A stretch of DNA of 64,000 bases, taken from Alphaproteobacteria bacterium. GTDB lineage: Bacteria; Pseudomonadota; Alphaproteobacteria; Bin95. The stretch covers positions 2,016,001-2,080,000 of the forward strand of contig CBDBGH010000003.1 of the NCBI GenBank assembly GCA_965205265.1. The letters run 5' to 3'. The stretch's first letter is position 1. Each line of letters begins with the position of its first letter. The notes under the pieces are model-generated. The model did no database searches. It was not told the origin of the DNA and worked only from the letters and a program-made list of their open reading frames with translations. The position numbers and the translations under genes are program-made. Positions 1-64,000 of this stretch are shown one piece after another.

Positions 1-1439
1 CAGGTGCCGACCGGGTGGTAGATCGCGAACCCCGCCTCGCGGGCGAAGTCCAGCCACTCCCCGTCGCTCCGCACCGCCGCGCCCGGCAGCTCCTCGAAGG
101 CGACATGGCGGCTCATGGCCTCGGTCTCCATCAGGGCGCGGGCGATCTTCATGCCGCCCACCAGCGCCCGGCGGTCGAACTCCGCGGAAAGATAGTTGCC
201 CCTGATCGCCGGCTGCTCGTCTGCGCAGGCCGAACGGATATGGATCGTCCCGACGCTTTCCGGCCGCGTCTGGTATGTGCCGACGGTCATGCCCGGCGTC
301 CGCGCCAGCGCCTTGGTCCGGGGGTCGTCATAGCTCGCCGGAACGATGTGGTACTGAACGTCCGGGGCGGCGAGATCGTCCCGCGTGCGCACGAATCCCG
401 CGACCACGCCGGGCGTGAGCGTCAACAGCCCGCGCCGCGTCACCGCATAGCGAAGAACCTCGCCGGCGAACGCCAGGCCGCGCGACTTCTCGTTGACGGT
501 GACCGGACGCGCGATGCGCCAGGACTTCCGCACCATGTAATGGTCGCGGTAGTTCTCGCCGACGCCCGGCAGCGCCCTTTGCACCTCGATCCCCTGGGCC
601 CGCAGCACATCGGGGTTGCCGATGCCCGACAATTCCAGCAATTGCGGCGACTGCACCGCGCCTGCCGACAGCGCAATGCCCCGCTCGGCCGCCGCCCGTT
701 CCAGCCGGCCGGCCCGCCGGTATTCCACAGCAACGGCGCGCCCGTCCTCGATCACCACCCGCTCCGCCAGCGCGTGGGTGCGCAACTCGATATTGGGGCG
801 CCTCAACGCGGGCTTCAGGAAGGCCCGGAAGGCGCTGTGCCGAAGGCCGTTCTTCTGGCAGACCTGGTAGTAGCCGAAGCCGTCGTGCGAGGCGCCGTTA
901 TAGTCGGGGTTGCGGGGATAGCCGAGTTCCTCGCCGGCGCGAATGACGTCGTCGGTGAGTTCGAAGCGGTCGCGCATGTCGGAGACCCGAAGCTCTCCGG
1001 ACGTGCCGCGAAAGGCCGGGTCGCCGCCGTCGCGCCGCTCGGACTTCCTGAAGAAGGGCAGCACCTCCTCCCAGGACCAGCCGCGATTGCCCATCTGCGC
1101 CCAGTCGTCGAAGTCGCGCGCGTTGCCGCGCACATAGAGCATGCCGTTGATCGACGACGAGCCGCCTACGACCTTGCCGCGCGGCAGCGGCATGGCGCGG
1201 TTGTGGGTGTAGTCCTCCGGGTCGATCTCGAAGCGCCAGTTCACAGCGCTGCTGTTAAGGGTCCTGGTGTAGCCGGCGGGGATGTGGATGAAGGGGTTGC
1301 GGTCCATCCCGCCCGCCTCCAGCACCAGCACCCGGTGGCCGGCCCGCTCGGAAAGGCGCGCGGCCAGCACGGAGCCGGCCGAGCCGGTGCCGACGACGAT
1401 CCAGTCGAAGCTGCCCGCGTCCTCTGCGCCGCCGTTCAC
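1..1439 (-). CDS. GMC-family oxidoreductase (choline dehydrogenase-like); runs off the left edge
   Basis: Not in the ORF track. Manual translation from GTG at 1439 (overlapping the upstream TGA) gives FDWIVVGTGSAGSVLAARLSE (FAD motif) and PRGKVVGGSSSINGMLYVRG (GMC signature). Confidence 0.9.
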   Translation of the reverse strand, partial: MNGGAEDAGSFDWIVVGTGSAGSVLAARLSERAGHRVLVLEAGGMDRNPFIHIPAGYTRTLNSSAVNWRFEIDPEDYTHNRAMPLPRGKVVGGSSSINGMLYVRGNARDFDDWAQMGNRGWSWEEVLPFFRKSERRDGGDPAFRGTSGELRVSDMRDRFELTDDVIRAGEELGYPRNPDYNGASHDGFGYYQVCQKNGLRHSAFRAFLKPALRRPNIELRTHALAERVVIEDGRAVAVEYRRAGRLERAAAERGIALSAGAVQSPQLLELSGIGNPDVLRAQGIEVQRALPGVGENYRDHYMVRKSWRIARPVTVNEKSRGLAFAGEVLRYAVTRRGLLTLTPGVVAGFVRTRDDLAAPDVQYHIVPASYDDPRTKALARTPGMTVGTYQTRPESVGTIHIRSACADEQPAIRGNYLSAEFDRRALVGGMKIARALMETEAMSRHVAFEELPGAAVRSDGEWLDFAREAGFAIYHPVGT

Positions 1440-2311
1440 AGGTCCACCGATTCCTTCACGCGCCGCATGGCCTCGATATGCGCATCCGCCCCGCGCAAGC
1501 CCGCATCCATCGTGTTCACCGTCAGGTGGGTCGCATCGACGCTCCGCCAGAAGTCGATATCGGCCTGCCAGGACTCCGAGCCTGCAACCTCGCCCCGTTT
1601 GGCGTAGCGCAGCCAGGACTCGATGCCGATGTCGGCCGGGTCGCGCCCGGCCGCGCGGGCATGGTCCCTGAGGCGCTCGACGCGCGCCGCCGTCTTGTCG
1701 GAAGGCGTGACCAGCGGAAACCAGCCGTCGCCGATGCGCCCGATGCGCTCGATGGTCGCCTCGGCATGGCCGCCGATCCAGATCGGGATCGGGCGCTGTA
1801 CGGGCAGCGGGGCGATGCCGGCGTCCCGGAACCCGTGCCAGCGGCCCTCGAAGGTCACCAGCTCCTCGGTCCAGAGCCGGCGCAACAGCGCGATCTGCTC
1901 CTCCGAACGTTTGCCGCGATTGGTGAAGTCCTCGTTCAGCGCCTGGAATTCGACCTGGTTCCAGCCGACCCCGATGCCGAACCGGAGCCGCCCGCCGGAC
2001 AGGATATCCACCTCCGCCGCCTGCTTGGCGACCAGCGCCGTCTGGCGCTGCGGCAGGATGAGGATGCCGGTGACGAACCCGATCCGCTCCGTCAGCGCCG
2101 CAAGCCAGCCGAACAGCACCATCGGCTCGTGGAACATCGACTTGTGCGTATAGGGGCCGGTCAGGGTGTGCGCCGCCGGGTCGGCCCCCAGCACATGGTC
2201 GAAGGCGAGCAGGTGCGCGTAGCCAAGCTCTTCCGCCGCCTGCGCGAAGTCGCGGCAGGCCGCCGGATCGGCCCCGATCTCCGTCTGCGGAAACACAACC
2301 CCGAGCTTCAT
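1436..2311 (-). CDS. LLM-class (probably F420-dependent) oxidoreductase
   Basis: Motifs MKLGVVFPQTEIG, AEELGY, DHV, LVAKQAAEVDILSGGRLRFGIGVGWN, PIPIWIGG. Confidence 0.85.
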   Translation of the reverse strand: MKLGVVFPQTEIGADPAACRDFAQAAEELGYAHLLAFDHVLGADPAAHTLTGPYTHKSMFHEPMVLFGWLAALTERIGFVTGILILPQRQTALVAKQAAEVDILSGGRLRFGIGVGWNQVEFQALNEDFTNRGKRSEEQIALLRRLWTEELVTFEGRWHGFRDAGIAPLPVQRPIPIWIGGHAEATIERIGRIGDGWFPLVTPSDKTAARVERLRDHARAAGRDPADIGIESWLRYAKRGEVAGSESWQADIDFWRSVDATHLTVNTMDAGLRGADAHIEAMRRVKESVDL

Positions 2312-2482
2312 GTCAGCCCCTCCCTCGCGGCGCTCTTGTTTTGCAAGCCGGAGCTGAGTTTATCCCTCGCAAGGTCCGCGGCACAGACCGGGATATGCCC
2401 AGTCGCGAGCCAAGACGGCTTTTGCCGAGGCGGTCGCCGAACCGGGTTCCATCGCCGGGTAGCTGGCCACGTTTGTAGCCGG

Positions 2483-2878
2483 TCAGTCTGACGCTTCGGT
2501 TCGCAATCCCGCATGGCGCGCAAGCACATCGAAGTCGGAGTCGTTGTGCAGAACGGCTGCATCCGCGCGAATTGCGATAGCGCCGATGAAGCAGTCGAGC
2601 AGCTTGCGAACGGTTTCTCCTTCGCGGCGGCATCGCCGGTAGAGGACGGCTGCTTCGTCGAAGTCGCCCGGCACCGTCGGGAGGATGATCGCTCTCGCAA
2701 GCAGCCGGCGCAGGCTCGACAAGTGGCGTTCGTCCCGCGCTCCGGCAAGCACTTCCATGCGAACTGCGTCGCACACCGCAATTTCTTCTCTGTCCAGCAA
2801 GGCATCGACGCGCTCGCAGATCGGCGAGCGGGTATTGCGAAGGAACTCGACCCATGCCGAGGTGTCGATCAGGATCAC
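2483..2878 (-). CDS. vapC: PIN-domain toxin VapC
   Basis: MILIDTSAW...E...DCFIGAIA...HNDSDFD acidic PIN residues; coupled to the upstream antitoxin. Confidence 0.9.
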   Translation of the reverse strand: MILIDTSAWVEFLRNTRSPICERVDALLDREEIAVCDAVRMEVLAGARDERHLSSLRRLLARAIILPTVPGDFDEAAVLYRRCRREGETVRKLLDCFIGAIAIRADAAVLHNDSDFDVLARHAGLRTEASD

Positions 2879-3078
2879 GTCAGACGACCGGTCCGCATTT
2901 CGTCCAGATCGCCTTCCCAGCCCGATCCGCGCATTTGTCGGGCCTCATCGAGGCTCAACGGTTCCGCCGCCACCAGGCGCAACGCAAAATTGACCGCTTC
3001 CCGCTTCGTGCTCAAGCTGTAACGGTGCATGACTTCAGCGCAGGCTCGGTCGTCGATGTCTATATTGGTGCGTGCCAT
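2875..3078 (-). CDS. vapB: VapB antitoxin
   Basis: MARTNIDIDD...TKREAVNFALR...GWEGDLDEMR; 4-bp overlap with vapC. Confidence 0.85.
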   Translation of the reverse strand: MARTNIDIDDRACAEVMHRYSLSTKREAVNFALRLVAAEPLSLDEARQMRGSGWEGDLDEMRTGRLT

Positions 3079-3093
3079 GTGTAAAACATACAC
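3079..3093. promoter_or_regulatory. Probable vapBC operator palindrome overlapping a -10 box
   Basis: GTGTA-N5-TACAC directly abuts the vapB ATG; the minus strand reads TATGTT-N6-ATG. Confidence 0.6.
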
Positions 3094-3145
3094 CAAACGA
3101 TGGGGAGAACAAGTCCCTTAAGTCGCGAAGCGATCCGCCTCCCGT

Positions 3146-4597
3146 TCAGTAGCCCGGCGGGGGCCGGAAGCCGCCGAAATGGCGTTCGATCAGCCGCGCG
3201 GTGTGGATGCAGGCCCGGTCGCCGAGATAGGGGCCGACGATCTGGATGCCGCCGGGCAGGCCGTCGCGCGCAATCCCCGCCGGCGCCACGGCGCCCGGCA
3301 GGTAGCACACACCGTTGAAGCCCGCCCAGAACAGCTGGTCGGTCGTCGCCACCTCGCGATTGTTCACCCGGACCGTGCGCTGGTAGCGCTCGCCCTCATG
3401 GTCGTGCGGAAAGGCGGTGGAGGCCGCGACGGGGCAGAGCAGCACGTCCCAGTCCCGGAAGAAGCGGTGCCAGGCCCAGCGGAAATGCTCGCGCTGCTCC
3501 CGGAGCGCCAGCCACTCCCGGTGCCTCATCGTGTTGCCGCGCGCCATGCGGGCGTAGTAGCTCGGGTCGTCTGCGCCGAGCCGCTCCATGGCTTCCTCAT
3601 GCTCGCGCAGCACGGCTTCCGGCTGGCGGGCGCTGGTCGCGGCCCGCAGCAGCAGGACGTAGTTCTCGTGGAGCGCCGCCATGTCGATCTCGGGCCGCGC
3701 CGCGTCGCTGACGACCGCTCCCGTCGCAGCGATGCGGTCCACAAGGTCCTGCAGCAGGTCGCCATAAACCGTATCGACCTCGGACGGCTCGGAGTCCAGC
3801 ATGACGGCGACGCGCAGGCCTTCGAAGCCGGGAACGCGGGGGCCCGGCAGGTCGAGCTTGTAACCCGCCGCCTCCATTTCGTCGGGACCCGCCATGGCGT
3901 CCAGCGCGGCTTCCAGGTCGTCCGCCGAGCGCGCCAGCGGCCCGACCACGGAAATGTCCGACTGCGCCAGCACGCCCGGCAGAGCGTGGCCGCGCGGCGG
4001 GCAGAGGCCCCAGCTCGGCTTGTGGCCGAACACGCCGCAATAATGCGCCGGATTGCGGATCGAGGCGCCGATGTCGCTGCCGGCGTCGATGCCGGTCATG
4101 CCGGCCGCGAGCGCCGCGCCGGAGCCGCCCGAGGAGCCGCCCGGCGTCCTGCCCAGATCCCAGGGATTGTTGGTGACGCCGTAAATGTCGTTGTAGCTCT
4201 GCCAGTCGGCCAGCATCAGCGGCACGTTGGTCTTGCCGAACAGGTTGACGCCGGCGGCCTTCAGCCGCTGCACCGATACACAGTCCGTCCCGGCGATATT
4301 GTCGCGAAACTCGGGGTCGCCCCAGGTCGTCGGCGAGCCCGCCAGGTCGTAACTCTCCTTGATCGTCATCGGCACGCCGTGAAGCGGCGGCAGGTCCCCG
4401 CCGCGGGCGGTCGCGCTGTCGGCGGCCCGCGCCGTCTCGCGCGCCGTCTCGCGGTCCTGCCAGATGACTGCGTTGAGGGCCGGGTTGTGCCTGTCGATGC
4501 GCTCGAAATACAGGTCCAGTAATTCCTCCGCCCCGATCTCCCGCGTGCGAATCATGGCGGCCAGCTCGGTTGCGGATTTGAACGCGGTCTCGGTCAT
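3146..4597 (-). CDS. Amidase (amidase-signature family)
   Basis: PLHGVPMTIKES, TPGGSSGGS, GSDIGASIRNPA; start placed at MTETAFKS. Confidence 0.9.
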   Translation of the reverse strand: MTETAFKSATELAAMIRTREIGAEELLDLYFERIDRHNPALNAVIWQDRETARETARAADSATARGGDLPPLHGVPMTIKESYDLAGSPTTWGDPEFRDNIAGTDCVSVQRLKAAGVNLFGKTNVPLMLADWQSYNDIYGVTNNPWDLGRTPGGSSGGSGAALAAGMTGIDAGSDIGASIRNPAHYCGVFGHKPSWGLCPPRGHALPGVLAQSDISVVGPLARSADDLEAALDAMAGPDEMEAAGYKLDLPGPRVPGFEGLRVAVMLDSEPSEVDTVYGDLLQDLVDRIAATGAVVSDAARPEIDMAALHENYVLLLRAATSARQPEAVLREHEEAMERLGADDPSYYARMARGNTMRHREWLALREQREHFRWAWHRFFRDWDVLLCPVAASTAFPHDHEGERYQRTVRVNNREVATTDQLFWAGFNGVCYLPGAVAPAGIARDGLPGGIQIVGPYLGDRACIHTARLIERHFGGFRPPPGY

Positions 4598-4659
4598 GGC
4601 GGCTCTCCCCCTATTCTCCCGATGCGCTATATTGCACGAAGAACGACGGAGGCGCGGCA

Positions 4660-5529
4660 ATGGAATTCACACCGATCTCGGGCGCGTGCGGCGCGGAGGT
4701 CTCCGGCATCGACCTGGAGCGCGACCTGACGCCGGAGCGCATCGAGGCCCTGACGGCCGGACTCGGCGAATACGGCGTGCTGGTCTTTCGCGGGCAGACG
4801 CTCTCGCCGGAAGGCCACCTTGCGATGGGCGAGGCGTTCGGCGGCGTCAACATCAACCGCTTCTTCAAGGCGGTGGACGGCTGGCCGGGTATCGCCGAGG
4901 TGCGCAAGGAGCCCGAGCAGAAGGCGAATATCGGCGGCGAGTGGCACACCGACCATACCTACGACATCGAGCCGGCGCTGGGCTCGATCCTGGTCGCGCG
5001 CGAATTGCCGCCCTTCGGCGGCGACACGCAATTCTCCAGCATGTATGCCGCCTGGGACGCGCTCTCGGACGGGCTGAAGGCGATGCTCTCGGGCATGAAG
5101 GCCGTGCATTCGAGCCGCCATGTCTTCGGGACGGACGCCAGCTATGTGAGGGACGGCAGCGATATCGGGAACCGGCTCGGCAACAGGGAGGCCGCGACGC
5201 AGGACGCCGTGCATCCGGTCGTCATCCGCCATCCGGTGAGCGGCCGGCCGTCGCTTTATGTGAACCGCGGCTTCACGGTGCGGTTCGACGGATGGACGGT
5301 CGAAGAGAGCCGCCCGCTGCTGCAGACGCTCTACGAGCACGGGAGCCGGCCCGAATTCACCTGCCGGGTGCGGTTCGAGCCGGGCACGGTGGTCTTCTGG
5401 GACAACCGCGCCACCTGGCATTGCGCGCTCAACGACTATGCCGGCCACCGTCGCCTGATGCACCGCGTCACGGTGGAAGGCGCGCCGCTGCCGGCCTGGC
5501 GGCCCGAGGCGGAGCGCGCCGCCGCCTGA
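4660..5529 (+). CDS. TauD/TfdA-family Fe(II)/2-oxoglutarate dioxygenase
   Basis: WHTD, GGDTQF, HPVVIRHPVSGR, WDNRATWH, RLMHR. Confidence 0.9.
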   Translation: MEFTPISGACGAEVSGIDLERDLTPERIEALTAGLGEYGVLVFRGQTLSPEGHLAMGEAFGGVNINRFFKAVDGWPGIAEVRKEPEQKANIGGEWHTDHTYDIEPALGSILVARELPPFGGDTQFSSMYAAWDALSDGLKAMLSGMKAVHSSRHVFGTDASYVRDGSDIGNRLGNREAATQDAVHPVVIRHPVSGRPSLYVNRGFTVRFDGWTVEESRPLLQTLYEHGSRPEFTCRVRFEPGTVVFWDNRATWHCALNDYAGHRRLMHRVTVEGAPLPAWRPEAERAAA

Positions 5530-5545
5530 CCCGCCCAAGCCCTGC

Positions 5546-6862
5546 TCAGCCGTAGAACAGCCGCGGCAGGGCGAGCGAAAGCGCGGGAAAGGCGACCAGG
5601 AGCGCGAGGCGCCCGATATCGGCGCACCAGAACGGCGTCACGCCCTTGAACACCGTGCTGGTCCTGACGTCCTTGAGCACGCCCGAGAGCACGAAGACAT
5701 TGAGGCCGACCGGCGGCGTTATCAGGCTGATTTCGGTGACCACGACGGCAATGATGCCGAACCAGACCAGAATTGCCTCCTCGCCCAGCCCCGCATAGCC
5801 GAGCCCCTGCACGACCGGAAAGAAGATCGGGATCGTCAGCAGCAGCATCGACAGGCTCTCGAAGACGCAGCCGAGCACGAGATAGATTGCAAGGATGATC
5901 GCGATTACCGCGAGCGGCGGCAGGTCGTATCCCGCAACCAGCGAGAGCAGGCCGTCCGGCAGCCCGCCCCGGTTGACGAAGTTCGAGAAGATCAGCGCGC
6001 CGATCAGCACGGTGAACAGCATCGCCGTGGTGCGCGCGCTGTCGGTCAGCACTTCCAGCAGAGAGCGCCAGGTGAGCGCACCCCGGGCGAGCGCGATGAG
6101 GAAAGCGCCGCCGGCCCCGATGCCGGCGGCCTCCGTCGGGGTGAACAGCCCGCCGTAGATCCCGCCCATCACCAGCACGAACAGCAGCAGCGTGCCCCAG
6201 ACGCCGCCGAGCGCGGCCAGGCGTTCCCGCCACGGGGTGCGCTCCGCCCTCGGCCCCTCCTCGGGGCGCCGCCAGACAACCCATTGCACGGCGCCGAGAT
6301 AGAACAGCACTCCTATGAGGCCGGGAATGAAGCCAGCGGCGAACAGTTCGCGGATGCTGGTCTCCGTCATCAGCCCGTAGAGCACGAGAATGACGCTGGG
6401 CGGGATCAGGATGCCGAGCGTGCCCCCGGCGGCGATCGAGGCCGAGGCGAGGCTGTCCGAATATCCGTAGCGGCGCATCGGCGGCATGGCCACCCTGGAC
6501 ATCGTCGCCGCCGTCGCGAGGCTCGAGCCGCAGATCGCCGAGAAGCCGCCGCAGGCGACGATCGTCGCCATCGACAGCCCGCCCCGCCTGTGGCCGAGAA
6601 AGGCGTGGGAGGCGGAATAGAGTTCGCCGGACAGGCCGGCCCGGGAGACGAAGTTGCCCATCAGGATGAACAGCGGCACCACCGACAGGCCGTAGGAAAG
6701 GGCCGTTTCGGAGACCAGCGTGCCGACCATCGAGAGCGACGGCTTCCATCCCGTCAGATAGCCGAAGCCGGCGAAGCCCACGAGGCCCATCGCGAATGCG
6801 ATCGGCATCCTGACGAATACCAGGACGAGAAGTGCTGCAAAGCCGATGAAAACGACGTCCAT
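5546..6862 (-). CDS. dctM: TRAP transporter large permease
   Basis: Hydrophobic 438 aa; GTLGILIPPS, FTPTEAA, ITPPVGLNVF. Confidence 0.9.
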   Translation of the reverse strand: MDVVFIGFAALLVLVFVRMPIAFAMGLVGFAGFGYLTGWKPSLSMVGTLVSETALSYGLSVVPLFILMGNFVSRAGLSGELYSASHAFLGHRRGGLSMATIVACGGFSAICGSSLATAATMSRVAMPPMRRYGYSDSLASASIAAGGTLGILIPPSVILVLYGLMTETSIRELFAAGFIPGLIGVLFYLGAVQWVVWRRPEEGPRAERTPWRERLAALGGVWGTLLLFVLVMGGIYGGLFTPTEAAGIGAGGAFLIALARGALTWRSLLEVLTDSARTTAMLFTVLIGALIFSNFVNRGGLPDGLLSLVAGYDLPPLAVIAIILAIYLVLGCVFESLSMLLLTIPIFFPVVQGLGYAGLGEEAILVWFGIIAVVVTEISLITPPVGLNVFVLSGVLKDVRTSTVFKGVTPFWCADIGRLALLVAFPALSLALPRLFYG

Positions 6863-6883
6863 GGTCCCCGAACCGTTATCCGG

Positions 6884-7441
6884 TCAGGCGGTTCCGCGAT
6901 CGCCCGGCGCATCCTTCGCGGGGGCCGTCGAAAGCGCCGCCCGCGCGTGGCGGACGGTATTGGCAACGAACGCCGCCGCGCCGCAGGCGCTGAGCGCGGC
7001 GATGAAGTAGTTGATCGGCGCCAGCCTGATTTCGAGGAATTCGGTCGCGTCTCCGTAGTCGGCAGTCAGGCCGGCGATGATCCAGACCCGCCAGGCCACG
7101 AAGCCGAGCGCGACCGCCATGACCGCGTTCAGAACCGCCTGGCGCAGCGGGACCAGCCGTTCGGGGTACCAGAGATCGAGGAGATCGACGGAGACATGCT
7201 CTTCGCGAAGACAGACCGAGGGAAGAATTGCGAACACGATGACGCCCAGCATAAGCTGCGTCAGCTCGGTCGCGCCGTCCAGAGGGGTCCCGAAGAGTTC
7301 GCGTCCGATGACGTCGACGCAGGTCATCACCATCAACGCGAACAACACGAGCGCGGACGCCCCTTCCGGAAGGGCGATCGGCCACCCGCCGCGGCGCGGT
7401 CCGGAAGGGGTCGTCTCTTCGGGTCGATCGGACTCGTTCAC
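6884..7441 (-). CDS. dctQ: TRAP transporter small permease
   Basis: C-terminal part of ORF 6884..8326; GTG start overlaps the dctP stop; DVIGRE...ELTQ...HVSVDLL. Confidence 0.85.
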   Translation of the reverse strand: MNESDRPEETTPSGPRRGGWPIALPEGASALVLFALMVMTCVDVIGRELFGTPLDGATELTQLMLGVIVFAILPSVCLREEHVSVDLLDLWYPERLVPLRQAVLNAVMAVALGFVAWRVWIIAGLTADYGDATEFLEIRLAPINYFIAALSACGAAAFVANTVRHARAALSTAPAKDAPGDRGTA

Positions 7442-8457
7442 CTGGCCTTGTCGTATTCGCGGGCGATCCGGCGGAGGTCTTCGAGCGCGGCCCGGGCGTC
7501 GTAGCCGTCCTTGCTGGCACGCTCGATCCAGGCTTCCTCCACCGGCTTCATAAGGGCGAGATATTCCTCCTTCATGGCCGGGCTCGCCTCCTGGATTGCG
7601 GTTCCCGCTTCCTTCGCCGCCGCCAGGCCGGCCTTGTCGGCAGCATCCCACTGAGTGCCGGCGAACTGCGACAGCTTGAGGCCCGATACGCTCATCACCG
7701 CCTTCCGGTCGGCCTCCGACATCCCGTCCAGCGCGGCCGGGTTCATGATGAGCGCGAAGCTGCCGTAATAGAGCCCGCCCGGCATGACGGTCACATGCGG
7801 GACGACCTCTTTCAGGCGGAAGGATTTCTGGGTCTCTATCGGCATGAAGATGCCGTCCGCGACGCCGGACGACAAAGCCTCGTAGACCTTGGGAGCGGGC
7901 AGTTTCACCGCGGTGACGCCAAGCGCCTTGCCGGCCAGGCTGCCGACGCCGCCGGGCACCCGGATCTTCATGCCCTCGAGGTCCGAAAGCGCCGTCAGGG
8001 GCTTCTTCGTCTGAATGACCGCCGGACCGTGCGACATCAGCCCGATCAGCACGGTGCCGCGGTGTTCGTTGGCCTTGTGGAGGTATTTCTCGTGCACCTT
8101 CCAGTAGGCGACGCTGGCGGCCTCGGCGCTGGTGCCGAGGTTCGGCATCTCGACCACCTGCGAGGCCACATAGCGCGTATTGTAGCCGTGGAAGATCCAG
8201 GCGGCATCCGCAATGCCGTCGCGCACAAGGGCGAACTGGTTCAGCGGCGACGCCAGCTTGTATTCGATTTTGGTTGTCACCCGGCCCTCGGTCGCTTCGC
8301 TGACCCATTTCCCCCATGTCGGCCATACGACAGCGTTGATGGGATGGGTCGGCGGGGCCCAGCTCGAAATCCTGAGGACCGTTTCGGCCCCCGACGGCGC
8401 CGCTGCCAGGGCCCCTGCGAGGCAGGCGGTCAGCAAGGTCGCAATACGTTTCAGCAT
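7438..8457 (-). CDS. dctP: TRAP transporter substrate-binding protein
   Basis: Signal peptide MLKRIATLL...; DLEGMKIRVPG, VYEALSSGVADG. Confidence 0.9.
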   Translation of the reverse strand: MLKRIATLLTACLAGALAAAPSGAETVLRISSWAPPTHPINAVVWPTWGKWVSEATEGRVTTKIEYKLASPLNQFALVRDGIADAAWIFHGYNTRYVASQVVEMPNLGTSAEAASVAYWKVHEKYLHKANEHRGTVLIGLMSHGPAVIQTKKPLTALSDLEGMKIRVPGGVGSLAGKALGVTAVKLPAPKVYEALSSGVADGIFMPIETQKSFRLKEVVPHVTVMPGGLYYGSFALIMNPAALDGMSEADRKAVMSVSGLKLSQFAGTQWDAADKAGLAAAKEAGTAIQEASPAMKEEYLALMKPVEEAWIERASKDGYDARAALEDLRRIAREYDKAR

Positions 8458-8566
8458 GGTGGTCTCCCTTTTCGTCAGCCGCGGGCGCGTGGGACGGGAG
8501 CGCACGGCGTTCGACTGGCGAAACCCTAACCCGGATTTCCCCCGAAGGTCACGGTCTGTATCCGGC

Positions 8567-9400
8567 TCAGTCCCAGGCGGCCAGCGGCGGAAGCGACATC
8601 AGGATGGCGTCGATATTGCCGCCGGTCATCAGGCCGAAGCGGGTGCCCCGGTCATGGAGCAGGTTGAACTCCACATAGCGCCCGCGCCGGCGGAGCTGGT
8701 GCATGCGGTCGGCCTCCGTCCAGGGCTCGTCCATCCGCATGCCCACGATCCGGGGATAAACCTCCAGCACCGCGCGCCCGACATCCTGCACGAAGGCGAA
8801 GTCCGCCTCCCAGTCGCCGCTCGCCAGATTGTCGAAGAAGATGCCGCCGAGCCCGCGCGGCTCGCCCCGGTGCGGCAGGTGGAAATACTCGTCGCACCAG
8901 GCCTTGAAGCGGGGATAGTAGCCCGCGTCGCGGCGGTTGCAGGCGTCTTCGAGCGCGGCGTGGAAGGCGCGCCCCTCCTCGGCCGCGCGCTCCGGGAACA
9001 TCGGTGTGAGGTCCGCCCCGCCGCCGAACCAGGCCCGGGTCGTTTCGATATAACGGGTGTTCATGTGCATGGCCGGCACGAAGGGCGAGGCCATATGCGC
9101 GACCAGCGAGATGCCGGAAGCCCAGAAGCGCGGATCTTCCTCCGCGCCCGGTATCTGCGCCCGGAACTCTTCCGAGAAGGCGCCGTGCACGGTCGAGACA
9201 TTGACGCCGACCTTCTCGAACACCTCGCCCTTCATCACGGACATGACGCCGCCGCCGCCGCCCGGCCGCTCCCAGCTTCGGCGTTCGAATCGCGCGCCGC
9301 CCGGCTCCAGCGCCTCGAAGGCGGCGCAGAAACCGTCGCGCAACTCCTCGAACCAGAGCCGCGCCCTTGTCCGGCGCGTCGCGGATGCGTCCGTCACCAT
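8567..9400 (-). CDS. hemF: Oxygen-dependent coproporphyrinogen III oxidase
   Basis: [44 protein letters not shown]. Confidence 0.95.
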
Positions 9401-9586
9401 CGGCTTTCCCTGCGGCGGAACCTGCCTGCAATGTGGGGCATATCCGCCTGCAAATGAACGATTGTGCGCCCGCAAGGGCATTTACGCGGCATCGGGTCGC
9501 ATAGCGGCGCGGGGGCCGCAAGACATACTCGAATGGGCTATGCGGCGAGCGCCCGCTGTCCATAGGCGCGGGGAGTTTTTTTGGAC

Positions 9587-10132
9587 ATGGCGGCAACGGC
9601 GGACGGGGCGGGCGGCGACGGCGTCACGCGCCGCGACTTTCTGGAATATGCGGCGGGCGGCATGGGCGCTGTTGGCGCAGCCGCGACCGCCTGGGCGTTT
9701 ATCGACAACATGAACCCCGCGGCCGACGTGCTTGCGCTCTCGACCACCGAGGTCGATCTGGAACCCATCGAGCCGGGACAGTCGATCACCGTCGTCTGGC
9801 AGAAGAAGCCGGTGTTCGTGCGCCGGCGCACCGAAGCCGAAATCCGCGAAGCCGAAGATACCCCGCTGGACGCGCTGCCGGACCCGATGGCCGATGCTGA
9901 CAGGGTCCAGAAGGCGGAATGGCTGATCCTGGTGGGCGTGTGCACCCATCTCGGCTGCATTCCGCTCGGGCAGAAGGACACCGATGAGAAGGGCGAATAC
10001 GGAGGCTGGTTCTGCCCCTGCCACGGCTCGCACTACGACACCTCAGGGCGCATCCGCAAGGGGCCGGCGCCGGAGAACCTGCCCGTGCCGCCATACCAAT
10101 TCCTCGACGACACCCGCATCCTGATCGGTTGA
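9587..10132 (+). CDS. petA: Cytochrome bc1 Rieske Fe-S subunit
   Basis: Tat motif TRRDFL; CTHLGC and CPCHGS. Confidence 0.97.
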
Positions 10133-10137
10133 GTTCG

Positions 10138-11400
10138 ATGGCTGCGCCCAAATTCGACAATCCCATCGTCCGCTGGATCGACTACCGGCTGCCGGTCTTC
10201 ACCTTCCTGCATCACGAGATGCATGAATACCCGACGCCGAAGAACCTCAACTACTGGTGGAATTTCGGCTCGCTCGCCGGCTTCATGCTGATCGTGATGA
10301 TCGTCACCGGCATCATGCTGGCAATGCACTACACGCCGCATGTGGACCATGCGTTCGACAGCGTGGAGCGCATCCACCGGGACGTGCCCTTCGGGTGGCT
10401 GATCCAGTTCATCCACATGAACGGCGCGTCGTTCTTCTTCATCCTCGTTTATATCCACATCTTCCGCGGGCTCTATTACGGCTCCTACAAGTCGCCGCGG
10501 GAAATCCTGTGGATCCTCGGCGTCGTGATCCTGCTGCTGATGATGGCGACAGCCTTCATGGGCTATGTGCTGCCCTGGGGCCAGATGAGCTTCTGGGGTG
10601 CCACGGTCATCACCAACCTGTTCTCGGCGATCCCGCTGGTCGGGGACGCGATCGTGAGCTGGCTGTGGGGCGGCTTCGCCGTGGACAACCCGACCCTCAA
10701 CCGCTTCTACTCGCTGCACTACCTGCTGCCGTTCGTCATCGTCGGCGTCGTCGTGCTGCATGTGGTGGCGCTGCACACGCACGGCTCCAACAACCCGCTC
10801 GGCATCGAGGCCCGCGGCAAGCAGGACAGCATCCCCTTCCACCCCTATTACACGATCAAGGACATGTTCGGCCTGGGCGCGTTCCTGACGATCTTCTGCC
10901 TGTTCGTGTTCTTCGCGCCGGACTATCTGGGCCACCCGGACAACTATGTGCCGGCGAACCCGCTGGTGACGCCGGCGCATATCGTGCCGGAATGGTATTT
11001 CCTGCCCTTCTACGCGATCCTGCGCGCGATCCCCGACAAGCTGCTCGGCGTCGTCGCCATGTTCGCGGCCATCGCCGTGCTCTTCATCCTGCCCTGGCTC
11101 GACCGCTCGCCGGTGCGCAGCGCCCGCTTCCGCCCGATCTACAAGCAGGTCTTCTGGCTGCTGGTGATCGACTGCCTTGTGCTCGGCTATATCGGGTCGC
11201 AGCCGGCCGAGGGCTGGTACATCCATATCGGGCGCCTCGCGACGATCTACTATTTCGCCCACTTCTTCGTGATCCTGCCGCTGCTCTCCGTGTTCGAACG
11301 GCCGCGGCCCCTGCCGCTCAGCATCGGCGAGCCGGTGCTCGGCGGAGGCGCACCGCCGCCCCAGGGGGCAGGCGGAACCGGCGCGATGGAGAGAGCGTGA
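10138..11400 (+). CDS. petB: Cytochrome b
   Basis: [29 protein letters not shown]. Confidence 0.97.
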
Positions 11401-12170
11401 TGCGCAACCGTCTTCTCGGCGCCGCGCTGGCCGCCGCTCTCGGTCTCGCCGTCCTGCCCGGCGCCGCTTCGGCCGCCGGGGCAGGTCCGACGCCGCCGGA
11501 GCGGGAGTGGAGCTTCCACGGCATTTTCGGCACCTTCGACCGGGCGGCCCTCCAGCGCGGCTACCAGGTCTATCGCGAGGTCTGCTCCGCCTGCCACGGC
11601 ATGCGGTTGATGTTCTACCGCAACCTCACGCAGATCGGCATGTCCGAAGCCGCGGCCAGGGCCGAGGCGGCGAACGCCTTCGTCGTGGACGGGCCGGACG
11701 ACGAAGGCGAGATGTTCGAGCGCCCCGGCAAGCTTTCGGACCGCTTCGTCTCGCCCTTCCCGAACGACAATGCCGCCAAGGCCGCAAACGGCGGCGCCCT
11801 GCCGCCGGACCTCAGCCTGATCGCCAAGAACCAGGCCGCCGGGCCGGACTATATCGCCGCCGTGCTGACCGGCTATGCCGACCCGCCGGAAGGCATGGAG
11901 ATGGGCGACAACCAGAACTACAACATGTACTTCTCCGGCCACCGGATCGCGATGGCGCCGCCGCTCTCCGACGAGCTGGTCGAATATGCGGACGGCACGC
12001 CCGCCACGGTCGAGCAGATGGCCGTCGATGTCTCGCATTTCCTCATGTTCGCCGCCGAGCCGCAGCTTGAGGACCGCCACCGGCTGGGCGTCAAGGTCAT
12101 CATCTTCCTGCTGGTGCTGACCGGCCTCCTCTATGCCCTGAAGCGCAAGGTCTGGAGCGGCGTGCATTGA
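11400..12170 (+). CDS. petC: Cytochrome c1
   Basis: ATG overlaps the petB stop; LQRGYQVYREVCSACH, PPDLS, C-terminal membrane anchor. Confidence 0.95.
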   Translation: MRNRLLGAALAAALGLAVLPGAASAAGAGPTPPEREWSFHGIFGTFDRAALQRGYQVYREVCSACHGMRLMFYRNLTQIGMSEAAARAEAANAFVVDGPDDEGEMFERPGKLSDRFVSPFPNDNAAKAANGGALPPDLSLIAKNQAAGPDYIAAVLTGYADPPEGMEMGDNQNYNMYFSGHRIAMAPPLSDELVEYADGTPATVEQMAVDVSHFLMFAAEPQLEDRHRLGVKVIIFLLVLTGLLYALKRKVWSGVH

Positions 12171-13051
12171 CCGCGCCGCCCGTGATCGGGATCGTCGGGG
12201 GCAGCGGCCTCTACGATATCGACGGGCTGGACGACAGACGCTGGATCGCGGTCGGGAGTCCCTGGGGCCGGCCGTCCGACGAGATTCTCCATGCCCGGCT
12301 GGGCGAGGCCGAACTGCGCTTCCTGCCGCGCCACGGCCGCGGGCACCGGCTCGGCCCGACCGATCTGAATAACCGCGCCAATATCGACGCGCTCAAGCGG
12401 TCCGGCGCCACGGAGATCGTGTCGCTCTCGGCGGTGGGCTCGCTCAGGGAGGAGCACGCGCCCGGCGACTTCGTGCTGGTGGACCAGTTCATCGACCGCA
12501 CCTTCGCGCGCGCCAAGAGCTTCTTCGGCGCGGGCTGCGCGGCGCATGTCTCCATGGCGGACCCGGTATGCCCCCGCCTGGGCGATGTCCTGTCGGAAGC
12601 CGCCGCGAGCGCCGGGGTTTCGATGCACCGCGGCGGGACATATCTCGCCATGGAAGGCCCGCAATTCTCGACGCGCGCGGAAAGCGCCCTCTACCGCAGC
12701 TGGGGCTGCGCCGTCATCGGCATGACCGCCATGCCGGAGGCCAAGCTCGCGCGCGAGGCCGAGCTCTGCTACGCGACCGTCGCCATGGTCACCGACTACG
12801 ATTGCTGGCATGAGGAGCATGAGGATGTCTCCGTCGAGGCGGTCATCCGTGTGCTGCTCGACAATGCGGAGCGCGGCCGGGGCCTCGTCCGCCATGCCGC
12901 GCCGGCGCTGGCGAAGCGCCGCGGGGCCTGTTCCGCCGGCTGCCACACGGCGCTGGAGCATGCGCTGATTACCGCGCCGGAACAGCGCGATCCGGCGCTG
13001 CTGGCCAAGCTGGACGCCGTTGCGGGGCGGGTGCTAAACGGCGCTGCATGA
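12167..13051 (+). CDS. mtnP: S-methyl-5'-thioadenosine phosphorylase
   Basis: [37 protein letters not shown]. Confidence 0.93.
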
Positions 13052-14142
13052 AGGTTGACGGCGCCTCCTATCGCAGCATCCGGGCGGAAGCGGACGGCCG
13101 CGCCGTGCGCATCATCGACCAGACGCGCCTGCCCCACCGTTTCGAGACCGTGCGGCTGGAATCGCTTGAGGACGCCGCCCATGCGATCCGCGCGATGCTG
13201 GTGCGCGGCGCGCCGCTGATCGGCGCGACCGGCGCCTACGGGCTCGCGCTCGGGCTCTTCCGCGACCCTTCCGACGCCGGTCTTGAGGAGGCCCGGCTGA
13301 CGCTGCGCGCCACCCGCCCGACCGGGGCGAACCTTGCCTGGGCGCTGGACGACGTGGCGGCGAAGGTGCGCCCCCTGCCGCCGGCCGAGCGCGCCGAAGC
13401 AGCTTTCCGGCGCGCGGGCGAAATCTGCGACGAGGATGTGGCCATCAACTACGCCATCGGCGAGCACGGGCTGGACCTCCTCCGCACAGCGGCCGCCGGC
13501 AAGCGGGACCGGCTGAATGTTCTGACCCACTGCAATGCCGGCTGGCTCGCCACGGTCGATTGGGGCACGGCGCTCGCGCCCATCTACCGCGCCCATGACG
13601 ACGGCATCGAGGTGCATGTCTGGGTGGACGAGACCCGGCCGCGCAACCAGGGCGCGCATCTGACCGCCTGGGAGCTCGGCCGGCACGGCGTGCCGCACAC
13701 GGTCATCGTGGACAATGCCGCCGGGCACCTGATGCAGCGCGGGCGGGTCGATCTCTGCATCGTCGGCACGGACCGCACGACGGCGACCGGCGATGTCTGC
13801 AACAAGATCGGCACCTACACCAAGGCGCTGGCCGCCCATGACAACGGCGTGCCGTTCCATGTCGCGCTGCCGGGCCCGACCATCGACTGGACGGTCTCGG
13901 ACGGCCTCGCCTCGATCCCGATAGAGGAGCGCGACGCCGCCGAGGTGAGCCAAGTCTGGGGCCGGACGGAGGAAGGCGGCCTTGCGGCCGTCGCCGTGAC
14001 GGCTCCGGGCTCGCCCGCCGCCAATTACGCCTTCGACGTGACGCCGGCGCGGCTCGTGACCGGTTTCATCACCGAACGCGGCCTCGCCGCCCCCGACGGC
14101 CTGGCGCAACTCTTCCCGGAACACCGCGCCGCCGCCGAATAG
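13048..14142 (+). CDS. mtnA: Methylthioribose-1-phosphate isomerase
   Basis: [34 protein letters not shown]. Confidence 0.93.
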
Positions 14143-14157
14143 AAACGGACCCACCCC

Positions 14158-15237
14158 ATGCCCACGATCCGCCATGAGAACCTGCGCGCCGTCGTGCGCG
14201 CCGTCTGCGCCGCCGCCGGAAGCAGCGGGGACGAACCGGCCGATGTCGCCGACAACCTCGTCTATGCCAACCTCACCGGCCATGACAGCCACGGCGTCGG
14301 CATGCTGCCGCGCTATATCAGGGCGGTGCAGGAGGGCGAGCTCCGGCCGAACGCGAAGATCGACCTGCTGGCGGATACGGGCGCCATGCTGGTGGTGGAC
14401 GGCAAGGCGGGCTACGGCCAGTCGGTCGGCAGGCAGGCGATGGAACTCGCCATCGAGCGCGCGAAGCAGCATGGCGTGTGCGTCATGGCCGTGCGCCGGT
14501 CGTTCCATCTCTGCCGCATCGGCGCCTGGGGCGAGCAGTGCGCGCGGGCCGGGCTCATTTCCATCCACTATGTCAATGTCGTGGGCCATCCGGGCCTCGT
14601 GGCGCCCTGGCGCGGCTCGGATGCGCGCTTCGCCACCAATCCCTATTGCATCACCATGCCGGCAACGGGGGCGAACCCGGCAACCCAGCTCGACATGGCG
14701 ACCAGCATCGTGGCCCACGGCAAGGTCCGCGTCGCGAAGAACAAGGACGAGCAAATGGCGCCCGGCACGCTGATCGACAACAGGGGGCAGCCGACCACGG
14801 ACCCGAATGTGATGTTCGAGCGGCCGATGGGCGCGATCCTGCCGGTCGGCGGGCACAAGGGCTACGGCATGGCGCTGATGAGCGAGCTGATGGCGGGCGT
14901 GCTCTCCGGCGGCCAGACCTGCCGGCCGGAGACCGACCACGAGCAGGACACGATCCTGAACAACATGCTCTCCATCGTCTTCGACCCCACGCGGCTTGTG
15001 GACCCCGGCTTCTACAATGCCGAAATGGACGCCACCATCGCGCATGTAAAAGCCTCACCCCCCGCCGACCCCGCCCTGCCCGTCCTCGTCCCCGGAGACC
15101 CCGAACGCGCCACCCACGAAGAACGCAGCCAGGGCGGCATCCCCGTGGACGACGAAACCTGGCGGGAGCTGGAAGCGGCGGCGGTGTCGGTGGGGATCGA
15201 AGCGGCCGAATTCAGGCGGATGGCGGGGGTGAACTGA
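14158..15237 (+). CDS. Ldh_2-family malate/lactate/ureidoglycolate (hydroxycarboxylate) dehydrogenase
   Basis: GHDSHG, DMATS, GGHKGYG, PGDPE. Confidence 0.88.
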   Translation: MPTIRHENLRAVVRAVCAAAGSSGDEPADVADNLVYANLTGHDSHGVGMLPRYIRAVQEGELRPNAKIDLLADTGAMLVVDGKAGYGQSVGRQAMELAIERAKQHGVCVMAVRRSFHLCRIGAWGEQCARAGLISIHYVNVVGHPGLVAPWRGSDARFATNPYCITMPATGANPATQLDMATSIVAHGKVRVAKNKDEQMAPGTLIDNRGQPTTDPNVMFERPMGAILPVGGHKGYGMALMSELMAGVLSGGQTCRPETDHEQDTILNNMLSIVFDPTRLVDPGFYNAEMDATIAHVKASPPADPALPVLVPGDPERATHEERSQGGIPVDDETWRELEAAAVSVGIEAAEFRRMAGVN

Positions 15238-15403
15238 AGGGGCGTTATACCAACGGCCTCAATTCGGACTCATGGCGACGGTCATGGCTTTATTATCGTC
15301 GCCCCGGTTCTCGCAGCACCCCCCTTCGTCATACCCGGACTTGTTCCGGGCATCCATGCGGCCGTCCGACGGAAGCGGTGGCGGGAGATACCCGGAACAA
15401 GTC

Positions 15404-15748
15404 CACTGCTGTCCGGTTTAGGTTTTGCGGACAGGACGCATGGCCTGGATTCAAGCGGGTTTCCAAGGGTCCGGTCGAACCGGGACTCCGATCGACGCCC
15501 GGCGCGCCGCCCCTCTTCATCGTCATGCCCTCATATCGTCATGCCCGGACTTGTTCCGGGCATCCATGCGACCGCCGCGATGGCCCCGACGGAGATGCCC
15601 GGAACAAGTCCGGGCATGACGGAGGAGGGCGTTCGGGCACAGCGCAGGGAGGCTGTTCGGACACGATGGAGGGAAGCGGACCGGAGACACCGCGCGCGCC
15701 CAAAAACTCCGGACCGGACCGGCCCAATGATGGAACCGGACACCAGTG
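15404..15748 (+). mobile_element. Non-autonomous MITE, copy 1 (345 bp, REP-targeted)
   Basis: TIRs CACTGCTGTCCGGTT / AACCGGACACCAGTG (14 of 15 match); 9-bp direct repeat GAACAAGTC at 15395-15403 and 15749-15757; near-identical inverted copy at 28384-28731. Confidence 0.9.
15537..15621. repeat. REP doublet internal to MITE copy 1
   Basis: CGTCATGCCCGGACTTGTTCCGGGCATC-spacer-GATGCCCGGAACAAGTCCGGGCATGACG; perfect inverted arms. Confidence 0.9.
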
Positions 15749-15901
15749 GAACAAGTCCGGGTATGACGGGCAGAGGGCGTGATGGGAAAGGGTCGGGCCG
15801 CCGGTTACGGACCGAAACGAGATGTGTGCATGCGGTGGGATCGCGTCCGGGGTGACGGCCGGAGCGGCTCCACCATCGGTTCCAATCGACGACCGTTGAT
15901 A

Positions 15902-16303
15902 TCAGCTGTCCGCGGCAAACGGATTCACGATAACGAGGCCGTCGATCCGCCGTCCGGCCTGCAGGTCTTCCGTAAGAAGCGTTTCGCAACCGGCCCGGAG
16001 AGCCGAAGCGATAATCAATGAGTCGTAAAAACTGAAGCCATGCGCCTCGGCCAGCGCGACGGCGGCTTCATGCGTCTCGATATCGAGAGGCCGAATCGAG
16101 TCGAACAACTCACGCACATCCGCGACCGCCGCCGCAACGATGTTCCACTCCAGCCGGAATTTCCGCCGCAAGACATTGGCGAACTCGTTCAGCACCTGCA
16201 CACTGATGGTGCCGCCATCCATGAGCGCTCCGCGCGCGGCCTCGCCCTTTACGCCCGGCCCTTGGGCATAGACCAGGACATTCGTGTCGAAGAATGCCGT
16301 CAT
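15902..16303 (-). CDS. vapC: PIN-domain toxin
   Basis: FFDTNVLVY, QVLNEF, FYDSLIIASA, LLTEDL. Confidence 0.9.
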   Translation of the reverse strand: MTAFFDTNVLVYAQGPGVKGEAARGALMDGGTISVQVLNEFANVLRRKFRLEWNIVAAAVADVRELFDSIRPLDIETHEAAVALAEAHGFSFYDSLIIASALRAGCETLLTEDLQAGRRIDGLVIVNPFAADS

Positions 16304-16530
16304 CGGGCGTTGGCTTCGTTCCGGTCGAAGATGTAGTCGTCAGGGATGGGCAGGGCGCGCGCGCGCATCCGTTCTATGGCGCGCAGCCTGCGTTCGTCTC
16401 TGGCAATGGCGAGGCGGCCGGGATTGGCCGACACGATCTCCAGACGATCTCCCGCCTTCAGGTCGAGAGCGTTCACCAGAGCTTTGGGCAGACGCACCGC
16501 CAAGCTGTTGCCCCATTTCGAGACCCGCAT
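16300..16530 (-). CDS. AbrB/MazE/SpoVT-family antitoxin
   Basis: MRVSKWGNSLAVRLPK; FDRNEANAR C-terminus; overlaps the toxin start. Confidence 0.9.
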   Translation of the reverse strand: MRVSKWGNSLAVRLPKALVNALDLKAGDRLEIVSANPGRLAIARDERRLRAIERMRARALPIPDDYIFDRNEANAR

Positions 16531-16559
16531 GGATATACTCCATGATAGACCACTACTTA

Positions 16560-16569
16560 AAGATATCTT
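16560..16569. promoter_or_regulatory. Candidate TA operator palindrome
   Basis: AAGATATCTT, a perfect 10-bp palindrome in an AT-rich patch ~30 bp upstream of the antitoxin. Confidence 0.4.
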
Positions 16570-16709
16570 AGGCGCTTTCCAACCGGCTTCAAGTCGAAAT
16601 CGTCTCGGAGCCTGCATGGACCGCACGCATTCTTTCCGGCCCCGCCGGGTCGAACACTCCCCGCATCGCATCTGGAGATTGCGTCCGGCCCATGTCAGGC
16701 TGGGCGGCC

Positions 16710-17524
16710 ATGACCTTCGTTTCCAACGCCCGCATGTATGCCGTCAGCCCGGAGGCCGAGGCGGAGTGGCAGGCGCTGATCGCCCATGTGGCGGCGGACG
16801 CCGGGGCGTCTTTCGAGTATCTGGCCTATGCCGCGCCGCAGCCGCTGGAGGAGTTGTGGCGCCGTCCCGATCTCGGCTGCGTGCAGATGTGCGGTTATCC
16901 GATTGCGCTCGGGATTGCCGAGGTCCTGCCGCTGGCCTCGCCCGTGCCCGCCGCGCCCTGGGCCGGGGGCAAGGCGGTTTACCGGACACCGACCTGATCG
17001 TGCGGAAGGACGCGCCCTACGCCGCGCTCGAAGACACGTTCGGCGGCGCGGTCGGCTGGACCGTCGAGCACTCGCATTCGGGCTTTAATGCGCTGCGCCA
17101 TCATCTTCTGCCCCGGCGGGGCGAGGGCCGGGCAGAGCTTTACCGGAAATCCATCGGCCATCTCGTCACGGCCCGGCGCATCCTCGACAGCGTGCTGGAC
17201 GCCAGCATCGACATCGGGCCGCTGGACGCCTACTGGCACATGCTCATGCGGAAATACGAGCCCGCGCTGACGGAGGGCGTCCGCATTCTGGACTCGACCG
17301 CGACCGCGCCGATGCCGGCCTTCGTCGCCGCGCCGGCCTTGCCTGCGGAAACGGCCGCCCGCCTGCGCGAGTCCTTTGCGGCGGCGCATACGCGGCCCTG
17401 GTTCGGGCGGTTCCGGGAGGCTCTGCTCGTCGAGGGGTTCGAGACCGTCACGCGGGAAACCTTCGCCCCGACGCTGGAATGGGACCGGGCCGCCCGCGCG
17501 GCGGGTTATACTGTGCCGGCGTGA
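16710..17524 (+). pseudogene. PhnD-like substrate-binding-fold protein, frameshifted near 16985
   Basis: The N-part (MTFVSNARMY...MCGYP...KAVYR) and C-part (TDLIVRKD...HSHSGFNALR...GPLDAY) are in different frames; TACCGGACACCGACCTG has 2 extra bases. Confidence 0.75.
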
Positions 17525-19197
17525 TGGCGGAAACCGGTATGAGCTACGATTTCGATCTCGGACCCTGGTCGCGCAGGGTCTCGACGACATCGGAGGCCGC
17601 GCAGCGCTGGTTCGACCGCGGGCTGAACTGGAACTTCGCCTTCAACCATGACGAGGCGGCCGCCTGCTACAGGCGGGCGGCGGAGGCGGACCCGGCCTGC
17701 GCCATGGCCCGCTGGGGCATCGCCCATGCGATGGGCCCCTTCTACAACCGGGCGTGGATCCGCTACTCGGACGCCGAGATCGCCGAGGTGCTGCCGGCCT
17801 GCCACGAAGCGGCGGCGGCCGCGCTGTCTCTCGCGGGCGATGCGGCGCCGGCCGAACGGGCCCTCATCCATGCGCTCGCGAAGCGCTACCGGAACGGCCA
17901 TGAGCGGGACCGCGCGGTCCTGGACGCCTGGCACCGGGACTATGCCGACGCGATGCTGGAAGCCTGCCGGGCGCATCCCGACGACCCGGACATCGCCGCG
18001 CTCTATGCCGAGGCGGCAATCACCTGCACGCCCCGCCGGCTCTGGAACCCGAAGACCGGGGAGCCCGACCCGGATGCGCGCACGATGGAGGCGATGCCGG
18101 TGCTGGAGCGCTGGATGGACCGGATCGGGCGCGGCGGCCCCGCTCATCCGGGCATTCCCCACATGTATATCCACACCCTGGAAATGTCGCCCTTCCCCGA
18201 GCGCGCGCTCAAGGCCGCCGACATGCTGCGCGGTTACGCCCCCGATGCGGGCCATATGGAGCACATGCCGGCGCATATCTATGTGCTCTGCGGCGACTTT
18301 GCGCAGTCGGTCTCGCAGAGCGAACGCGCCGTGCGGGCGGACGACAAATATCTCGCCCATGCCGGGGACGGGAACTTCTACACGACCGTCCGCTGCCACG
18401 ACCTCCACCTGTTCATGTATGCGGCCATGTTCCTCGGCCAGTTCGCCAAGGCCTCCCATGCCGCCGGGCGCATCCGCAGGGTGGCAAGATCTGAGCTGAT
18501 CGCCTGGAGCGCGCCCTTCATGGCGTCCATCCTCGACGGCTATTCCGCCATGTGCACGCATGTCCGGGTCCGCTTCGGCCGCTGGCGCGAACTCGCCGAA
18601 TCGCGCGGCCCCGACGACGCCTCGTTGCGCCCGATCGGCGCCGCCATGCACGCCTACGGGCAGGGGGTGGCGCATGCCGCGCTCGGCAATATCGGCGCGG
18701 CGGAAGCGGCGAGAGGGGCGTTCGACGAGGCTGCGGCGGCGATTCCGGAGGACGCGATCTTCCTCAGCAATACGGTCCGCGACATGCTCCGGGTCGGCGA
18801 AGCCATGCTGGCGGGCGAGCTGGAATACCGGAAGGGCAATCACGACCGCGCCTTCGAGAGCCTCCGCCTGGCGGTCGCGCGCGACGACTCGCTCAACTAC
18901 ACCGAGCCCTGGGCCTGGATGCACCCGCCGCGCCACGCTCTGGGTGCGTTGCTCGCGGAGCAGGGCCTGTTCGGGGAGGCCGAGGCCGTGTTCCGCGAAG
19001 ACCTCGGCTACAGCGGCGGCCTGCCGCGCTGCTGCCAGCATCCCGACAATGTCTGGGCGCTGCAGGGGCTGGTCGAATGCGTGGAGCAGGCGGGAGACGC
19101 CAACGAACTCCGGCTGCTCCGCCAGAGGCTGGATTTCGCGAAGGCGCGCGCCGACATCCCGATAGACAGCGCCTGCTTCTGCCGCGCCGCCGCGTAG
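17524..19197 (+). CDS. TPR-like repeat protein of unknown function
   Basis: AQRWFDRGL...FNHDEA, HPGIPHMYIH, HMPAHIY, YTEPWAWMHPPRHALG, HPDNVWAL. Confidence 0.8.
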   Translation: MAETGMSYDFDLGPWSRRVSTTSEAAQRWFDRGLNWNFAFNHDEAAACYRRAAEADPACAMARWGIAHAMGPFYNRAWIRYSDAEIAEVLPACHEAAAAALSLAGDAAPAERALIHALAKRYRNGHERDRAVLDAWHRDYADAMLEACRAHPDDPDIAALYAEAAITCTPRRLWNPKTGEPDPDARTMEAMPVLERWMDRIGRGGPAHPGIPHMYIHTLEMSPFPERALKAADMLRGYAPDAGHMEHMPAHIYVLCGDFAQSVSQSERAVRADDKYLAHAGDGNFYTTVRCHDLHLFMYAAMFLGQFAKASHAAGRIRRVARSELIAWSAPFMASILDGYSAMCTHVRVRFGRWRELAESRGPDDASLRPIGAAMHAYGQGVAHAALGNIGAAEAARGAFDEAAAAIPEDAIFLSNTVRDMLRVGEAMLAGELEYRKGNHDRAFESLRLAVARDDSLNYTEPWAWMHPPRHALGALLAEQGLFGEAEAVFREDLGYSGGLPRCCQHPDNVWALQGLVECVEQAGDANELRLLRQRLDFAKARADIPIDSACFCRAAA

Positions 19198-19209
19198 CGC
19201 GGATCGGGC

Positions 19210-19914
19210 CTACAGGCCGAAGAGCTCCCGTACCTCCGCCGCCATCGCTTCCGTCATCGCCGCGAGCGCCTTGCGGCCCTTCTCGGCCGTCGCGCGCGTC
19301 GGGCGGCCGACCGTGCCGGAGCGGCTGTAGGCGGCGAGGCCCCTGACAACCAGCAGCGGGCGTTCGGCGAGCTCATCGGCGGCCTCCTCCATGCGGACCA
19401 GTTGCGGCCGGCAATGGAGCAGGACCGAGGTTTCGTATTCGCCCGCATGCATGTCGTCATGCACGCTGGTCTCGATGCCGGCGGCGGCGAAGGCCGCTTC
19501 CTGGATATGCCGGCCGGGACCGAGCCAGACGCAAGGGCCGTCGAGATTGGCTTCCCGCGCGAGATGCGACAGCACCAGGTTGCCGCCATGCGCATTGACG
19601 ATGGCGAGCCGGTCGATGCCGGCATGCGCAAGGCTCGCGCGCATGTCGCCGACGACCGCCGCAAGCGTATCCGCCGCCAGCCAGACCGTGCCGGGAAAGC
19701 CTGCATGCTCCTGCGAGCAGGAGACCGGCAGCACCGGCAGCAAAAGCGCGTCCGTCTTCTCCGCCAGCCCGGCGGCGAGCGCGCCTGCGATCAGGCTGTC
19801 GGTGGCGAGCGGCAGGTGGCTCCCATGCTGCTCGAACGCGCCGACGGGCAGCACGGCAAGCGCCGGCCGGCCGACATCGGCAGCGGTGCGGGCGAGGAAG
19901 GCTTCCGGTAGCAT
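19210..19914 (-). CDS. Creatininase-family protein
   Basis: PVGAFEQHGSHLPLATD, SQEHAGFPGT, NAHGGN, HAGEYETS. Confidence 0.9.
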   Translation of the reverse strand: MLPEAFLARTAADVGRPALAVLPVGAFEQHGSHLPLATDSLIAGALAAGLAEKTDALLLPVLPVSCSQEHAGFPGTVWLAADTLAAVVGDMRASLAHAGIDRLAIVNAHGGNLVLSHLAREANLDGPCVWLGPGRHIQEAAFAAAGIETSVHDDMHAGEYETSVLLHCRPQLVRMEEAADELAERPLLVVRGLAAYSRSGTVGRPTRATAEKGRKALAAMTEAMAAEVRELFGL

Positions 19915-19943
19915 GGCCGCCATCCTATCAGGAGGCGGCAGGC

Positions 19944-20699
19944 GTGAAACCCGACTATGAGCGCATTGCCGGGGATTACCGGGAGGCCCGCCCCCACTAT
20001 CCGGAGCGGCTGGTTGCGCCGATCGCCGGCTGGTTGCCGGAGGGGCCGCTGGAAGCGCTCGACGCGGGCGCAGGCACCGGCATCGGCACACGCGCACTCG
20101 CCGGCGTTCTGGGGCCGCGGGCGTCCATCCTGGCGGTGGAGCCGAGCCCGGCCATGCGGCGGGAGGCGGAGGCCGCGCCGGGCATACGCTGGCTCGACGG
20201 CAGGGCGGAGGCGCTGCCCGCGGGCGACGCCAGCATAGATCTCGTCTTCTCGGCCCAGGCGCTCCACTGGTTCGACCGCCCGGCCTTCTGGCGGGAATGC
20301 CGGCGGGTGCTGAAACCGGGCGGGACGGTCGCCATCCTCTACAACAACCGGGACTACAGGCGGGACGCCTTCGCCAGCGGCTATGAAGACCTGCTGGAGC
20401 GCTACAGCCCGGGCTACCGCCGCGACTACCGCGAGTTCGATATCCGGGGCGAGCTCGCCGCGCTCGACTGGACGGTTCGCACGCATGAGGAAGGCGAGGT
20501 CTGGACAAGGCCGATGCGCCCGGACGCCTTCATGGCGATGTCCCGTTCGTCCTCGCGGGCGCAGGCCGCGCGGGACGCCGCCGGGGCGGATGTCTTCGAC
20601 CGCGAAGTGGAGGCGCTGATGGAACGGCACGCAAAGGCCGACGGATCGGTCGAAGTGCTCTACCGCTGCGTGCTGACCCTCGCCGCGAAGGCGGGCTGA
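19944..20699 (+). CDS. Class I SAM-dependent methyltransferase
   Basis: LDAGAGTG, AVEPS, AQALHWFD, RVLKPGG; GGAGG RBS upstream. Confidence 0.9.
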   Translation: MKPDYERIAGDYREARPHYPERLVAPIAGWLPEGPLEALDAGAGTGIGTRALAGVLGPRASILAVEPSPAMRREAEAAPGIRWLDGRAEALPAGDASIDLVFSAQALHWFDRPAFWRECRRVLKPGGTVAILYNNRDYRRDAFASGYEDLLERYSPGYRRDYREFDIRGELAALDWTVRTHEEGEVWTRPMRPDAFMAMSRSSSRAQAARDAAGADVFDREVEALMERHAKADGSVEVLYRCVLTLAAKAG

Positions 20700-20705
20700 T
20701 GCGGG

Positions 20706-21293
20706 CTAAAGCACCGTCACCGCCCAGCCGGCGTCGGTCCGGTCGAAGCGGAGCGGCAGGGCGTTCGGCGCGTATTCGTCGAGGAACGCGACGCCGAGGG
20801 CGGCTGCGATGACGCGCAGATTGCCGCCATGCGCCACGATGCAGGGGACATCGCTGCCGTCGAGCGCGGCCGCCGCGGCGGATTTGGTGCGGGCGACGAA
20901 GGCTTCCAGCGTCTCGCCGCCTGCCGGCCGCGCGCGCCAGTCGAGTTCCAGCGCTGTCTGGCCGACGAGTTCCCCGAACAACCGCTCGCCGAGCCGGGGC
21001 GTGGCGTTCATCGGCACGGCGAGCCGGCGGGCGACGGCCTGGGCGGTCTCATAGGCGCGCGGATAGCTGCTGGCCTCGATGCGGGTAATGTCCCCGGCGC
21101 CGGCAAGCCGTCCGGCGGCGCGCTCCGCCTGTGCGCGCCCGGCCTCGTTCAGCGGAATGACCGGGCTCTGCACGATGAAGGTGGCATTGCCGGCGGTCTC
21201 GCCGTGCCTCAGGAAGTAGAACCGCCGCACCCCGGGCCTGAGCTCCGGCGGCGCGGCGGCAAGAGCCCTCAGCTCCTCGCCGCCCCGGATCAT
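20706..21293 (-). CDS. Histidine phosphatase family protein
   Basis: LRHGET, RAYETA, VAHGG. Confidence 0.88.
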   Translation of the reverse strand: MIRGGEELRALAAAPPELRPGVRRFYFLRHGETAGNATFIVQSPVIPLNEAGRAQAERAAGRLAGAGDITRIEASSYPRAYETAQAVARRLAVPMNATPRLGERLFGELVGQTALELDWRARPAGGETLEAFVARTKSAAAAALDGSDVPCIVAHGGNLRVIAAALGVAFLDEYAPNALPLRFDRTDAGWAVTVL

Positions 21294-21303
21294 CGCGGCC
21301 GCG

Positions 21304-22512
21304 TCAAAGCGCGCCGGCCTGTTTCAGGTCCGCCACTTCCGCGGGCGGCATGTCCAGCAGCTCGCCCAGCACCGCCTCGTTGTGCTCGCCGAGCAGCGGC
21401 GCCCGCGCCACCTCCATCGCCTCGCCGCCGAAGCGCACCGGCCAGGCCGGCACCACCACCGCGCCCCGGTCCGGGTGCTCGACGGTCTGCATGATGCCCC
21501 GGCGGTGCATGTCCTCGTTCGAGATCAGGTCCTTGATGTCGAACACCGCGCCCGCCGGCACGCCCGCCCCGCCGATGGCCTCCATCACTTCCTGCTTGGT
21601 GCGCTCGCGCGTCCAGGCCGACACGTTCTCCTCGATCTCGGCCTTGTGCTCGATGCGCTTGTGGCCGTCGCAGAAGCGCGGGTCGGCCAGCATGTCCTCG
21701 CGCCCGATGGCCTTGCAGACCCGTTCCCAATGCGCCGTCAGGTCGCGGGCGACGAAGATGAAGCAATAGTCGTTCGGCCCGCCGCCCTTGCAGGGGAACA
21801 ACCCGCCCGGCGCGCCCGAGGCGACCGAATTGCCGAGCCTGGGCGCCGCTTCCTGCATCATCGGCTGGCGCGAGAAGGTGACGCGGCAATAGTTCGTCAT
21901 CGCGTCCTGCATCGCCACCTGGAGATGCTGGCCGCGCCCGGTGCGCTCGCGCTGGAAGAGCGCGGAGAGGATCGAGACGCACATATGCAGGCCGGTGCCC
22001 GTGTCGCCGATGGTGGCGCCGGGGCGGATCGGCACGCCGTCCGGCATGCCCGTGATGCTCATCACCCCGCCCGTGGCCTGGGCGATCATGTCGAAGGAAA
22101 GGTATTTCGCGTAGGGCCCGTCCGTGGCGAAGCCCTTCACCTGCGCGAAGACGAGGCGCGGGTTGAGCTTCTGCAGTTCGTCCCAGCCGAAGCCCAACCG
22201 CTCGATGGCGCCCGGCGCGAAATTCTCGATCAGCACGTCCGCCTTGGCGATCAGCCGGCGGAGGAGCTGCTTGCCGCTCTCTTCCTTGAGATTGCAGGTG
22301 ATCGAGCGCTTGTTGCAGTTGAGCAGGATGAAATAGAGCGAATCCATGTCCGCGCGCTCGGAAATCGCGAGCCGGCCCTGGTCGCCGCGCCGGGGCTCCT
22401 CGACCTTGATGACATTGGCGCCGTGCCAGGCCAGCGCCTCGGTGCAGGACGGGCCGGCTTCGAATTGGGTCAGGTCGAGCACGGTAATGCCCGCCAGCGG
22501 CGCATCGCCCAT
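21304..22512 (-). CDS. CoA-transferase family III (formyl-CoA transferase-like)
   Basis: PLAGITVLDLTQFEAGPS, NCNKRSIT, ENFAPG, GDTGTG. Confidence 0.9.
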   Translation of the reverse strand: MGDAPLAGITVLDLTQFEAGPSCTEALAWHGANVIKVEEPRRGDQGRLAISERADMDSLYFILLNCNKRSITCNLKEESGKQLLRRLIAKADVLIENFAPGAIERLGFGWDELQKLNPRLVFAQVKGFATDGPYAKYLSFDMIAQATGGVMSITGMPDGVPIRPGATIGDTGTGLHMCVSILSALFQRERTGRGQHLQVAMQDAMTNYCRVTFSRQPMMQEAAPRLGNSVASGAPGGLFPCKGGGPNDYCFIFVARDLTAHWERVCKAIGREDMLADPRFCDGHKRIEHKAEIEENVSAWTRERTKQEVMEAIGGAGVPAGAVFDIKDLISNEDMHRRGIMQTVEHPDRGAVVVPAWPVRFGGEAMEVARAPLLGEHNEAVLGELLDMPPAEVADLKQAGAL

Positions 22513-22539
22513 CGGTTTCCTCCTTGCTATGCTTGCCGG

Positions 22540-23880
22540 ATGATACAGCAGGCCATCCGCAATGTTCCACTGACCGGGGCCGACCCGGTCTTCCCGACTC
22601 CCTACCGTATCGGCGAGGCGGGCGCGGTCGCCATCGCCGCCTCCGCGCAGGCCGCCGCCGACTTCTGGGAGCTGCGCACGGGCGAACGCCAGTCTGTGAC
22701 GGTGGACCGCCGCCATGCGGCCGCCGCCATGCGCTCCGCCACCTATCTGAAGATCGACGGCGCCGCGCCCGCCTCCTTGTGGGACCCCTTTTCAGGGACC
22801 TATCCGACCGGCGACGGGCGCCATGTCTTCCTGCACTGCAACTTCCCCCACCACCGCGACGGCATGCTGGCGCTGCTCGGCGCGAAGGCGGAGAAGGAGG
22901 CCTTCGCGCAAGCCGTCGCGGCGCGCGGCGGGCAGGAATTCGAAGACGCCATCGCCGCCGCCGGCCTCTGCGGCGCGATGACGCGCACACCGGAGGAATG
23001 GGCCGCTCACCCGCAGGGCCGGGCGCTTGCGGGCCTGCCGCCCGTTACCATCGGGCGCATCGGCGACGGGCCGAAGACCGCGCCGCGCGGCGGCGGCCGG
23101 CCGCTCGCGGGCATCCGCGTGCTGGACCTCACGCGCGTGCTGGCCGGGCCGACCTGCGGGCGCGCGCTCGCCGAGCACGGCGCGGACGTCATGCGCATCG
23201 CCGGGCCGCATCTGCCCTTCACGCCCGCACTCGTCATGGACACGGGCCACGGCAAGCTCTCCGCTTTCGTCGATCTCCGCGAGGAGCGCGGCCGGGCCCA
23301 GCTTCGCGCGCTCGCCGCCGAGGCCGATGTGTTCGTGCAGAGCTACCGGCCGGGCACCTTGGCGGCGCGCGGCTTCGGCCCCGGCGATATCGGCCCCGGC
23401 AAGGTCTATGTCTCGCTCTCGGCCTACGGCCATGAAGGGCCATTCGCCATGCGCCGGGGCTTCGACAGCATCGTGCAGAACGCCTCCGGCATGTCCACGG
23501 TGCAGGGCAGCAGGCAGGCGCCGCGCAACCTGCCCGTGCAGCCGCTCGACTATTGCGCCGGCTACCTCGCCGCCTGGGGCGTCGCGACGGCGCTGCTGCG
23601 CCGGGCGGAGGAAGGCGGGACCTGGCATGTGCAGCTTTCGCTCGCCGGCATGGCGGAATGGATCAAGGGCATGGGCCTCGTCGAGGACTGGCAGGACACG
23701 CCGGCGGACCTCGCGCCGGAGGAGCTTGCGGCGATCACGATGGAGAGCGACACCCCGCACGGCCGCCTCACCCATCTGGCTCCGATTGCGCAGATGTCGG
23801 CGACGCCGCCGCACTGGGCGCGGCCCTCCGTGCCGCTCGGCTCGCACGACCCCGTCTGGCCGGAGGCGCTCGCCGCATGA
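22540..23880 (+). CDS. CoA-transferase family III (two-domain CaiB/BaiF type)
   Basis: C-terminal part of ORF 21382..23880; PLAGIRVLDLTRVLAGP, GKLSAFVDL, RRGFDS. Confidence 0.85.
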   Translation: MIQQAIRNVPLTGADPVFPTPYRIGEAGAVAIAASAQAAADFWELRTGERQSVTVDRRHAAAAMRSATYLKIDGAAPASLWDPFSGTYPTGDGRHVFLHCNFPHHRDGMLALLGAKAEKEAFAQAVAARGGQEFEDAIAAAGLCGAMTRTPEEWAAHPQGRALAGLPPVTIGRIGDGPKTAPRGGGRPLAGIRVLDLTRVLAGPTCGRALAEHGADVMRIAGPHLPFTPALVMDTGHGKLSAFVDLREERGRAQLRALAAEADVFVQSYRPGTLAARGFGPGDIGPGKVYVSLSAYGHEGPFAMRRGFDSIVQNASGMSTVQGSRQAPRNLPVQPLDYCAGYLAAWGVATALLRRAEEGGTWHVQLSLAGMAEWIKGMGLVEDWQDTPADLAPEELAAITMESDTPHGRLTHLAPIAQMSATPPHWARPSVPLGSHDPVWPEALAA

Positions 23881-24632
23881 GCCGCCTGCCCCGCGGTCCC
23901 GGCGCCGCGATCCACTACGAGACGCACGGAGAGGGGCCGGCGGTCCTGCTCAGCCACGGCTTCGGGCTGACGGCGCGCATGTGGGCGGGCCAGGTGGAGG
24001 CGCTCGCGCCCGCCAACCGCCTCGTCCTCTGGGACCTGCGCGGGCACGGGCGCAGCGACTCGCCCGAAGACCCCGGCCTCTACGACCCGGAAGCCTGCGT
24101 GGCCGACATGGCCGCCCTGCTGGATGCGGAGGGAATCGAGCGGGCGGTCGTCGGCGGCCTCTCGCTCGGCGGCTACCTGTCGCTCGCCTTCCATCTCCGC
24201 CATCCCGAGCGCGTGCGGGCGCTGATGCTGTTCGACTGCGGCCCCGGCTTCCGCCGCGACGAGCCGCGCGAGGCCTGGAACGAGCGCACGCGCAAGCGAA
24301 GCGAGCGGATTGCGGCGGGCGATGCGCGGGCGCTCGCGGAGCTCGAGCCGGGCGGCCACCGCGACCTCGCCGGCGTCGCCCGCGCGGCGCGCTGGACGAT
24401 GCTTCACCATGACGGCAGCGTGCTCGAATCCCTGCCTTCGATCCGGGTGCCGGCGCTGGTGCTGGTCGGCGAGGAGGACGCGCCCTTCCGCGGGGCCGCC
24501 GACTACATGGCCCGGAAGATCCCGAACGCCGAACGGGTGGTGCTGCCGGACGCCGGCCACACGGCGAATCTCGACAATCCCGCGGCGTTCAACGCCGCCG
24601 TCTCCGCCTTCCTGGCGGGATTGCCTTCGTGA
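23877..24632 (+). CDS. Alpha/beta hydrolase
   Basis: HGF, DLRGHGRS, GLSLGG, GEED, AGH; ATGA overlap with the upstream gene. Confidence 0.88.
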   Translation: MSRLPRGPGAAIHYETHGEGPAVLLSHGFGLTARMWAGQVEALAPANRLVLWDLRGHGRSDSPEDPGLYDPEACVADMAALLDAEGIERAVVGGLSLGGYLSLAFHLRHPERVRALMLFDCGPGFRRDEPREAWNERTRKRSERIAAGDARALAELEPGGHRDLAGVARAARWTMLHHDGSVLESLPSIRVPALVLVGEEDAPFRGAADYMARKIPNAERVVLPDAGHTANLDNPAAFNAAVSAFLAGLPS

Positions 24633-25843
24633 GCGCGCCCGCCTACAGCCTTGCCCGCGATGCGCGGGTCATCGGCCTTGTGGCCGCCGGGCACACGATG
24701 AGCCACATGTTCGTCTTCCTGCTGCTGCCGCTCTCGGTGCGCATGCATGACGAACTCGGCTTCAGCTATCTCGAAGTCGGCATTCTGGCGGGCGCGTTCT
24801 CGGTCGGCGCCGCGGTCTGCCAGACGGGAATCGGCTTCGTCGTGGACCGCATCGGCGGGCGGACGCCGCTCATCCTGGGCGTCGCCGTGCTCTCCGGGGC
24901 CGTGATGGGCTTCGGGCTGGTGTCGTCCTTCTGGGCCATGCTGCCGCTCGCGGTCATCGGCGGCATCGCCAACTCCGTCTTCCACCCGGCCGACTACGCC
25001 ATCCTCTCGGCCTCGGTCGCCGAGCACCGCATGGGGCGCGCCTTCTCCATCCACGCGGTCGCCGGCAATACCGGCTGGATCCTGGCGCTGCTCGGTCCCG
25101 ACCTCGCCGATATCGTCGGCCTGAAGGGCGTCTTCCTCGTCGCGGGCGGCATCGGCATCGCCGTCTCCTTCGCGCTTCTGCTCCAGTCCCGGCATCTGGA
25201 GAGCGCCGACGGCAGGGCGCGGCGGCGCGAACAGGGCGGCTCGACCTCGGACGGCATCGCGCTTCTGCTGACCGTGCCGGTCATCCTGCTGTTCCTGTTC
25301 CAGATGTTCCACTCCATGTCGCTCGGCGGCATCCGCACCTTCGGGATTCCGGCGCTGCACGACCTGCGCGGCTTCGACGACACGGTCATCGCCAAGGCGC
25401 TGATCGCCTACATGGTGGCGGCCTCGGTCGGCAATCTCCTCGGTGGCTGGCTGGTGGACCGCACCGGCCGCCCGCAGCTCGTGTTCTTCGGCGCCATCGG
25501 CACGGTCTTCGTTGCGGTCAACATCATCGGCGCGGTTCCGCTGCCGCTCTACGGCATCGTTCCCCTGATGATGGTCTCGGGCGTCGCGCACGGCGCCATC
25601 ATGCCGACCCGCGACCTGCTGGTGCGCCGCATCTCGCCGCCGGGGCAGATGGGCAAGGTGTTCGGCTTCACCTCCACCGGCCTCTCCATCGGCGGCTTCA
25701 TGACGCCGATCCTGTTCGGCTGGGTGATGGACATGGGCGACCCGAGCTGGGTGTTCTTCGGCAGCGCGGCCGTCATGCTGCTCGCCGTCGCCACCTTCGT
25801 CGAAACCAACCGCAATGTCGGCCGAGCGAGGGCAACGGCATGA
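24629..25843 (+). CDS. MFS transporter
   Basis: Multi-TM; DRIGGR, FHPADY, DRTGR. Confidence 0.88.
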   Translation: MSAPAYSLARDARVIGLVAAGHTMSHMFVFLLLPLSVRMHDELGFSYLEVGILAGAFSVGAAVCQTGIGFVVDRIGGRTPLILGVAVLSGAVMGFGLVSSFWAMLPLAVIGGIANSVFHPADYAILSASVAEHRMGRAFSIHAVAGNTGWILALLGPDLADIVGLKGVFLVAGGIGIAVSFALLLQSRHLESADGRARRREQGGSTSDGIALLLTVPVILLFLFQMFHSMSLGGIRTFGIPALHDLRGFDDTVIAKALIAYMVAASVGNLLGGWLVDRTGRPQLVFFGAIGTVFVAVNIIGAVPLPLYGIVPLMMVSGVAHGAIMPTRDLLVRRISPPGQMGKVFGFTSTGLSIGGFMTPILFGWVMDMGDPSWVFFGSAAVMLLAVATFVETNRNVGRARATA

Positions 25844-26721
25844 ACATGAAACAACTTCCCGCAGGCAACGAACTCTTCCTCGACCACGTCGGCTATTTCC
25901 TCGCCGACCTCGAAGGCGCGGCGGCGCGCTTCGGGCGGCTCGGCTTCACCGTCTCGCCGGTCAATATCCACTACAACAGCGCCGACGGCGAACTCGTGCG
26001 CTCGGGCACCGCCAACCGGCTCATCACCTTCGAGGCGGGCTATATCGAGGCGCTCGGCCAGGTCGCGGACACGCCGCTCGGGGCGGAACTCGCCGCGGGC
26101 GTCGCACGATACGAGGGCCTCCACCTGCTCGCGCTTGCGCATGAGCGGGTCGAGGAGCACGACACCGGCGGCACGGAGATGCGCCCCACCGTCTTCCTGC
26201 GCCGCCCGCTGGAGGACGGGCGCATCGTCCGGGCCACCGTCCGCCGGGCAACGGCCGAAGCCATGCCGGAAGGCCGCGTGCAACTGCTCACCCACGAGAC
26301 GCCGGACCTCATCTGGCTGCCGGGCATGGACCGCCACACCAACGCCGCCCGCGCGCTCACCGGCTACCTGCAGGTCGTCGCAGACCCGGAAGAGGCGGCC
26401 GAGCGCTACGCCCGCTTCGCAGGCCGCCCCGCGCGCAAGTCGGGACCGGTCTTCGAGATCGCGCTCGACCGCGGCCGCTTCGCGCTCGCGGGCCCGGATG
26501 CGCTCGGCGCGCTATTGCCGGACGAAACCCGTCCACCGCTGCCCTTCGCCGCCGCCGTCGGCATCGAGAGCGCAGACCTCGACCGCACGCGTTTCCTTCT
26601 TGCGAACGCGGGCATTACCATCCATGGGCGGCCGGACCGCCTGCTGGTCCCGCCTTCGGAGGGCCTGGGTGCCTGGATCGACTTCCACCGCCCCGGCGCC
26701 CCTCCGCTCTGGACCGCATGA
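25840..26721 (+). CDS. VOC/glyoxalase-like protein
   Basis: LDHVGY, RLGFTV, GTANRLI...YIE. Confidence 0.75.
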   Translation: MNMKQLPAGNELFLDHVGYFLADLEGAAARFGRLGFTVSPVNIHYNSADGELVRSGTANRLITFEAGYIEALGQVADTPLGAELAAGVARYEGLHLLALAHERVEEHDTGGTEMRPTVFLRRPLEDGRIVRATVRRATAEAMPEGRVQLLTHETPDLIWLPGMDRHTNAARALTGYLQVVADPEEAAERYARFAGRPARKSGPVFEIALDRGRFALAGPDALGALLPDETRPPLPFAAAVGIESADLDRTRFLLANAGITIHGRPDRLLVPPSEGLGAWIDFHRPGAPPLWTA

Positions 26722-27102
26722 CGGGATGATCCTTCGAATTTCATGAAATGAACAATTTCCGATATTTGTAAATTTTGTTCCCTATATAGCCTTAATATCT
26801 GGCGGATTGCGGTATGACGGTCGCCAAGGAAGCGGACTCCGGAGCCGCCTTCCCGGGTGCTGCGCGGCCGGGCGGCGCCGATTTCTGAAAACCCATGAGA
26901 AGCCGAAGGGACGTGCGCCCTGTGCCTCGCGCGCGAAAACGCCGGCGGGGGACGATGCGCTCGAAGCCGGTCGGCGCGGCGCGCGGGCCGTTCGGTTCGT
27001 CGAATTCGTGGAACGGGAGCCCGCTGGCGCGGTCGGGCGCGATGGTCCCCCGGTTCCGTCGCCATATGCGGCGGCAACACACCGGGCCCCGATGACCCTG
27101 CG

Positions 27103-28263
27103 TTACCGCTTCGATGACAATGCGGTTTCACGGACGATCCGCCGCACGGTCTCGGCCGCGCGGAGGCTGGGCCGCCCGCCGCCGCCGAGTTCGCCGGCCA
27201 GCTCCCGGAAGGCTGCCAATTGCGCCGCGCGCGCCTCTTCATCGACGAGCAGCGGCCGGAGCGCCCTTGCAAGCGGGCCCGGCCGGCAGTCCCCCTGGAT
27301 CAGTTCCGGCACGACGGGTCGGTCGAGCAGGATGTTGACGGGGCAGAACCGGCGGCGCCGGATCGCGAACCGGCCGATGAGCGCCGTGGCAGGGTTCAGC
27401 CGGTAGGCCGTCACCTGCGGCACGCCGGCGCGCGCGAGTTCGAGCGCAACCGTGCCGGACGCGCCCAGCGCCGCCCGGCTGGCCGCGAAGGCGCCCTGTT
27501 TTTCCTCCTCGCCGAGCGTGACCGCCGCCGGCCACGGCCAGCCCGCCACCGTGTCCCGCACCCGGTCTGCCACCGTGCCGACGGTCGGCACCGCCAGATG
27601 CAGGCCGGGAACATCCGCGGACAGGCGCTCCAGCACCTCCCGGAACACCGGCAGCAGCCGGCGCACCTCGCCCGCCCGGCTTCCCGGCAGCACCGCAAGC
27701 AGGGTGTCCTCCGGCGCAATGCCGTGCCGGGCCCGGAAGGCCGCGCCGTCGCCCGGCTCCGCCTCGACCAGCGAGTGGCCGACGAAGGTGGAGGCCAGGC
27801 CCTCGCGCTCGAACAGGGCGGGCTCGAACGGCCAGAGCGTCATCAGATGGTCGAAGAGCCCGGCCATGCGGCGCGCGCGGCCGGGCGCCCAGACCCAGAC
27901 CATCGGCGCGACATAGTGGATGCGCGCGGCCGGGCAGCCTGCCGCGATCAGGCGCCTTGCAAGGCCCTTGTTGAATCCGCCCGAATCGATGGTGACGACG
28001 GCGTCCGGCCGGAAACGCAGGATGTCGGCGGCCGTCTCGTCCATCCGGCGCAGCAGCCTGCGGGCGCGCGGCAGCACCTCGAAGAGGCCCATCACGGCGG
28101 TCTCCGCCTGCGGGAACAGGCTGGCGACGCCTTCCCCCGCCATGAGTTCGCCGCCGACGCCGGCCGCCTCCACCGGCCCGCCCTCGCGCAAGGCGCTCAG
28201 CAGCCGCGCGCCCAGCGCATCGCCCGACGGCTCGCCCGCGACGATATAGACGCGCAGGGTCAC
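27103..28263 (-). CDS. lpxB: Lipid-A-disaccharide synthase
   Basis: AGEPSGD, VMGLFEV, ID..GFN, YVAP.VWVW, LPGSR, SGT, VPELIQ. Confidence 0.93.
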   Translation of the reverse strand: MTLRVYIVAGEPSGDALGARLLSALREGGPVEAAGVGGELMAGEGVASLFPQAETAVMGLFEVLPRARRLLRRMDETAADILRFRPDAVVTIDSGGFNKGLARRLIAAGCPAARIHYVAPMVWVWAPGRARRMAGLFDHLMTLWPFEPALFEREGLASTFVGHSLVEAEPGDGAAFRARHGIAPEDTLLAVLPGSRAGEVRRLLPVFREVLERLSADVPGLHLAVPTVGTVADRVRDTVAGWPWPAAVTLGEEEKQGAFAASRAALGASGTVALELARAGVPQVTAYRLNPATALIGRFAIRRRRFCPVNILLDRPVVPELIQGDCRPGPLARALRPLLVDEEARAAQLAAFRELAGELGGGGRPSLRAAETVRRIVRETALSSKR

Positions 28264-28310
28264 GATGCCCGGCCGCCGGCGGAAGCGGGGGGCGCTTCCC
28301 GCGCCTCTTT

Positions 28311-28357
28311 CGTCACCCCGGCGGGAACGGAGCGAAGCGGAGCGGAGAGCCGGGGTC
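28311..28357. repeat. CGTC-tagged palindromic repeat of a second subtype
   Basis: CGTCACCCCGGC...GGAGCGAAGCGGAGCGGAGA-GCCGGGGTC stem, next to the REP/MITE. Confidence 0.55.
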
Positions 28358-28363
28358 TCCTTC

Positions 28364-28751
28364 CGTCATGCCCGGAACGAGTCCACGGCTGTCCGGTTCC
28401 ATCATTGGGCCGGGCCGGTCCGGAGTTTTTGGGCGCGCGCGGTGTCTCCGGTCCGCTTCCCTCCATCGTGTCCGAACAGCCTCCCCGCGCTGTGCCCGAA
28501 CGCCCTCCTCCGTCATGCCCGGACTTGTTCCGGGCATCTCTCTCAACCGTCTCTGCTGGGCGGCCGCATGGATGCCCGGAACAAGTCCGGGCATGACGAT
28601 ATGAGGGCATGACGATGAAGAGGGGCGGCGCGCCGGGCGTCGATCGGAGTCCCGATTCGACCGGACCCTTGGAAACCCGCTTGAATCCAGGCCATGCGTC
28701 CTGTCCGCAAAACCCAAACCGGACAGCAGTGGAACGAGTCCGGGCATGACG
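28364..28751. repeat. Single 31-bp REP palindrome split by MITE copy 2
   Basis: CGTCATGCCCG-GAACGAGTC[MITE]GAACGAGTC-CGGGCATGACG. Confidence 0.88.
28384..28731 (-). mobile_element. Non-autonomous MITE, copy 2 (348 bp, inverted relative to copy 1)
   Basis: TIRs CACGGCTGTCCGGTT / AACCGGACAGCAGTG; 9-bp direct repeat GAACGAGTC at 28375-28383 and 28732-28740; internal REP doublet at 28511-28598. Confidence 0.9.
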
Positions 28752-28848
28752 AGAAGAGAATCCGGCCTCCTTCAAGCCCCTTTTCCCTGCCGGGCTGGAC
28801 GAAGCGGCGGGGCCATGCCCTAATGCCGCGTCGGCGGCGGGGAGGAAT

Positions 28849-29847
28849 ATGTCGGGTCTGGCGCGCATGGTGGGGCAGCGGCTGGCGCTCGGCGCGTTTA
28901 CGCTGCTCATCGTCAGCATGGTGATCTTCGCCGCCATCGAGGCGCTTCCCGGCGACTTCGCCCAGGCGATTCTGGGCCAGGGCGCAACGCCCGAGGCGGT
29001 CGCCGCCATCCGCGAGAGCCTCGGCATGGACCGCTCAGCGGTCGAACGCTATTTCGCATGGCTCGGCGGCGTGTTCAGCGGCGATTTCGGCGTCAGTTTC
29101 AGCCAGTTGAGCTTCCAGTCCCAATACGGGCGGACCGGCGAGCGCGATATCGTGACCGTCGCCGACCAGCTGGCGCCGCGCTTTGCGAACACCATCTTCC
29201 TTGCGGCCACGGCGGCGGCCGTGGCAGTGCCGCTGTCGCTTGCGCTCGGCATTCTGGCGGCGCTCTACCGGGGCTCGATCTTCGACCGGGCGGCGAATGT
29301 CGGCACGCTCACCTCCATCTCCAGCCCGGAATTCTTCGTCGCCTATATCCTGATCCTCTTCCTGGCGGCGGCGAACCCGATCTTCCCTTCGATCTCGAAG
29401 ATCCATGCCGATCTGGACTTCTGGGAACGGCTCTACCGCACCGTGCTGCCGGCGCTCACGCTCACGCTCGTCGTCACCGCCCACATGATGCGCATGACGC
29501 GCGTCGCGATCATCAACCTCATGGCCTCGCAATATATCGAGATGGCGCGCCTCAAGGGAGTCCCGCGCTGGCGGGTGATCGTGCGCCATGCGCTGCCCAA
29601 TGCGCTCGCCCCGATCATCAATGTCATCGCGCTCAACCTCGCCTACCTGGTTACCGGCGTGGTGGTGGTCGAGGTGGTGTTCGTCTATCCGGGCATCGGG
29701 CAGATGTTCGTCGATGCCGTGAAACTGCGCGACATGCCCACCGTGCAGGCCTGCTGCCTGGTCTTCGCCGCCGCCTATATCCTGCTCAACCTGCTGGCGG
29801 ACGTGCTGTCGGTGCTGACCAATCCGCGCCTCAGGCACCCGAAATAG
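28849..29847 (+). CDS. Peptide/nickel-type ABC permease (DppB-like)
   Basis: LPGD, GDFGVS, YIEMARLKG...RHALPNA. Confidence 0.9.
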   Translation: MSGLARMVGQRLALGAFTLLIVSMVIFAAIEALPGDFAQAILGQGATPEAVAAIRESLGMDRSAVERYFAWLGGVFSGDFGVSFSQLSFQSQYGRTGERDIVTVADQLAPRFANTIFLAATAAAVAVPLSLALGILAALYRGSIFDRAANVGTLTSISSPEFFVAYILILFLAAANPIFPSISKIHADLDFWERLYRTVLPALTLTLVVTAHMMRMTRVAIINLMASQYIEMARLKGVPRWRVIVRHALPNALAPIINVIALNLAYLVTGVVVVEVVFVYPGIGQMFVDAVKLRDMPTVQACCLVFAAAYILLNLLADVLSVLTNPRLRHPK

Positions 29848-29856
29848 GCGGGCGCG

Positions 29857-30795
29857 ATGGGGTTCCTCACCTATGTCGTCCTGCCGCTCGCGGTCCTGAC
29901 CGGGCTCGCCTGGACGGCCCGCGCCGGCTTCCGCGCCATCGCCGGCCCGTTCGGCGCCGTCTTCCGCGCCATGCCGTTGACCGCGGCTTTCGGGCTGACC
30001 GTGGTGCTGCTCTACGTGCTGGCGGCGCTGGCGGCGCCGGCGATTGCGCCCTATGGCGAGTCCCAGGTCTTCGACGAGTTCAACCTCTTCCCCGGCGAGA
30101 ACCCGGATTTCGTGCTCGGCACCGACCAGCTCGGCCGCGACCTGCTCACGCGCCTGCTTTACGGCGGGCGCAACACCATCGGCATCGCCTTCGTGACCAC
30201 GGCGCTCGCCTTCCTCATCGGCGCGACCTTCGGTTTCGTCGCCGCCGTGCTCGGCGGCTGGCTGGACCAGGCGGTTTCGCGCACGGTGGATGTGCTGATG
30301 GCGATTCCGCAGCTCATCTTCGCGCTGCTGCTGCTCACCATTTTCGGGCAGTCCACGATCAACATGATCCTGGTGATCGCCGTGCTGGATTCGACGCGCG
30401 TCTTCCGCCTCGCCCGCGCGGTCGGCGGCAATATCGTGGTGATGGACTATATCGAGGCCGCGAAGCTGCGCGGCGAGGGGCTCGGATACCTGATCTTCAA
30501 GGAAATCCTGCCGAATGCCGCCGCGCCCCTGCTGGCGGAGTTCGGGCTGCGCTTCTGCTTCGTGTTCCTGCTGATTGCGGCGCTGAGTTTCCTCGGCATC
30601 GGCATCCAGCCGCCGCTCGCGGACTGGGGCACGATGGTGCGCGAGCTTTCCATCTATATCGGCTATGCGGAATACGGCGACTGGCAGGCGGCGTCCCTGC
30701 CGCTGCTGCCGGCGGCGGCCATCGCGCTGCTCACGGTCGCGATCAACTTCACCGTGGACTGGATGCTCGACCGCTATTCGGGCCTGAAGAACTGA
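29857..30795 (+). CDS. Peptide/nickel-type ABC permease (DppC-like)
   Basis: LGTDQLGRD, YIEAAKLRG, LSFLGIGIQPP. Confidence 0.9.
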   Translation: MGFLTYVVLPLAVLTGLAWTARAGFRAIAGPFGAVFRAMPLTAAFGLTVVLLYVLAALAAPAIAPYGESQVFDEFNLFPGENPDFVLGTDQLGRDLLTRLLYGGRNTIGIAFVTTALAFLIGATFGFVAAVLGGWLDQAVSRTVDVLMAIPQLIFALLLLTIFGQSTINMILVIAVLDSTRVFRLARAVGGNIVVMDYIEAAKLRGEGLGYLIFKEILPNAAAPLLAEFGLRFCFVFLLIAALSFLGIGIQPPLADWGTMVRELSIYIGYAEYGDWQAASLPLLPAAAIALLTVAINFTVDWMLDRYSGLKN

Positions 30796-30814
30796 GACCG
30801 AGGAGACTGGAGCG

Positions 30815-32470
30815 ATGAACGGCGGCGGCCTGACGACCATCCGGAACCTCAGGATCGAAGGACTGGCGGGGGAAGACTGGCTGCCGATCGTGAACGGCAT
30901 CGACCTCGATCTCGACCGCGGCGAAGTGCTCGGCCTCATCGGCGAGTCGGGCGCAGGAAAATCCACGGTCGGCCTGGCCGCCATGGGCTTCACGCGCGAC
31001 GGCTGCCGCATCGCCGGCGGATCCATCGAGTTCGACGGCATCGACCTGGTGGCGGCATCGGAGGAAACCAGGCGCGGCCTGCTCGGCCGGCGCATCGCCT
31101 ATGTCGCGCAGTCGGCGGCGGCAAGCTTCAACCCGGCGCACCGGCTCATCGACCAGCACACCGAGGGGCCGGTGCTGCACGGCGTCTCCTCGCAGCAGGA
31201 GAGCCAGGAAGACGCGATGGCGCTCTATGCCCGCCTCCGGCTGCCGGAGCCGGAAAGCATCGGCTTCCGCTATCCGCACCAGGTCTCCGGCGGGCAGTTG
31301 CAGCGCGCCATGACCGCGATGGCGATGTCATGCCGCCCGGACCTCATCGTCTTCGACGAGCCGACCACGGCGCTCGATGTCACCACGCAGATCGAGGTGC
31401 TGGCCGCGATCCGCGACATCGTCGAGCAGTTCGGCACCGCAGCCATCTACATCACCCACGACCTCGCCGTGGTGGCGCAGATGGCGGACCGGATCAAGGT
31501 GCTGCTGAAGGGCGACGAAGTGGAGGAGAACGACACGCGCTCCATGCTGTCGGACCCACAGGAGGACTACACGAAGTCGCTCTGGGCGGTGAGGAGCTTC
31601 CGGCGTCCGGAACAGCCGCCGGCCGGCGGAGGCGCGCAGCCCGTCATCGCCGTGTCGGGAGTGACGGCCGGCTACGGCGCTGCCGCCGATGTGCTGCACG
31701 AGGTGTCCTTCGACATCCATGCCGGGCGGACGGTTGCGGTGGTGGGCGAGTCGGGCTCCGGCAAATCGACCGTCGCGCGCTGCATCACGGGCCTGTTGCC
31801 GCCACGCAGCGGGGAGGTGCGGTTCAACGGCAACGCCCTGCCCGCCAGCTACCGGGACCGCAGCAAGGACCAGCTCCGGCAGGTCCAGATGATCTACCAG
31901 ATGGCTGACACGGCGCTGAACCCGAAGCTCCGCATCCGGGACATCGTCGGGCGCCCGGTGCAGTTCTACCGGGGGCTCCGGGGCGCCGGATTGCGCCGGC
32001 GGGTGGAAGAGCTGCTGGAGCAGATCGAGATGGAGCCGGACCTCTACATAGACCGGCTGCCGTCCGAGCTTTCGGGCGGGCAGAAGCAGCGCATCGGCAT
32101 AGCGCGCGCGCTCGCGGCGGATGCGCAGTTTATCATCTGCGACGAGGTGACCTCCGCGCTCGACCAGCTTGTCGCGGAGGGCATCCTGAAACTGCTCGAC
32201 CGGCTCCAGAACGAGCTCGACCTCGCCTACATGTTCATCACCCACGACCTCGCCACGGTGCGCGCCATCGCCGACGAGGTGGTGGTGATGAAGGACGGCC
32301 ATGTCGTGGAAGCAGGGCCGAAGACGGAAATGTTTACCCCGCCGCACCACGACTATACCGACCTGCTGCTGAGCTCCGTGCCGGAAATGGACCCGGACTG
32401 GCTCGACCGGCTGCTGGAGCAGCGCGGCGTGGACAATATCGGGGAGGCGGCGCGCGTTAGGCTCGACTAG
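30815..32470 (+). CDS. ABC ATP-binding protein with two NBDs
   Basis: GESGAGKS and GESGSGKS Walker A motifs; two SGGQ signatures. Confidence 0.92.
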   Translation: MNGGGLTTIRNLRIEGLAGEDWLPIVNGIDLDLDRGEVLGLIGESGAGKSTVGLAAMGFTRDGCRIAGGSIEFDGIDLVAASEETRRGLLGRRIAYVAQSAAASFNPAHRLIDQHTEGPVLHGVSSQQESQEDAMALYARLRLPEPESIGFRYPHQVSGGQLQRAMTAMAMSCRPDLIVFDEPTTALDVTTQIEVLAAIRDIVEQFGTAAIYITHDLAVVAQMADRIKVLLKGDEVEENDTRSMLSDPQEDYTKSLWAVRSFRRPEQPPAGGGAQPVIAVSGVTAGYGAAADVLHEVSFDIHAGRTVAVVGESGSGKSTVARCITGLLPPRSGEVRFNGNALPASYRDRSKDQLRQVQMIYQMADTALNPKLRIRDIVGRPVQFYRGLRGAGLRRRVEELLEQIEMEPDLYIDRLPSELSGGQKQRIGIARALAADAQFIICDEVTSALDQLVAEGILKLLDRLQNELDLAYMFITHDLATVRAIADEVVVMKDGHVVEAGPKTEMFTPPHHDYTDLLLSSVPEMDPDWLDRLLEQRGVDNIGEAARVRLD

Positions 32471-32519
32471 AATACAGGGCAGATTTGCACAAATACCGAA
32501 ACTCTCTCAGGGAGGCTTT
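32471..32519 (+). repeat. 49-bp target-site duplication, left copy
   Basis: AATACAGGGCAGATTTGCACAAATACCGAAACTCTCTCAGGGAGGCTTT, identical to 34436-34484. Confidence 0.92.
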
Positions 32520-34435
32520 CCTGACTTCGACGGTTGGGCTGACTTCTGACCGATCTCGCGTCTGGAGTTTTCAGTAAAGCCAATGAGTTGGCAGTTGCGG
32601 TGCGGTCAAGCTGCGTTGTAGTGCCTAGTAAATCTTTGAGACTGTCAATGCCTCCGCCACGCGCTACACTCCCCCCATGTTCGTGCGCATCAAGACCTCC
32701 CCCAACAGCCCGCGACGCTCGGTCCAGATCGTCGAGGCCGTGCGCGACGGCGGCAAGGTCCGACAGCGCATCGTCCGCCATGTCGGCGTGGCCATGGACG
32801 AGGACGAGCTCGAGCGCCTGAGGCAGCTCGGCGAGTACGTCAAGGCGAAGCTGGAGGACGAGCGTCAGCCGGCATTGTTTGCGCCCGAGAAGATCGCTGA
32901 GCAGGCGATCCGTGTCGGCCGCCGGGGGGACGGCAAGGAGGAACTCCCGGTCGACCTCAAGCAGCTTGAAGAGGAGCAGCGCCTGATCACAGGCATCCAC
33001 GAGGTCTATGGCGAGATCTACCGGCTGCTGGGCCTCGACGCGCTGCTGCCGCGCTCGCGCTACCGGGCCTCCCATGACGCGCTGTTCCATGTGGTGATGG
33101 CGCGGGTAGCCAACCCCGACAGCAAGCGGGGCAGCGTGCGCCGGCTCGAGGAGGACTTCGGCGTGAGTCTTCCGCTCGAGAAGGTCTACCGGATGATGGA
33201 TCAGCTCGACGCGACGGTGATCGAGCGACTGCGCACGCGCGTCGGCGAGGCGAGCCGGTCGCTGCTGCCGGAGCCGGTCGCGATCCTCTTCTTCGATTGC
33301 ACCACGCTCTACTTCGAGACGGCCGCCGAGGACGAGCTTCGCCAGCACGGCTTCAGCAAGGACGGCAAACACAAGGACTCGCAGGTTCTGCTGGCGCTGA
33401 TGGTGACGCGCGAAGGGCTGCCGATCAGCTACGAGGTCTTCCCCGGCGCCACCTACGAGGGACACAGCATGGTCCCGGTCCTGCAGGACATGCAGCGCCG
33501 CCACCAGGTGGAGCGCACGGTATGCGTGGCCGACCGGGGCATGCTGAGCGCCGACAACCTCGACGCCATGGACGCCATCGGCGGCGAGTATGTCGTCGGC
33601 GCGCGGCTGCGCAAGCTGCCGCTCGCGCTGCTGGGGCAGGTTCTCGACCCCGGGACCTATGCCCCGCTGGAGGGCTCACAGGACCGCCGGGTCGGCGAGT
33701 GGGAGTACAAGGGCCGTCGCCTGATCGTCGTCTTCTGCCCCCAGCGCGCACGCAAGGACGCGCACGAGCGCCGCCATCAGGTGGAACGCCTGCTCGACAG
33801 GCTGGCCCGCAGCGACAATCCCAGGGAACTGCTCTCCAATCACGGGGCGAAGCGCTTCATCGCCGTCGAGGGCGACGCACGGCTCACGGTGAACCCGGAG
33901 AAGATCGCCGAGGCCGCACGATGGGACGGGCTCACCGGCGTCATCACCAATCTGCGCGACGCGCGCGTCACCGAAGTGATGGCTCACTACCAGGGGCTCT
34001 GGCAGGTCGAGGAGAGCTTCCGGATCACCAAACACGACCTGAAGATACGTCCCATCTGGCACTGGAACCCGGACCGGATCCGCGCTCACATCGCCATCGC
34101 CTTCCTGGCCTTCGCCTGCGTTCGACACCTTGCGTACCGCGTCGCCATCCAGAAGCGGCGGATGTCCCCGGAGGTCATCCGCTCCGCCCTCGTCCACCGC
34201 CAGTGCTCCCTGCTGCGCTGTCGGCAATCGGGCAACCGCTACGTCATCCCCTCGAAGCCGACACCGGCGGCGGAGCAGATTTACGCAACCATGGGGCTGC
34301 CCCTGACGATCACCCCGTATCAACTCGCCTGACCGTCGACGAAGCACGGCTCGAAGAAATGCCGGATGTAGTGCCTAGCCGAAATGAGAACCAGGCAATA
34401 TCAACTACTTATGCGAATCAACCGTCGAAGTCAGG
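32520..34435 (+). mobile_element. IS1634-family insertion sequence
   Basis: Perfect 17-bp TIRs CCTGACTTCGACGGTTG / CAACCGTCGAAGTCAGG; one transposase ORF; long flanking direct repeats. Confidence 0.92.
32677..34332 (+). CDS. IS1634-family DDE transposase
   Basis: FFDCTTLYFE, GFSKDGK, VADRGM, YQGLWQVEESFRITKHDL, RPIWHW, IRAHIAIAF. Confidence 0.92.
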   Translation: MFVRIKTSPNSPRRSVQIVEAVRDGGKVRQRIVRHVGVAMDEDELERLRQLGEYVKAKLEDERQPALFAPEKIAEQAIRVGRRGDGKEELPVDLKQLEEEQRLITGIHEVYGEIYRLLGLDALLPRSRYRASHDALFHVVMARVANPDSKRGSVRRLEEDFGVSLPLEKVYRMMDQLDATVIERLRTRVGEASRSLLPEPVAILFFDCTTLYFETAAEDELRQHGFSKDGKHKDSQVLLALMVTREGLPISYEVFPGATYEGHSMVPVLQDMQRRHQVERTVCVADRGMLSADNLDAMDAIGGEYVVGARLRKLPLALLGQVLDPGTYAPLEGSQDRRVGEWEYKGRRLIVVFCPQRARKDAHERRHQVERLLDRLARSDNPRELLSNHGAKRFIAVEGDARLTVNPEKIAEAARWDGLTGVITNLRDARVTEVMAHYQGLWQVEESFRITKHDLKIRPIWHWNPDRIRAHIAIAFLAFACVRHLAYRVAIQKRRMSPEVIRSALVHRQCSLLRCRQSGNRYVIPSKPTPAAEQIYATMGLPLTITPYQLA

Positions 34436-34484
34436 AATACAGGGCAGATTTGCACAAATACCGAAACTCTCTCAGGGAGGCTTT
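34436..34484 (+). repeat. 49-bp target-site duplication, right copy (contains the SBP ribosome-binding site)
   Basis: Identical to 32471-32519; GGAGG lies just before ATG 34488. Confidence 0.92.
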
Positions 34485-34487
34485 GCC

Positions 34488-36032
34488 ATGAACGTTAAAC
34501 TGGACAGACGAACGCTGCTCAAGGCGAGCGCCGCAACGGCGCTTGCCGCCGGCGTGGGGACAGGGCCGGCAGCCGCTGCCGGGCCGAAGGTAGGCGGCAG
34601 GCTGCGGCTCGGCCTCTCCGGCGGCAACACCACGGACAGCTGGGACGGACGCACCCATTCCGATGTGTTCATGCAGGTCGCAGCCCAGGGCGGCGTGTTC
34701 GACTGCGTCACCGAGGTCGCCGCCGACGGCTCGCTGGTCGGCGAGCTTGCAGAAAGCTGGGAGCCCTCGGCCGACCTCGTGACCTGGACCTTCAACCTGC
34801 GCAAGGGAGTCGAGTTCCACAACGGCAAGAGCTTCGGCGCGGACGATGTGATCGAGTCGCTGCAGCTGCATGTGGCGAAGGGCGCCAAGTCGCCCGCCAA
34901 GCCGCTCGTCGAGCCCATTGTCGAAATGAAGAAGATGAACGACCACCAGGTCCAGTTCGTCCTCAATGCCGGCAATGCGGACTTCCCCTACCTGCTCGCC
35001 GACTACCACATCCTGATCCATCCGGCCGGCATGGTGGACGAGAGCATCCGCAAGGGTATCGGCACGGGCGCCTACCGCAATCTCGGCTTCGACCCGGGCG
35101 TGCGCCTGGAGCTGGAGCGCAATCCGAACGCCCACAAGCAGACCTGGTTCGACGAGGTCGAGGCGATCTCGATCACCGACCCGGCGGCGCGCGTCAGTGC
35201 GCTGATGACCGGCGAGGTGGACGCGATCAGCCGCATCGACGCCAAGTCGGTGCGCCTGCTGGACCGCAATCCGGGCGTGGAGGTGTCGGAGGTCACGGGC
35301 AATCAGCACTACACCTTCCCGATGATCACCACGGCCGCGCCCTTCGACAGCAACGATGTGCGCCTCGCGCTGAAATACCTGTTCGACCGCGAGGACCTGG
35401 TCCGCAAGATCCTGCTGGGCCACGGCAAGGTCGGCAACGACCACCCGATCGGGCCGGCGAACCGCTTCTATTATGCGGATCTGGAGCAGCGGGTTTACGA
35501 CCCCGAGAAGGCGAAATTCCACCTGAAGAAGGCCGGGGTGGACAGCCTGCAGCTCGACCTCTCGGCCTCCGACGCCGCCTTCGCGGGCGCGGTGGACGCC
35601 GCGCAGCTCTTCCAGGAATCGGCGAAAGCCGGCGGCGTGAGCATCAATGTCATCAAGGAGCCGGCGGACGGCTACTGGTCCAATGTGTGGATGAAGAAGC
35701 CGTTCTGCGCCTGCTTCTGGTCCGGCCGCGCGACCGAGGACCTGATGTTCTCGACCGCCTATGCGGCCGGCCAGCCCTGGAACGACAGCTATTGGGAGCA
35801 TGAGCGCTTCAACAAGCTGCTCGCCGAGGCGCGGACCGAAGTGGACGAGGCCAGGCGCCGGGAGCTCTATTACGAGATGCAGGTCATCACCCGCGACGAA
35901 GGCGGCGTGGCCGTGCCGATGTATGCGAACTGGATCGACGCCAAGTCCAAGAAGCTGGCCCATGGCGAGCATCTGGGCAATGTCTGGGCGCTCGATTCCG
36001 CGCGCATCATGGAGCGCTGGTGGTTCGCCTGA
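34488..36032 (+). CDS. Family 5 ABC substrate-binding protein with Tat signal
   Basis: LDRRTLLK Tat motif; LAESWE, WTFNLRKGVEFHNG, GTGAY. Confidence 0.92.
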   Translation: MNVKLDRRTLLKASAATALAAGVGTGPAAAAGPKVGGRLRLGLSGGNTTDSWDGRTHSDVFMQVAAQGGVFDCVTEVAADGSLVGELAESWEPSADLVTWTFNLRKGVEFHNGKSFGADDVIESLQLHVAKGAKSPAKPLVEPIVEMKKMNDHQVQFVLNAGNADFPYLLADYHILIHPAGMVDESIRKGIGTGAYRNLGFDPGVRLELERNPNAHKQTWFDEVEAISITDPAARVSALMTGEVDAISRIDAKSVRLLDRNPGVEVSEVTGNQHYTFPMITTAAPFDSNDVRLALKYLFDREDLVRKILLGHGKVGNDHPIGPANRFYYADLEQRVYDPEKAKFHLKKAGVDSLQLDLSASDAAFAGAVDAAQLFQESAKAGGVSINVIKEPADGYWSNVWMKKPFCACFWSGRATEDLMFSTAYAAGQPWNDSYWEHERFNKLLAEARTEVDEARRRELYYEMQVITRDEGGVAVPMYANWIDAKSKKLAHGEHLGNVWALDSARIMERWWFA

Positions 36033-36060
36033 CCGCGAGGCCGCATAGCAGCCGGTAATG

Positions 36061-36095
36061 GGGCCGCCGCGGCATCGCGCGGCGGCCCTTTCTTG
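36061..36095 (+). terminator. Rho-independent terminator
   Basis: GGGCCGCCGCG-loop-CGCGGCGGCCC followed by TTTCTT, between convergent genes. Confidence 0.75.
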
Positions 36096-36104
36096 TCAGC
36101 CGCG

Positions 36105-36605
36105 TTACTCCACCGGAGTGTCGATGCAGTCGAGCGCCCAGATGTCGTAGACCGGGTGCTCCAGCGCCGACATGGCGGGGCTCGACGCGAACATCCACCC
36201 CTGGAAGAGCCGGACCGGCGGGGCGTCCCGGCGGCGTTCGACGATGGTGAGGAAGACCGCGCTTTCCGGCGGCTCCTCGGGCGGGCGCTTCCGGCAGGCC
36301 CAGACGCTGACCTCCAACGTGCCGAAGCGCTCCGTGCGCTCCAGCGGGATCGTCAGGGTGGAAATCCGCGCGGTGACCTTGTCGAGCCCCTGCAGCACCG
36401 CCATCCCCATCTCGCGATAGGTGAATGTCGCCCCCTGCCCGGCCGCCGGGGCCGCCGCGGCCAGCAGCAGCGGAAGCGCCAGGGCCCCGCACAGGCGGGA
36501 TCGCCACAGGAGGAAAGCCTTGCGGCGGCGGGCCCTAGCGTCCCCGGCTGCTTTCTCGTCATGCCCGGACTCGTTCCGGGCATGACGGAGAGCGCGCTCA
36601 GGCAT
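36105..36605 (-). CDS. DUF2155-like protein (start uncertain)
   Basis: LQGLDKVTAR, FGTL, C.KRPPEEPPE, FQGWMFASSP...EHPVYDIW..C; next to mlaD. Confidence 0.8.
   Translation of the reverse strand: MPERALRHARNESGHDEKAAGDARARRRKAFLLWRSRLCGALALPLLLAAAAPAAGQGATFTYREMGMAVLQGLDKVTARISTLTIPLERTERFGTLEVSVWACRKRPPEEPPESAVFLTIVERRRDAPPVRLFQGWMFASSPAMSALEHPVYDIWALDCIDTPVE
36557..36587. repeat. Intact 31-bp REP palindrome (empty MITE target)
   Basis: CGTCATGCCCGGACTCGTTCCGGGCATGACG is the exact reverse complement of the reconstructed pre-insertion site at 28364. Confidence 0.9.
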
Positions 36606-36643
36606 GACGGAGAGAAACGGCGGCCGGCCGTCGGCCCCGGGCC

Positions 36644-37099
36644 TCAGCCCTTCTTGTCATCGGCGCCGCCGAAGATGAAGCGGCCGATCAGGTCCTCGAG
36701 GCTGACCGAGGACTGCGCGAAGCGGATGCTGCCGCCCGGCGGGATGGTGTCGTCCTCGGCGCCGGGCGTCAGCTGCGCATACTTGCCGCCGAGCAGGCTT
36801 TCGCTCGCGATCTTGACGGAGCTGTCGGTCGGCAGCTTGACGGAGGGGTCGATGGAAAAGGTGACCAGCGCGGTAAAGGTCTCCTTGTCGAGCCGCTGGC
36901 CGGACACCGTGCCGACCTTGATGCCGCTCATCCGCACGTCGTCGCCGACGGCGAGCCCGCCGATATTGTCGAACTCGGCCGTGATCTCGTAGCCGCCGCC
37001 GCGGCCGAGATCGGCGGTCGAATAGGCGAAGAACACGAAAGCCGCCGCGGCCAGCAGCACCGCCGCCCCCGTCAGTGTCTCCAGCACGCTGCGCCGCAT
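36644..37099 (-). CDS. mlaD: MlaD/MCE lipid asymmetry protein
   Basis: ETLTGAAVL, FDNIGGL..G.DV..SGIKVG.V, LLGGKY..L.PG. Confidence 0.9.
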   Translation of the reverse strand: MRRSVLETLTGAAVLLAAAAFVFFAYSTADLGRGGGYEITAEFDNIGGLAVGDDVRMSGIKVGTVSGQRLDKETFTALVTFSIDPSVKLPTDSSVKIASESLLGGKYAQLTPGAEDDTIPPGGSIRFAQSSVSLEDLIGRFIFGGADDKKG

Positions 37100-37101
37100 C
37101 G

Positions 37102-37455
37102 TCAGGGCGTCCAGGCCTCGTAGTCGCCCGTCGCCGCCGCCCGGCGCCCGCCGGCGAAATCGTGTCCGGGCGGGCGGTAGGCTTCCGGCGTGCCGGTCAT
37201 GTTCGGCTCGTGCGGGCGCTGCCAGGGATAGCGCGGCCGGTCGGCGGCCGGCGGCTCGTCCGCCATGCGGTGCAGCCAGGCATGCCATTCCGGCGGCACG
37301 CGCGAGGCCTCCACCGGCCCGTCATAGACGACCCAGCGCCGCTCGCGCCCGTGCAGGCGGCCCCGGCGGCTGCGGTAGTAGCGGTTGCCCTGCCCGTCCT
37401 CGCCGACGAACTCGCCCTGCATCCAGGTGTAAAGCCGCGTCCCGATGGAAGTCAC
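37102..37455 (-). CDS. NDUFA12-family (complex I 17.2-kDa) protein
   Basis: GEDGQGNRYY, RRWVVY, ASRVPPEWHAWLH, PNMTGT, DYEAWTP. Confidence 0.9.
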   Translation of the reverse strand: MTSIGTRLYTWMQGEFVGEDGQGNRYYRSRRGRLHGRERRWVVYDGPVEASRVPPEWHAWLHRMADEPPAADRPRYPWQRPHEPNMTGTPEAYRPPGHDFAGGRRAAATGDYEAWTP

Positions 37456-37591
37456 GAGCCGGGTCCCTCCGGAATCTCCGGCCCTTATCGCACTACCCGG
37501 TTGGCCGGGTCAATGTCCTGTGAAAGCGCCGCTTTCTGCCCGGGGCGTCGCGAACGGCAGATACTGCCAATAGTGTTTTTCACAACATTCG

Positions 37592-37607
37592 CTACAAAAT
37601 CTGGCAA
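37592..37607 (+). promoter_or_regulatory. Candidate NrdR box
   Basis: CTACAAAATCTGGCAA resembles the NrdR consensus; AT-rich region upstream of nrdJ. Confidence 0.45.
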
Positions 37608-37653
37608 TTTTCGGTTAGGCTGAGGGTTCGTTGGCCGTTTAACCGATTCGAGG

Positions 37654-40600
37654 ATGACTCGCTTGCATTTCCAGCGTCACCACACCGGCGGATGCGCCTC
37701 GGCCTATGACGGCGTTGCGTTCGTTCGCAGAAACAGCGAAATCCGTAATCCCGACGGCACCCCCGTTTTCATTGCCGACGACATCATGGCGCCGCAGGAG
37801 TGGTCGCAGGTCGCCGTCGATGTGCTGGCGCAGAAATACTTCCGGAAAGCCGGCGTCCCGGACCGGACCGAGCCCGTCGCCGAGGACGGCGTGCCGGAGT
37901 GGCTCCGGCGCCGCCGGCCGGCCGAGGGCGCCGCTCTCGGCGGGGAGCGCGACGCCCGCCAGGTCTTCCACCGGCTCGCCGGCGCCTGGACCTATTGGGG
38001 CTGGAAGGGCGGCTATTTCTCCGGCGAGGAGGACGCGCGCGCCTATTACGACGAGATGCGCGCCATGCTCGCCCGGCAGATGGCGGCGCCGAACTCGCCG
38101 CAATGGTTCAACACCGGCCTCCACTGGGCCTATGGCATAGACGGCCCGGCCCAGGGCCATTACTTCGTCGATCCCGCCACGGGCGAGTGCCGCGCGTCCG
38201 CGTCCGCCTATGAGCGGCCCCAGCCCCATGCCTGCTTCATCCAGTCCGTCTCCGACGACCTGGTGAACGAAGGCGGCATCATGGACCTCTGGCAGCGCGA
38301 GGCGCGGCTGTTCAAATACGGCTCCGGCACCGGCACCAATTTCTCGAAGCTGCGCGGCGAGGGCGAGCCGCTTTCCGGCGGCGGGCGCTCCTCCGGGCTG
38401 ATGAGCTTCCTCAAGATCGGCGACCGCGCGGCGGGCGCCATCAAGTCAGGCGGCACCACGCGCCGGGCCGCCAAGATGGTCACGCTCGACATCGACCACC
38501 CCGACATCGAGGAATATATCGACTGGAAGGTCGTGGAGGAGCAGAAGGTCGCCGCGCTGGTGGCCGGCTCGAAGGCCTGCGAGAAGCACCTGGGCCGCGT
38601 GATCGCCGCCTGCGCTCCCGGTAACGGGGCCGGCGGGGCGGATGAGGCGGACCGCTTCGACCCGAAGCGCAACCGGGCACTGCGCAAGGCGGTGGTCGGC
38701 GCGCGCGAGGCCGCGATCCCGGAAAGCTATATCCAGCGGGTGATCCAGTTCGCCCGCCAGGGATTCACGGCCATCGACTTCCGCACCTACGACACCGACT
38801 GGGACAGCGAGGCCTACCGCACCGTCGCCGGCCAGAATTCCAACAACTCCGTGCGACTGACGGACGAGTTCCTCCGGACCGTCGAGGCGGACGGCGAGTG
38901 GGCGCTCACGCAGCGCACGGACGGCGCGGTGGCGAAGACCGTTTCCGCGCGCCGCCTGATGGACAAGGTGGCCCATGCCGCCTGGGCCTCGGCGGACCCC
39001 GGCGTCCAGTTCGACACGACCGTCAACGACTGGCACACCTGCCCGGCGGAAGGGCGCATCGACGCCTCCAACCCGTGCTCGGAATACATGTTCCTGGACG
39101 ACACGGCCTGCAACCTGGCGTCGATCAACCTGATGGCGTTCCGGCAGGAGGACGGCGAATTCGACATCGAGGGCTTCCGGCACACCGTCCGGCTGTGGAC
39201 GGTCGCGCTCGAAATCTCGGAGTCGATGGCGCAGTTCCCCTCGCGGCGCATCGCCGAGAGGTCCTACCGCTACCGCCCGCTCGGCCTCGGCTTCGCCAAT
39301 GTCGGCGGGCTGCTGATGGCCTCCGGCATCGCCTACGACAGCGAGGAGGGCCGCGCGGCGGCCGGCGCCATCACCGCGCTGATGACCGGCACGGCCTATG
39401 CGACATCGGCGGAGATCGCGGGCGAGCTCGGCCCCTTCGACGGCTACCCCGCCAATGCCGAATCCATGCTGCGCGTGATCCGCAACCACCGCCGCGCCGC
39501 GCAGGGCTGCACGGAGGGCTATGAGGGGCTGAACACGAAGCCGCAGCCGCTCGACGCCGGGGCGTGCCCCTTCGACGGCCTCGCCGGCGCTGCGGGCGCC
39601 GCCTGGGACGACGCGCTCGCCGCCGGCGAACGGCACGGCTACCGCAATGCCCAGGCCACGGTCATCGCGCCCACCGGCACGATCGGCCTGGTGATGGACT
39701 GCGACACCACCGGCATCGAGCCGGATTTCGCGCTGGTGAAGTTCAAGAAGCTCGCCGGCGGCGGCTATTTCAAGATCATCAACAGCCTGGTGCCGGCGGC
39801 GCTGACCGCGCTCGGCTACGACTCCGGGCAGATCGAGGCCATCGAACGCCATGCGGTCGGCCGCGGCACGCTGAAGGATTCGCCCGCCATCGGCCATGAG
39901 GCGCTGGCTGCGAAGGGCTTCACGCCCCAGATGATCGATGCGCTGGAGGCCGCGCTGCCGGGCGCCTTCGACATCCGCTTCGTCTTCAACCGCTGGACGC
40001 TCGGCGAGGAGGCTTGCCGCGAGGCGCTCGGTCTGGACGGGGAGCAGCTGGAGAGCGCCGACCTGCTGGGCGCGCTCGGTTTCTCCAAAGAGGAGATCGA
40101 GGCCGCCAACCTCCATTGCGGCGGCGCGATGACCGTCGAGGGCGCGCCGGAGCTCCGCGACGAGCATCTGGCGGTGTTCGACTGCGCCAATCCCTGCGGC
40201 CGGAACGGCACCCGCCACCTCTCGACCGAGAGCCATATCCGGATGCTGGGCGCGGTGCAGCCTTTCATCTCGGGCGCGATTTCCAAGACCGTGAACATGG
40301 CGAACGGCGCAACCGTCGAGGACTGCATCGAGGCCTACCGCCTCTCCTGGAGCCTCGGCCTCAAGGCGAACGCGCTTTACCGCGACGGCTCGAAGCTCTC
40401 GCAGCCGCTCGCGGCGACGGCGCTCGGCGGCGACCTCGCCGAGGAGGTCGCCGAGATGCCGGCGGCGGCGCGCGCGCCCGTCCTGGCGGAGCGTATCGTC
40501 GAGCGCCGCCTGATCGAGCGCAAGCGCCTGCCGGACCGCCGCAAGGGCTACACGCAGAAGGCCACGGTCGGGAACCACAAGGTCTATCTGCGCACCGGCG

Positions 40601-41241
40601 AATACGATGACGGCAAGCTCGGCGAGATCTTCATCGACATGCACAAGGAGGGCGCGGCCTTCCGCAGCCTGATGAACAATTTCGCCATCGGCATCTCCAT
40701 CGGCCTGCAATACGGCGTGCCGCTGGAGGAATATGTCGAGGCCTTCACCTTCACGCGCTTCGAGCCCTCCGGCCTGGTGGAGGGCAATGACGCGATCAAG
40801 ATGTCCACCTCGATCCTGGATTATCTCTTCCGCGAGCTTGCGATCTCCTATCTCGGGCGCGGCGACCTCAGCCATGTCATGCCGGACGACGTCCGGCCGG
40901 ACAGCCTGGGCGGCGGCGAGAACGAAGCGGCGCTGGCGGACCGCGAGATGGGCCAGCCGATCCCGACGGCGACCAGCCGCGGCTTCGTGCGCGACAACCT
41001 CTATGTGGTCTCGGAGTGGCAGAACGAGACCGCGCTCAGAGCGCAGGACGACGCCGAGGAAGATGTGATCGCCGAGCCGGTCCGGGCATCGGCCGCCGGC
41101 GGCAGCGCCACGGCGATCAGCCGGGCCCGGATGATGGGCTATGAGGGCGACGCTTGCGGCAGCTGCGGCAACTTCACCATGGTCCGCAACGGCACCTGCA
41201 TGAAATGCATGACCTGCGGCCAGACGGACGGGTGCAGCTGA
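37654..41241 (+). CDS. nrdJ: Vitamin B12-dependent (class II) ribonucleotide reductase
   Basis: [32 protein letters not shown]-terminal CGSC...CMTC. Confidence 0.96.
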
Positions 41242-41281
41242 CGGGTCCCGCCGGCAGCGTTTCGGAACGACAGGCCGTTCT

Positions 41282-42073
41282 CTACCGCCCCGAGAAGACG
41301 GGCTTGCGCTTTTCGACGAAGGCCCTGGCGGCTTCGAGATGGTCTTCCGTCAGGCCGGAGCGGGAGTGGTTGCGGGCTTCCATGTCGAGCGTCTCGGAGA
41401 GCGAGGCGGTGACGGCGCCGTTCAGCGTCTGCTTCATGTAGGCAAGCGTGATGCGCGGGCCGGCGGCGAGGCTCTCCGCGAGCTTCGCGGTCTCCGCTTC
41501 CAGCACATCGTCGGCAACGACCCGGTTGAGAATGCCCAGCGCCAGCGCCTCTTCCGCGCCGAGCCGCGCGGCCGTCATGTAGAGTTCCTTCGCCTTCGCC
41601 GGGCCGACCAGCCGCGTCAGGAACCAGGACCCGCCGAAATCGCCCGATAGCGCCACCTGCGCGAAGCCCGTGGTAATCAGCGCCGTCTCGCTGGCGATCC
41701 GCATGTCGCAGGCAAGCGCGACTGAGAGGCTGGCCCCGGCCGCCGGGCCGCGGATCATGGCGATGACCGGCTTCGGCATCTCGTGGATGACCCGGCTCAC
41801 TTCCATGCGGCGGCGGAGCGACTGCGTGCGCCCTTCCAGCGTGTCGTCCTGGTGCGATCCCTGCGCCATGCCCTTCACATCGCCCCCGGCGGAGAAGCCG
41901 CGTCCGGCGCCCGACAGCACGATGCAGCCGATCTCCCGGTCCTCCGAGAGGCGCTGCATCGCCGCGAGCAGCCCGTCCAGCATCCCGTCGGTCAGCGCAT
42001 TCAGCCGCTCCGGCCGGTTGAGCGTGAGCCAGGCGACGCCGTTCTCCCGGCGCTCCAGCAGATGGTCGGACAT
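41282..42073 (-). CDS. Enoyl-CoA hydratase/isomerase
   Basis: LNRPERLNAL, FSAGGD, PKPVIA, ACDMRIA, FVEKRKP. Confidence 0.92.
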   Translation of the reverse strand: MSDHLLERRENGVAWLTLNRPERLNALTDGMLDGLLAAMQRLSEDREIGCIVLSGAGRGFSAGGDVKGMAQGSHQDDTLEGRTQSLRRRMEVSRVIHEMPKPVIAMIRGPAAGASLSVALACDMRIASETALITTGFAQVALSGDFGGSWFLTRLVGPAKAKELYMTAARLGAEEALALGILNRVVADDVLEAETAKLAESLAAGPRITLAYMKQTLNGAVTASLSETLDMEARNHSRSGLTEDHLEAARAFVEKRKPVFSGR

Positions 42074-42081
42074 AGGCCGCC

Positions 42082-43164
42082 CTACTCCGCCGCCTCGGGG
42101 CGTGGCGGCGCGCCGAAACCGGCGAGCGGCCCGAGTTCCTTTTCCACCATGGGCCGAATGTCCGTCACCAGCTTCTCCATGCTGTCGAGCGCCGCGCGGT
42201 GCGAGGAGCCGCCGACCTGGAAATGGAACATGATGTGCGCCGGCCGCGCCGCGCGGATTTCGGCCGTCAGCCGCTCCGCGATGGTCTCGGGGTCGCCGAC
42301 CAGCAGATTGTCCGCGATCTCCTCCAGCGTCAGCTCCTCCGGCATCGGCACCTCGGTCATCATCGCCCCGTCCATGACCTCGGCGCGCCGTCGGAGCGCC
42401 GAGGCGAGGCGCATCTGGTGGCGGGCATTGTCGACATAGGCGAGCGTCTCAGCCCGGCTTTCCGTCACGCAGAGGAAGCGCTGGAAGCCGAGCCGCATCG
42501 TCTCCGGGTCGCAGCCCTCCGCCCGGTAGGCCCCGGCGATGCGCTCGCGCATCCCGGCCAGGTAGTCTGCGCCGAGCCACCGGCCGGTGAACATGGGCGC
42601 ATAGCCGCGCCGGGCGCAAAGGCGGTGCCCGATCTCGCCGTCGCCCGCAACCCAGATGTCCGGGCAGCCATCGACCGGACGGGCGCTGATATGGGTCTCG
42701 GGCATGGTGTAGTAGTCGCCCTCATAGCTGAAGGTCTCGTTGGCGAAGGCAAGCTCCAGAATGTCGAGAAACTCTTCCAGCCTGGGCCGCGCTTCGGCGA
42801 GGTCCTGGCCGAAGCGCTCGAACTCGTAGGGCTGGTAGCCGCTGCCGACGCCGAGCACGAGCCGGCCGCCGGAGAAGGCGTCCACCATGCCGATCTCGGC
42901 GAGCAGCCGCGCGGGCTGGTAGAGCGGCGTCACCACGACGGCGGGGGCGAGCTTGATGTTCCGGGTCTCGCCGGCGCAGCGCGCGGCCATCAGCAGCGGC
43001 GAGGGGCAGATGCAGTAGTTGGAGAAGTGGTGCTCCGCAAACCAGGCTGTGGCGAAGCCGAGCCGGTCCGCCTGGCGCACCTGCTCGATATGCTCCTCGA
43101 ACACGCGCTGCGGCGGCGTGCCCCGCTCCCGGTAGCCCATCAGGCCGAAATAACCGAAGTCCAT
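42082..43164 (-). CDS. LLM-class flavin-dependent oxidoreductase
   Basis: Start MDFGYF; WFAEHHF, SGGRLVLGVGSGY. Confidence 0.88.
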   Translation of the reverse strand: MDFGYFGLMGYRERGTPPQRVFEEHIEQVRQADRLGFATAWFAEHHFSNYCICPSPLLMAARCAGETRNIKLAPAVVVTPLYQPARLLAEIGMVDAFSGGRLVLGVGSGYQPYEFERFGQDLAEARPRLEEFLDILELAFANETFSYEGDYYTMPETHISARPVDGCPDIWVAGDGEIGHRLCARRGYAPMFTGRWLGADYLAGMRERIAGAYRAEGCDPETMRLGFQRFLCVTESRAETLAYVDNARHQMRLASALRRRAEVMDGAMMTEVPMPEELTLEEIADNLLVGDPETIAERLTAEIRAARPAHIMFHFQVGGSSHRAALDSMEKLVTDIRPMVEKELGPLAGFGAPPRPEAAE

Positions 43165-43207
43165 CGCTCGCCTCCCCTCGCCTGTCCGGCCGGGAGCATA
43201 GCAGCCG

Positions 43208-43972
43208 TCAGGCGAGGCGGAACCGCATGCCCCCGAGCGCGATAACCCCGTCATCGACCGGCAATCCCGCAGCCCGCGCATTGGCGAAGGCGGCGTCCGG
43301 GTCCTCGGCCTTGAGGTCGAGGCCCGCCAGCCCCTCGCCGCGCCCGTCCCTGGCCTCGACGAAGCGCAGCCGGGCATTGTCGAGCGGCAGCGCGAGGGCG
43401 CCCCTGCCGTCTGCCTCCAGCGGGATTTCGGCGATGCCGCTCCAGCGCCGGGCCAGCCGTTCCGGGTCCGGGCCCTGCAGCTCGGCCGCCAGGATCGCGG
43501 ATACGACGCCCGTGCGGACATGCGGCTTCCAGTCCGGCCCGGCCGGGTGCCATGGCCCGTCCTCCGCCTCGCCGCCCTGCTGGCAGTCGATCTCGAAGAA
43601 GGCCCCGCCGGTGTCCTTCGGATGAAGCTGCATCCCCTGGAAACCGCCGTGCTCCAGCGGGTTGGCGATACGCACGCCGAGTTCGGCGGCGCGCCGGCGG
43701 CGCGCTTGCAGATCCGGGCATTGCGTGATGACCATGTAGCCGCCGTCGCCGCCGTGCCGGTCCAGATAGCGCCCCGCCGCCGTTCCCGGCCCGGTCGGCG
43801 CGACGACCTCAAGGAATTGGTTTCCGACCGGCAGCAGCGCATTCACCAGCCCGTAGGCCGCCACCGCCGGATCGACATAGCAGACCTCCAGCCCGAAGAC
43901 GCGCTTCAGGCCGGCGACGACAGGCTCAAGGTCATGCGCGACGAGACAGATCTGCCTGAGGCGCAGGCGCAT
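43208..43972 (-). CDS. VOC/glyoxalase-like protein
   Basis: MRLRLRQICLVA, FLEVVAP, GDGGYMVI, QLHPKDTGG. Confidence 0.75.
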   Translation of the reverse strand: MRLRLRQICLVAHDLEPVVAGLKRVFGLEVCYVDPAVAAYGLVNALLPVGNQFLEVVAPTGPGTAAGRYLDRHGGDGGYMVITQCPDLQARRRRAAELGVRIANPLEHGGFQGMQLHPKDTGGAFFEIDCQQGGEAEDGPWHPAGPDWKPHVRTGVVSAILAAELQGPDPERLARRWSGIAEIPLEADGRGALALPLDNARLRFVEARDGRGEGLAGLDLKAEDPDAAFANARAAGLPVDDGVIALGGMRFRLA

Positions 43973-44123
43973 GGACGGTTCCTCCCCCTTCGACCGCCCC
44001 ACTCTGCCGCGCCGGCGCGCCGCCCCGCAAGCGGATTGACTTCCCCGCCGCTGCCGCCCGATATTCCGCGAATCCGCTTTTCGCTGCACGCCCCCTGTAT
44101 GCGGGCGAGGAGACAACCTGCCC

Positions 44124-45332
44124 ATGCCGACCCCCCTGCCCCTGGAGGGCGTCAAGGTCTTCGACGCCACCCAGGGCGTCGCCGGCCCGCACAGCACCAT
44201 GCTGCTGGCCCAGCACGGCGCGGAAGTCACCAAGCTGGAGCCGCTCGACGGCGACTGGGGGCGCACGCTCGGCAAGGCCTATGGCGACCAGTGCGCCCAT
44301 TCCGTCGTGTTCAACCGCGGCAAGAAATCGCTCGCCATGGACATGAAGAACGAGGCCGCGCAGAAGGTCGCCTTCAAGCTCGCCTCCGAGGCCGACATCG
44401 TGGTGGAGAGCTTCCGCCCCGGCGTGATGGCGCGCTTCGGCATCGGCTACGAGCAGGTGAAGGCCGTCAATCCGGAGGTCATCTACCTCTCGGTCACGGG
44501 CTTCGGCCAGGACGGCCCCTATAACCGCCTGCCGGTGACGGACTCGGTGATCCAGGCGTTTTCGGGCTGGATGTCGATCAACCGCGACGCCGCCGGCACG
44601 CCGCAGCGCATCGGCATGATCGCCATCGACGTGATGACCGGCCTCTACGCCTACCAGGCCATATCGTCGGCGCTGCTCCGCAAGTTCCGGTTCGGCAAGG
44701 GCGGCTATATCGACTGCTCGCTGATGCAGGCGGCGGCGGCGTTCCAGTCCGCCAAGGTGATGGAGCATTACCTGGAAGGCGGCGCGCCGCAGGTGCTCTA
44801 TGTGCCGGTCGGCACGATGCAGACCGCCGACGGCTACATCAACATCACCGCCATGCGCGAGCGCCACTACGTCTCGCTCTGCAAGGTGCTGGGGCGCGAC
44901 GACCTCGCCGACGACCCGCGCTACAACAGCCGCGAGAAGCGCATCGAGCGCGAGGCGGAGCTGATGCCGGTCATCCGCGAGGCGTTCCTGAAGCGCACAA
45001 CCGCCGAATGGGCCGAGGCGCTGACCGGGGAAGGCGTGATGAACGCGCCCGTCTCCACCTACAGCCATTTTCTCGACGACGAGCATGTGAAGGCGGTGGA
45101 GAGCGTCGCCTGGATGGAGCATCCCGGCATGCCGGGCGCGCTGCCGGTCACCAACATTCCGGGGCTTGCGAAGGCCGGGTCCGGCGGTGCGCTCGATCTG
45201 GCCCCGCATATCGGCGAGCACTCGCGCGAAATCCTGCTGCGCGAAGGCTGGACGCCGGCAGAGGTGGAAGAACTCGTGGCCGCCGGAGCGGTCGGCGAGA
45301 TGACGGAAACAACGGCCGAAGCCGCGGAGTAG
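44124..45332 (+). CDS. CoA-transferase family III
   Basis: PLEGVKV, VAGP, NRGKKSL, ESFRPG, APHIGEH. Confidence 0.9.
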   Translation: MPTPLPLEGVKVFDATQGVAGPHSTMLLAQHGAEVTKLEPLDGDWGRTLGKAYGDQCAHSVVFNRGKKSLAMDMKNEAAQKVAFKLASEADIVVESFRPGVMARFGIGYEQVKAVNPEVIYLSVTGFGQDGPYNRLPVTDSVIQAFSGWMSINRDAAGTPQRIGMIAIDVMTGLYAYQAISSALLRKFRFGKGGYIDCSLMQAAAAFQSAKVMEHYLEGGAPQVLYVPVGTMQTADGYINITAMRERHYVSLCKVLGRDDLADDPRYNSREKRIEREAELMPVIREAFLKRTTAEWAEALTGEGVMNAPVSTYSHFLDDEHVKAVESVAWMEHPGMPGALPVTNIPGLAKAGSGGALDLAPHIGEHSREILLREGWTPAEVEELVAAGAVGEMTETTAEAAE

Positions 45333-45335
45333 AAG

Positions 45336-46196
45336 ATGAAATTGTTGCGTTACGGCCCGAGGGGCCAGGAGAAGCCGGGCCTGCTGGACGCGGGCGGCGC
45401 CATTCGCGACCTGTCCGGGGTCGTCTCCGACCTCGGCCCCGGGGAGATTTCGCCCGCGGGCCTCGAGCGCCTTGCAGGCCTCGACGCTGCGAGCCTGCCG
45501 GAAGTCTCCGGGTCGCCGCGCCTCGGCCTGCCGGTCGCCGGCACGGCCAAGGTGCTCTGCGTCGGCCTCAACTACATCGACCACGCCAATGAGGTGGGCG
45601 CATCGATCCCCGAGGACGCGATCTACTTCCAGAAGCCGGTCACGGCGCTGACGGGGCCGAACGACCCCATCGTCAAGCCGGTCGATTCGACCATGCTCGA
45701 CTGGGAGGTCGAGCTGGTTGTCGTCATGGGCTCGAAGGCGCAATATATCGCCGAGAGCGAGGTCATGGACCATGTCGCCGGTTTCGCGCTCGGCAACGAT
45801 GTCTCCGAGCGCGAGTTCCAGACCCGGCGGTCCGGCCAGTGGACCAAGGGCAAGAGCCATGACAGCTTCGCGCCCATCGGCCCCTGGCTGGTGACGAAGG
45901 ACGAGATCGCCGACGTGCAGAACCTCGACATGTTCCTGAATGTGAACGGCGAGCGGATGCAGACCGGCAATACGGCCAAGATGATCTTCTCGGTCGTCGA
46001 GGCGGTCGCCTATGCGAGCCGCTTCATGACGTTGATGCCCGGCGACGTCGTCATGACCGGCACGCCGCCCGGCGTCGGCAGCGCCATGAAGCCGCCGCGC
46101 TTCCTCGATGTCGGCGACGAGGTCCATCTCGGCATAGAAGGCCTCGGCGAAGCCCGCCAGACGGTCGTCTCCTGGGAGGACAGGCCGCAGGACTAG
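45336..46196 (+). CDS. Fumarylacetoacetate hydrolase family protein
   Basis: VGLNY.DH, DWEVEL, NDVSER, WTKGKS, PGDV..TGTP.GVG. Confidence 0.92.
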   Translation: MKLLRYGPRGQEKPGLLDAGGAIRDLSGVVSDLGPGEISPAGLERLAGLDAASLPEVSGSPRLGLPVAGTAKVLCVGLNYIDHANEVGASIPEDAIYFQKPVTALTGPNDPIVKPVDSTMLDWEVELVVVMGSKAQYIAESEVMDHVAGFALGNDVSEREFQTRRSGQWTKGKSHDSFAPIGPWLVTKDEIADVQNLDMFLNVNGERMQTGNTAKMIFSVVEAVAYASRFMTLMPGDVVMTGTPPGVGSAMKPPRFLDVGDEVHLGIEGLGEARQTVVSWEDRPQD

Positions 46197-46328
46197 GCCA
46201 CGATCCGTTCCGGTTGGATCGGCCTCATTTACCGTCGGAACGGATTGCGCGTTATATGGCGTCGTGCGCCGACGGTCCGAGGCCGGCGGCGCGCATCGGC
46301 GCAAGAACGCCGAAAGCTGTTCCCGCCT

Positions 46329-46982
46329 TTACGGCGCGGCCCCGTCTTCCGCATCGAGCAGGGCGCGCAATTGCGGCAGCAGGGCGGGGATGTGTATGCA
46401 GACGATGTTCCACACAATGTCGCCGTCCACATCGTTATATTCGTGCACGATGACGTTCCGCGCGTCCCGGATGCGCTGCCATTCGATTTCCGGATGGGCG
46501 TCGCGGATGCCCTGCGGGATGCGGCCCGCCGCCTCGCCGATGCGCACGATATTGAATTGCGCCATATCGTATATGGGATTGCTCCCGAGAAATTGCTCCA
46601 GGCCCATCCCGGCGGTTTCCGCCAACACCCTCTCGCCGAACCCGATCATGTCGCGCACGGGGATGCGCCAGTCCTTTGCGGGCCGGTCGGAGTCGTCCAT
46701 GGCGATGTCCTTCTCCACATAGGCGCGGTATTCGGGGCGCAGCCGCTCGGCGGGCACAAGATCGACCGGGCGGCCGAGCAGGCCCTCGAGATAGTCCTGC
46801 ATCTCCGCTTTGCGGGAGAGACAGGCCGGCCCCTCGAAGCGCACCAGCAGGTCGATGTCGCTGTCCTCCCGCGCCTGCCCGCGGGCGAAGGAGCCGAACA
46901 GGTCCAGCGACACGACGCCGAAACGCCGCTCCAGCTCCGGCCGATGCGCCTCCAGCACGCTCAGCACATAGTCCCGGTCCAT
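46329..46982 (-). CDS. Fused MNT nucleotidyltransferase and HEPN (DUF86/HepT-like) protein
   Basis: N-half FGSFARG...DSDIDLLV; C-half IGEAA...HPEIEW...RNVIVHEY; no stop between the halves. Confidence 0.85.
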   Translation of the reverse strand: MDRDYVLSVLEAHRPELERRFGVVSLDLFGSFARGQAREDSDIDLLVRFEGPACLSRKAEMQDYLEGLLGRPVDLVPAERLRPEYRAYVEKDIAMDDSDRPAKDWRIPVRDMIGFGERVLAETAGMGLEQFLGSNPIYDMAQFNIVRIGEAAGRIPQGIRDAHPEIEWQRIRDARNVIVHEYNDVDGDIVWNIVCIHIPALLPQLRALLDAEDGAAP

Positions 46983-47054
46983 GCCCGCACTATCGCCCCC
47001 GCCGCGCCTGCCCGCAAGCCCGGCCGAAAACCCTTCCATGCGAATCTTTTGTGT

Positions 47055-47067
47055 CCTAATATATAGG
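47055..47067. promoter_or_regulatory. Candidate MarR operator overlapping a -10 box
   Basis: CCTA-ATATA-TAGG palindrome immediately upstream of the marR-like ATG. Confidence 0.5.
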
Positions 47068-47069
47068 CG

Positions 47070-47558
47070 ATGAACTATGAGGATACGAACATGGAGGGCG
47101 CGGCGGGGCTGGAGAGCGATCATCGCTTCGGCCTGAAGCTTGCGGAGCTGTCGCGGCTCTGGCGCCAGGCGCTCGATGCGCGGCTCCGGCCGCTCGGCCT
47201 CTCGCAGGCGCGCTGGGCGGCGCTGATCCATCTCAGCGCCTATCCCGACGGGCTGACGCAGGGCCGCCTTGCGCTCAGGGTGGGCATCAGGGACTCGACG
47301 CTCGTGCCGCAACTCGACGCGCTCGCCCGCGACGGGCTGATCGAGCGGCGCGACTCCCCCGAAGACCGCCGCGCCAAGACGGTCCGGCTGACACCGGCCG
47401 CCCTGCCGTTGCTGGAGGAGATCGACCGGGTCGGCAGGGAGCTGCGCCAGGAACTCACGCAGGATATCGACCCGCAGCATCTCGACCTCTGCCTCCATGT
47501 CTTCAACGCGATACGGAACCGTCTCGAAGGGCTGAACGGGGACAGGAACAATGGCTGA
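47070..47558 (+). CDS. MarR/SlyA-family regulator
   Basis: LGLSQARW, LTQ..LA, GLIERR...DRRAK.V.LT. Confidence 0.9.
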   Translation: MNYEDTNMEGAAGLESDHRFGLKLAELSRLWRQALDARLRPLGLSQARWAALIHLSAYPDGLTQGRLALRVGIRDSTLVPQLDALARDGLIERRDSPEDRRAKTVRLTPAALPLLEEIDRVGRELRQELTQDIDPQHLDLCLHVFNAIRNRLEGLNGDRNNG

Positions 47559-48687
47559 AACGCCCGAGACCGCCGCCCCGGCCCCGCCGCCGGCGCGGCG
47601 CGGTGGCGCCATGCGGCGGCTTCGCTATCTCGCAATCGCCCTCATCGCCCTGGCGGCGCTGGCTTACGGCGCGCGCGAGGTGTGGGACCGCTTCACCCAT
47701 GTCCACGAATACGACGCGCGCATCAAGGCGAACATGGTGACGCTGGCGAGCAAGGTGGACGGCGTGATCCTCGAACTCGCGGTCGAGGAGGGCGACCGCG
47801 TGGAGGCCGGACAGGTGCTGGCGCGGCTCGACGACCGCATTCCGAAACTCAGGGTGCAGGGCCTCGAGGCCCAACTCGCCGGGCTGGAGGCCGAGCGCCG
47901 GCGCCTGCTCGTCGAGCGCGGCGTGATGGACGCGCAGACTTCCACCAGGATGCGCACGCGCGAGAGCGGCGTGCAGGCAAGCCGGGCGGGCCGTTCGGTG
48001 CTGCTGGCGGACCTCGAACTCGCGCGCTCCGAACTCCGCCGGGCCCAGGCGCTCTACAAGCGCCGGGTGGTCTCCAGGCAGGCTCTCGACCAGGCGAGCG
48101 CCAGGGTCGATCGCATCCAGGCGGACCTGAAGAAGGTCGATGCCGAGACGCAGGCGGCGCGCGCCCAGATGGCCGAGGCCGAGGCCGAACGACAACGCCT
48201 CGACGTGATCGATTCCGAACTGGCCATGCTGGACCACCGCACCGCCAGATTGCAGGCTGAACTCGACCAGCAGCGGGTCGATGTCGATGACCGGCTGCTG
48301 CGCGCGCCCGGCGACGGCCTCATCGACCGCATCTTCGTCGAGACCGGCGAATTCGTGAACGACGGCCAGCGCATGCTGCTGCTCCACGACCCCGACGACC
48401 TCTGGATCGAGGCCAATATCAAGGAGACCGAGCTCAGCCGGCTCCGGGTCGGCCAGGCCGTGGCGGTCTCTGTGGACGCCTATCCGGAGACCGCGTTCAC
48501 GGGCACGGTCGAGCGCATCGGCAGCACGACCACGGCCAATTTCGCCCTCCTCCCCACCCCGAACCCGAGCGGCAATTTCACCAAGATCACCCAGCGCGTG
48601 CCGGTGCGCATCGGTCTGGAGCGCAACGGCATGACGCTTCTGCCGGGCATGATGGTGGAAGTGAACATTGACGTCCGAGACCGTTGA
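47551..48687 (+). CDS. EmrA/HlyD-family membrane fusion protein
   Basis: VEEGDRV..GQVL, WIEANIKET, NPSGNFTKITQRVPVRI. Confidence 0.9.
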   Translation: MAETPETAAPAPPPARRGGAMRRLRYLAIALIALAALAYGAREVWDRFTHVHEYDARIKANMVTLASKVDGVILELAVEEGDRVEAGQVLARLDDRIPKLRVQGLEAQLAGLEAERRRLLVERGVMDAQTSTRMRTRESGVQASRAGRSVLLADLELARSELRRAQALYKRRVVSRQALDQASARVDRIQADLKKVDAETQAARAQMAEAEAERQRLDVIDSELAMLDHRTARLQAELDQQRVDVDDRLLRAPGDGLIDRIFVETGEFVNDGQRMLLLHDPDDLWIEANIKETELSRLRVGQAVAVSVDAYPETAFTGTVERIGSTTTANFALLPTPNPSGNFTKITQRVPVRIGLERNGMTLLPGMMVEVNIDVRDR

Positions 48688-50251
48688 GGTCCTGACGGAG
48701 CGCTTCGGCGCGCAATATCGCTGGTGGGCGAGCGGCACGGCGCTGATCGCCATGATCGCCATGGTGCTTTCGTCGACGAGCGTCACCGTGGCCGTACCGC
48801 ACATCATGGGCGCGTTCGGCGTCGGGCAGGACCGGGCGCAATGGGTCGCGACCGGCTATTTCGCCGCCATGACGGCCGGCATGCTGCTCAATGCCTGGCT
48901 CGTCCGCCATTTCGGCGCGCGCATCGTGCTGACCGCAACCCTCGCCGCCTTCACCGTTGCGTCCTTTGCAGGCGCAGCGGCGCCCAGCCTCGATGTCGTC
49001 ATCCTCTCGCGCGTCGTGCAGGGCGCCTGCGGCGGGCTGCTGCAACCGCTTTCCATGCAGATCCTGTTCCGCGTGTTCCCGCCGGACCGGCGCGGCACGG
49101 CAATGGGGCTGTTCGGCCTGGGCGTGGTGCTGGCGCCGGCGTTCGGCCCCGCGCTCGGCGGGCTCGCCATTGACGGCTTCGACTGGCGCTGGGTTTTCCT
49201 GATCCCGCTTCCGGGCGTGGCGGCGGCCCTGCCCCTCGGCCTCCTCTTCATGCCCGAGCGCGAAGACGCCGGGCCGCGCGCCGCTTTCGACTGGCCGGGT
49301 TTCGCGCTGCTGGTCACGGCAATCGTGGCGCTGCTCGACGGGCTTGCGAGCGGCCAGCGCATCGGGTGGCACTCGGACCGCATCGTGTTCGAGCTCGCCC
49401 TGGGCGCGGCCGCCACGGCAGGCTTCATATTCCGCCAGCTGACCGCGCGCGCCCCGCTGCTCGACCTCTCGCTGTTCCGCAACGGGCGCTTCGCCTCGGC
49501 TTTCGCGGTCGGCTTCATCTTCGGCTTCAGCATGTTCGGCTCGATCTACCTCATCGCCGTCTTCGTGCAGGAAGTGCAGGGCTACACGGCGACGCGGGCG
49601 GGGCTGCTGATGGTGCCGGCGGGCCTGTTGATGGCCGTCATGTTCCCGGTCGCCGGGCGGATCAGCGACATGGTGCCGGCGCACTGGCCGATCATGGCGG
49701 GGCTCGCGGTATTCGGGGCGGGCTTCCTGCTCATGTCCACGGCCGATGCCGACACGCCCTTCTGGACCTTCGCGCTCTTCATCATGATCAACCGGTTCGG
49801 GCTCTCCTTCGTCATTCCCTCGCTCAACACCGGCTCGCTGAGGGCGCTGCGCCCGGACCAGGTGCAGCAGGGCTCGGGCCTCGTGAACTTCACCCGCATG
49901 CTGGGCGGCGCCTGCGGCATCAACCTGCTGGTGGTTCTGCTGGAAATGCGCACCGGCGTCTTCGCCGAGGCCTTCACCGCGACGCAGACCGCCGCCAACG
50001 CCGCCAGCATGGCGATGCTGGAGGGCATCGGCCGGCTGGCGGCGGCCGGCGGCCTCGGGCCCGGAGAGGCGAGCGCAGCGGCGGAACGCTATCTCGGCGA
50101 GGTCATGCTGGCGCAGGCCGAGGCGCAGGCCTTCCAGGATGTGTTCGTGGCCGTCGGCCTGCTTGCATTTGCCGCGCTGCTGCCGGCTTTCGTCATGGCG
50201 CGCGCCGGCTTGCAGGAACCGGCCGCATCGGCGAGGCTGCAATCGGCATGA
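48668..50251 (+). CDS. EmrB/QacA (DHA2) MFS efflux permease
   Basis: QWVATGY, RVVQG, LAPAFGPALGG, PLLDLSLF. Confidence 0.9.
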   Translation: MTSETVEVLTERFGAQYRWWASGTALIAMIAMVLSSTSVTVAVPHIMGAFGVGQDRAQWVATGYFAAMTAGMLLNAWLVRHFGARIVLTATLAAFTVASFAGAAAPSLDVVILSRVVQGACGGLLQPLSMQILFRVFPPDRRGTAMGLFGLGVVLAPAFGPALGGLAIDGFDWRWVFLIPLPGVAAALPLGLLFMPEREDAGPRAAFDWPGFALLVTAIVALLDGLASGQRIGWHSDRIVFELALGAAATAGFIFRQLTARAPLLDLSLFRNGRFASAFAVGFIFGFSMFGSIYLIAVFVQEVQGYTATRAGLLMVPAGLLMAVMFPVAGRISDMVPAHWPIMAGLAVFGAGFLLMSTADADTPFWTFALFIMINRFGLSFVIPSLNTGSLRALRPDQVQQGSGLVNFTRMLGGACGINLLVVLLEMRTGVFAEAFTATQTAANAASMAMLEGIGRLAAAGGLGPGEASAAAERYLGEVMLAQAEAQAFQDVFVAVGLLAFAALLPAFVMARAGLQEPAASARLQSA

Positions 50252-50832
50252 CCGACCGTCTCGTCATCGGCATCAGCGGCGCCTCGGGCGTCGTTTACGG
50301 CGTCCGCCTGCTGGAGCTGCTGGCGGAGGCGCCCGTCGAAACGCATCTGGTGATGACCCCGTCCGCAGAGGTCACGCTCGCGCATGAAACCGACCGCAAG
50401 GCGGCGGATGTAAAGGCGCTCGCCGACCGGGTTTACAACCCGCGCGACATTGCGGGCGCCATAGCCTCCGGCTCCTTCCGCACGCGCGGCATGGCGGTTG
50501 CGCCCTGCTCGGTCCGCTCGCTCTCGGAGATCGCCTGGGGCACGACGACCAACCTGCTCACCCGCGCCGCCGACGTGACGCTCAAGGAACGCCGCCGGCT
50601 GGTGCTGCTCGTGCGCGAGACGCCGCTGCATACCGGCCATTTGCGCGCCATGGCGGCGGCGAGCGAGAACGGCGCCGTGGTGATGCCGCCGGTCCCGGCC
50701 TTCTATGCCCGCCCGCAGAGCCTGGACGAGATGATCGACCACACGCTCGGCCGCGCGCTGGACCTGTTCGACATCGACCTCGGCACCGTCCGCCGCTGGC
50801 GCGAGCCGGCTTCCGGCTCCTCAGACGCTTAG
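50248..50832 (+). CDS. ubiX: Flavin prenyltransferase
   Basis: GISGASG, ASGSF, PCS, RAADVTLKERR, RETPL, PAFY. Confidence 0.93.
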   Translation: MTDRLVIGISGASGVVYGVRLLELLAEAPVETHLVMTPSAEVTLAHETDRKAADVKALADRVYNPRDIAGAIASGSFRTRGMAVAPCSVRSLSEIAWGTTTNLLTRAADVTLKERRRLVLLVRETPLHTGHLRAMAAASENGAVVMPPVPAFYARPQSLDEMIDHTLGRALDLFDIDLGTVRRWREPASGSSDA

Positions 50833-51648
50833 CACCATGCCTTCCCGCGCGGCCTGCGTGCCCGGCCGGCCTTCGGCCGCTTCCGCGGCAAGCCGGTCCA
50901 TCGCCTCGTCGCCGCGGCGCGGATCGTGGTGGAACAGCACCAGCCTGTCCGCCCCCGCCGCCTCGCAGAGCCTTGCGCCCTCGTTCCAGGTCGAATGCCC
51001 CCAATGCGGATGGCGCGCGAACTCCTCCTCGGTGAACATCGCATCGTAGATGACGACATCCGCGCCTTCGATGAGACCGAGGATGTCCCGATTGGGCGCG
51101 CCGGGCCTGTGGCCGGTATCGCAGACATAACAGACGGACCGGCCCTCGAAGTCCACCCGGTAGCCTGTGGCGCCGCCCGGATGGTCGAGCGGCGCGGTGC
51201 GCACATGCACGCCGCCCGCAAGCGCGAAATCCTCCCCGGCGCGGAAGTCGATGCAGCGCAGCTCGGCCGCAAAGCCCTCCAGCGGCACCGGGAACAGCTC
51301 GGGCGAGAGCATCCGCTCCAGAACGGGGCGCAGGCCGCCGCGCCCGGCCAGATGGCCGGCGCGGAGCGCAATGCGGTTGCGCGCGTCGAAGAGCGGGGCG
51401 AAGAAGGGCAGGCCGACCACATGGTCGAGATGCGTGTGGCTCAGCAATATGTCGGCGTCGAGAGGCGCTTCGCCCGCGAGCGCCGCGCCCAGCCCCCGAA
51501 GCCCGGTCCCCGCATCGATAACGATGAGCCGGTCCCCGCAGCGCAGCTCGATGCAGGATGTATTGCCGCCGTAACCTGCCGTTGCCGGCCCCGGACAGGC
51601 GATGCTGCCGCGCACGCCGCGGAAGCGGACTTCGAAGGAGCCGGACAA
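50821..51648 (-). CDS. MBL-fold metallo-hydrolase
   Basis: GVRGS, YGGNTSC, SHTHLDH, WGHS, FHHDP. Confidence 0.9.
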   Translation of the reverse strand: MSGSFEVRFRGVRGSIACPGPATAGYGGNTSCIELRCGDRLIVIDAGTGLRGLGAALAGEAPLDADILLSHTHLDHVVGLPFFAPLFDARNRIALRAGHLAGRGGLRPVLERMLSPELFPVPLEGFAAELRCIDFRAGEDFALAGGVHVRTAPLDHPGGATGYRVDFEGRSVCYVCDTGHRPGAPNRDILGLIEGADVVIYDAMFTEEEFARHPHWGHSTWNEGARLCEAAGADRLVLFHHDPRRGDEAMDRLAAEAAEGRPGTQAAREGMVLSV

Positions 51649-51649
51649 G

Positions 51650-52333
51650 TCAGGACGCCAGCCGGTATCCGCCGGGCTCCGTCACCAGGAGCCGCGTGTG
51701 GGGCGGATCGCGCTCGATCTTCTGCCTCAGGCGGTAGATATGCGTTTCGAGCGTGTGCGTGGTTATGCCCGGCCGATAGCCCCAGACCTCCCGCAGCAGC
51801 GTCTCCCGGCTGACGGTCGCCCCGCCGGCGCGGTACAGATATTGCAGGATGGCCGTCTCCTTCTCGGTCAGGCGCACCGTCCTGCCGTCCTCTCCGTTGA
51901 GGAGCTGCTTGTACGCGGGCCGGAACTTGTAGCCGCCGATATCGAGGGCGGCGTCGTGGCTCCGCTCGTGCTGGCGCAGATGCGCCCGGAGCCGCGCCAG
52001 CAGCACCTCGAACCGGAACGGCTTGGAGACATAGTCGTTCGCACCCGCATCGAAGCCGCGAACCGTGTCTTCGTCCGTATCCACCCCGGTCAGCATGACG
52101 ATGGGAACCTTCACCCCCCGGCTCCGCATCGTCCGGCACAACTCGCGGCCGTCCATGTCCGGCAGGCCGACATCGAGGATCACGGCGTCGAATTGCCTCG
52201 ATTCCAACGCCTCCACCGCCTCTTCGGCGGTGCCGGCCTCGCCGGTATCGAATTCCTCGTGCAGCCGCAACTGCTCGGCGAGCACGCTGCGCAGCGTTTC
52301 GTCGTCGTCCACGAGCAGAATCGTCCGCGCCAT
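51650..52333 (-). CDS. OmpR-family response regulator
   Basis: LVDDD, LDVGLPD, KPF, LTEKE, THTLETHIYRLRQK. Confidence 0.92.
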   Translation of the reverse strand: MARTILLVDDDETLRSVLAEQLRLHEEFDTGEAGTAEEAVEALESRQFDAVILDVGLPDMDGRELCRTMRSRGVKVPIVMLTGVDTDEDTVRGFDAGANDYVSKPFRFEVLLARLRAHLRQHERSHDAALDIGGYKFRPAYKQLLNGEDGRTVRLTEKETAILQYLYRAGGATVSRETLLREVWGYRPGITTHTLETHIYRLRQKIERDPPHTRLLVTEPGGYRLAS

Positions 52334-52410
52334 CCGGTCGGTCTCCGGGAGCGAGAGTCCAAGCGGACGCTACCATAACTCCGGCGCCGGCGCGATTCCG
52401 GCGCGGACTC

Positions 52411-53091
52411 TCAGCCCCGGGCCCCGAAAACGGCGCTGCCCACCCGGACATGCGTCGCGCCGAAGCGGATCGCGGTCTCGAAATCGGCGCTCATGCCCAT
52501 CGACAGCCCGGCCAGCCCGTGGCGCCGGGCGGCCTCGCGCAGGAAGGCGAAATGCGGGCCCGGCAGGTCCTCGGCCGGCGGAATGCACATCAGCCCGACC
52601 ACATTGAGACCGTATTCCGCCCGGCACCGGTCGAGAAAGCCGCCCAGCGCGGCCGGCGCCACGCCGCCCTTTTGCGGTTCGTCGCCGGTATTGACCTGCA
52701 CGAAGCACGGCAGCGTCCTGCCCGTCCGCTCGAACTCCCGCGCCAGCGCCGCGGCCAGACGGGGCCTGTCCACCGTTTCGATAACATCGAAGAGCCGCAC
52801 GGCGGCCCGGACCTTGTTGGTCTGCAAGCCGCCGATCAGGTGCAGCGCGATGTCGGGAAACCGTTCCCTGAACGCCGGCCAGCGCGCCTCGGCTTCCTGT
52901 ACGCGGTTCTCGCCGAAGAGCCGGTGACCGGCTTCCAGCGCGCCCTCGATCCTCCCTTCCGGCTGCAGCTTCGACACAGCCACCAGCCGGACGGAGGAGG
53001 CATCGCGCCCGGCAGCCTCCGCGGCTGCCCGGATGCGGTCCGTCACTGCCGCCAGGCGCCCGGCGGCCTCCCGATTTTCCGGACGTTCCAT
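52411..53091 (-). CDS. yggS: PLP homeostasis protein
   Basis: VAVSK, FGENRVQE, IGGLQTNK, LSMGMSAD, VRVGSAVFG. Confidence 0.93.
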   Translation of the reverse strand: MERPENREAAGRLAAVTDRIRAAAEAAGRDASSVRLVAVSKLQPEGRIEGALEAGHRLFGENRVQEAEARWPAFRERFPDIALHLIGGLQTNKVRAAVRLFDVIETVDRPRLAAALAREFERTGRTLPCFVQVNTGDEPQKGGVAPAALGGFLDRCRAEYGLNVVGLMCIPPAEDLPGPHFAFLREAARRHGLAGLSMGMSADFETAIRFGATHVRVGSAVFGARG

Positions 53092-53272
53092 CCCGGAACG
53101 CTACCAGAGCACGCGGTCCGGGTTAAGCCGCGCCGGGGCGGACCGGTTCCGCTTTCGTGAAACCGCAATACCAGGGCGCTCTCCCGCCAGGGCAATCGCT
53201 TTTGAAGATTTGCGAGCAGGGCGCATGGGACGGACCGGGGCCCGGCGTCCCCGCCTCCTTCCCATCCCTCTT

Positions 53273-53319
53273 CCCGTCATGCCCTGAGCCGGTCGAAGGG
53301 GCCGTTCGGGCATGACGGG
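53273..53319. repeat. CGTC-type palindromic repeat
   Basis: CCCGTCATGCCC...GGGCATGACGGG stem; same arms as the other REPs, different loop. Confidence 0.75.
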
Positions 53320-53776
53320 GGTGTTCACGCATGACAAATCCGAAAGCGATTGCCTTGGCCCTCCCGCCCGACAGGCCGCCGGCGCGTCGTCCGGAGTGGC
53401 GGCAAGGTCATGCAGAGTGCGGCGAGAGAAGCGAATTGTTCCTATATTCGAGTAATATTTCTCTATATGACTTGCATTTTCAGAAAATGTGCTATGATGG
53501 TCCGAGGGAGTGGAGTCCGCGCGGACCGCTTCCCGCCCGCGCCGGCCCGGTGCGGAACGACCCCGATTCAGCCGACAGGCGAAGTGCGTCCTGTGCCCGC
53601 CTCGCGCGCGGGCAATCAGGCGCGCGAACCGCGCCGCCGCGAAACGCGCCCGCCCGCGCACAGGCGCCCGCGCAGGATGACGCGCGAATAAGGGTCGCTC
53701 CGGTGCCGGGACGGTCTGTCTGCAAACCCGCGCCTGCGTCCGCGCCGGACGCAAGCCGAACCGAGGAGCCGCACCC

Positions 53777-54700
53777 ATGCCCGTGCTCGACCCGACCCTC
53801 TCCCTCTCCTCCCGCCAGGAAGCCTTCTGCCGCCACTACACAGCCTCCGGCAATGCCGCAGACGCCGCAAGGCGCGCCGGCTATGCCGAACGCTCCGCAA
53901 GGCAGACCGGCTCCGCCCTGCTGGAACGCCCCTGGATCGTCGAGCGGGTGCGGCGCATCCGCATGTCGTGGCGGCGCACCGAGAGGGACGAGGCGCAGAT
54001 CGTGCTCGCCCGCCTGGAGCAGGCCTGGGATGCGGCGGTGGCGAGCGGCTCTGCCTACATGATGGTCCGGATCGTCCGCTTCCAGGCGGAGATTGCGGGG
54101 CTGACGCAGCCGGCCAACCGGGCGGCGCTCTGGTCGATGCCGGAGGAGGACGAGTTCGGGGAGATCGAGGCCGGCGAGGCGCAGGAGGCCGGCACCGTGC
54201 CGGGACCCCTCGCCGAAGCCGTGCGCCACGGCCGTGCCCGCGCCGAACGCGCCCTTGCCCGCCATTGCGGGAACAGGGAGGCGATGGAGGCAGGGGAAGG
54301 CTTCGACGGGGCCGCCCATGCGCAGGTTGCCGCAAGGCTCATGGCGGCCGTCGAGGAGCGCGAGAGCCTGCCCGTCTGCTTCGACCCGCCGCCGCCCCCG
54401 GCAAACGACCTTCCCCTCGCTGACGACCCGCCCGAAGACACCTACGACCCCGAGCGGTTCCCCGGCGAGTGGGCCGACGGCGACCGCCCGGGCGAGGAGG
54501 AACGCGCCGAGGGCGCGGAAACCGACTGGCTCTACCAGCGCCGCAACGACTATGCCGAGATCCACGACCCCTGGTCGCCGGAGAACATCGAACGCCGCCA
54601 GGCCGACAGCCTCAACCGGCTCGAGAATGGGCCGCCCCCTTCGACCCGCCCGACAATGCCGGTTTCGCTCCCGACCATGACATTTCATGACATCCCATGA
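53777..54700 (+). CDS. Terminase small subunit-like HTH protein with an acidic/Pro-rich tail (orphan)
   Basis: LSSRQEAFCRHY...GNAADAARRAGYAERSA...LL resembles the TerS N-terminal HTH; GAGGAG RBS upstream. Confidence 0.7.
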   Translation: MPVLDPTLSLSSRQEAFCRHYTASGNAADAARRAGYAERSARQTGSALLERPWIVERVRRIRMSWRRTERDEAQIVLARLEQAWDAAVASGSAYMMVRIVRFQAEIAGLTQPANRAALWSMPEEDEFGEIEAGEAQEAGTVPGPLAEAVRHGRARAERALARHCGNREAMEAGEGFDGAAHAQVAARLMAAVEERESLPVCFDPPPPPANDLPLADDPPEDTYDPERFPGEWADGDRPGEEERAEGAETDWLYQRRNDYAEIHDPWSPENIERRQADSLNRLENGPPPSTRPTMPVSLPTMTFHDIP

Positions 54701-54779
54701 CACGCAGAGGGTCGTCCCCGCCCGTCCCGACCTTGCCGGGACGACGCAAAAGGGCCAATTGGGCGGACCGCCTGTGTGC

Positions 54780-55592
54780 ATGGACCGCCGGAAAACGCCG
54801 CCTTTGCCGTTCTTGCCCGCCCGCCGCCGCCCGATCGGGCTCGCCGCCGCCCTCGCCTTCGGCCTGGGGCTCGCCGCGCCCGGCTTCGGCGCGGACAGGA
54901 TTACGGTGTTCGCCGCGGCCAGCCTGAAGAACGCGATGGACGAGATTGCCGCCGGCTTCGCGCGCGAGACCGGCCATGCCGCAACCGTCTCGCTCGCGGG
55001 CTCGTCCGCGCTTGCCCGCCAGATCCGGCACGGCGCGCCTGCGGACATCTTCATCTCAGCCAATCCGGACTGGATGGATGCGCTCAAGCGGGAGGGCCTC
55101 ATCGATCCGGCGAGCCGTTTCGACCTCCTGACCAACAGCCTCGTGCTGGCGGCGCACGGGCGGCGTGCGCCGCCGGTCCGGATCGCGCCCGGTCTCGACC
55201 TTGCCGCCATGCTTGGCGACGGCCGCCTCGCCATGACGCTTGTCGATGCGGTACCCGCCGGCATTTACGGCAAGGCGGCGCTCGAATGGCTGGGCGCCTG
55301 GGAGGCCGCGGCGCCGCGGGTCGCGCAGGCGGACAATGTGCGCGCCGCGCTGGCGCTGGTCTCCTCCGGCGAGGCGCCGCTCGGCATCGTCTATGCGACC
55401 GATGCGGCAGCGGACGACAATGTGACGGTCATCGGCACCTTCCCCGCAGGCGCGCATCCGCCCATCGTCTATCCCGCCGCTGCGGTCGCCGCGAGCCGCA
55501 ACCCGCACAATTCGCGCTTCCTCGCCTGGCTCCGGGGCCCGGCGGCGAGGAAAGCGTTCGAGCGGCAAGGCTTTGTCACCGCCTTCGAGTAG
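54780..55592 (+). CDS. modA: Molybdate ABC substrate-binding protein
   Basis: VFAAASL, GSSALARQI..GAPAD.FISA, VPAGIY, NVRAAL, VYATDA. Confidence 0.93.
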   Translation: MDRRKTPPLPFLPARRRPIGLAAALAFGLGLAAPGFGADRITVFAAASLKNAMDEIAAGFARETGHAATVSLAGSSALARQIRHGAPADIFISANPDWMDALKREGLIDPASRFDLLTNSLVLAAHGRRAPPVRIAPGLDLAAMLGDGRLAMTLVDAVPAGIYGKAALEWLGAWEAAAPRVAQADNVRAALALVSSGEAPLGIVYATDAAADDNVTVIGTFPAGAHPPIVYPAAAVAASRNPHNSRFLAWLRGPAARKAFERQGFVTAFE

Positions 55593-55601
55593 AATTGCGG
55601 C

Positions 55602-56294
55602 ATGGACTGGCTGAGCCCCGAGGAATGGCAGGCGGTCGCGCTGTCGCTCCGCGTCGCGTTCTGGGCAACGCTCGCGAGCCTGCCGCTCGGCGTGCTGACC
55701 GCCTATGCGCTCGCCCGCTGGCGCTTTCCGGGCCGGCAGCTCCTGAACGGGCTGGTGCATCTGCCGCTCATCCTGCCCCCGGTGGCGACGGGCTACCTGC
55801 TGCTGCTGGCGTTCGGGACGCGCGGCCCCCTCGGCGGTCTTCTCCAGGAGGCAGGCATCGTCTTCGCCTTCCGCTGGACGGGCGCGGCGCTGGCAGCGGC
55901 GGTCATGGCGTTCCCGCTCATGGTCCGCGCCATCCGCCTTTCCATCGAGGCGGTGGACCCGAAACTCGAACAGGCGAGTGCGACGCTCGGCGCCTCCGGC
56001 CCCTGGGTCTTCGCGACCGTGACCCTGCCGCTGGTGCTGCCGGGTATCGTCGCAGGCGCGATTCTCGCCTTCGCCAAGGCAATGGGCGAGTTCGGCGCGA
56101 CGATCACTTTCGTCTCGAACATTCCCGGCCAGACGCAGACCCTGCCGACGGCGATCTACGCCTTCCTCCAGGTGCCGGGCGGCGAGGCGTCCGCGCTCCG
56201 CCTTGTCGTCATCGCCGTCGCGGTCTCCATGGCCGCGCTGCTGCTGTCGGAGCTCGTTGCGCGGCGCGTGGCGAAAAGGGTGGCCGGCGCATGA
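55602..56294 (+). CDS. modB: Molybdate ABC permease
   Basis: LPLILPPV, FRWTGA, GEFGATI, IPGQTQT. Confidence 0.93.
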   Translation: MDWLSPEEWQAVALSLRVAFWATLASLPLGVLTAYALARWRFPGRQLLNGLVHLPLILPPVATGYLLLLAFGTRGPLGGLLQEAGIVFAFRWTGAALAAAVMAFPLMVRAIRLSIEAVDPKLEQASATLGASGPWVFATVTLPLVLPGIVAGAILAFAKAMGEFGATITFVSNIPGQTQTLPTAIYAFLQVPGGEASALRLVVIAVAVSMAALLLSELVARRVAKRVAGA

Positions 56295-57376
56295 CACTCT
56301 CCGTCGCCATCCGCCACGCCTTCCCCGGCTTCGAGCTCGACATCGCCTTCGAGGCGCCGCCGGGCGTGACCGTGCTGTTCGGCCGCTCGGGCTCCGGCAA
56401 GACCACGACCGTCAATGCCGTTGCGGGGCTGCTGAGACCGGAGGCCGGGCGCGCGGTCGCGGACGGCTGGGTGCTGTTCGATACGGAGCGCGGCGCGTGG
56501 CTGCCGCCCCACCGCCGCCGGCTCGGCTACATCTTCCAGGAAGGGCGGCTCTTTCCGCATCTGACCGTGCGGCAGAACCTGCTCTACGGACGCTGGTTCG
56601 CGGCGAAGGGGGGGCCGGGCGAAGACATGGGGCGCATCGTCGAAATGCTCGGCATCGGGCATCTGCTGGGCCGCCGCCCCGGCGCGCTGTCGAGCGGGGA
56701 GAAGCAGCGGGTCGCCATCGGGCGCGCGCTGCTCGCGAGCCCCCGGCTCATCCTCGCCGACGAGCCGCTGGCCTCGCTGGACGAAGCCAGGAAGGCCGAA
56801 ATCCTGCCCTATTTCGAACGGCTGAGGGACGAGGTGTCGGTGCCCGTGCTCTATGTCAGCCACTCGGCGGCCGAGGTGGCGCGGCTTGCGACCACGGTGA
56901 TCGCGCTCCAGGACGGGCGCGTGCTGCGCCAGGGGCCGGCGGTCGAGGTGCTGGGCGATCCGACGGTCACGCCGCTCGGCGCGCGCGGCGCGGGCGCGGT
57001 GCTGGAAGCGGCGGTCCTGCGCCACCATGCCGACGGGCTGTCGGAAATCGAGGCGGGCGGCGTGCGCCTGTTCCTGCCGAGGGTGCCGCATGCGCCCGGC
57101 AGCCGGATCCGGGTCCGGATCGCGGCGCATGAGGTGCTGCTGTCCAGAAAGGAGCCGGAAGGCCTCTCGGCGCTGAACATCCTGCCGGGCACGGTCGAAT
57201 CGGTCCGGGCGGGCGAAGGGCCGGGCGCCATCGTCTCCGTCCGCACGGCCGCCGGCACGATCCTCTCCCGTTCGACCCGCCGTTCGACCGAGGCGCTGGG
57301 GCTGGCGGAGGGCATGTCCTGCCATGCCGTCATCAAGACCGTCGCCATCGCCCCGGAAGGCGTGGGCGGCGCCTGA
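56291..57376 (+). CDS. modC: Molybdate ABC ATPase
   Basis: GRSGSGKT, FQEGRLFPHL, DEPLASLD, C-terminal TOBE-like region (SALN). Confidence 0.93.
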   Translation: MTLSVAIRHAFPGFELDIAFEAPPGVTVLFGRSGSGKTTTVNAVAGLLRPEAGRAVADGWVLFDTERGAWLPPHRRRLGYIFQEGRLFPHLTVRQNLLYGRWFAAKGGPGEDMGRIVEMLGIGHLLGRRPGALSSGEKQRVAIGRALLASPRLILADEPLASLDEARKAEILPYFERLRDEVSVPVLYVSHSAAEVARLATTVIALQDGRVLRQGPAVEVLGDPTVTPLGARGAGAVLEAAVLRHHADGLSEIEAGGVRLFLPRVPHAPGSRIRVRIAAHEVLLSRKEPEGLSALNILPGTVESVRAGEGPGAIVSVRTAAGTILSRSTRRSTEALGLAEGMSCHAVIKTVAIAPEGVGGA

Positions 57377-57395
57377 GCCGCAGCGCTCCTGCGGA

Positions 57396-58535
57396 TTATC
57401 CGCCGCTATGCGTGGAACCGGGCCGATGCCTGCGCCGGATATAGACCCGCATTGCTTCCGCAGCCAGGCCCGTGAGCAGGCCCGCCAGCGCACCCAGGAA
57501 TACCGTCGCCAGTGCAGCCGCGGCGATGACGGGGCGGCAGTCCGGGCGGGCGTCGAGCAGTCTCGGACTCAGGATCAGGTCGGCCGCCGCATAGATCAGC
57601 AGCGCACCGACGACGGCCGGCGGAATCGTCATGAGCAGCCCGACGGTCTCGGGCCCCATCGCCACGACGGCGCCGCAGGAGGCCGCCATGATCAACGGCG
57701 CGCCCATGCCGCGCGCGCCGAACCTTCTGTGCGCGGCAATACCGCCGGCCCCGTGGCACATCGGCATGGCGCCCAGCGGCGCAAGCAGGAGATTCATCAG
57801 TCCGTTCGTGGCTGCGAGCCTCCGCTCGTTCACGCGCGCGGCCCGGTCGGGATAGAGCGAACGGGCGACCGCAGCGGCAACCACCACGGCGTTGAGCAGG
57901 GTGAGCGGCAGCTGCGCCAGCACGCCCGAAAGCACCGCATGGACGGTGTCGATGCCGCCGGCGGGAGACGCCGGGGGAACCGGCGGCCCGGCATGGGGAA
58001 CCAGAAGCACGGCGCCTATGACGACAAGCGGAACCCACGGGCCCCTCGGCAGGAGAAAGGCGAGCGAGAGCACGGCAAGCGAAGCCAGGGCCATAACCCA
58101 GTCATGGCTCAGCAGACCGAAGGCCACCGTTCCCAGCATCAGGCCGAGCCCCGCCTGGAGGCCCGTGACAACCGATTGCGGAATTGCGCGCGCAGCCCTC
58201 TCGAACGACGGTATGGCCGCGAGCAGCAGCAGGACCGCGCCGACGATGCCGCCTGCCCAGGCGGTTTCGACCGCGGTGAGGCCGCCCGCGATGATGACGG
58301 CGCCGAGAGCCTTCATCGGCTGGACGGATACGGGCATGCGATAGACGACGGCGACGAGGACATATCCGGCCGCAAAGCCGGCGAAGACCGGCGTCGGCGC
58401 CAGAATGCCCGCGCCCACCGCGGCCACGACATAAGGCAGGAAGGTGCCGAGATCGCCGAACGCGCCCGACAACTCCCCGCTGGCCGAGCGCAGGCGCTCC
58501 AGGCGCCCGGCGTCTTGTGCTCCGAATCCAGGCAT
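57396..58535 (-). CDS. MOT1-like molybdate/sulfate transporter
   Basis: GELSGAFGDLGT, PVSVQPMK, QLPLTLLN, MPMCHGAGG...FGAR. Confidence 0.85.
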   Translation of the reverse strand: MPGFGAQDAGRLERLRSASGELSGAFGDLGTFLPYVVAAVGAGILAPTPVFAGFAAGYVLVAVVYRMPVSVQPMKALGAVIIAGGLTAVETAWAGGIVGAVLLLLAAIPSFERAARAIPQSVVTGLQAGLGLMLGTVAFGLLSHDWVMALASLAVLSLAFLLPRGPWVPLVVIGAVLLVPHAGPPVPPASPAGGIDTVHAVLSGVLAQLPLTLLNAVVVAAAVARSLYPDRAARVNERRLAATNGLMNLLLAPLGAMPMCHGAGGIAAHRRFGARGMGAPLIMAASCGAVVAMGPETVGLLMTIPPAVVGALLIYAAADLILSPRLLDARPDCRPVIAAAALATVFLGALAGLLTGLAAEAMRVYIRRRHRPGSTHSGG

Positions 58536-58705
58536 TATCGTTATCTTGTTGTTTTTTGCGCCTGTCTTGCACCGAAGCCTACAGGCGCGGGACGCCCTGC
58601 GAAAGGCCGAGCGGACGCCATTGCGGAACCGGAAACTTCCTGCTGATTTTGTCGATTTAATGCTCTTTTTATGCAAATCTTCCGAATCGCGGAAGGAATT
58701 GCAGG

Positions 58706-59413
58706 GTGGAAAGCTTCTGGAGGATACTCGGAGAGGCGGTCGGCCTGATCCTTGCCTGGGACTCCGACCTCGTCGAAATCGTCGGCCTGTCGCTTCGCGT
58801 CACGCTGAGCGCCGTCGCCATTTCCTGCCTCATCGGCCTGCCGCTCGGCGCGGCGGTCGGCGCCTTCCGCTTCCCCGGGCGGACGGCGGTCATCGTCGTG
58901 CTGAATTCGCTGATGGGGCTGCCGCCCGTCGTGGTGGGGCTGATCGCCTATCTCATGCTCTCGGCCGCCGGCCCGCTCGGCCCGCTGGAGCTGCTCTACA
59001 CGCCGGCGGCCATGATTATCGCCCAGACGATCCTCGTCACCCCCATCGTGGCGGCGTTGAGCCGGCAGGTGGTGGAGGACTGCTACCGCGAATATGCCGA
59101 GCAGTTCGACTCGCTCGGCGTCGGTCCGTTCGACCGGGTCGCCGCGCTCCTGTGGGACGCCCGCTACAGCCTGCTCACCGTGGCGCTCGCCGGCTTCGGC
59201 CGCGCGGTGGCGGAGGTGGGCGCCGTCATCATCGTCGGCGGCAACATCAACCATGTCACGCGCGTGATGACCACGACGATTGCGCTTGAGACCTCGAAAG
59301 GCAATCTCGAACTCGCGCTGGCGCTCGGCGTCGTGCTTCTCGCCATTGCCGTGGCGGTAAACGGGGCCGTCATGACGCTCCGGGCCTCGGCCGTCCGGAT
59401 GGCCTATGTTTGA
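58706..59413 (+). CDS. tupB: Tungstate ABC permease
   Basis: LMGLPPVVVGL, GFGRAVAEVGA..IVGGNI, TRVMTT.IALETSKG. Confidence 0.88.
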   Translation: MESFWRILGEAVGLILAWDSDLVEIVGLSLRVTLSAVAISCLIGLPLGAAVGAFRFPGRTAVIVVLNSLMGLPPVVVGLIAYLMLSAAGPLGPLELLYTPAAMIIAQTILVTPIVAALSRQVVEDCYREYAEQFDSLGVGPFDRVAALLWDARYSLLTVALAGFGRAVAEVGAVIIVGGNINHVTRVMTTTIALETSKGNLELALALGVVLLAIAVAVNGAVMTLRASAVRMAYV

Positions 59414-60197
59414 GGCGGCGTTCCATGCGGCTGCGCCGGGGACCCCGGCAGCAGCAGACGCCCCGGCCCTGCTGAGCGCGCGGGGCCTGTGTTTCGATAC
59501 CGGCGGCAAGCGGCTGATCGACGGGGTCGATATCGACATCCGCCCCGGCAGGCGCACGGTGGTCATGGGCGCCAACGGCGCCGGCAAGAGCTTGCTGCTG
59601 CGCCTTCTGCACGGCCTGATCCGCCCGACCGCCGGCGAGGTGCTCTGGCGGGGGCGGCCCCTCGACCGCGAAGGCCGCCTCGCGCAGGCGATGGTGTTCC
59701 AGCGCCCGGTGCTGCTGCGCCGCTCGGTGCTCGCCAACCTCCGCTTCGCGCTTTCGGTGCGCGGGCTTTCGGGACCGGAACGCGCAGAACGGGAGGCCGA
59801 GGCTATGGAGCGGTCCCGCCTCGGCGGTCTGGCGAACCGGCCGGCGCGCGTGCTCTCGGGCGGCGAGCAGCAGCGGCTTGCGGTGGCGCGCGCGCTTGCC
59901 TGCCGGCCGCGCGTGCTCTTCCTCGACGAACCGACGGCCAGTTTGGACCCAGGTTCGACCCACGCCATCGAGCAACTGGTCCTCGAAGCGCATGAGAGCG
60001 GCGTCGCCATCGTGCTCGTCACGCACGACACCGGCCAGGCGCGGCGCCTCGGCGGCGACGCGGTCTTCCTGCATGGCGGGCGGGTGGTGGAGACGGGACA
60101 CGCACCGGAGGTTCTGGATGCGCCGCGCTCCGAAGCCGCCCGCGCCTGGCTCGAGGGCCGGCTCTATCTCGACGCTCCCGCCGCGCCCCGGGCCTGA
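59406..60197 (+). CDS. tupC: Tungstate ABC ATPase
   Basis: GANGAGKS, VFQRPVLLRRSV, LSGGE, DEPTASLD. Confidence 0.85.
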   Translation: MFEAAFHAAAPGTPAAADAPALLSARGLCFDTGGKRLIDGVDIDIRPGRRTVVMGANGAGKSLLLRLLHGLIRPTAGEVLWRGRPLDREGRLAQAMVFQRPVLLRRSVLANLRFALSVRGLSGPERAEREAEAMERSRLGGLANRPARVLSGGEQQRLAVARALACRPRVLFLDEPTASLDPGSTHAIEQLVLEAHESGVAIVLVTHDTGQARRLGGDAVFLHGGRVVETGHAPEVLDAPRSEAARAWLEGRLYLDAPAAPRA

Positions 60198-60216
60198 ACC
60201 CGGATCGAAGCGCGAC

Positions 60217-61041
60217 ATGGCCGGACGCATCCTCCCTTCGCTCGCTGCCCTTGCATTCATCGCTCTGGGCGTTATCCATCCGGCGGCGGCGGACCGTTTC
60301 ATCGTCGTCCAGTCCACCACTTCGACCCAGAACTCCGGCCTCTACGACCACATCCTGCCGCTGTTCCGGGAGCGGACCGGCATCGAGGTGCGGGTCGTCG
60401 CGGTCGGCACCGGCCAGGCGCTTCGGAACGCCGCCAATGGCGACGGCGACGTGCTCCTCGTCCACGCCCGGTCGGCCGAGGAGCGCTTCGTTTCCGACGG
60501 TCACGGCATCGGCCGGGCCGATGTCATGTACAACGATTTCGTCATCGTCGGACCTGCCGAAGACCCTGCCGGCGTGGCGGGCATGAACGACGCCGTGGCG
60601 GCGCTGGCCTTGATCGCCTGGGCCGAAGCGCCCTTCGTTTCGCGCGGCGACGACAGCGGCACGCACAAGACGGAACTCGCGCTCTGGAAGGCGGCGGGTG
60701 TCGATGTCGCGGCCGCTTCGGGCGGCTGGTATCGCGAGACCGGTTCGGGCATGGGCGCGGCGCTCAACACCGCCAGCGGCATGGGCGCCTATGCGATGAC
60801 CGACCGCGCCACCTGGACGGGCTTCGCCAACAGGAACGGCCAGCGGATCCTGGTCGAGGGCGACCCGAGGCTCTTCAACCAGTACGGCATTGTGCTGGTG
60901 AATCCCGAACGGCACCCGAATGTGAAGGCCGGCCTCGGCCGGCTGTTCGTCGACTGGGTGCTCTCCGAGGAAGGACAGGCAGCTATTGCGTCCTACAGGG
61001 TGGATGGCCAGCAGGTCTTCTTTCCGAACGCCGGCGGCTGA
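60217..61041 (+). CDS. tupA: Tungstate ABC substrate-binding protein
   Basis: STTSTQNSGL, VGTGQA, MYNDF, SRGDDSGTH, DRATW, LFNQY. Confidence 0.9.
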   Translation: MAGRILPSLAALAFIALGVIHPAAADRFIVVQSTTSTQNSGLYDHILPLFRERTGIEVRVVAVGTGQALRNAANGDGDVLLVHARSAEERFVSDGHGIGRADVMYNDFVIVGPAEDPAGVAGMNDAVAALALIAWAEAPFVSRGDDSGTHKTELALWKAAGVDVAAASGGWYRETGSGMGAALNTASGMGAYAMTDRATWTGFANRNGQRILVEGDPRLFNQYGIVLVNPERHPNVKAGLGRLFVDWVLSEEGQAAIASYRVDGQQVFFPNAGG

Positions 61042-61074
61042 CGGATGCGAACCCGCCGGCATGAGGATTGCGGC

Positions 61075-61503
61075 ATGACACGGCTCCTGCGGTCCCTGCT
61101 GGCGATTGCGCTGGTCGGCCTCGCCATGCCGGGCGAGGCGCGCAGCGTCCGCGACTCCGCCGGGAGGGTCGTCGAAATCCCGGACCGGGTGGAGCGCGTG
61201 TTTGCTGCCGGGCCGCCCGCCTCGATCCTCGTCTATGCGCTGAAGCCCGGCGCGCTGCTCGGATGGCCGCGCGCGCTGCGGGACTACGAGAAGCCCTACA
61301 TCGCCCGACCCTGGCGCGACCTTCCCGAGACCGGGCGGCTCACCGGGCGCGGCGGCGACGCGAACCTCGAACGGGTGATCGCGCTGGAGCCCGACCTCAT
61401 CGTCGATTTCGGCTCCGTGCGGGATACCTATATCGACCTCGCGAACCGCGTCCAGGACCGGACCGGCATCCCCTATGTCCTGGTCAACGGGCGCTTTTCC
61501 GAA
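61075..61503 (+). pseudogene. Class III (iron/B12/MolA-like) ABC substrate-binding protein truncated by IS1595
   Basis: Signal peptide, DSAGRVVEIP..VERV, NLERVIALEPDLI; the family-like sequence ends abruptly at the AT-rich IS end. Confidence 0.8.
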
Positions 61504-61516
61504 GGGGATTATATAC

Positions 61517-61545
61517 TTGACGGCGCAAACCGGAGCGCCTATATT
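61517..61545 (+). promoter_or_regulatory. Sigma70-type promoter of the IS1595 element
   Basis: TTGACG-17 bp-TATATT, then GGAGG and ATG 61569. Confidence 0.7.
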
Positions 61546-61568
61546 CATCCTTACAGGGAGGATCCACT

Positions 61569-62534
61569 ATGGCGAAAGCACCGGGTAAGGCACACCGCGA
61601 AGGCATCACGCTCTTGCAGGTTGTGGAGATGTTCCCGACCGAGGAAAGCGCCCATGACTGGTTCGCGGATATGCGCTGGGGCCGCACCGGCCGTTTCTGC
61701 CCGCGTTGCGGTAACACCGAGACGACGCAGAAGGGCTTGACCTTTTGGTGCGGCGGTTGCCGCCGTCGGTTCACGGTCCGCACCGGCACGGCGATGGAGC
61801 GGTCGAAGATTCCGCTGCGCAAGTGGGTCATCGCCATCTACTTGAGCGTGACAAGCCTCAAAGGCGTGTCGTCGATGAAGCTGCACCGCGACCTTGGCAT
61901 TACGCAGAAGAGCGCATGGTTCATGGCGCACCGCATCCGGGAAGCCATGATGGGCGAGCCGGGCGGGTTCTTCGGCCCTGCCGAGGCGGACGAAACCTAC
62001 TTTGGAGGCAAACGGAAGAACATGAGCAACCGGAAGCGGAAGGAGCTTGCCGGGACGGGCCGGGGCACGGTCGGCAAAGCCGCCGTGGCCGGTGTGAAGG
62101 ACCGGGACAGCAACAAGGTCGCGGCCCGCGTCATGGAAGCGACGAAGGCGGACGACCTGCAACGCTTCGTCCGGGACAATGTGCAGCCCGGCGCCACCCT
62201 CTATACGGACGAAGCGGCCGCCTACAAGGGAATGCCCGAATTCGATCACGAGGCGGTCAATCACTCGGTTGCCGAGTATGTGCGCGGGCAGGCGCACACG
62301 AACGGGATGGAAAGCTTCTGGTCGATGTTGAAGCGGGCCTACGCCGGAACCTTTCACAAGTTTTCGCATAAGCACCTTCAGCGGTATGTCGATGAATTCT
62401 CGACGCGCCACAATCTCCGCGACATGGACACGGCGGACATGATGGCGGCGCTCGCCGCTGGCATGGTCGGCAAGCGCCTCCTTTACAGCGACTTGATTGC
62501 GGACAACGGCCTGTCCTCCGGCGCTCGAAGCTGA
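61569..62534 (+). CDS. IS1595-family transposase
   Basis: Zn ribbon CPRC...CGGC; EADETY, LYTDE, HTNGMESFW, YVDEF..RHN. Confidence 0.93.
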   Translation: MAKAPGKAHREGITLLQVVEMFPTEESAHDWFADMRWGRTGRFCPRCGNTETTQKGLTFWCGGCRRRFTVRTGTAMERSKIPLRKWVIAIYLSVTSLKGVSSMKLHRDLGITQKSAWFMAHRIREAMMGEPGGFFGPAEADETYFGGKRKNMSNRKRKELAGTGRGTVGKAAVAGVKDRDSNKVAARVMEATKADDLQRFVRDNVQPGATLYTDEAAAYKGMPEFDHEAVNHSVAEYVRGQAHTNGMESFWSMLKRAYAGTFHKFSHKHLQRYVDEFSTRHNLRDMDTADMMAALAAGMVGKRLLYSDLIADNGLSSGARS

Positions 62535-62535
62535 C

Positions 62536-63549
62536 ATGGCGCTGCAAACGGTCATTCCGCCGACCGACCTAAGCGCGGAAGCCCTCGCCCGCCGCCTGCT
62601 GAATGAGGGATGGATGGAGGACGGCCGCCATCCCCTGCACCTCCGCAAGGCGCGTTTCCTCGACCGGCTGCGCAGCACCGGCAAGCTGGACTACAAGCGG
62701 TATCTGGCCTCGCCGCTGCGCTACGCGGGCGGCAAGAGCCTCGCCGTCGGCATGGTCGTGGAACTCATGCCCGATGTCGTGGAGCGCGTCGCGTCGCCTT
62801 TCATGGGCGGCGGCTCCGTCGAGATCGCTCTTGCCCGCGAACTCGAACTGCCGGTCGCGGCCTACGATGTCTTCGACATTCTCTGCGCCTACTGGCAAGA
62901 GCAGTTGCAGCGCCCGGCCGCACTGGCGAAGCGGCTCCGGGCCTTCACGCCGGATCGGCCCACCTTCGCCGCCGTCAAAGCCCGGCTGGAAGCGCACTGG
63001 AAGCGCGGGGAGGCGTTGAACCGCTACGACCTCGCCGCTCACTACTACTTCAACTCGAACACCTCCTACGGGCCGCATTTCCTCGGCTGGCCGTCCGATG
63101 TGTATCTGGCACCGGATCGTTACGGGAAGACGGTGGAGAAGGTCGAGGCGTTTCGCGCGCCGGGGCTGACCGTGGAGTGCGCGGGCTTCGAGGAGTCGAT
63201 ACCGCATCACGCGGCGGACTTCCTCTACTGCGACCCGCCCTACTACCTCGAAGAGGGCAAGACTTTCGTGGGGATGTATCCGCACCGGAACTTCCCGATT
63301 CACCATGACGGCTTCCGGCATGAGGCGTTGCGCGATTTGCTCTTGCGCCACCGGGCCGGATTCATCCTGTCCTACAACGACTGCCCGACGATCCGCGACT
63401 GGTATTCCGACTGCAATATCGAGACGCCGGAATGGCAATACACCTTCGGGCAGGGCGATACGCGCATCGGCGAGAACCGGCGCGAGCGCAACGGCGGGTC
63501 GCATGTGAAGAAGTCGCACGAACTGCTTATCTGGCGGCATCCCCGGTGA
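62536..63549 (+). CDS. Dam-like (D12 class) N6-adenine DNA methyltransferase
   Basis: SPLRYAGGKS, PFMGGGSV, FLYCDPPY, FILSYND. Confidence 0.9.
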   Translation: MALQTVIPPTDLSAEALARRLLNEGWMEDGRHPLHLRKARFLDRLRSTGKLDYKRYLASPLRYAGGKSLAVGMVVELMPDVVERVASPFMGGGSVEIALARELELPVAAYDVFDILCAYWQEQLQRPAALAKRLRAFTPDRPTFAAVKARLEAHWKRGEALNRYDLAAHYYFNSNTSYGPHFLGWPSDVYLAPDRYGKTVEKVEAFRAPGLTVECAGFEESIPHHAADFLYCDPPYYLEEGKTFVGMYPHRNFPIHHDGFRHEALRDLLLRHRAGFILSYNDCPTIRDWYSDCNIETPEWQYTFGQGDTRIGENRRERNGGSHVKKSHELLIWRHPR

Positions 63550-64000
63550 ACGCTCGCCGCGCAAGCACGACCGAGGCAGCCCGCGAATACCGGCAACGCG
63601 GCCATGACGACGCGCTGCTGTTCGCGCTCGCCATCGGGCTTGAGGATGACTACCGCCGCGACCAAGCGGCGAAGAAGGATGTCATCGACCCGGCCGGAGA
63701 CGCGCACTCGGTCAAGTCCGGGCGCATCAAGTGGCAGGTCTTCCTCTACCGGCGAAACCGCTTCCTCGACGACGACGGGTTCCAGGCGCTCAATGGGGTC
63801 GGCTCGCTCCTGGTCCACTGCATTGACGCCTTCCCGCCGCGCTACAGCGACTATGAGGACAACAAGGAACCGGCCAAACTCCGCCTGCAAGCGCCCATGC
63901 GGGAGCTCAAAGACCGCTTCCAGCGCAAGGCTCTCCTGCGGGCCTTCCTGCGCAAGTCGCTCTTCAACGGCGCGGAGGTGCAATATCTGACGGTGCTGCG
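63546..64000 (+). CDS. Putative type II restriction endonuclease (partial; runs off the right edge)
   Basis: Not in the ORF track. GTG overlaps the MTase stop; MNARRAS...GHDDA...KKDVID...HSVKSG..KWQVFLY, with a D...SVK motif that looks PD-(D/E)xK-like; open to 64000. Confidence 0.6.
   Translation, partial: MNARRASTTEAAREYRQRGHDDALLFALAIGLEDDYRRDQAAKKDVIDPAGDAHSVKSGRIKWQVFLYRRNRFLDDDGFQALNGVGSLLVHCIDAFPPRYSDYEDNKEPAKLRLQAPMRELKDRFQRKALLRAFLRKSLFNGAEVQYLTVL

Follow-up and report, generated by a model that had tools for sequence, protein, structure and literature searches.

How do two non-coding elements of about 345 bp come to be placed, each exactly, at the center of a REP palindrome and between two copies of a 9-bp repeat? 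The question is raised by the window analyzed here (a stretch of 64,000 nucleotides from an alphaproteobacterium), in which the following features are relevant. G009 is a related genome.

15326..15394 (+), target REP doublet, undisturbed part: CGTCAT tag and first REP (core at 15334-15350), then the spacer and the second REP's left stem; aligns to the intact doublet of G009
15395..15403 (+), left 9-bp target-site duplication of copy A, GAACAAGTC; single in the G009 empty site
15404..15748 (+), MITE copy A (345 bp), read from left to right arm
15404..15418 (+), left TIR of copy A, CACTGCTGTCCGGTT
15544..15614 (+), REP doublet inside copy A; cores at 15544-15560 and at 15598-15614, with oppositely oriented loops
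15734..15748 (-), right TIR of copy A, with 1 mismatch
15749..15757 (+), right 9-bp duplication of copy A, GAACAAGTC, followed by the right REP stem and an ATGACG tag
28375..28383 (+), left 9-bp duplication of copy B, GAACGAGTC (a loop variant of the host REP itself)
28384..28731 (-), MITE copy B (348 bp), read from left to right arm
28518..28591 (-), REP doublet inside copy B; cores at 28518-28534 and at 28575-28591
28732..28740 (+), right 9-bp duplication of copy B, GAACGAGTC

Each flanking 9-mer corresponds to the middle 9 bp of a palindrome of the GCCCGG-N5-CCGGGC type and comprises two stem pairs, the 5-nt loop, and again two stem pairs. With up to two mismatches, the 15-mer CACTGCTGTCCGGTT occurs four times in the window versus 0.05 expected from shuffles (four is reached in 0/100 shuffles). 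Copy B is inverted relative to copy A; in the alignment, flanks included, the mean column identity is 95%. The spacer between the internal REPs diverges strongly between the copies, with a 3-bp indel in addition. Outside that spacer, our count by eye is about 7 substitutions inside the element, where the initial annotation, also by eye, gave about 6. The rest of its description of the two copies stands: the 15-bp TIRs and 9-bp flank repeats lie at the coordinates claimed, the repeat follows the variant of the host REP (GAACAAGTC at copy A, GAACGAGTC at copy B), the orientations relative to the target loop are opposite, and the REP doublet of each MITE amounts to two further intact target cores. 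No Rfam family matched the window at gathering thresholds.

At the site of copy A, the REP doublet of G009 (contig C34) is unbroken and contains just one GAACAAGTC, and the site of copy A, once rejoined, is the intact REP of G009. Such a pair of filled and empty orthologous sites attests to past mobility of copy A. Folded as single-stranded DNA, the empty-site doublet gives a long hairpin (-48.9 kcal/mol, z = -9.9). For copy B, no REP-bearing empty site was found in the relatives examined.

Element ends and their 9-bp flanks were tabulated over the whole genome (5.7 Mb; C3 labels one of its contigs). A half REP adjoins 87 of the 93 ends, the other six being at non-REP DNA. Thirty-five copies are paired, always with one left-type and one right-type end, and in 27 of them the 9-bp repeats are direct (23 perfect, four with one mismatch; one of these four lies within a 24.5-kb segmental duplicate and is not independent). 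Loop variants are repeated on both sides (GATCAAGTC twice, GAACGAGTC once). This tabulation, proposed by the initial annotation as a check, bears out insertion in REP centers with a 9-bp duplication, and the elements show what Tobes and Pareja call a type 1 association of an IS with REPs, with six non-REP ends and eight irregular pairs as exceptions. One copy outside REPs (C3:636222-636584) has a perfect 9-bp duplication of its own, CGCCGGCCG. Among copies with direct repeats, a tally by hand over the genome gives about 14 in one orientation versus 11 in the other with respect to the target loop, so that insertion orientation is unbiased.

In six of the 35 pairs, the flanking 9-mers are reverse complements instead of direct repeats, and two pairs are otherwise irregular. 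A large inversion as the source of inverted flanks is ruled out at two of the six sites, where five relatives show the neighboring genes in collinear order; the relatives have no REP at the first of the two. Possibly, the inverted-flank copies record integration events in which the two REPs of a doublet took part.

The length of simple paired copies ranges over 307-428 bp, and element-derived DNA forms about 58 blocks in the genome. Identity between copies reaches 98%-99% in the best pairs and is nowhere complete. These elements have the attributes of MITEs: they are short, multi-copy, and devoid of transposase coding capacity, and their TIRs are common to an autonomous element and accompanied by a target-site duplication. 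With the cognate transposase as query, tblastn found no match in the blocks other than a 488-bp IS remnant. In a plasmid collection, blastn with the whole element matched only its REP-doublet part.

The partner with the same ends is an insertion sequence of the IS4 family; it measures 1259-1296 bp and codes for a protein of 380-402 amino acids. Its transposases score 243-270 bits with NCBIfam NF033592 (cut-off 115), contain the Pfam domains DUF4372 (PF14294) and DDE_Tnp_1 (PF01609), and are 47% identical to proteins labeled ISRel1. The IS4 motif Y-(2)-R-(3)-E-(6)-K is present in translations of the full-length elements (LYKRRWQVELFFKWIKQ, LYKRRWAVELFFRWVKQ) and not in the non-coding copies of the window. 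Four intact copies of 1270 bp occur in G010, a genome of the same genus; two lie in REPs with the duplication GAACAAGTC and two outside REPs, with CGCCGTGGC and CAGCGACGG. The 15-17 bp of the MITE ends are identical to the ends of this IS, and the MITE left arm matches its left end over ~49-55 bp at 75%-84% (84% for the first ~49 bp of copy A). The resemblance is limited to the first ~50 bp of one MITE arm; on these alignments, the MITEs might descend from a G010-type IS or might share its ends only. Subgroup IS4Sa, in Table 1 of PMC2266710, has CA------T ends, a length of 1150-1750 bp, and direct repeats of 8-10 bp. With ends beginning CACTGCTGT and a T at position 9, the partner IS fits this description, judged from its sequence, in its size and duplication length as well as in its end signature and YREK motif.

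The initial annotation had called for a long element with the same TIRs around a transposase ORF. Such an element is present in the congener; in this genome, there is only a 488-bp, multiply deleted IS (C3:1981754-1982241) that retains 46 amino acids of the YREK region. No intact cognate transposase was found here: the family search yields no match reaching the NF033592 cut-off, and neither the pairing of ends up to 6 kb apart, nor the survey of all repeats of at least 600 bp (with the ends of 24 inspected), nor tblastn reveals an intact autonomous partner. Two intervals were considered and rejected as partners. The 1876 bp between two right-type ends (C3:687902-689777) hold an ordinary gene and no transposase. 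The 2.2-kb spacing of two identical left ends (C3:2360072 and C3:2362314) results from an IS1634-like element inserted in a MITE with a duplication of ~220 bp. Since only the 488-bp remnant is left, the MITE copies of this genome are probably stranded and immobile today. With the cognate query, no intact transposase was found in the MITE-rich genomes, namely this one, G009 (58 ends), and G004 (32 ends), the latter two being fragmented drafts. In G010, the sole genome with an intact IS, the exact end pattern has 13 matches, eight of them at the ends of its four IS copies.

Very probably, then, the elements form a non-autonomous MITE family that has been moved in trans by an IS4-family IS of ~1.27 kb, which prefers the REP axis and generates a 9-bp target-site duplication. 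The DDE transposase of that IS would mobilize the MITEs and presumably cut the target with a 9-bp stagger, as other IS4-family elements do; repair of the gaps would yield the duplication. Target choice follows a preference, strong but short of absolute, for the axis of two-fold symmetry in CGTCAT-tagged REP palindromes, where the duplication always consists of the 5-nt loop with two stem pairs on either side. A transposase complex with two-fold symmetry may read the symmetric GC-rich arms around an A/T-richer, bendable duplex center, and would not recognize one particular 9-mer. Integration into a short hairpin stem would not fit the 9-bp stagger.

The targeting is a strong preference and not strict site specificity, because insertions outside REPs with perfect 9-bp duplications exist (one MITE here, two of the four full-length copies in the congener, and MITEs in other taxa). 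The site-specific DDE-type system proposed at the outset is therefore retained as regards the DDE transposase, the true 9-bp duplication, and the strong preference for REP centers; it is not strictly site-specific, and it is incomplete in this genome. Elsewhere, among the matches listed, at least 20 ends in at least 15 alphaproteobacterial loci adjoin, by eye, halves of CGTCAT-type REPs of differing sequence, and ends in other phyla adjoin unrelated, often AT-rich DNA.

Could the transposase read the 9-mer itself, and not the surrounding palindrome? Most duplications in this genome are indeed GAACAAGTC-like 9-mers or one-base variants of them. However, insertions in the same register occur in alphaproteobacterial REPs of other sequence (GGACAAGCC in locus L074, GGTCGG-type stems in Kiloniellales loci), and the duplications outside REPs are unrelated 9-mers (CGCCGGCCG, CGCCGTGGC, CAGCGACGG, GGCTCCGGC). 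In addition, the two 9-mers occur 22 times outside an intact REP context and away from element ends, and both orientations are about equally used. Recognition of the 9-mer is, on this evidence, improbable. The same targeting in REPs of different sequence points to recognition of symmetry or shape of the palindrome, and not of one sequence.

Still less probable is essentially random insertion, with selection keeping only the copies that fell in harmless REPs. REPs are intergenic and presumably neutral as landing sites, and two of the four full-length copies in G010, as well as a few MITEs, do lie outside them. On the other hand, 87 of the 93 ends occupy one single register of the 17-bp core, and a register cannot be fixed by selection for intergenic sites. 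Intact cores number about 254 in 5.7 Mb, to which the occupied ones are added, and the chance per insertion would be about 5 in 100,000.

Movement by another resident transposase is just as hard to sustain. The candidates would be the IS1634-like element, of which the genome has roughly 55-60 copies, or a REP-associated tyrosine transposase (RAYT), since RAYTs move REPs elsewhere. But the ends of the IS1634-like element (CCTGACTTCGACGGTTG), like those of the other multi-copy repeats examined, are unlike the MITE ends, and the genome has no match to PF01797 (RAYT/IS200), which was detected in control genomes. A 9-bp duplication next to inverted ends is not what tyrosine HUH transposases produce.

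That the half-REPs are simply the outer part of a longer inverted repeat belonging to the element, without any REP targeting, can practically be dismissed: the flanks of six of the 35 pairs, and of one full-length copy in locus L044, are perfect inverted repeats, but the asymmetric REP loop distinguishes direct from inverted flanks and 27 of the 35 pairs are direct, both flanks follow the variant of each site, G009 has an uninterrupted REP at the site of copy A, and elements sharing these ends also occur outside REPs, between other 9-bp duplications.

Returning to REP-axis insertion by an IS4-type transposase, the internal REPs of the MITEs deserve attention. A REP doublet is present in all copies of this genome, so that each insertion splits one REP and brings two; 62 of the 254 intact cores of this genome lie inside element-derived DNA. 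The REPs brought in are in turn reused, giving nested copies, and two such copies were found: C3:1631860-1632221 in an internal REP of C3:1631703-1632433, and C3:2362467-2362836 in an internal REP of C3:2362314-2362994. The suggestion in the initial annotation that the element carries its own target is borne out to this extent. As one REP is split and two are delivered, the MITE might even be a vehicle for CGTC-tagged REP doublets that breeds its own landing sites, the IS4-type transposase maintaining or expanding the REP population in alphaproteobacteria without RAYTs; we regard this wider proposal as tentative and rather doubtful. CGTC-tagged REPs are a class reported without a dedicated transposase in the part of PMC3733652 that concerns them, and the MITE would offer them a concrete, testable route of spread. 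A transposon that multiplies the target it carries would constitute a positive feedback in the ecology of the genome. For annotation, many REPs that look "broken" in the genus are accounted for by the family, as are many of its nested repeats and assembly breaks, and an abundant repeat, until now unassigned, is linked to a named transposase family.

The novelty appears to lie in a non-autonomous form that never lacks a REP doublet. No description of a REP-targeting MITE with REP cargo was found in open-access full text; in the accessible text of a 2024 review of MITEs (PMC10969869), IS4 is absent and the reference list is the sole place where the word REP appears, and in the portions of PMC3184786 that treat REPs, these appear only as IS targets.

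The initial annotation argued for novelty by contrast with known REP-targeting elements of the IS3 and IS110 families, which give short or no duplications, and overlooked ISRm22, of the IS4 family. In the IS3 and IS110 families, the REP-targeting elements have transposases unrelated to the present one and duplications that are absent or of 2-4 bp, and several insert off the REP center. Their REP-specific insertion is treated in sections of PMC1525189 and PMC3184786 (IS1397 and ISKpn1 for IS3; IS621, ISPpu9, ISPpu10, and ISPa11 for IS110).

The REPIN/RAYT system is similar in that both the cargo of the MITE and the free genomic doublets are REP doublets; it differs in that no RAYT gene (PF01797) was found in this genome and in that the MITE moves by inverted ends with a duplication. 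Within the IS4 family, IS50/Tn5 and IS10/Tn10 make 9-bp duplications and favor symmetric targets in which the 9 bp begin and end with G/C. Unlike the present family, they are not known to target REPs, and their hot-spot preference is weak. They belong to other subgroups, with CT/CW ends (PMC2266710, Table 1), and the symmetric-target preference of Tn5 is cited in PMC1525189.

ISRm22 of Sinorhizobium meliloti was described in 2006, in the section of PMC1525189 devoted to it, with all copies inside REPs, at the palindrome axis, and some with hybrid flanks; the relevant entry in PMC2266710 places it in IS4Sa, with target conservation marked. The same section of PMC1525189 lists one copy on pSymB and states direct repeats of 6 bp. 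On pSymB, the IS4 family has a single match; its end is CAGGGCTGTCCGG, its 9-bp duplication is centered on a 26-bp palindrome, and its transposase is 40% identical to that of G010. This element is likely ISRm22, although its equivalents are labeled "ISRm16 family" by PGAP. ISRm22 resembles the partner IS in its DDE/YREK transposase of the IS4 family and, for the pSymB copy, in a related end. It differs as a full-length autonomous IS in another REP class (CCCTCTCCCCGC-type), by the 6-bp repeats of that description (vs. the 9 bp read on the pSymB copy), and by the lack, in the same section, of any non-autonomous derivative or REP cargo. With this comparison, targeting of the REP axis is no longer confined to one rhizobial IS but extends to a broader lineage of alphaproteobacteria with REPs of different sequence.

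The two ~345-bp non-coding MITE copies A and B, each inside a REP (a small CGTCAT-tagged palindromic repeat), are confirmed where the initial annotation had placed them, together with their 9-bp flanking repeats. The REP doublet (two REPs close together) that it had described inside each MITE is present as well, with two intact REP cores in A and two in B. The features of the window, which spans C3:2016001–2080000 of its genome (G000), are listed here (C3 is the contig of the window; L002 is a locus elsewhere).

Window 15395–15403 and 15749–15757: flanking 9-mers of copy A, both GAACAAGTC
Window 15404–15748: MITE copy A
Window 28375–28383 and 28732–28740: flanking 9-mers of copy B, both GAACGAGTC
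Window 28384–28731: MITE copy B, inverted with respect to copy A
Window 32510–34443 (C3:2048510–2050443): IS1634-family-like element, ~1.93 kb, 551-aa transposase, ends CCTGACTTCGACGGTTG; also at L002:1700–3640
Window 61503–64000 (C3:2077503–2080342): 2.84-kb repeat; second copy at C3:2716264–2719103

Four occurrences of the 15-mer end are present in the window (≤2 mismatches; 0.05 expected from shuffles), and four of the six REP cores of the window are borne by the elements. In the alignment, copies A and B are 95% identical with flanks included, and the differences fall mostly within the spacer separating the two internal REPs. That spacer (15561–15597 in A and 28535–28574 in B) is strongly diverged, with a 3-bp indel, next to arms that are ~98% identical, which suggests that the spacers of REP doublets have been exchanged or gene-converted among copies. 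The IS1634-family-like element is present genome-wide in roughly 55–60 copies, one of which is inserted into a MITE at ~C3:2360200, with a direct duplication of ~220 bp that includes the MITE left end. The termini of the 2.84-kb repeat look like inverted repeats (AGGGGATTATATAC...).

For copy A, the orthologous site in the relative G009 is an unbroken REP doublet with one single GAACAAGTC, which aligns exactly where the genome of the window (G000) has 9-mer, element, 9-mer. At the level of sequence comparison, this is proof of insertion of copy A into the REP doublet. At the copy B site, most relatives have only 6–55 bp between the adjoining conserved blocks, without a REP; G007 and G005 carry different, unrelated inserts there, and no empty REP corresponding to the site was found among the relatives compared.

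On the chromosome of G000, 93 family ends occur (≤3 mismatches, filtered by subterminal sequence). Stack pairing yields 35 pairs and 23 solo ends, every pair consisting of one left-type and one right-type end (the two 15–17 bp inverted termini of the family). A half REP ending ...CCGGACTTGTTC or ...CCGGAACAAGTC adjoins 87 of the 93 ends, and direct 9-bp repeats are found at 27 pairs (23 perfect and four with one mismatch, one of these four lying inside a 24.5-kb segmental duplicate and thus not independent). The repeats vary with the loop of the local REP (GATCAAGTC in two cases, GAACGAGTC in one). The orientation of insertion with respect to the asymmetric loop is ~14 to 11 by hand count. With 254 intact REP cores in G000 (≤1 mismatch), random insertion would hit a REP centre, by simple arithmetic, with a chance of ~5 in 100,000. 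The tabulated flanks bear out the association with REP centres, with some copies outside REPs. The non-REP copy at C3:636222–636584 has a perfect CGCCGGCCG duplication. A right-type end at C3:2533097 lies 7.3 kb from a left-type end at C3:2540411 on the same (+) strand, and their flanks share GACGCAAT, mirrored; the two seem to represent a second non-REP insertion with a 9-bp duplication, later broken up by a 7.3-kb inversion that had one of its breakpoints within the element. The most similar pairs of copies are 98–99% identical and none is fully identical. Large, near-identical segmental duplications are present in G000 (C3:36590–61081 vs. C3:5407582–5432139 and other 13–30 kb blocks, also at contig ends) and its estimated contamination is 7.28%, so redundancy in the assembly may have raised some of the repeat counts.

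The multi-copy repeats of G000 whose ends were examined all end differently from the MITEs. Among the 80 loci listed by an end scan of one genome per species, full-length elements with the same inverted ends (L082, three in L044 with one broken, and L077) measure 1259–1296 bp and encode proteins of 380–402 aa. These proteins score 243–270 bits on NCBIfam NF033592 (“IS4 family transposase”, cut-off 115), with the Pfam domains DUF4372 and DDE_Tnp_1 and a visible YREK motif. The congener G010 contains four intact 1270-bp copies of this cognate IS, ending exactly as in the window. Two of the four are at REP centres with GAACAAGTC duplications and the remaining two lie outside REPs (duplications CGCCGTGGC and CAGCGACGG); the preference for REPs is therefore strong, not absolute. 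Over ~49–55 bp, the left arm of the MITE agrees at 75–84% with the left end of the IS, and the second arm resembles the IS in its terminal repeat only. A long element with the same TIRs around a transposase ORF, for which the initial annotation suggested searching, is intact in G010. In G000 it is reduced to a multiply deleted 488-bp remnant (C3:1981754–1982241), in which 46 aa of the YREK region survive. All G000 matches to NF033592 score below the cut-off, and the highest of them (101.9 bits, plasmid C1) belongs to an unrelated element. With only this remnant and nothing at the cut-off, the MITE family in G000 is probably stranded. Among congeners, the family ends number 58 in G009, 32 in G004, 13 in G010, 9 in G012, and 2 in G011; in the genus genomes (G009 and G004 being drafts), we did not see the IS and a large MITE population together.

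Insertions keep a constant register (two stem pairs, loop, two stem pairs), occur in both orientations, and tolerate variation in loops and stems. In other alphaproteobacteria, 20 ends in 15 of the 80 listed loci adjoin, by eye, CGTCAT-type REP halves of different sequence in the same register; in other phyla, among the loci listed, the same end adjoins unrelated DNA. The S. meliloti homologue is inserted in the middle of a 26-bp palindrome that is quite unlike these REPs and is flanked by a 9-bp duplication. A symmetric transposase complex would read, in duplex DNA, the symmetric GC-rich arms flanking a bendable centre; integration into a 7-bp hairpin stem would be at odds with a 9-bp stagger. 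The mechanism first proposed is largely right, except that its strict site specificity is overstated in view of the non-REP insertions with 9-bp duplications in G000 and G010.

In six pairs, the flanking 9-mers are mutually reverse complementary. At C3:520844, each flank derives from a separate REP context, a pattern that recombination between two copies would be expected to leave; at C3:999733, the surroundings are those of one REP, but one 9-mer is flipped. Four cases have the CGTCAT tag on both flanks, which is compatible with a lone REP whose 9-mer was flipped, or with a doublet that has lost its interior and kept its outer halves. Possible causes are a template switch that “perfected” the long quasi-palindrome made up of REP half, 9-mer, and terminal repeat, a recombination joining two insertions within one doublet, or an integration engaging both REPs. 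Large inversions are excluded at two of the sites by the gene order on either side, which relatives share. At the inverted-flank copy C3:1728067–1728412 (region C3:1726300–1730200), G010 and G012 carry an extra coding stretch of ~0.5–0.8 kb that G000 lacks; a deletion during or after the insertion may be the reason.

Exactly two REP cores lie between the arms, in fixed order and orientation, in all 32 simple paired copies. A search for nested copies yields two complete elements, each inside one internal REP of a host copy (C3:1631860–1632221 and C3:2362467–2362836). Six further sites, with a right-type end that lies ~158 bp internal to another right-type end or has host-element sequence as flank, point to partial nesting. 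Element-derived DNA holds 62 of the 254 intact REP cores; 156 of the 192 cores outside elements are in doublets. There is no PF01797 match (RAYT-type gene) in G000, in agreement with the passages of PMC3733652 that report CGTC-tagged REPs without a dedicated transposase. Copies in G007 and G002 (L003–L006) have both arms in common with the window family but enclose another palindrome, CCCCTCTCCCCGC...GCGGGGAGAGG, which belongs to the class of REP that the S. meliloti relative targets. The CCCCTCTCCCCGC class is nearly absent from G000 (four found with a strict pattern). In other taxa, MITEs that are unrelated but end in the same way contain yet other palindromes. The element can therefore do without the CGTC-type REP cargo.

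In the open-access literature searched, as far as its accessible passages go, we found no description of a non-autonomous derivative, of REP cargo with nesting, or of spread across REP classes. The cognate IS fits subgroup IS4Sa in the descriptive criteria of ends (CA------T), length (1150–1750 bp), and repeat size (8–10 bp) set out in passages of De Palmenaer et al. (PMC2266710), where ISRm22 is placed in IS4Sa and the conservation of its target is noted. The transposase of the cognate IS is 40% identical to that of the single IS4-family element on S. meliloti pSymB (L135:286–1584). This element is most likely ISRm22, given that exactly one pSymB copy appears in the relevant passages of Tobes and Pareja (PMC1525189); PGAP labels its equivalents “ISRm16 family”. 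By direct reading, its duplication is 9 bp (CCGCCTGCG), vs. 6 bp for ISRm22 in those passages. The same passages locate every copy of ISRm22 (IS4 family) in REPs of S. meliloti 1021 (10 of 10 in Table 2, nine copies in the genome according to the text), with insertion at the palindrome axis and some hybrid flanks. With this precedent and a cognate IS that fits the IS4Sa description, the novelty initially claimed is overstated, and REP-axis targeting by this IS4-family branch is already known.
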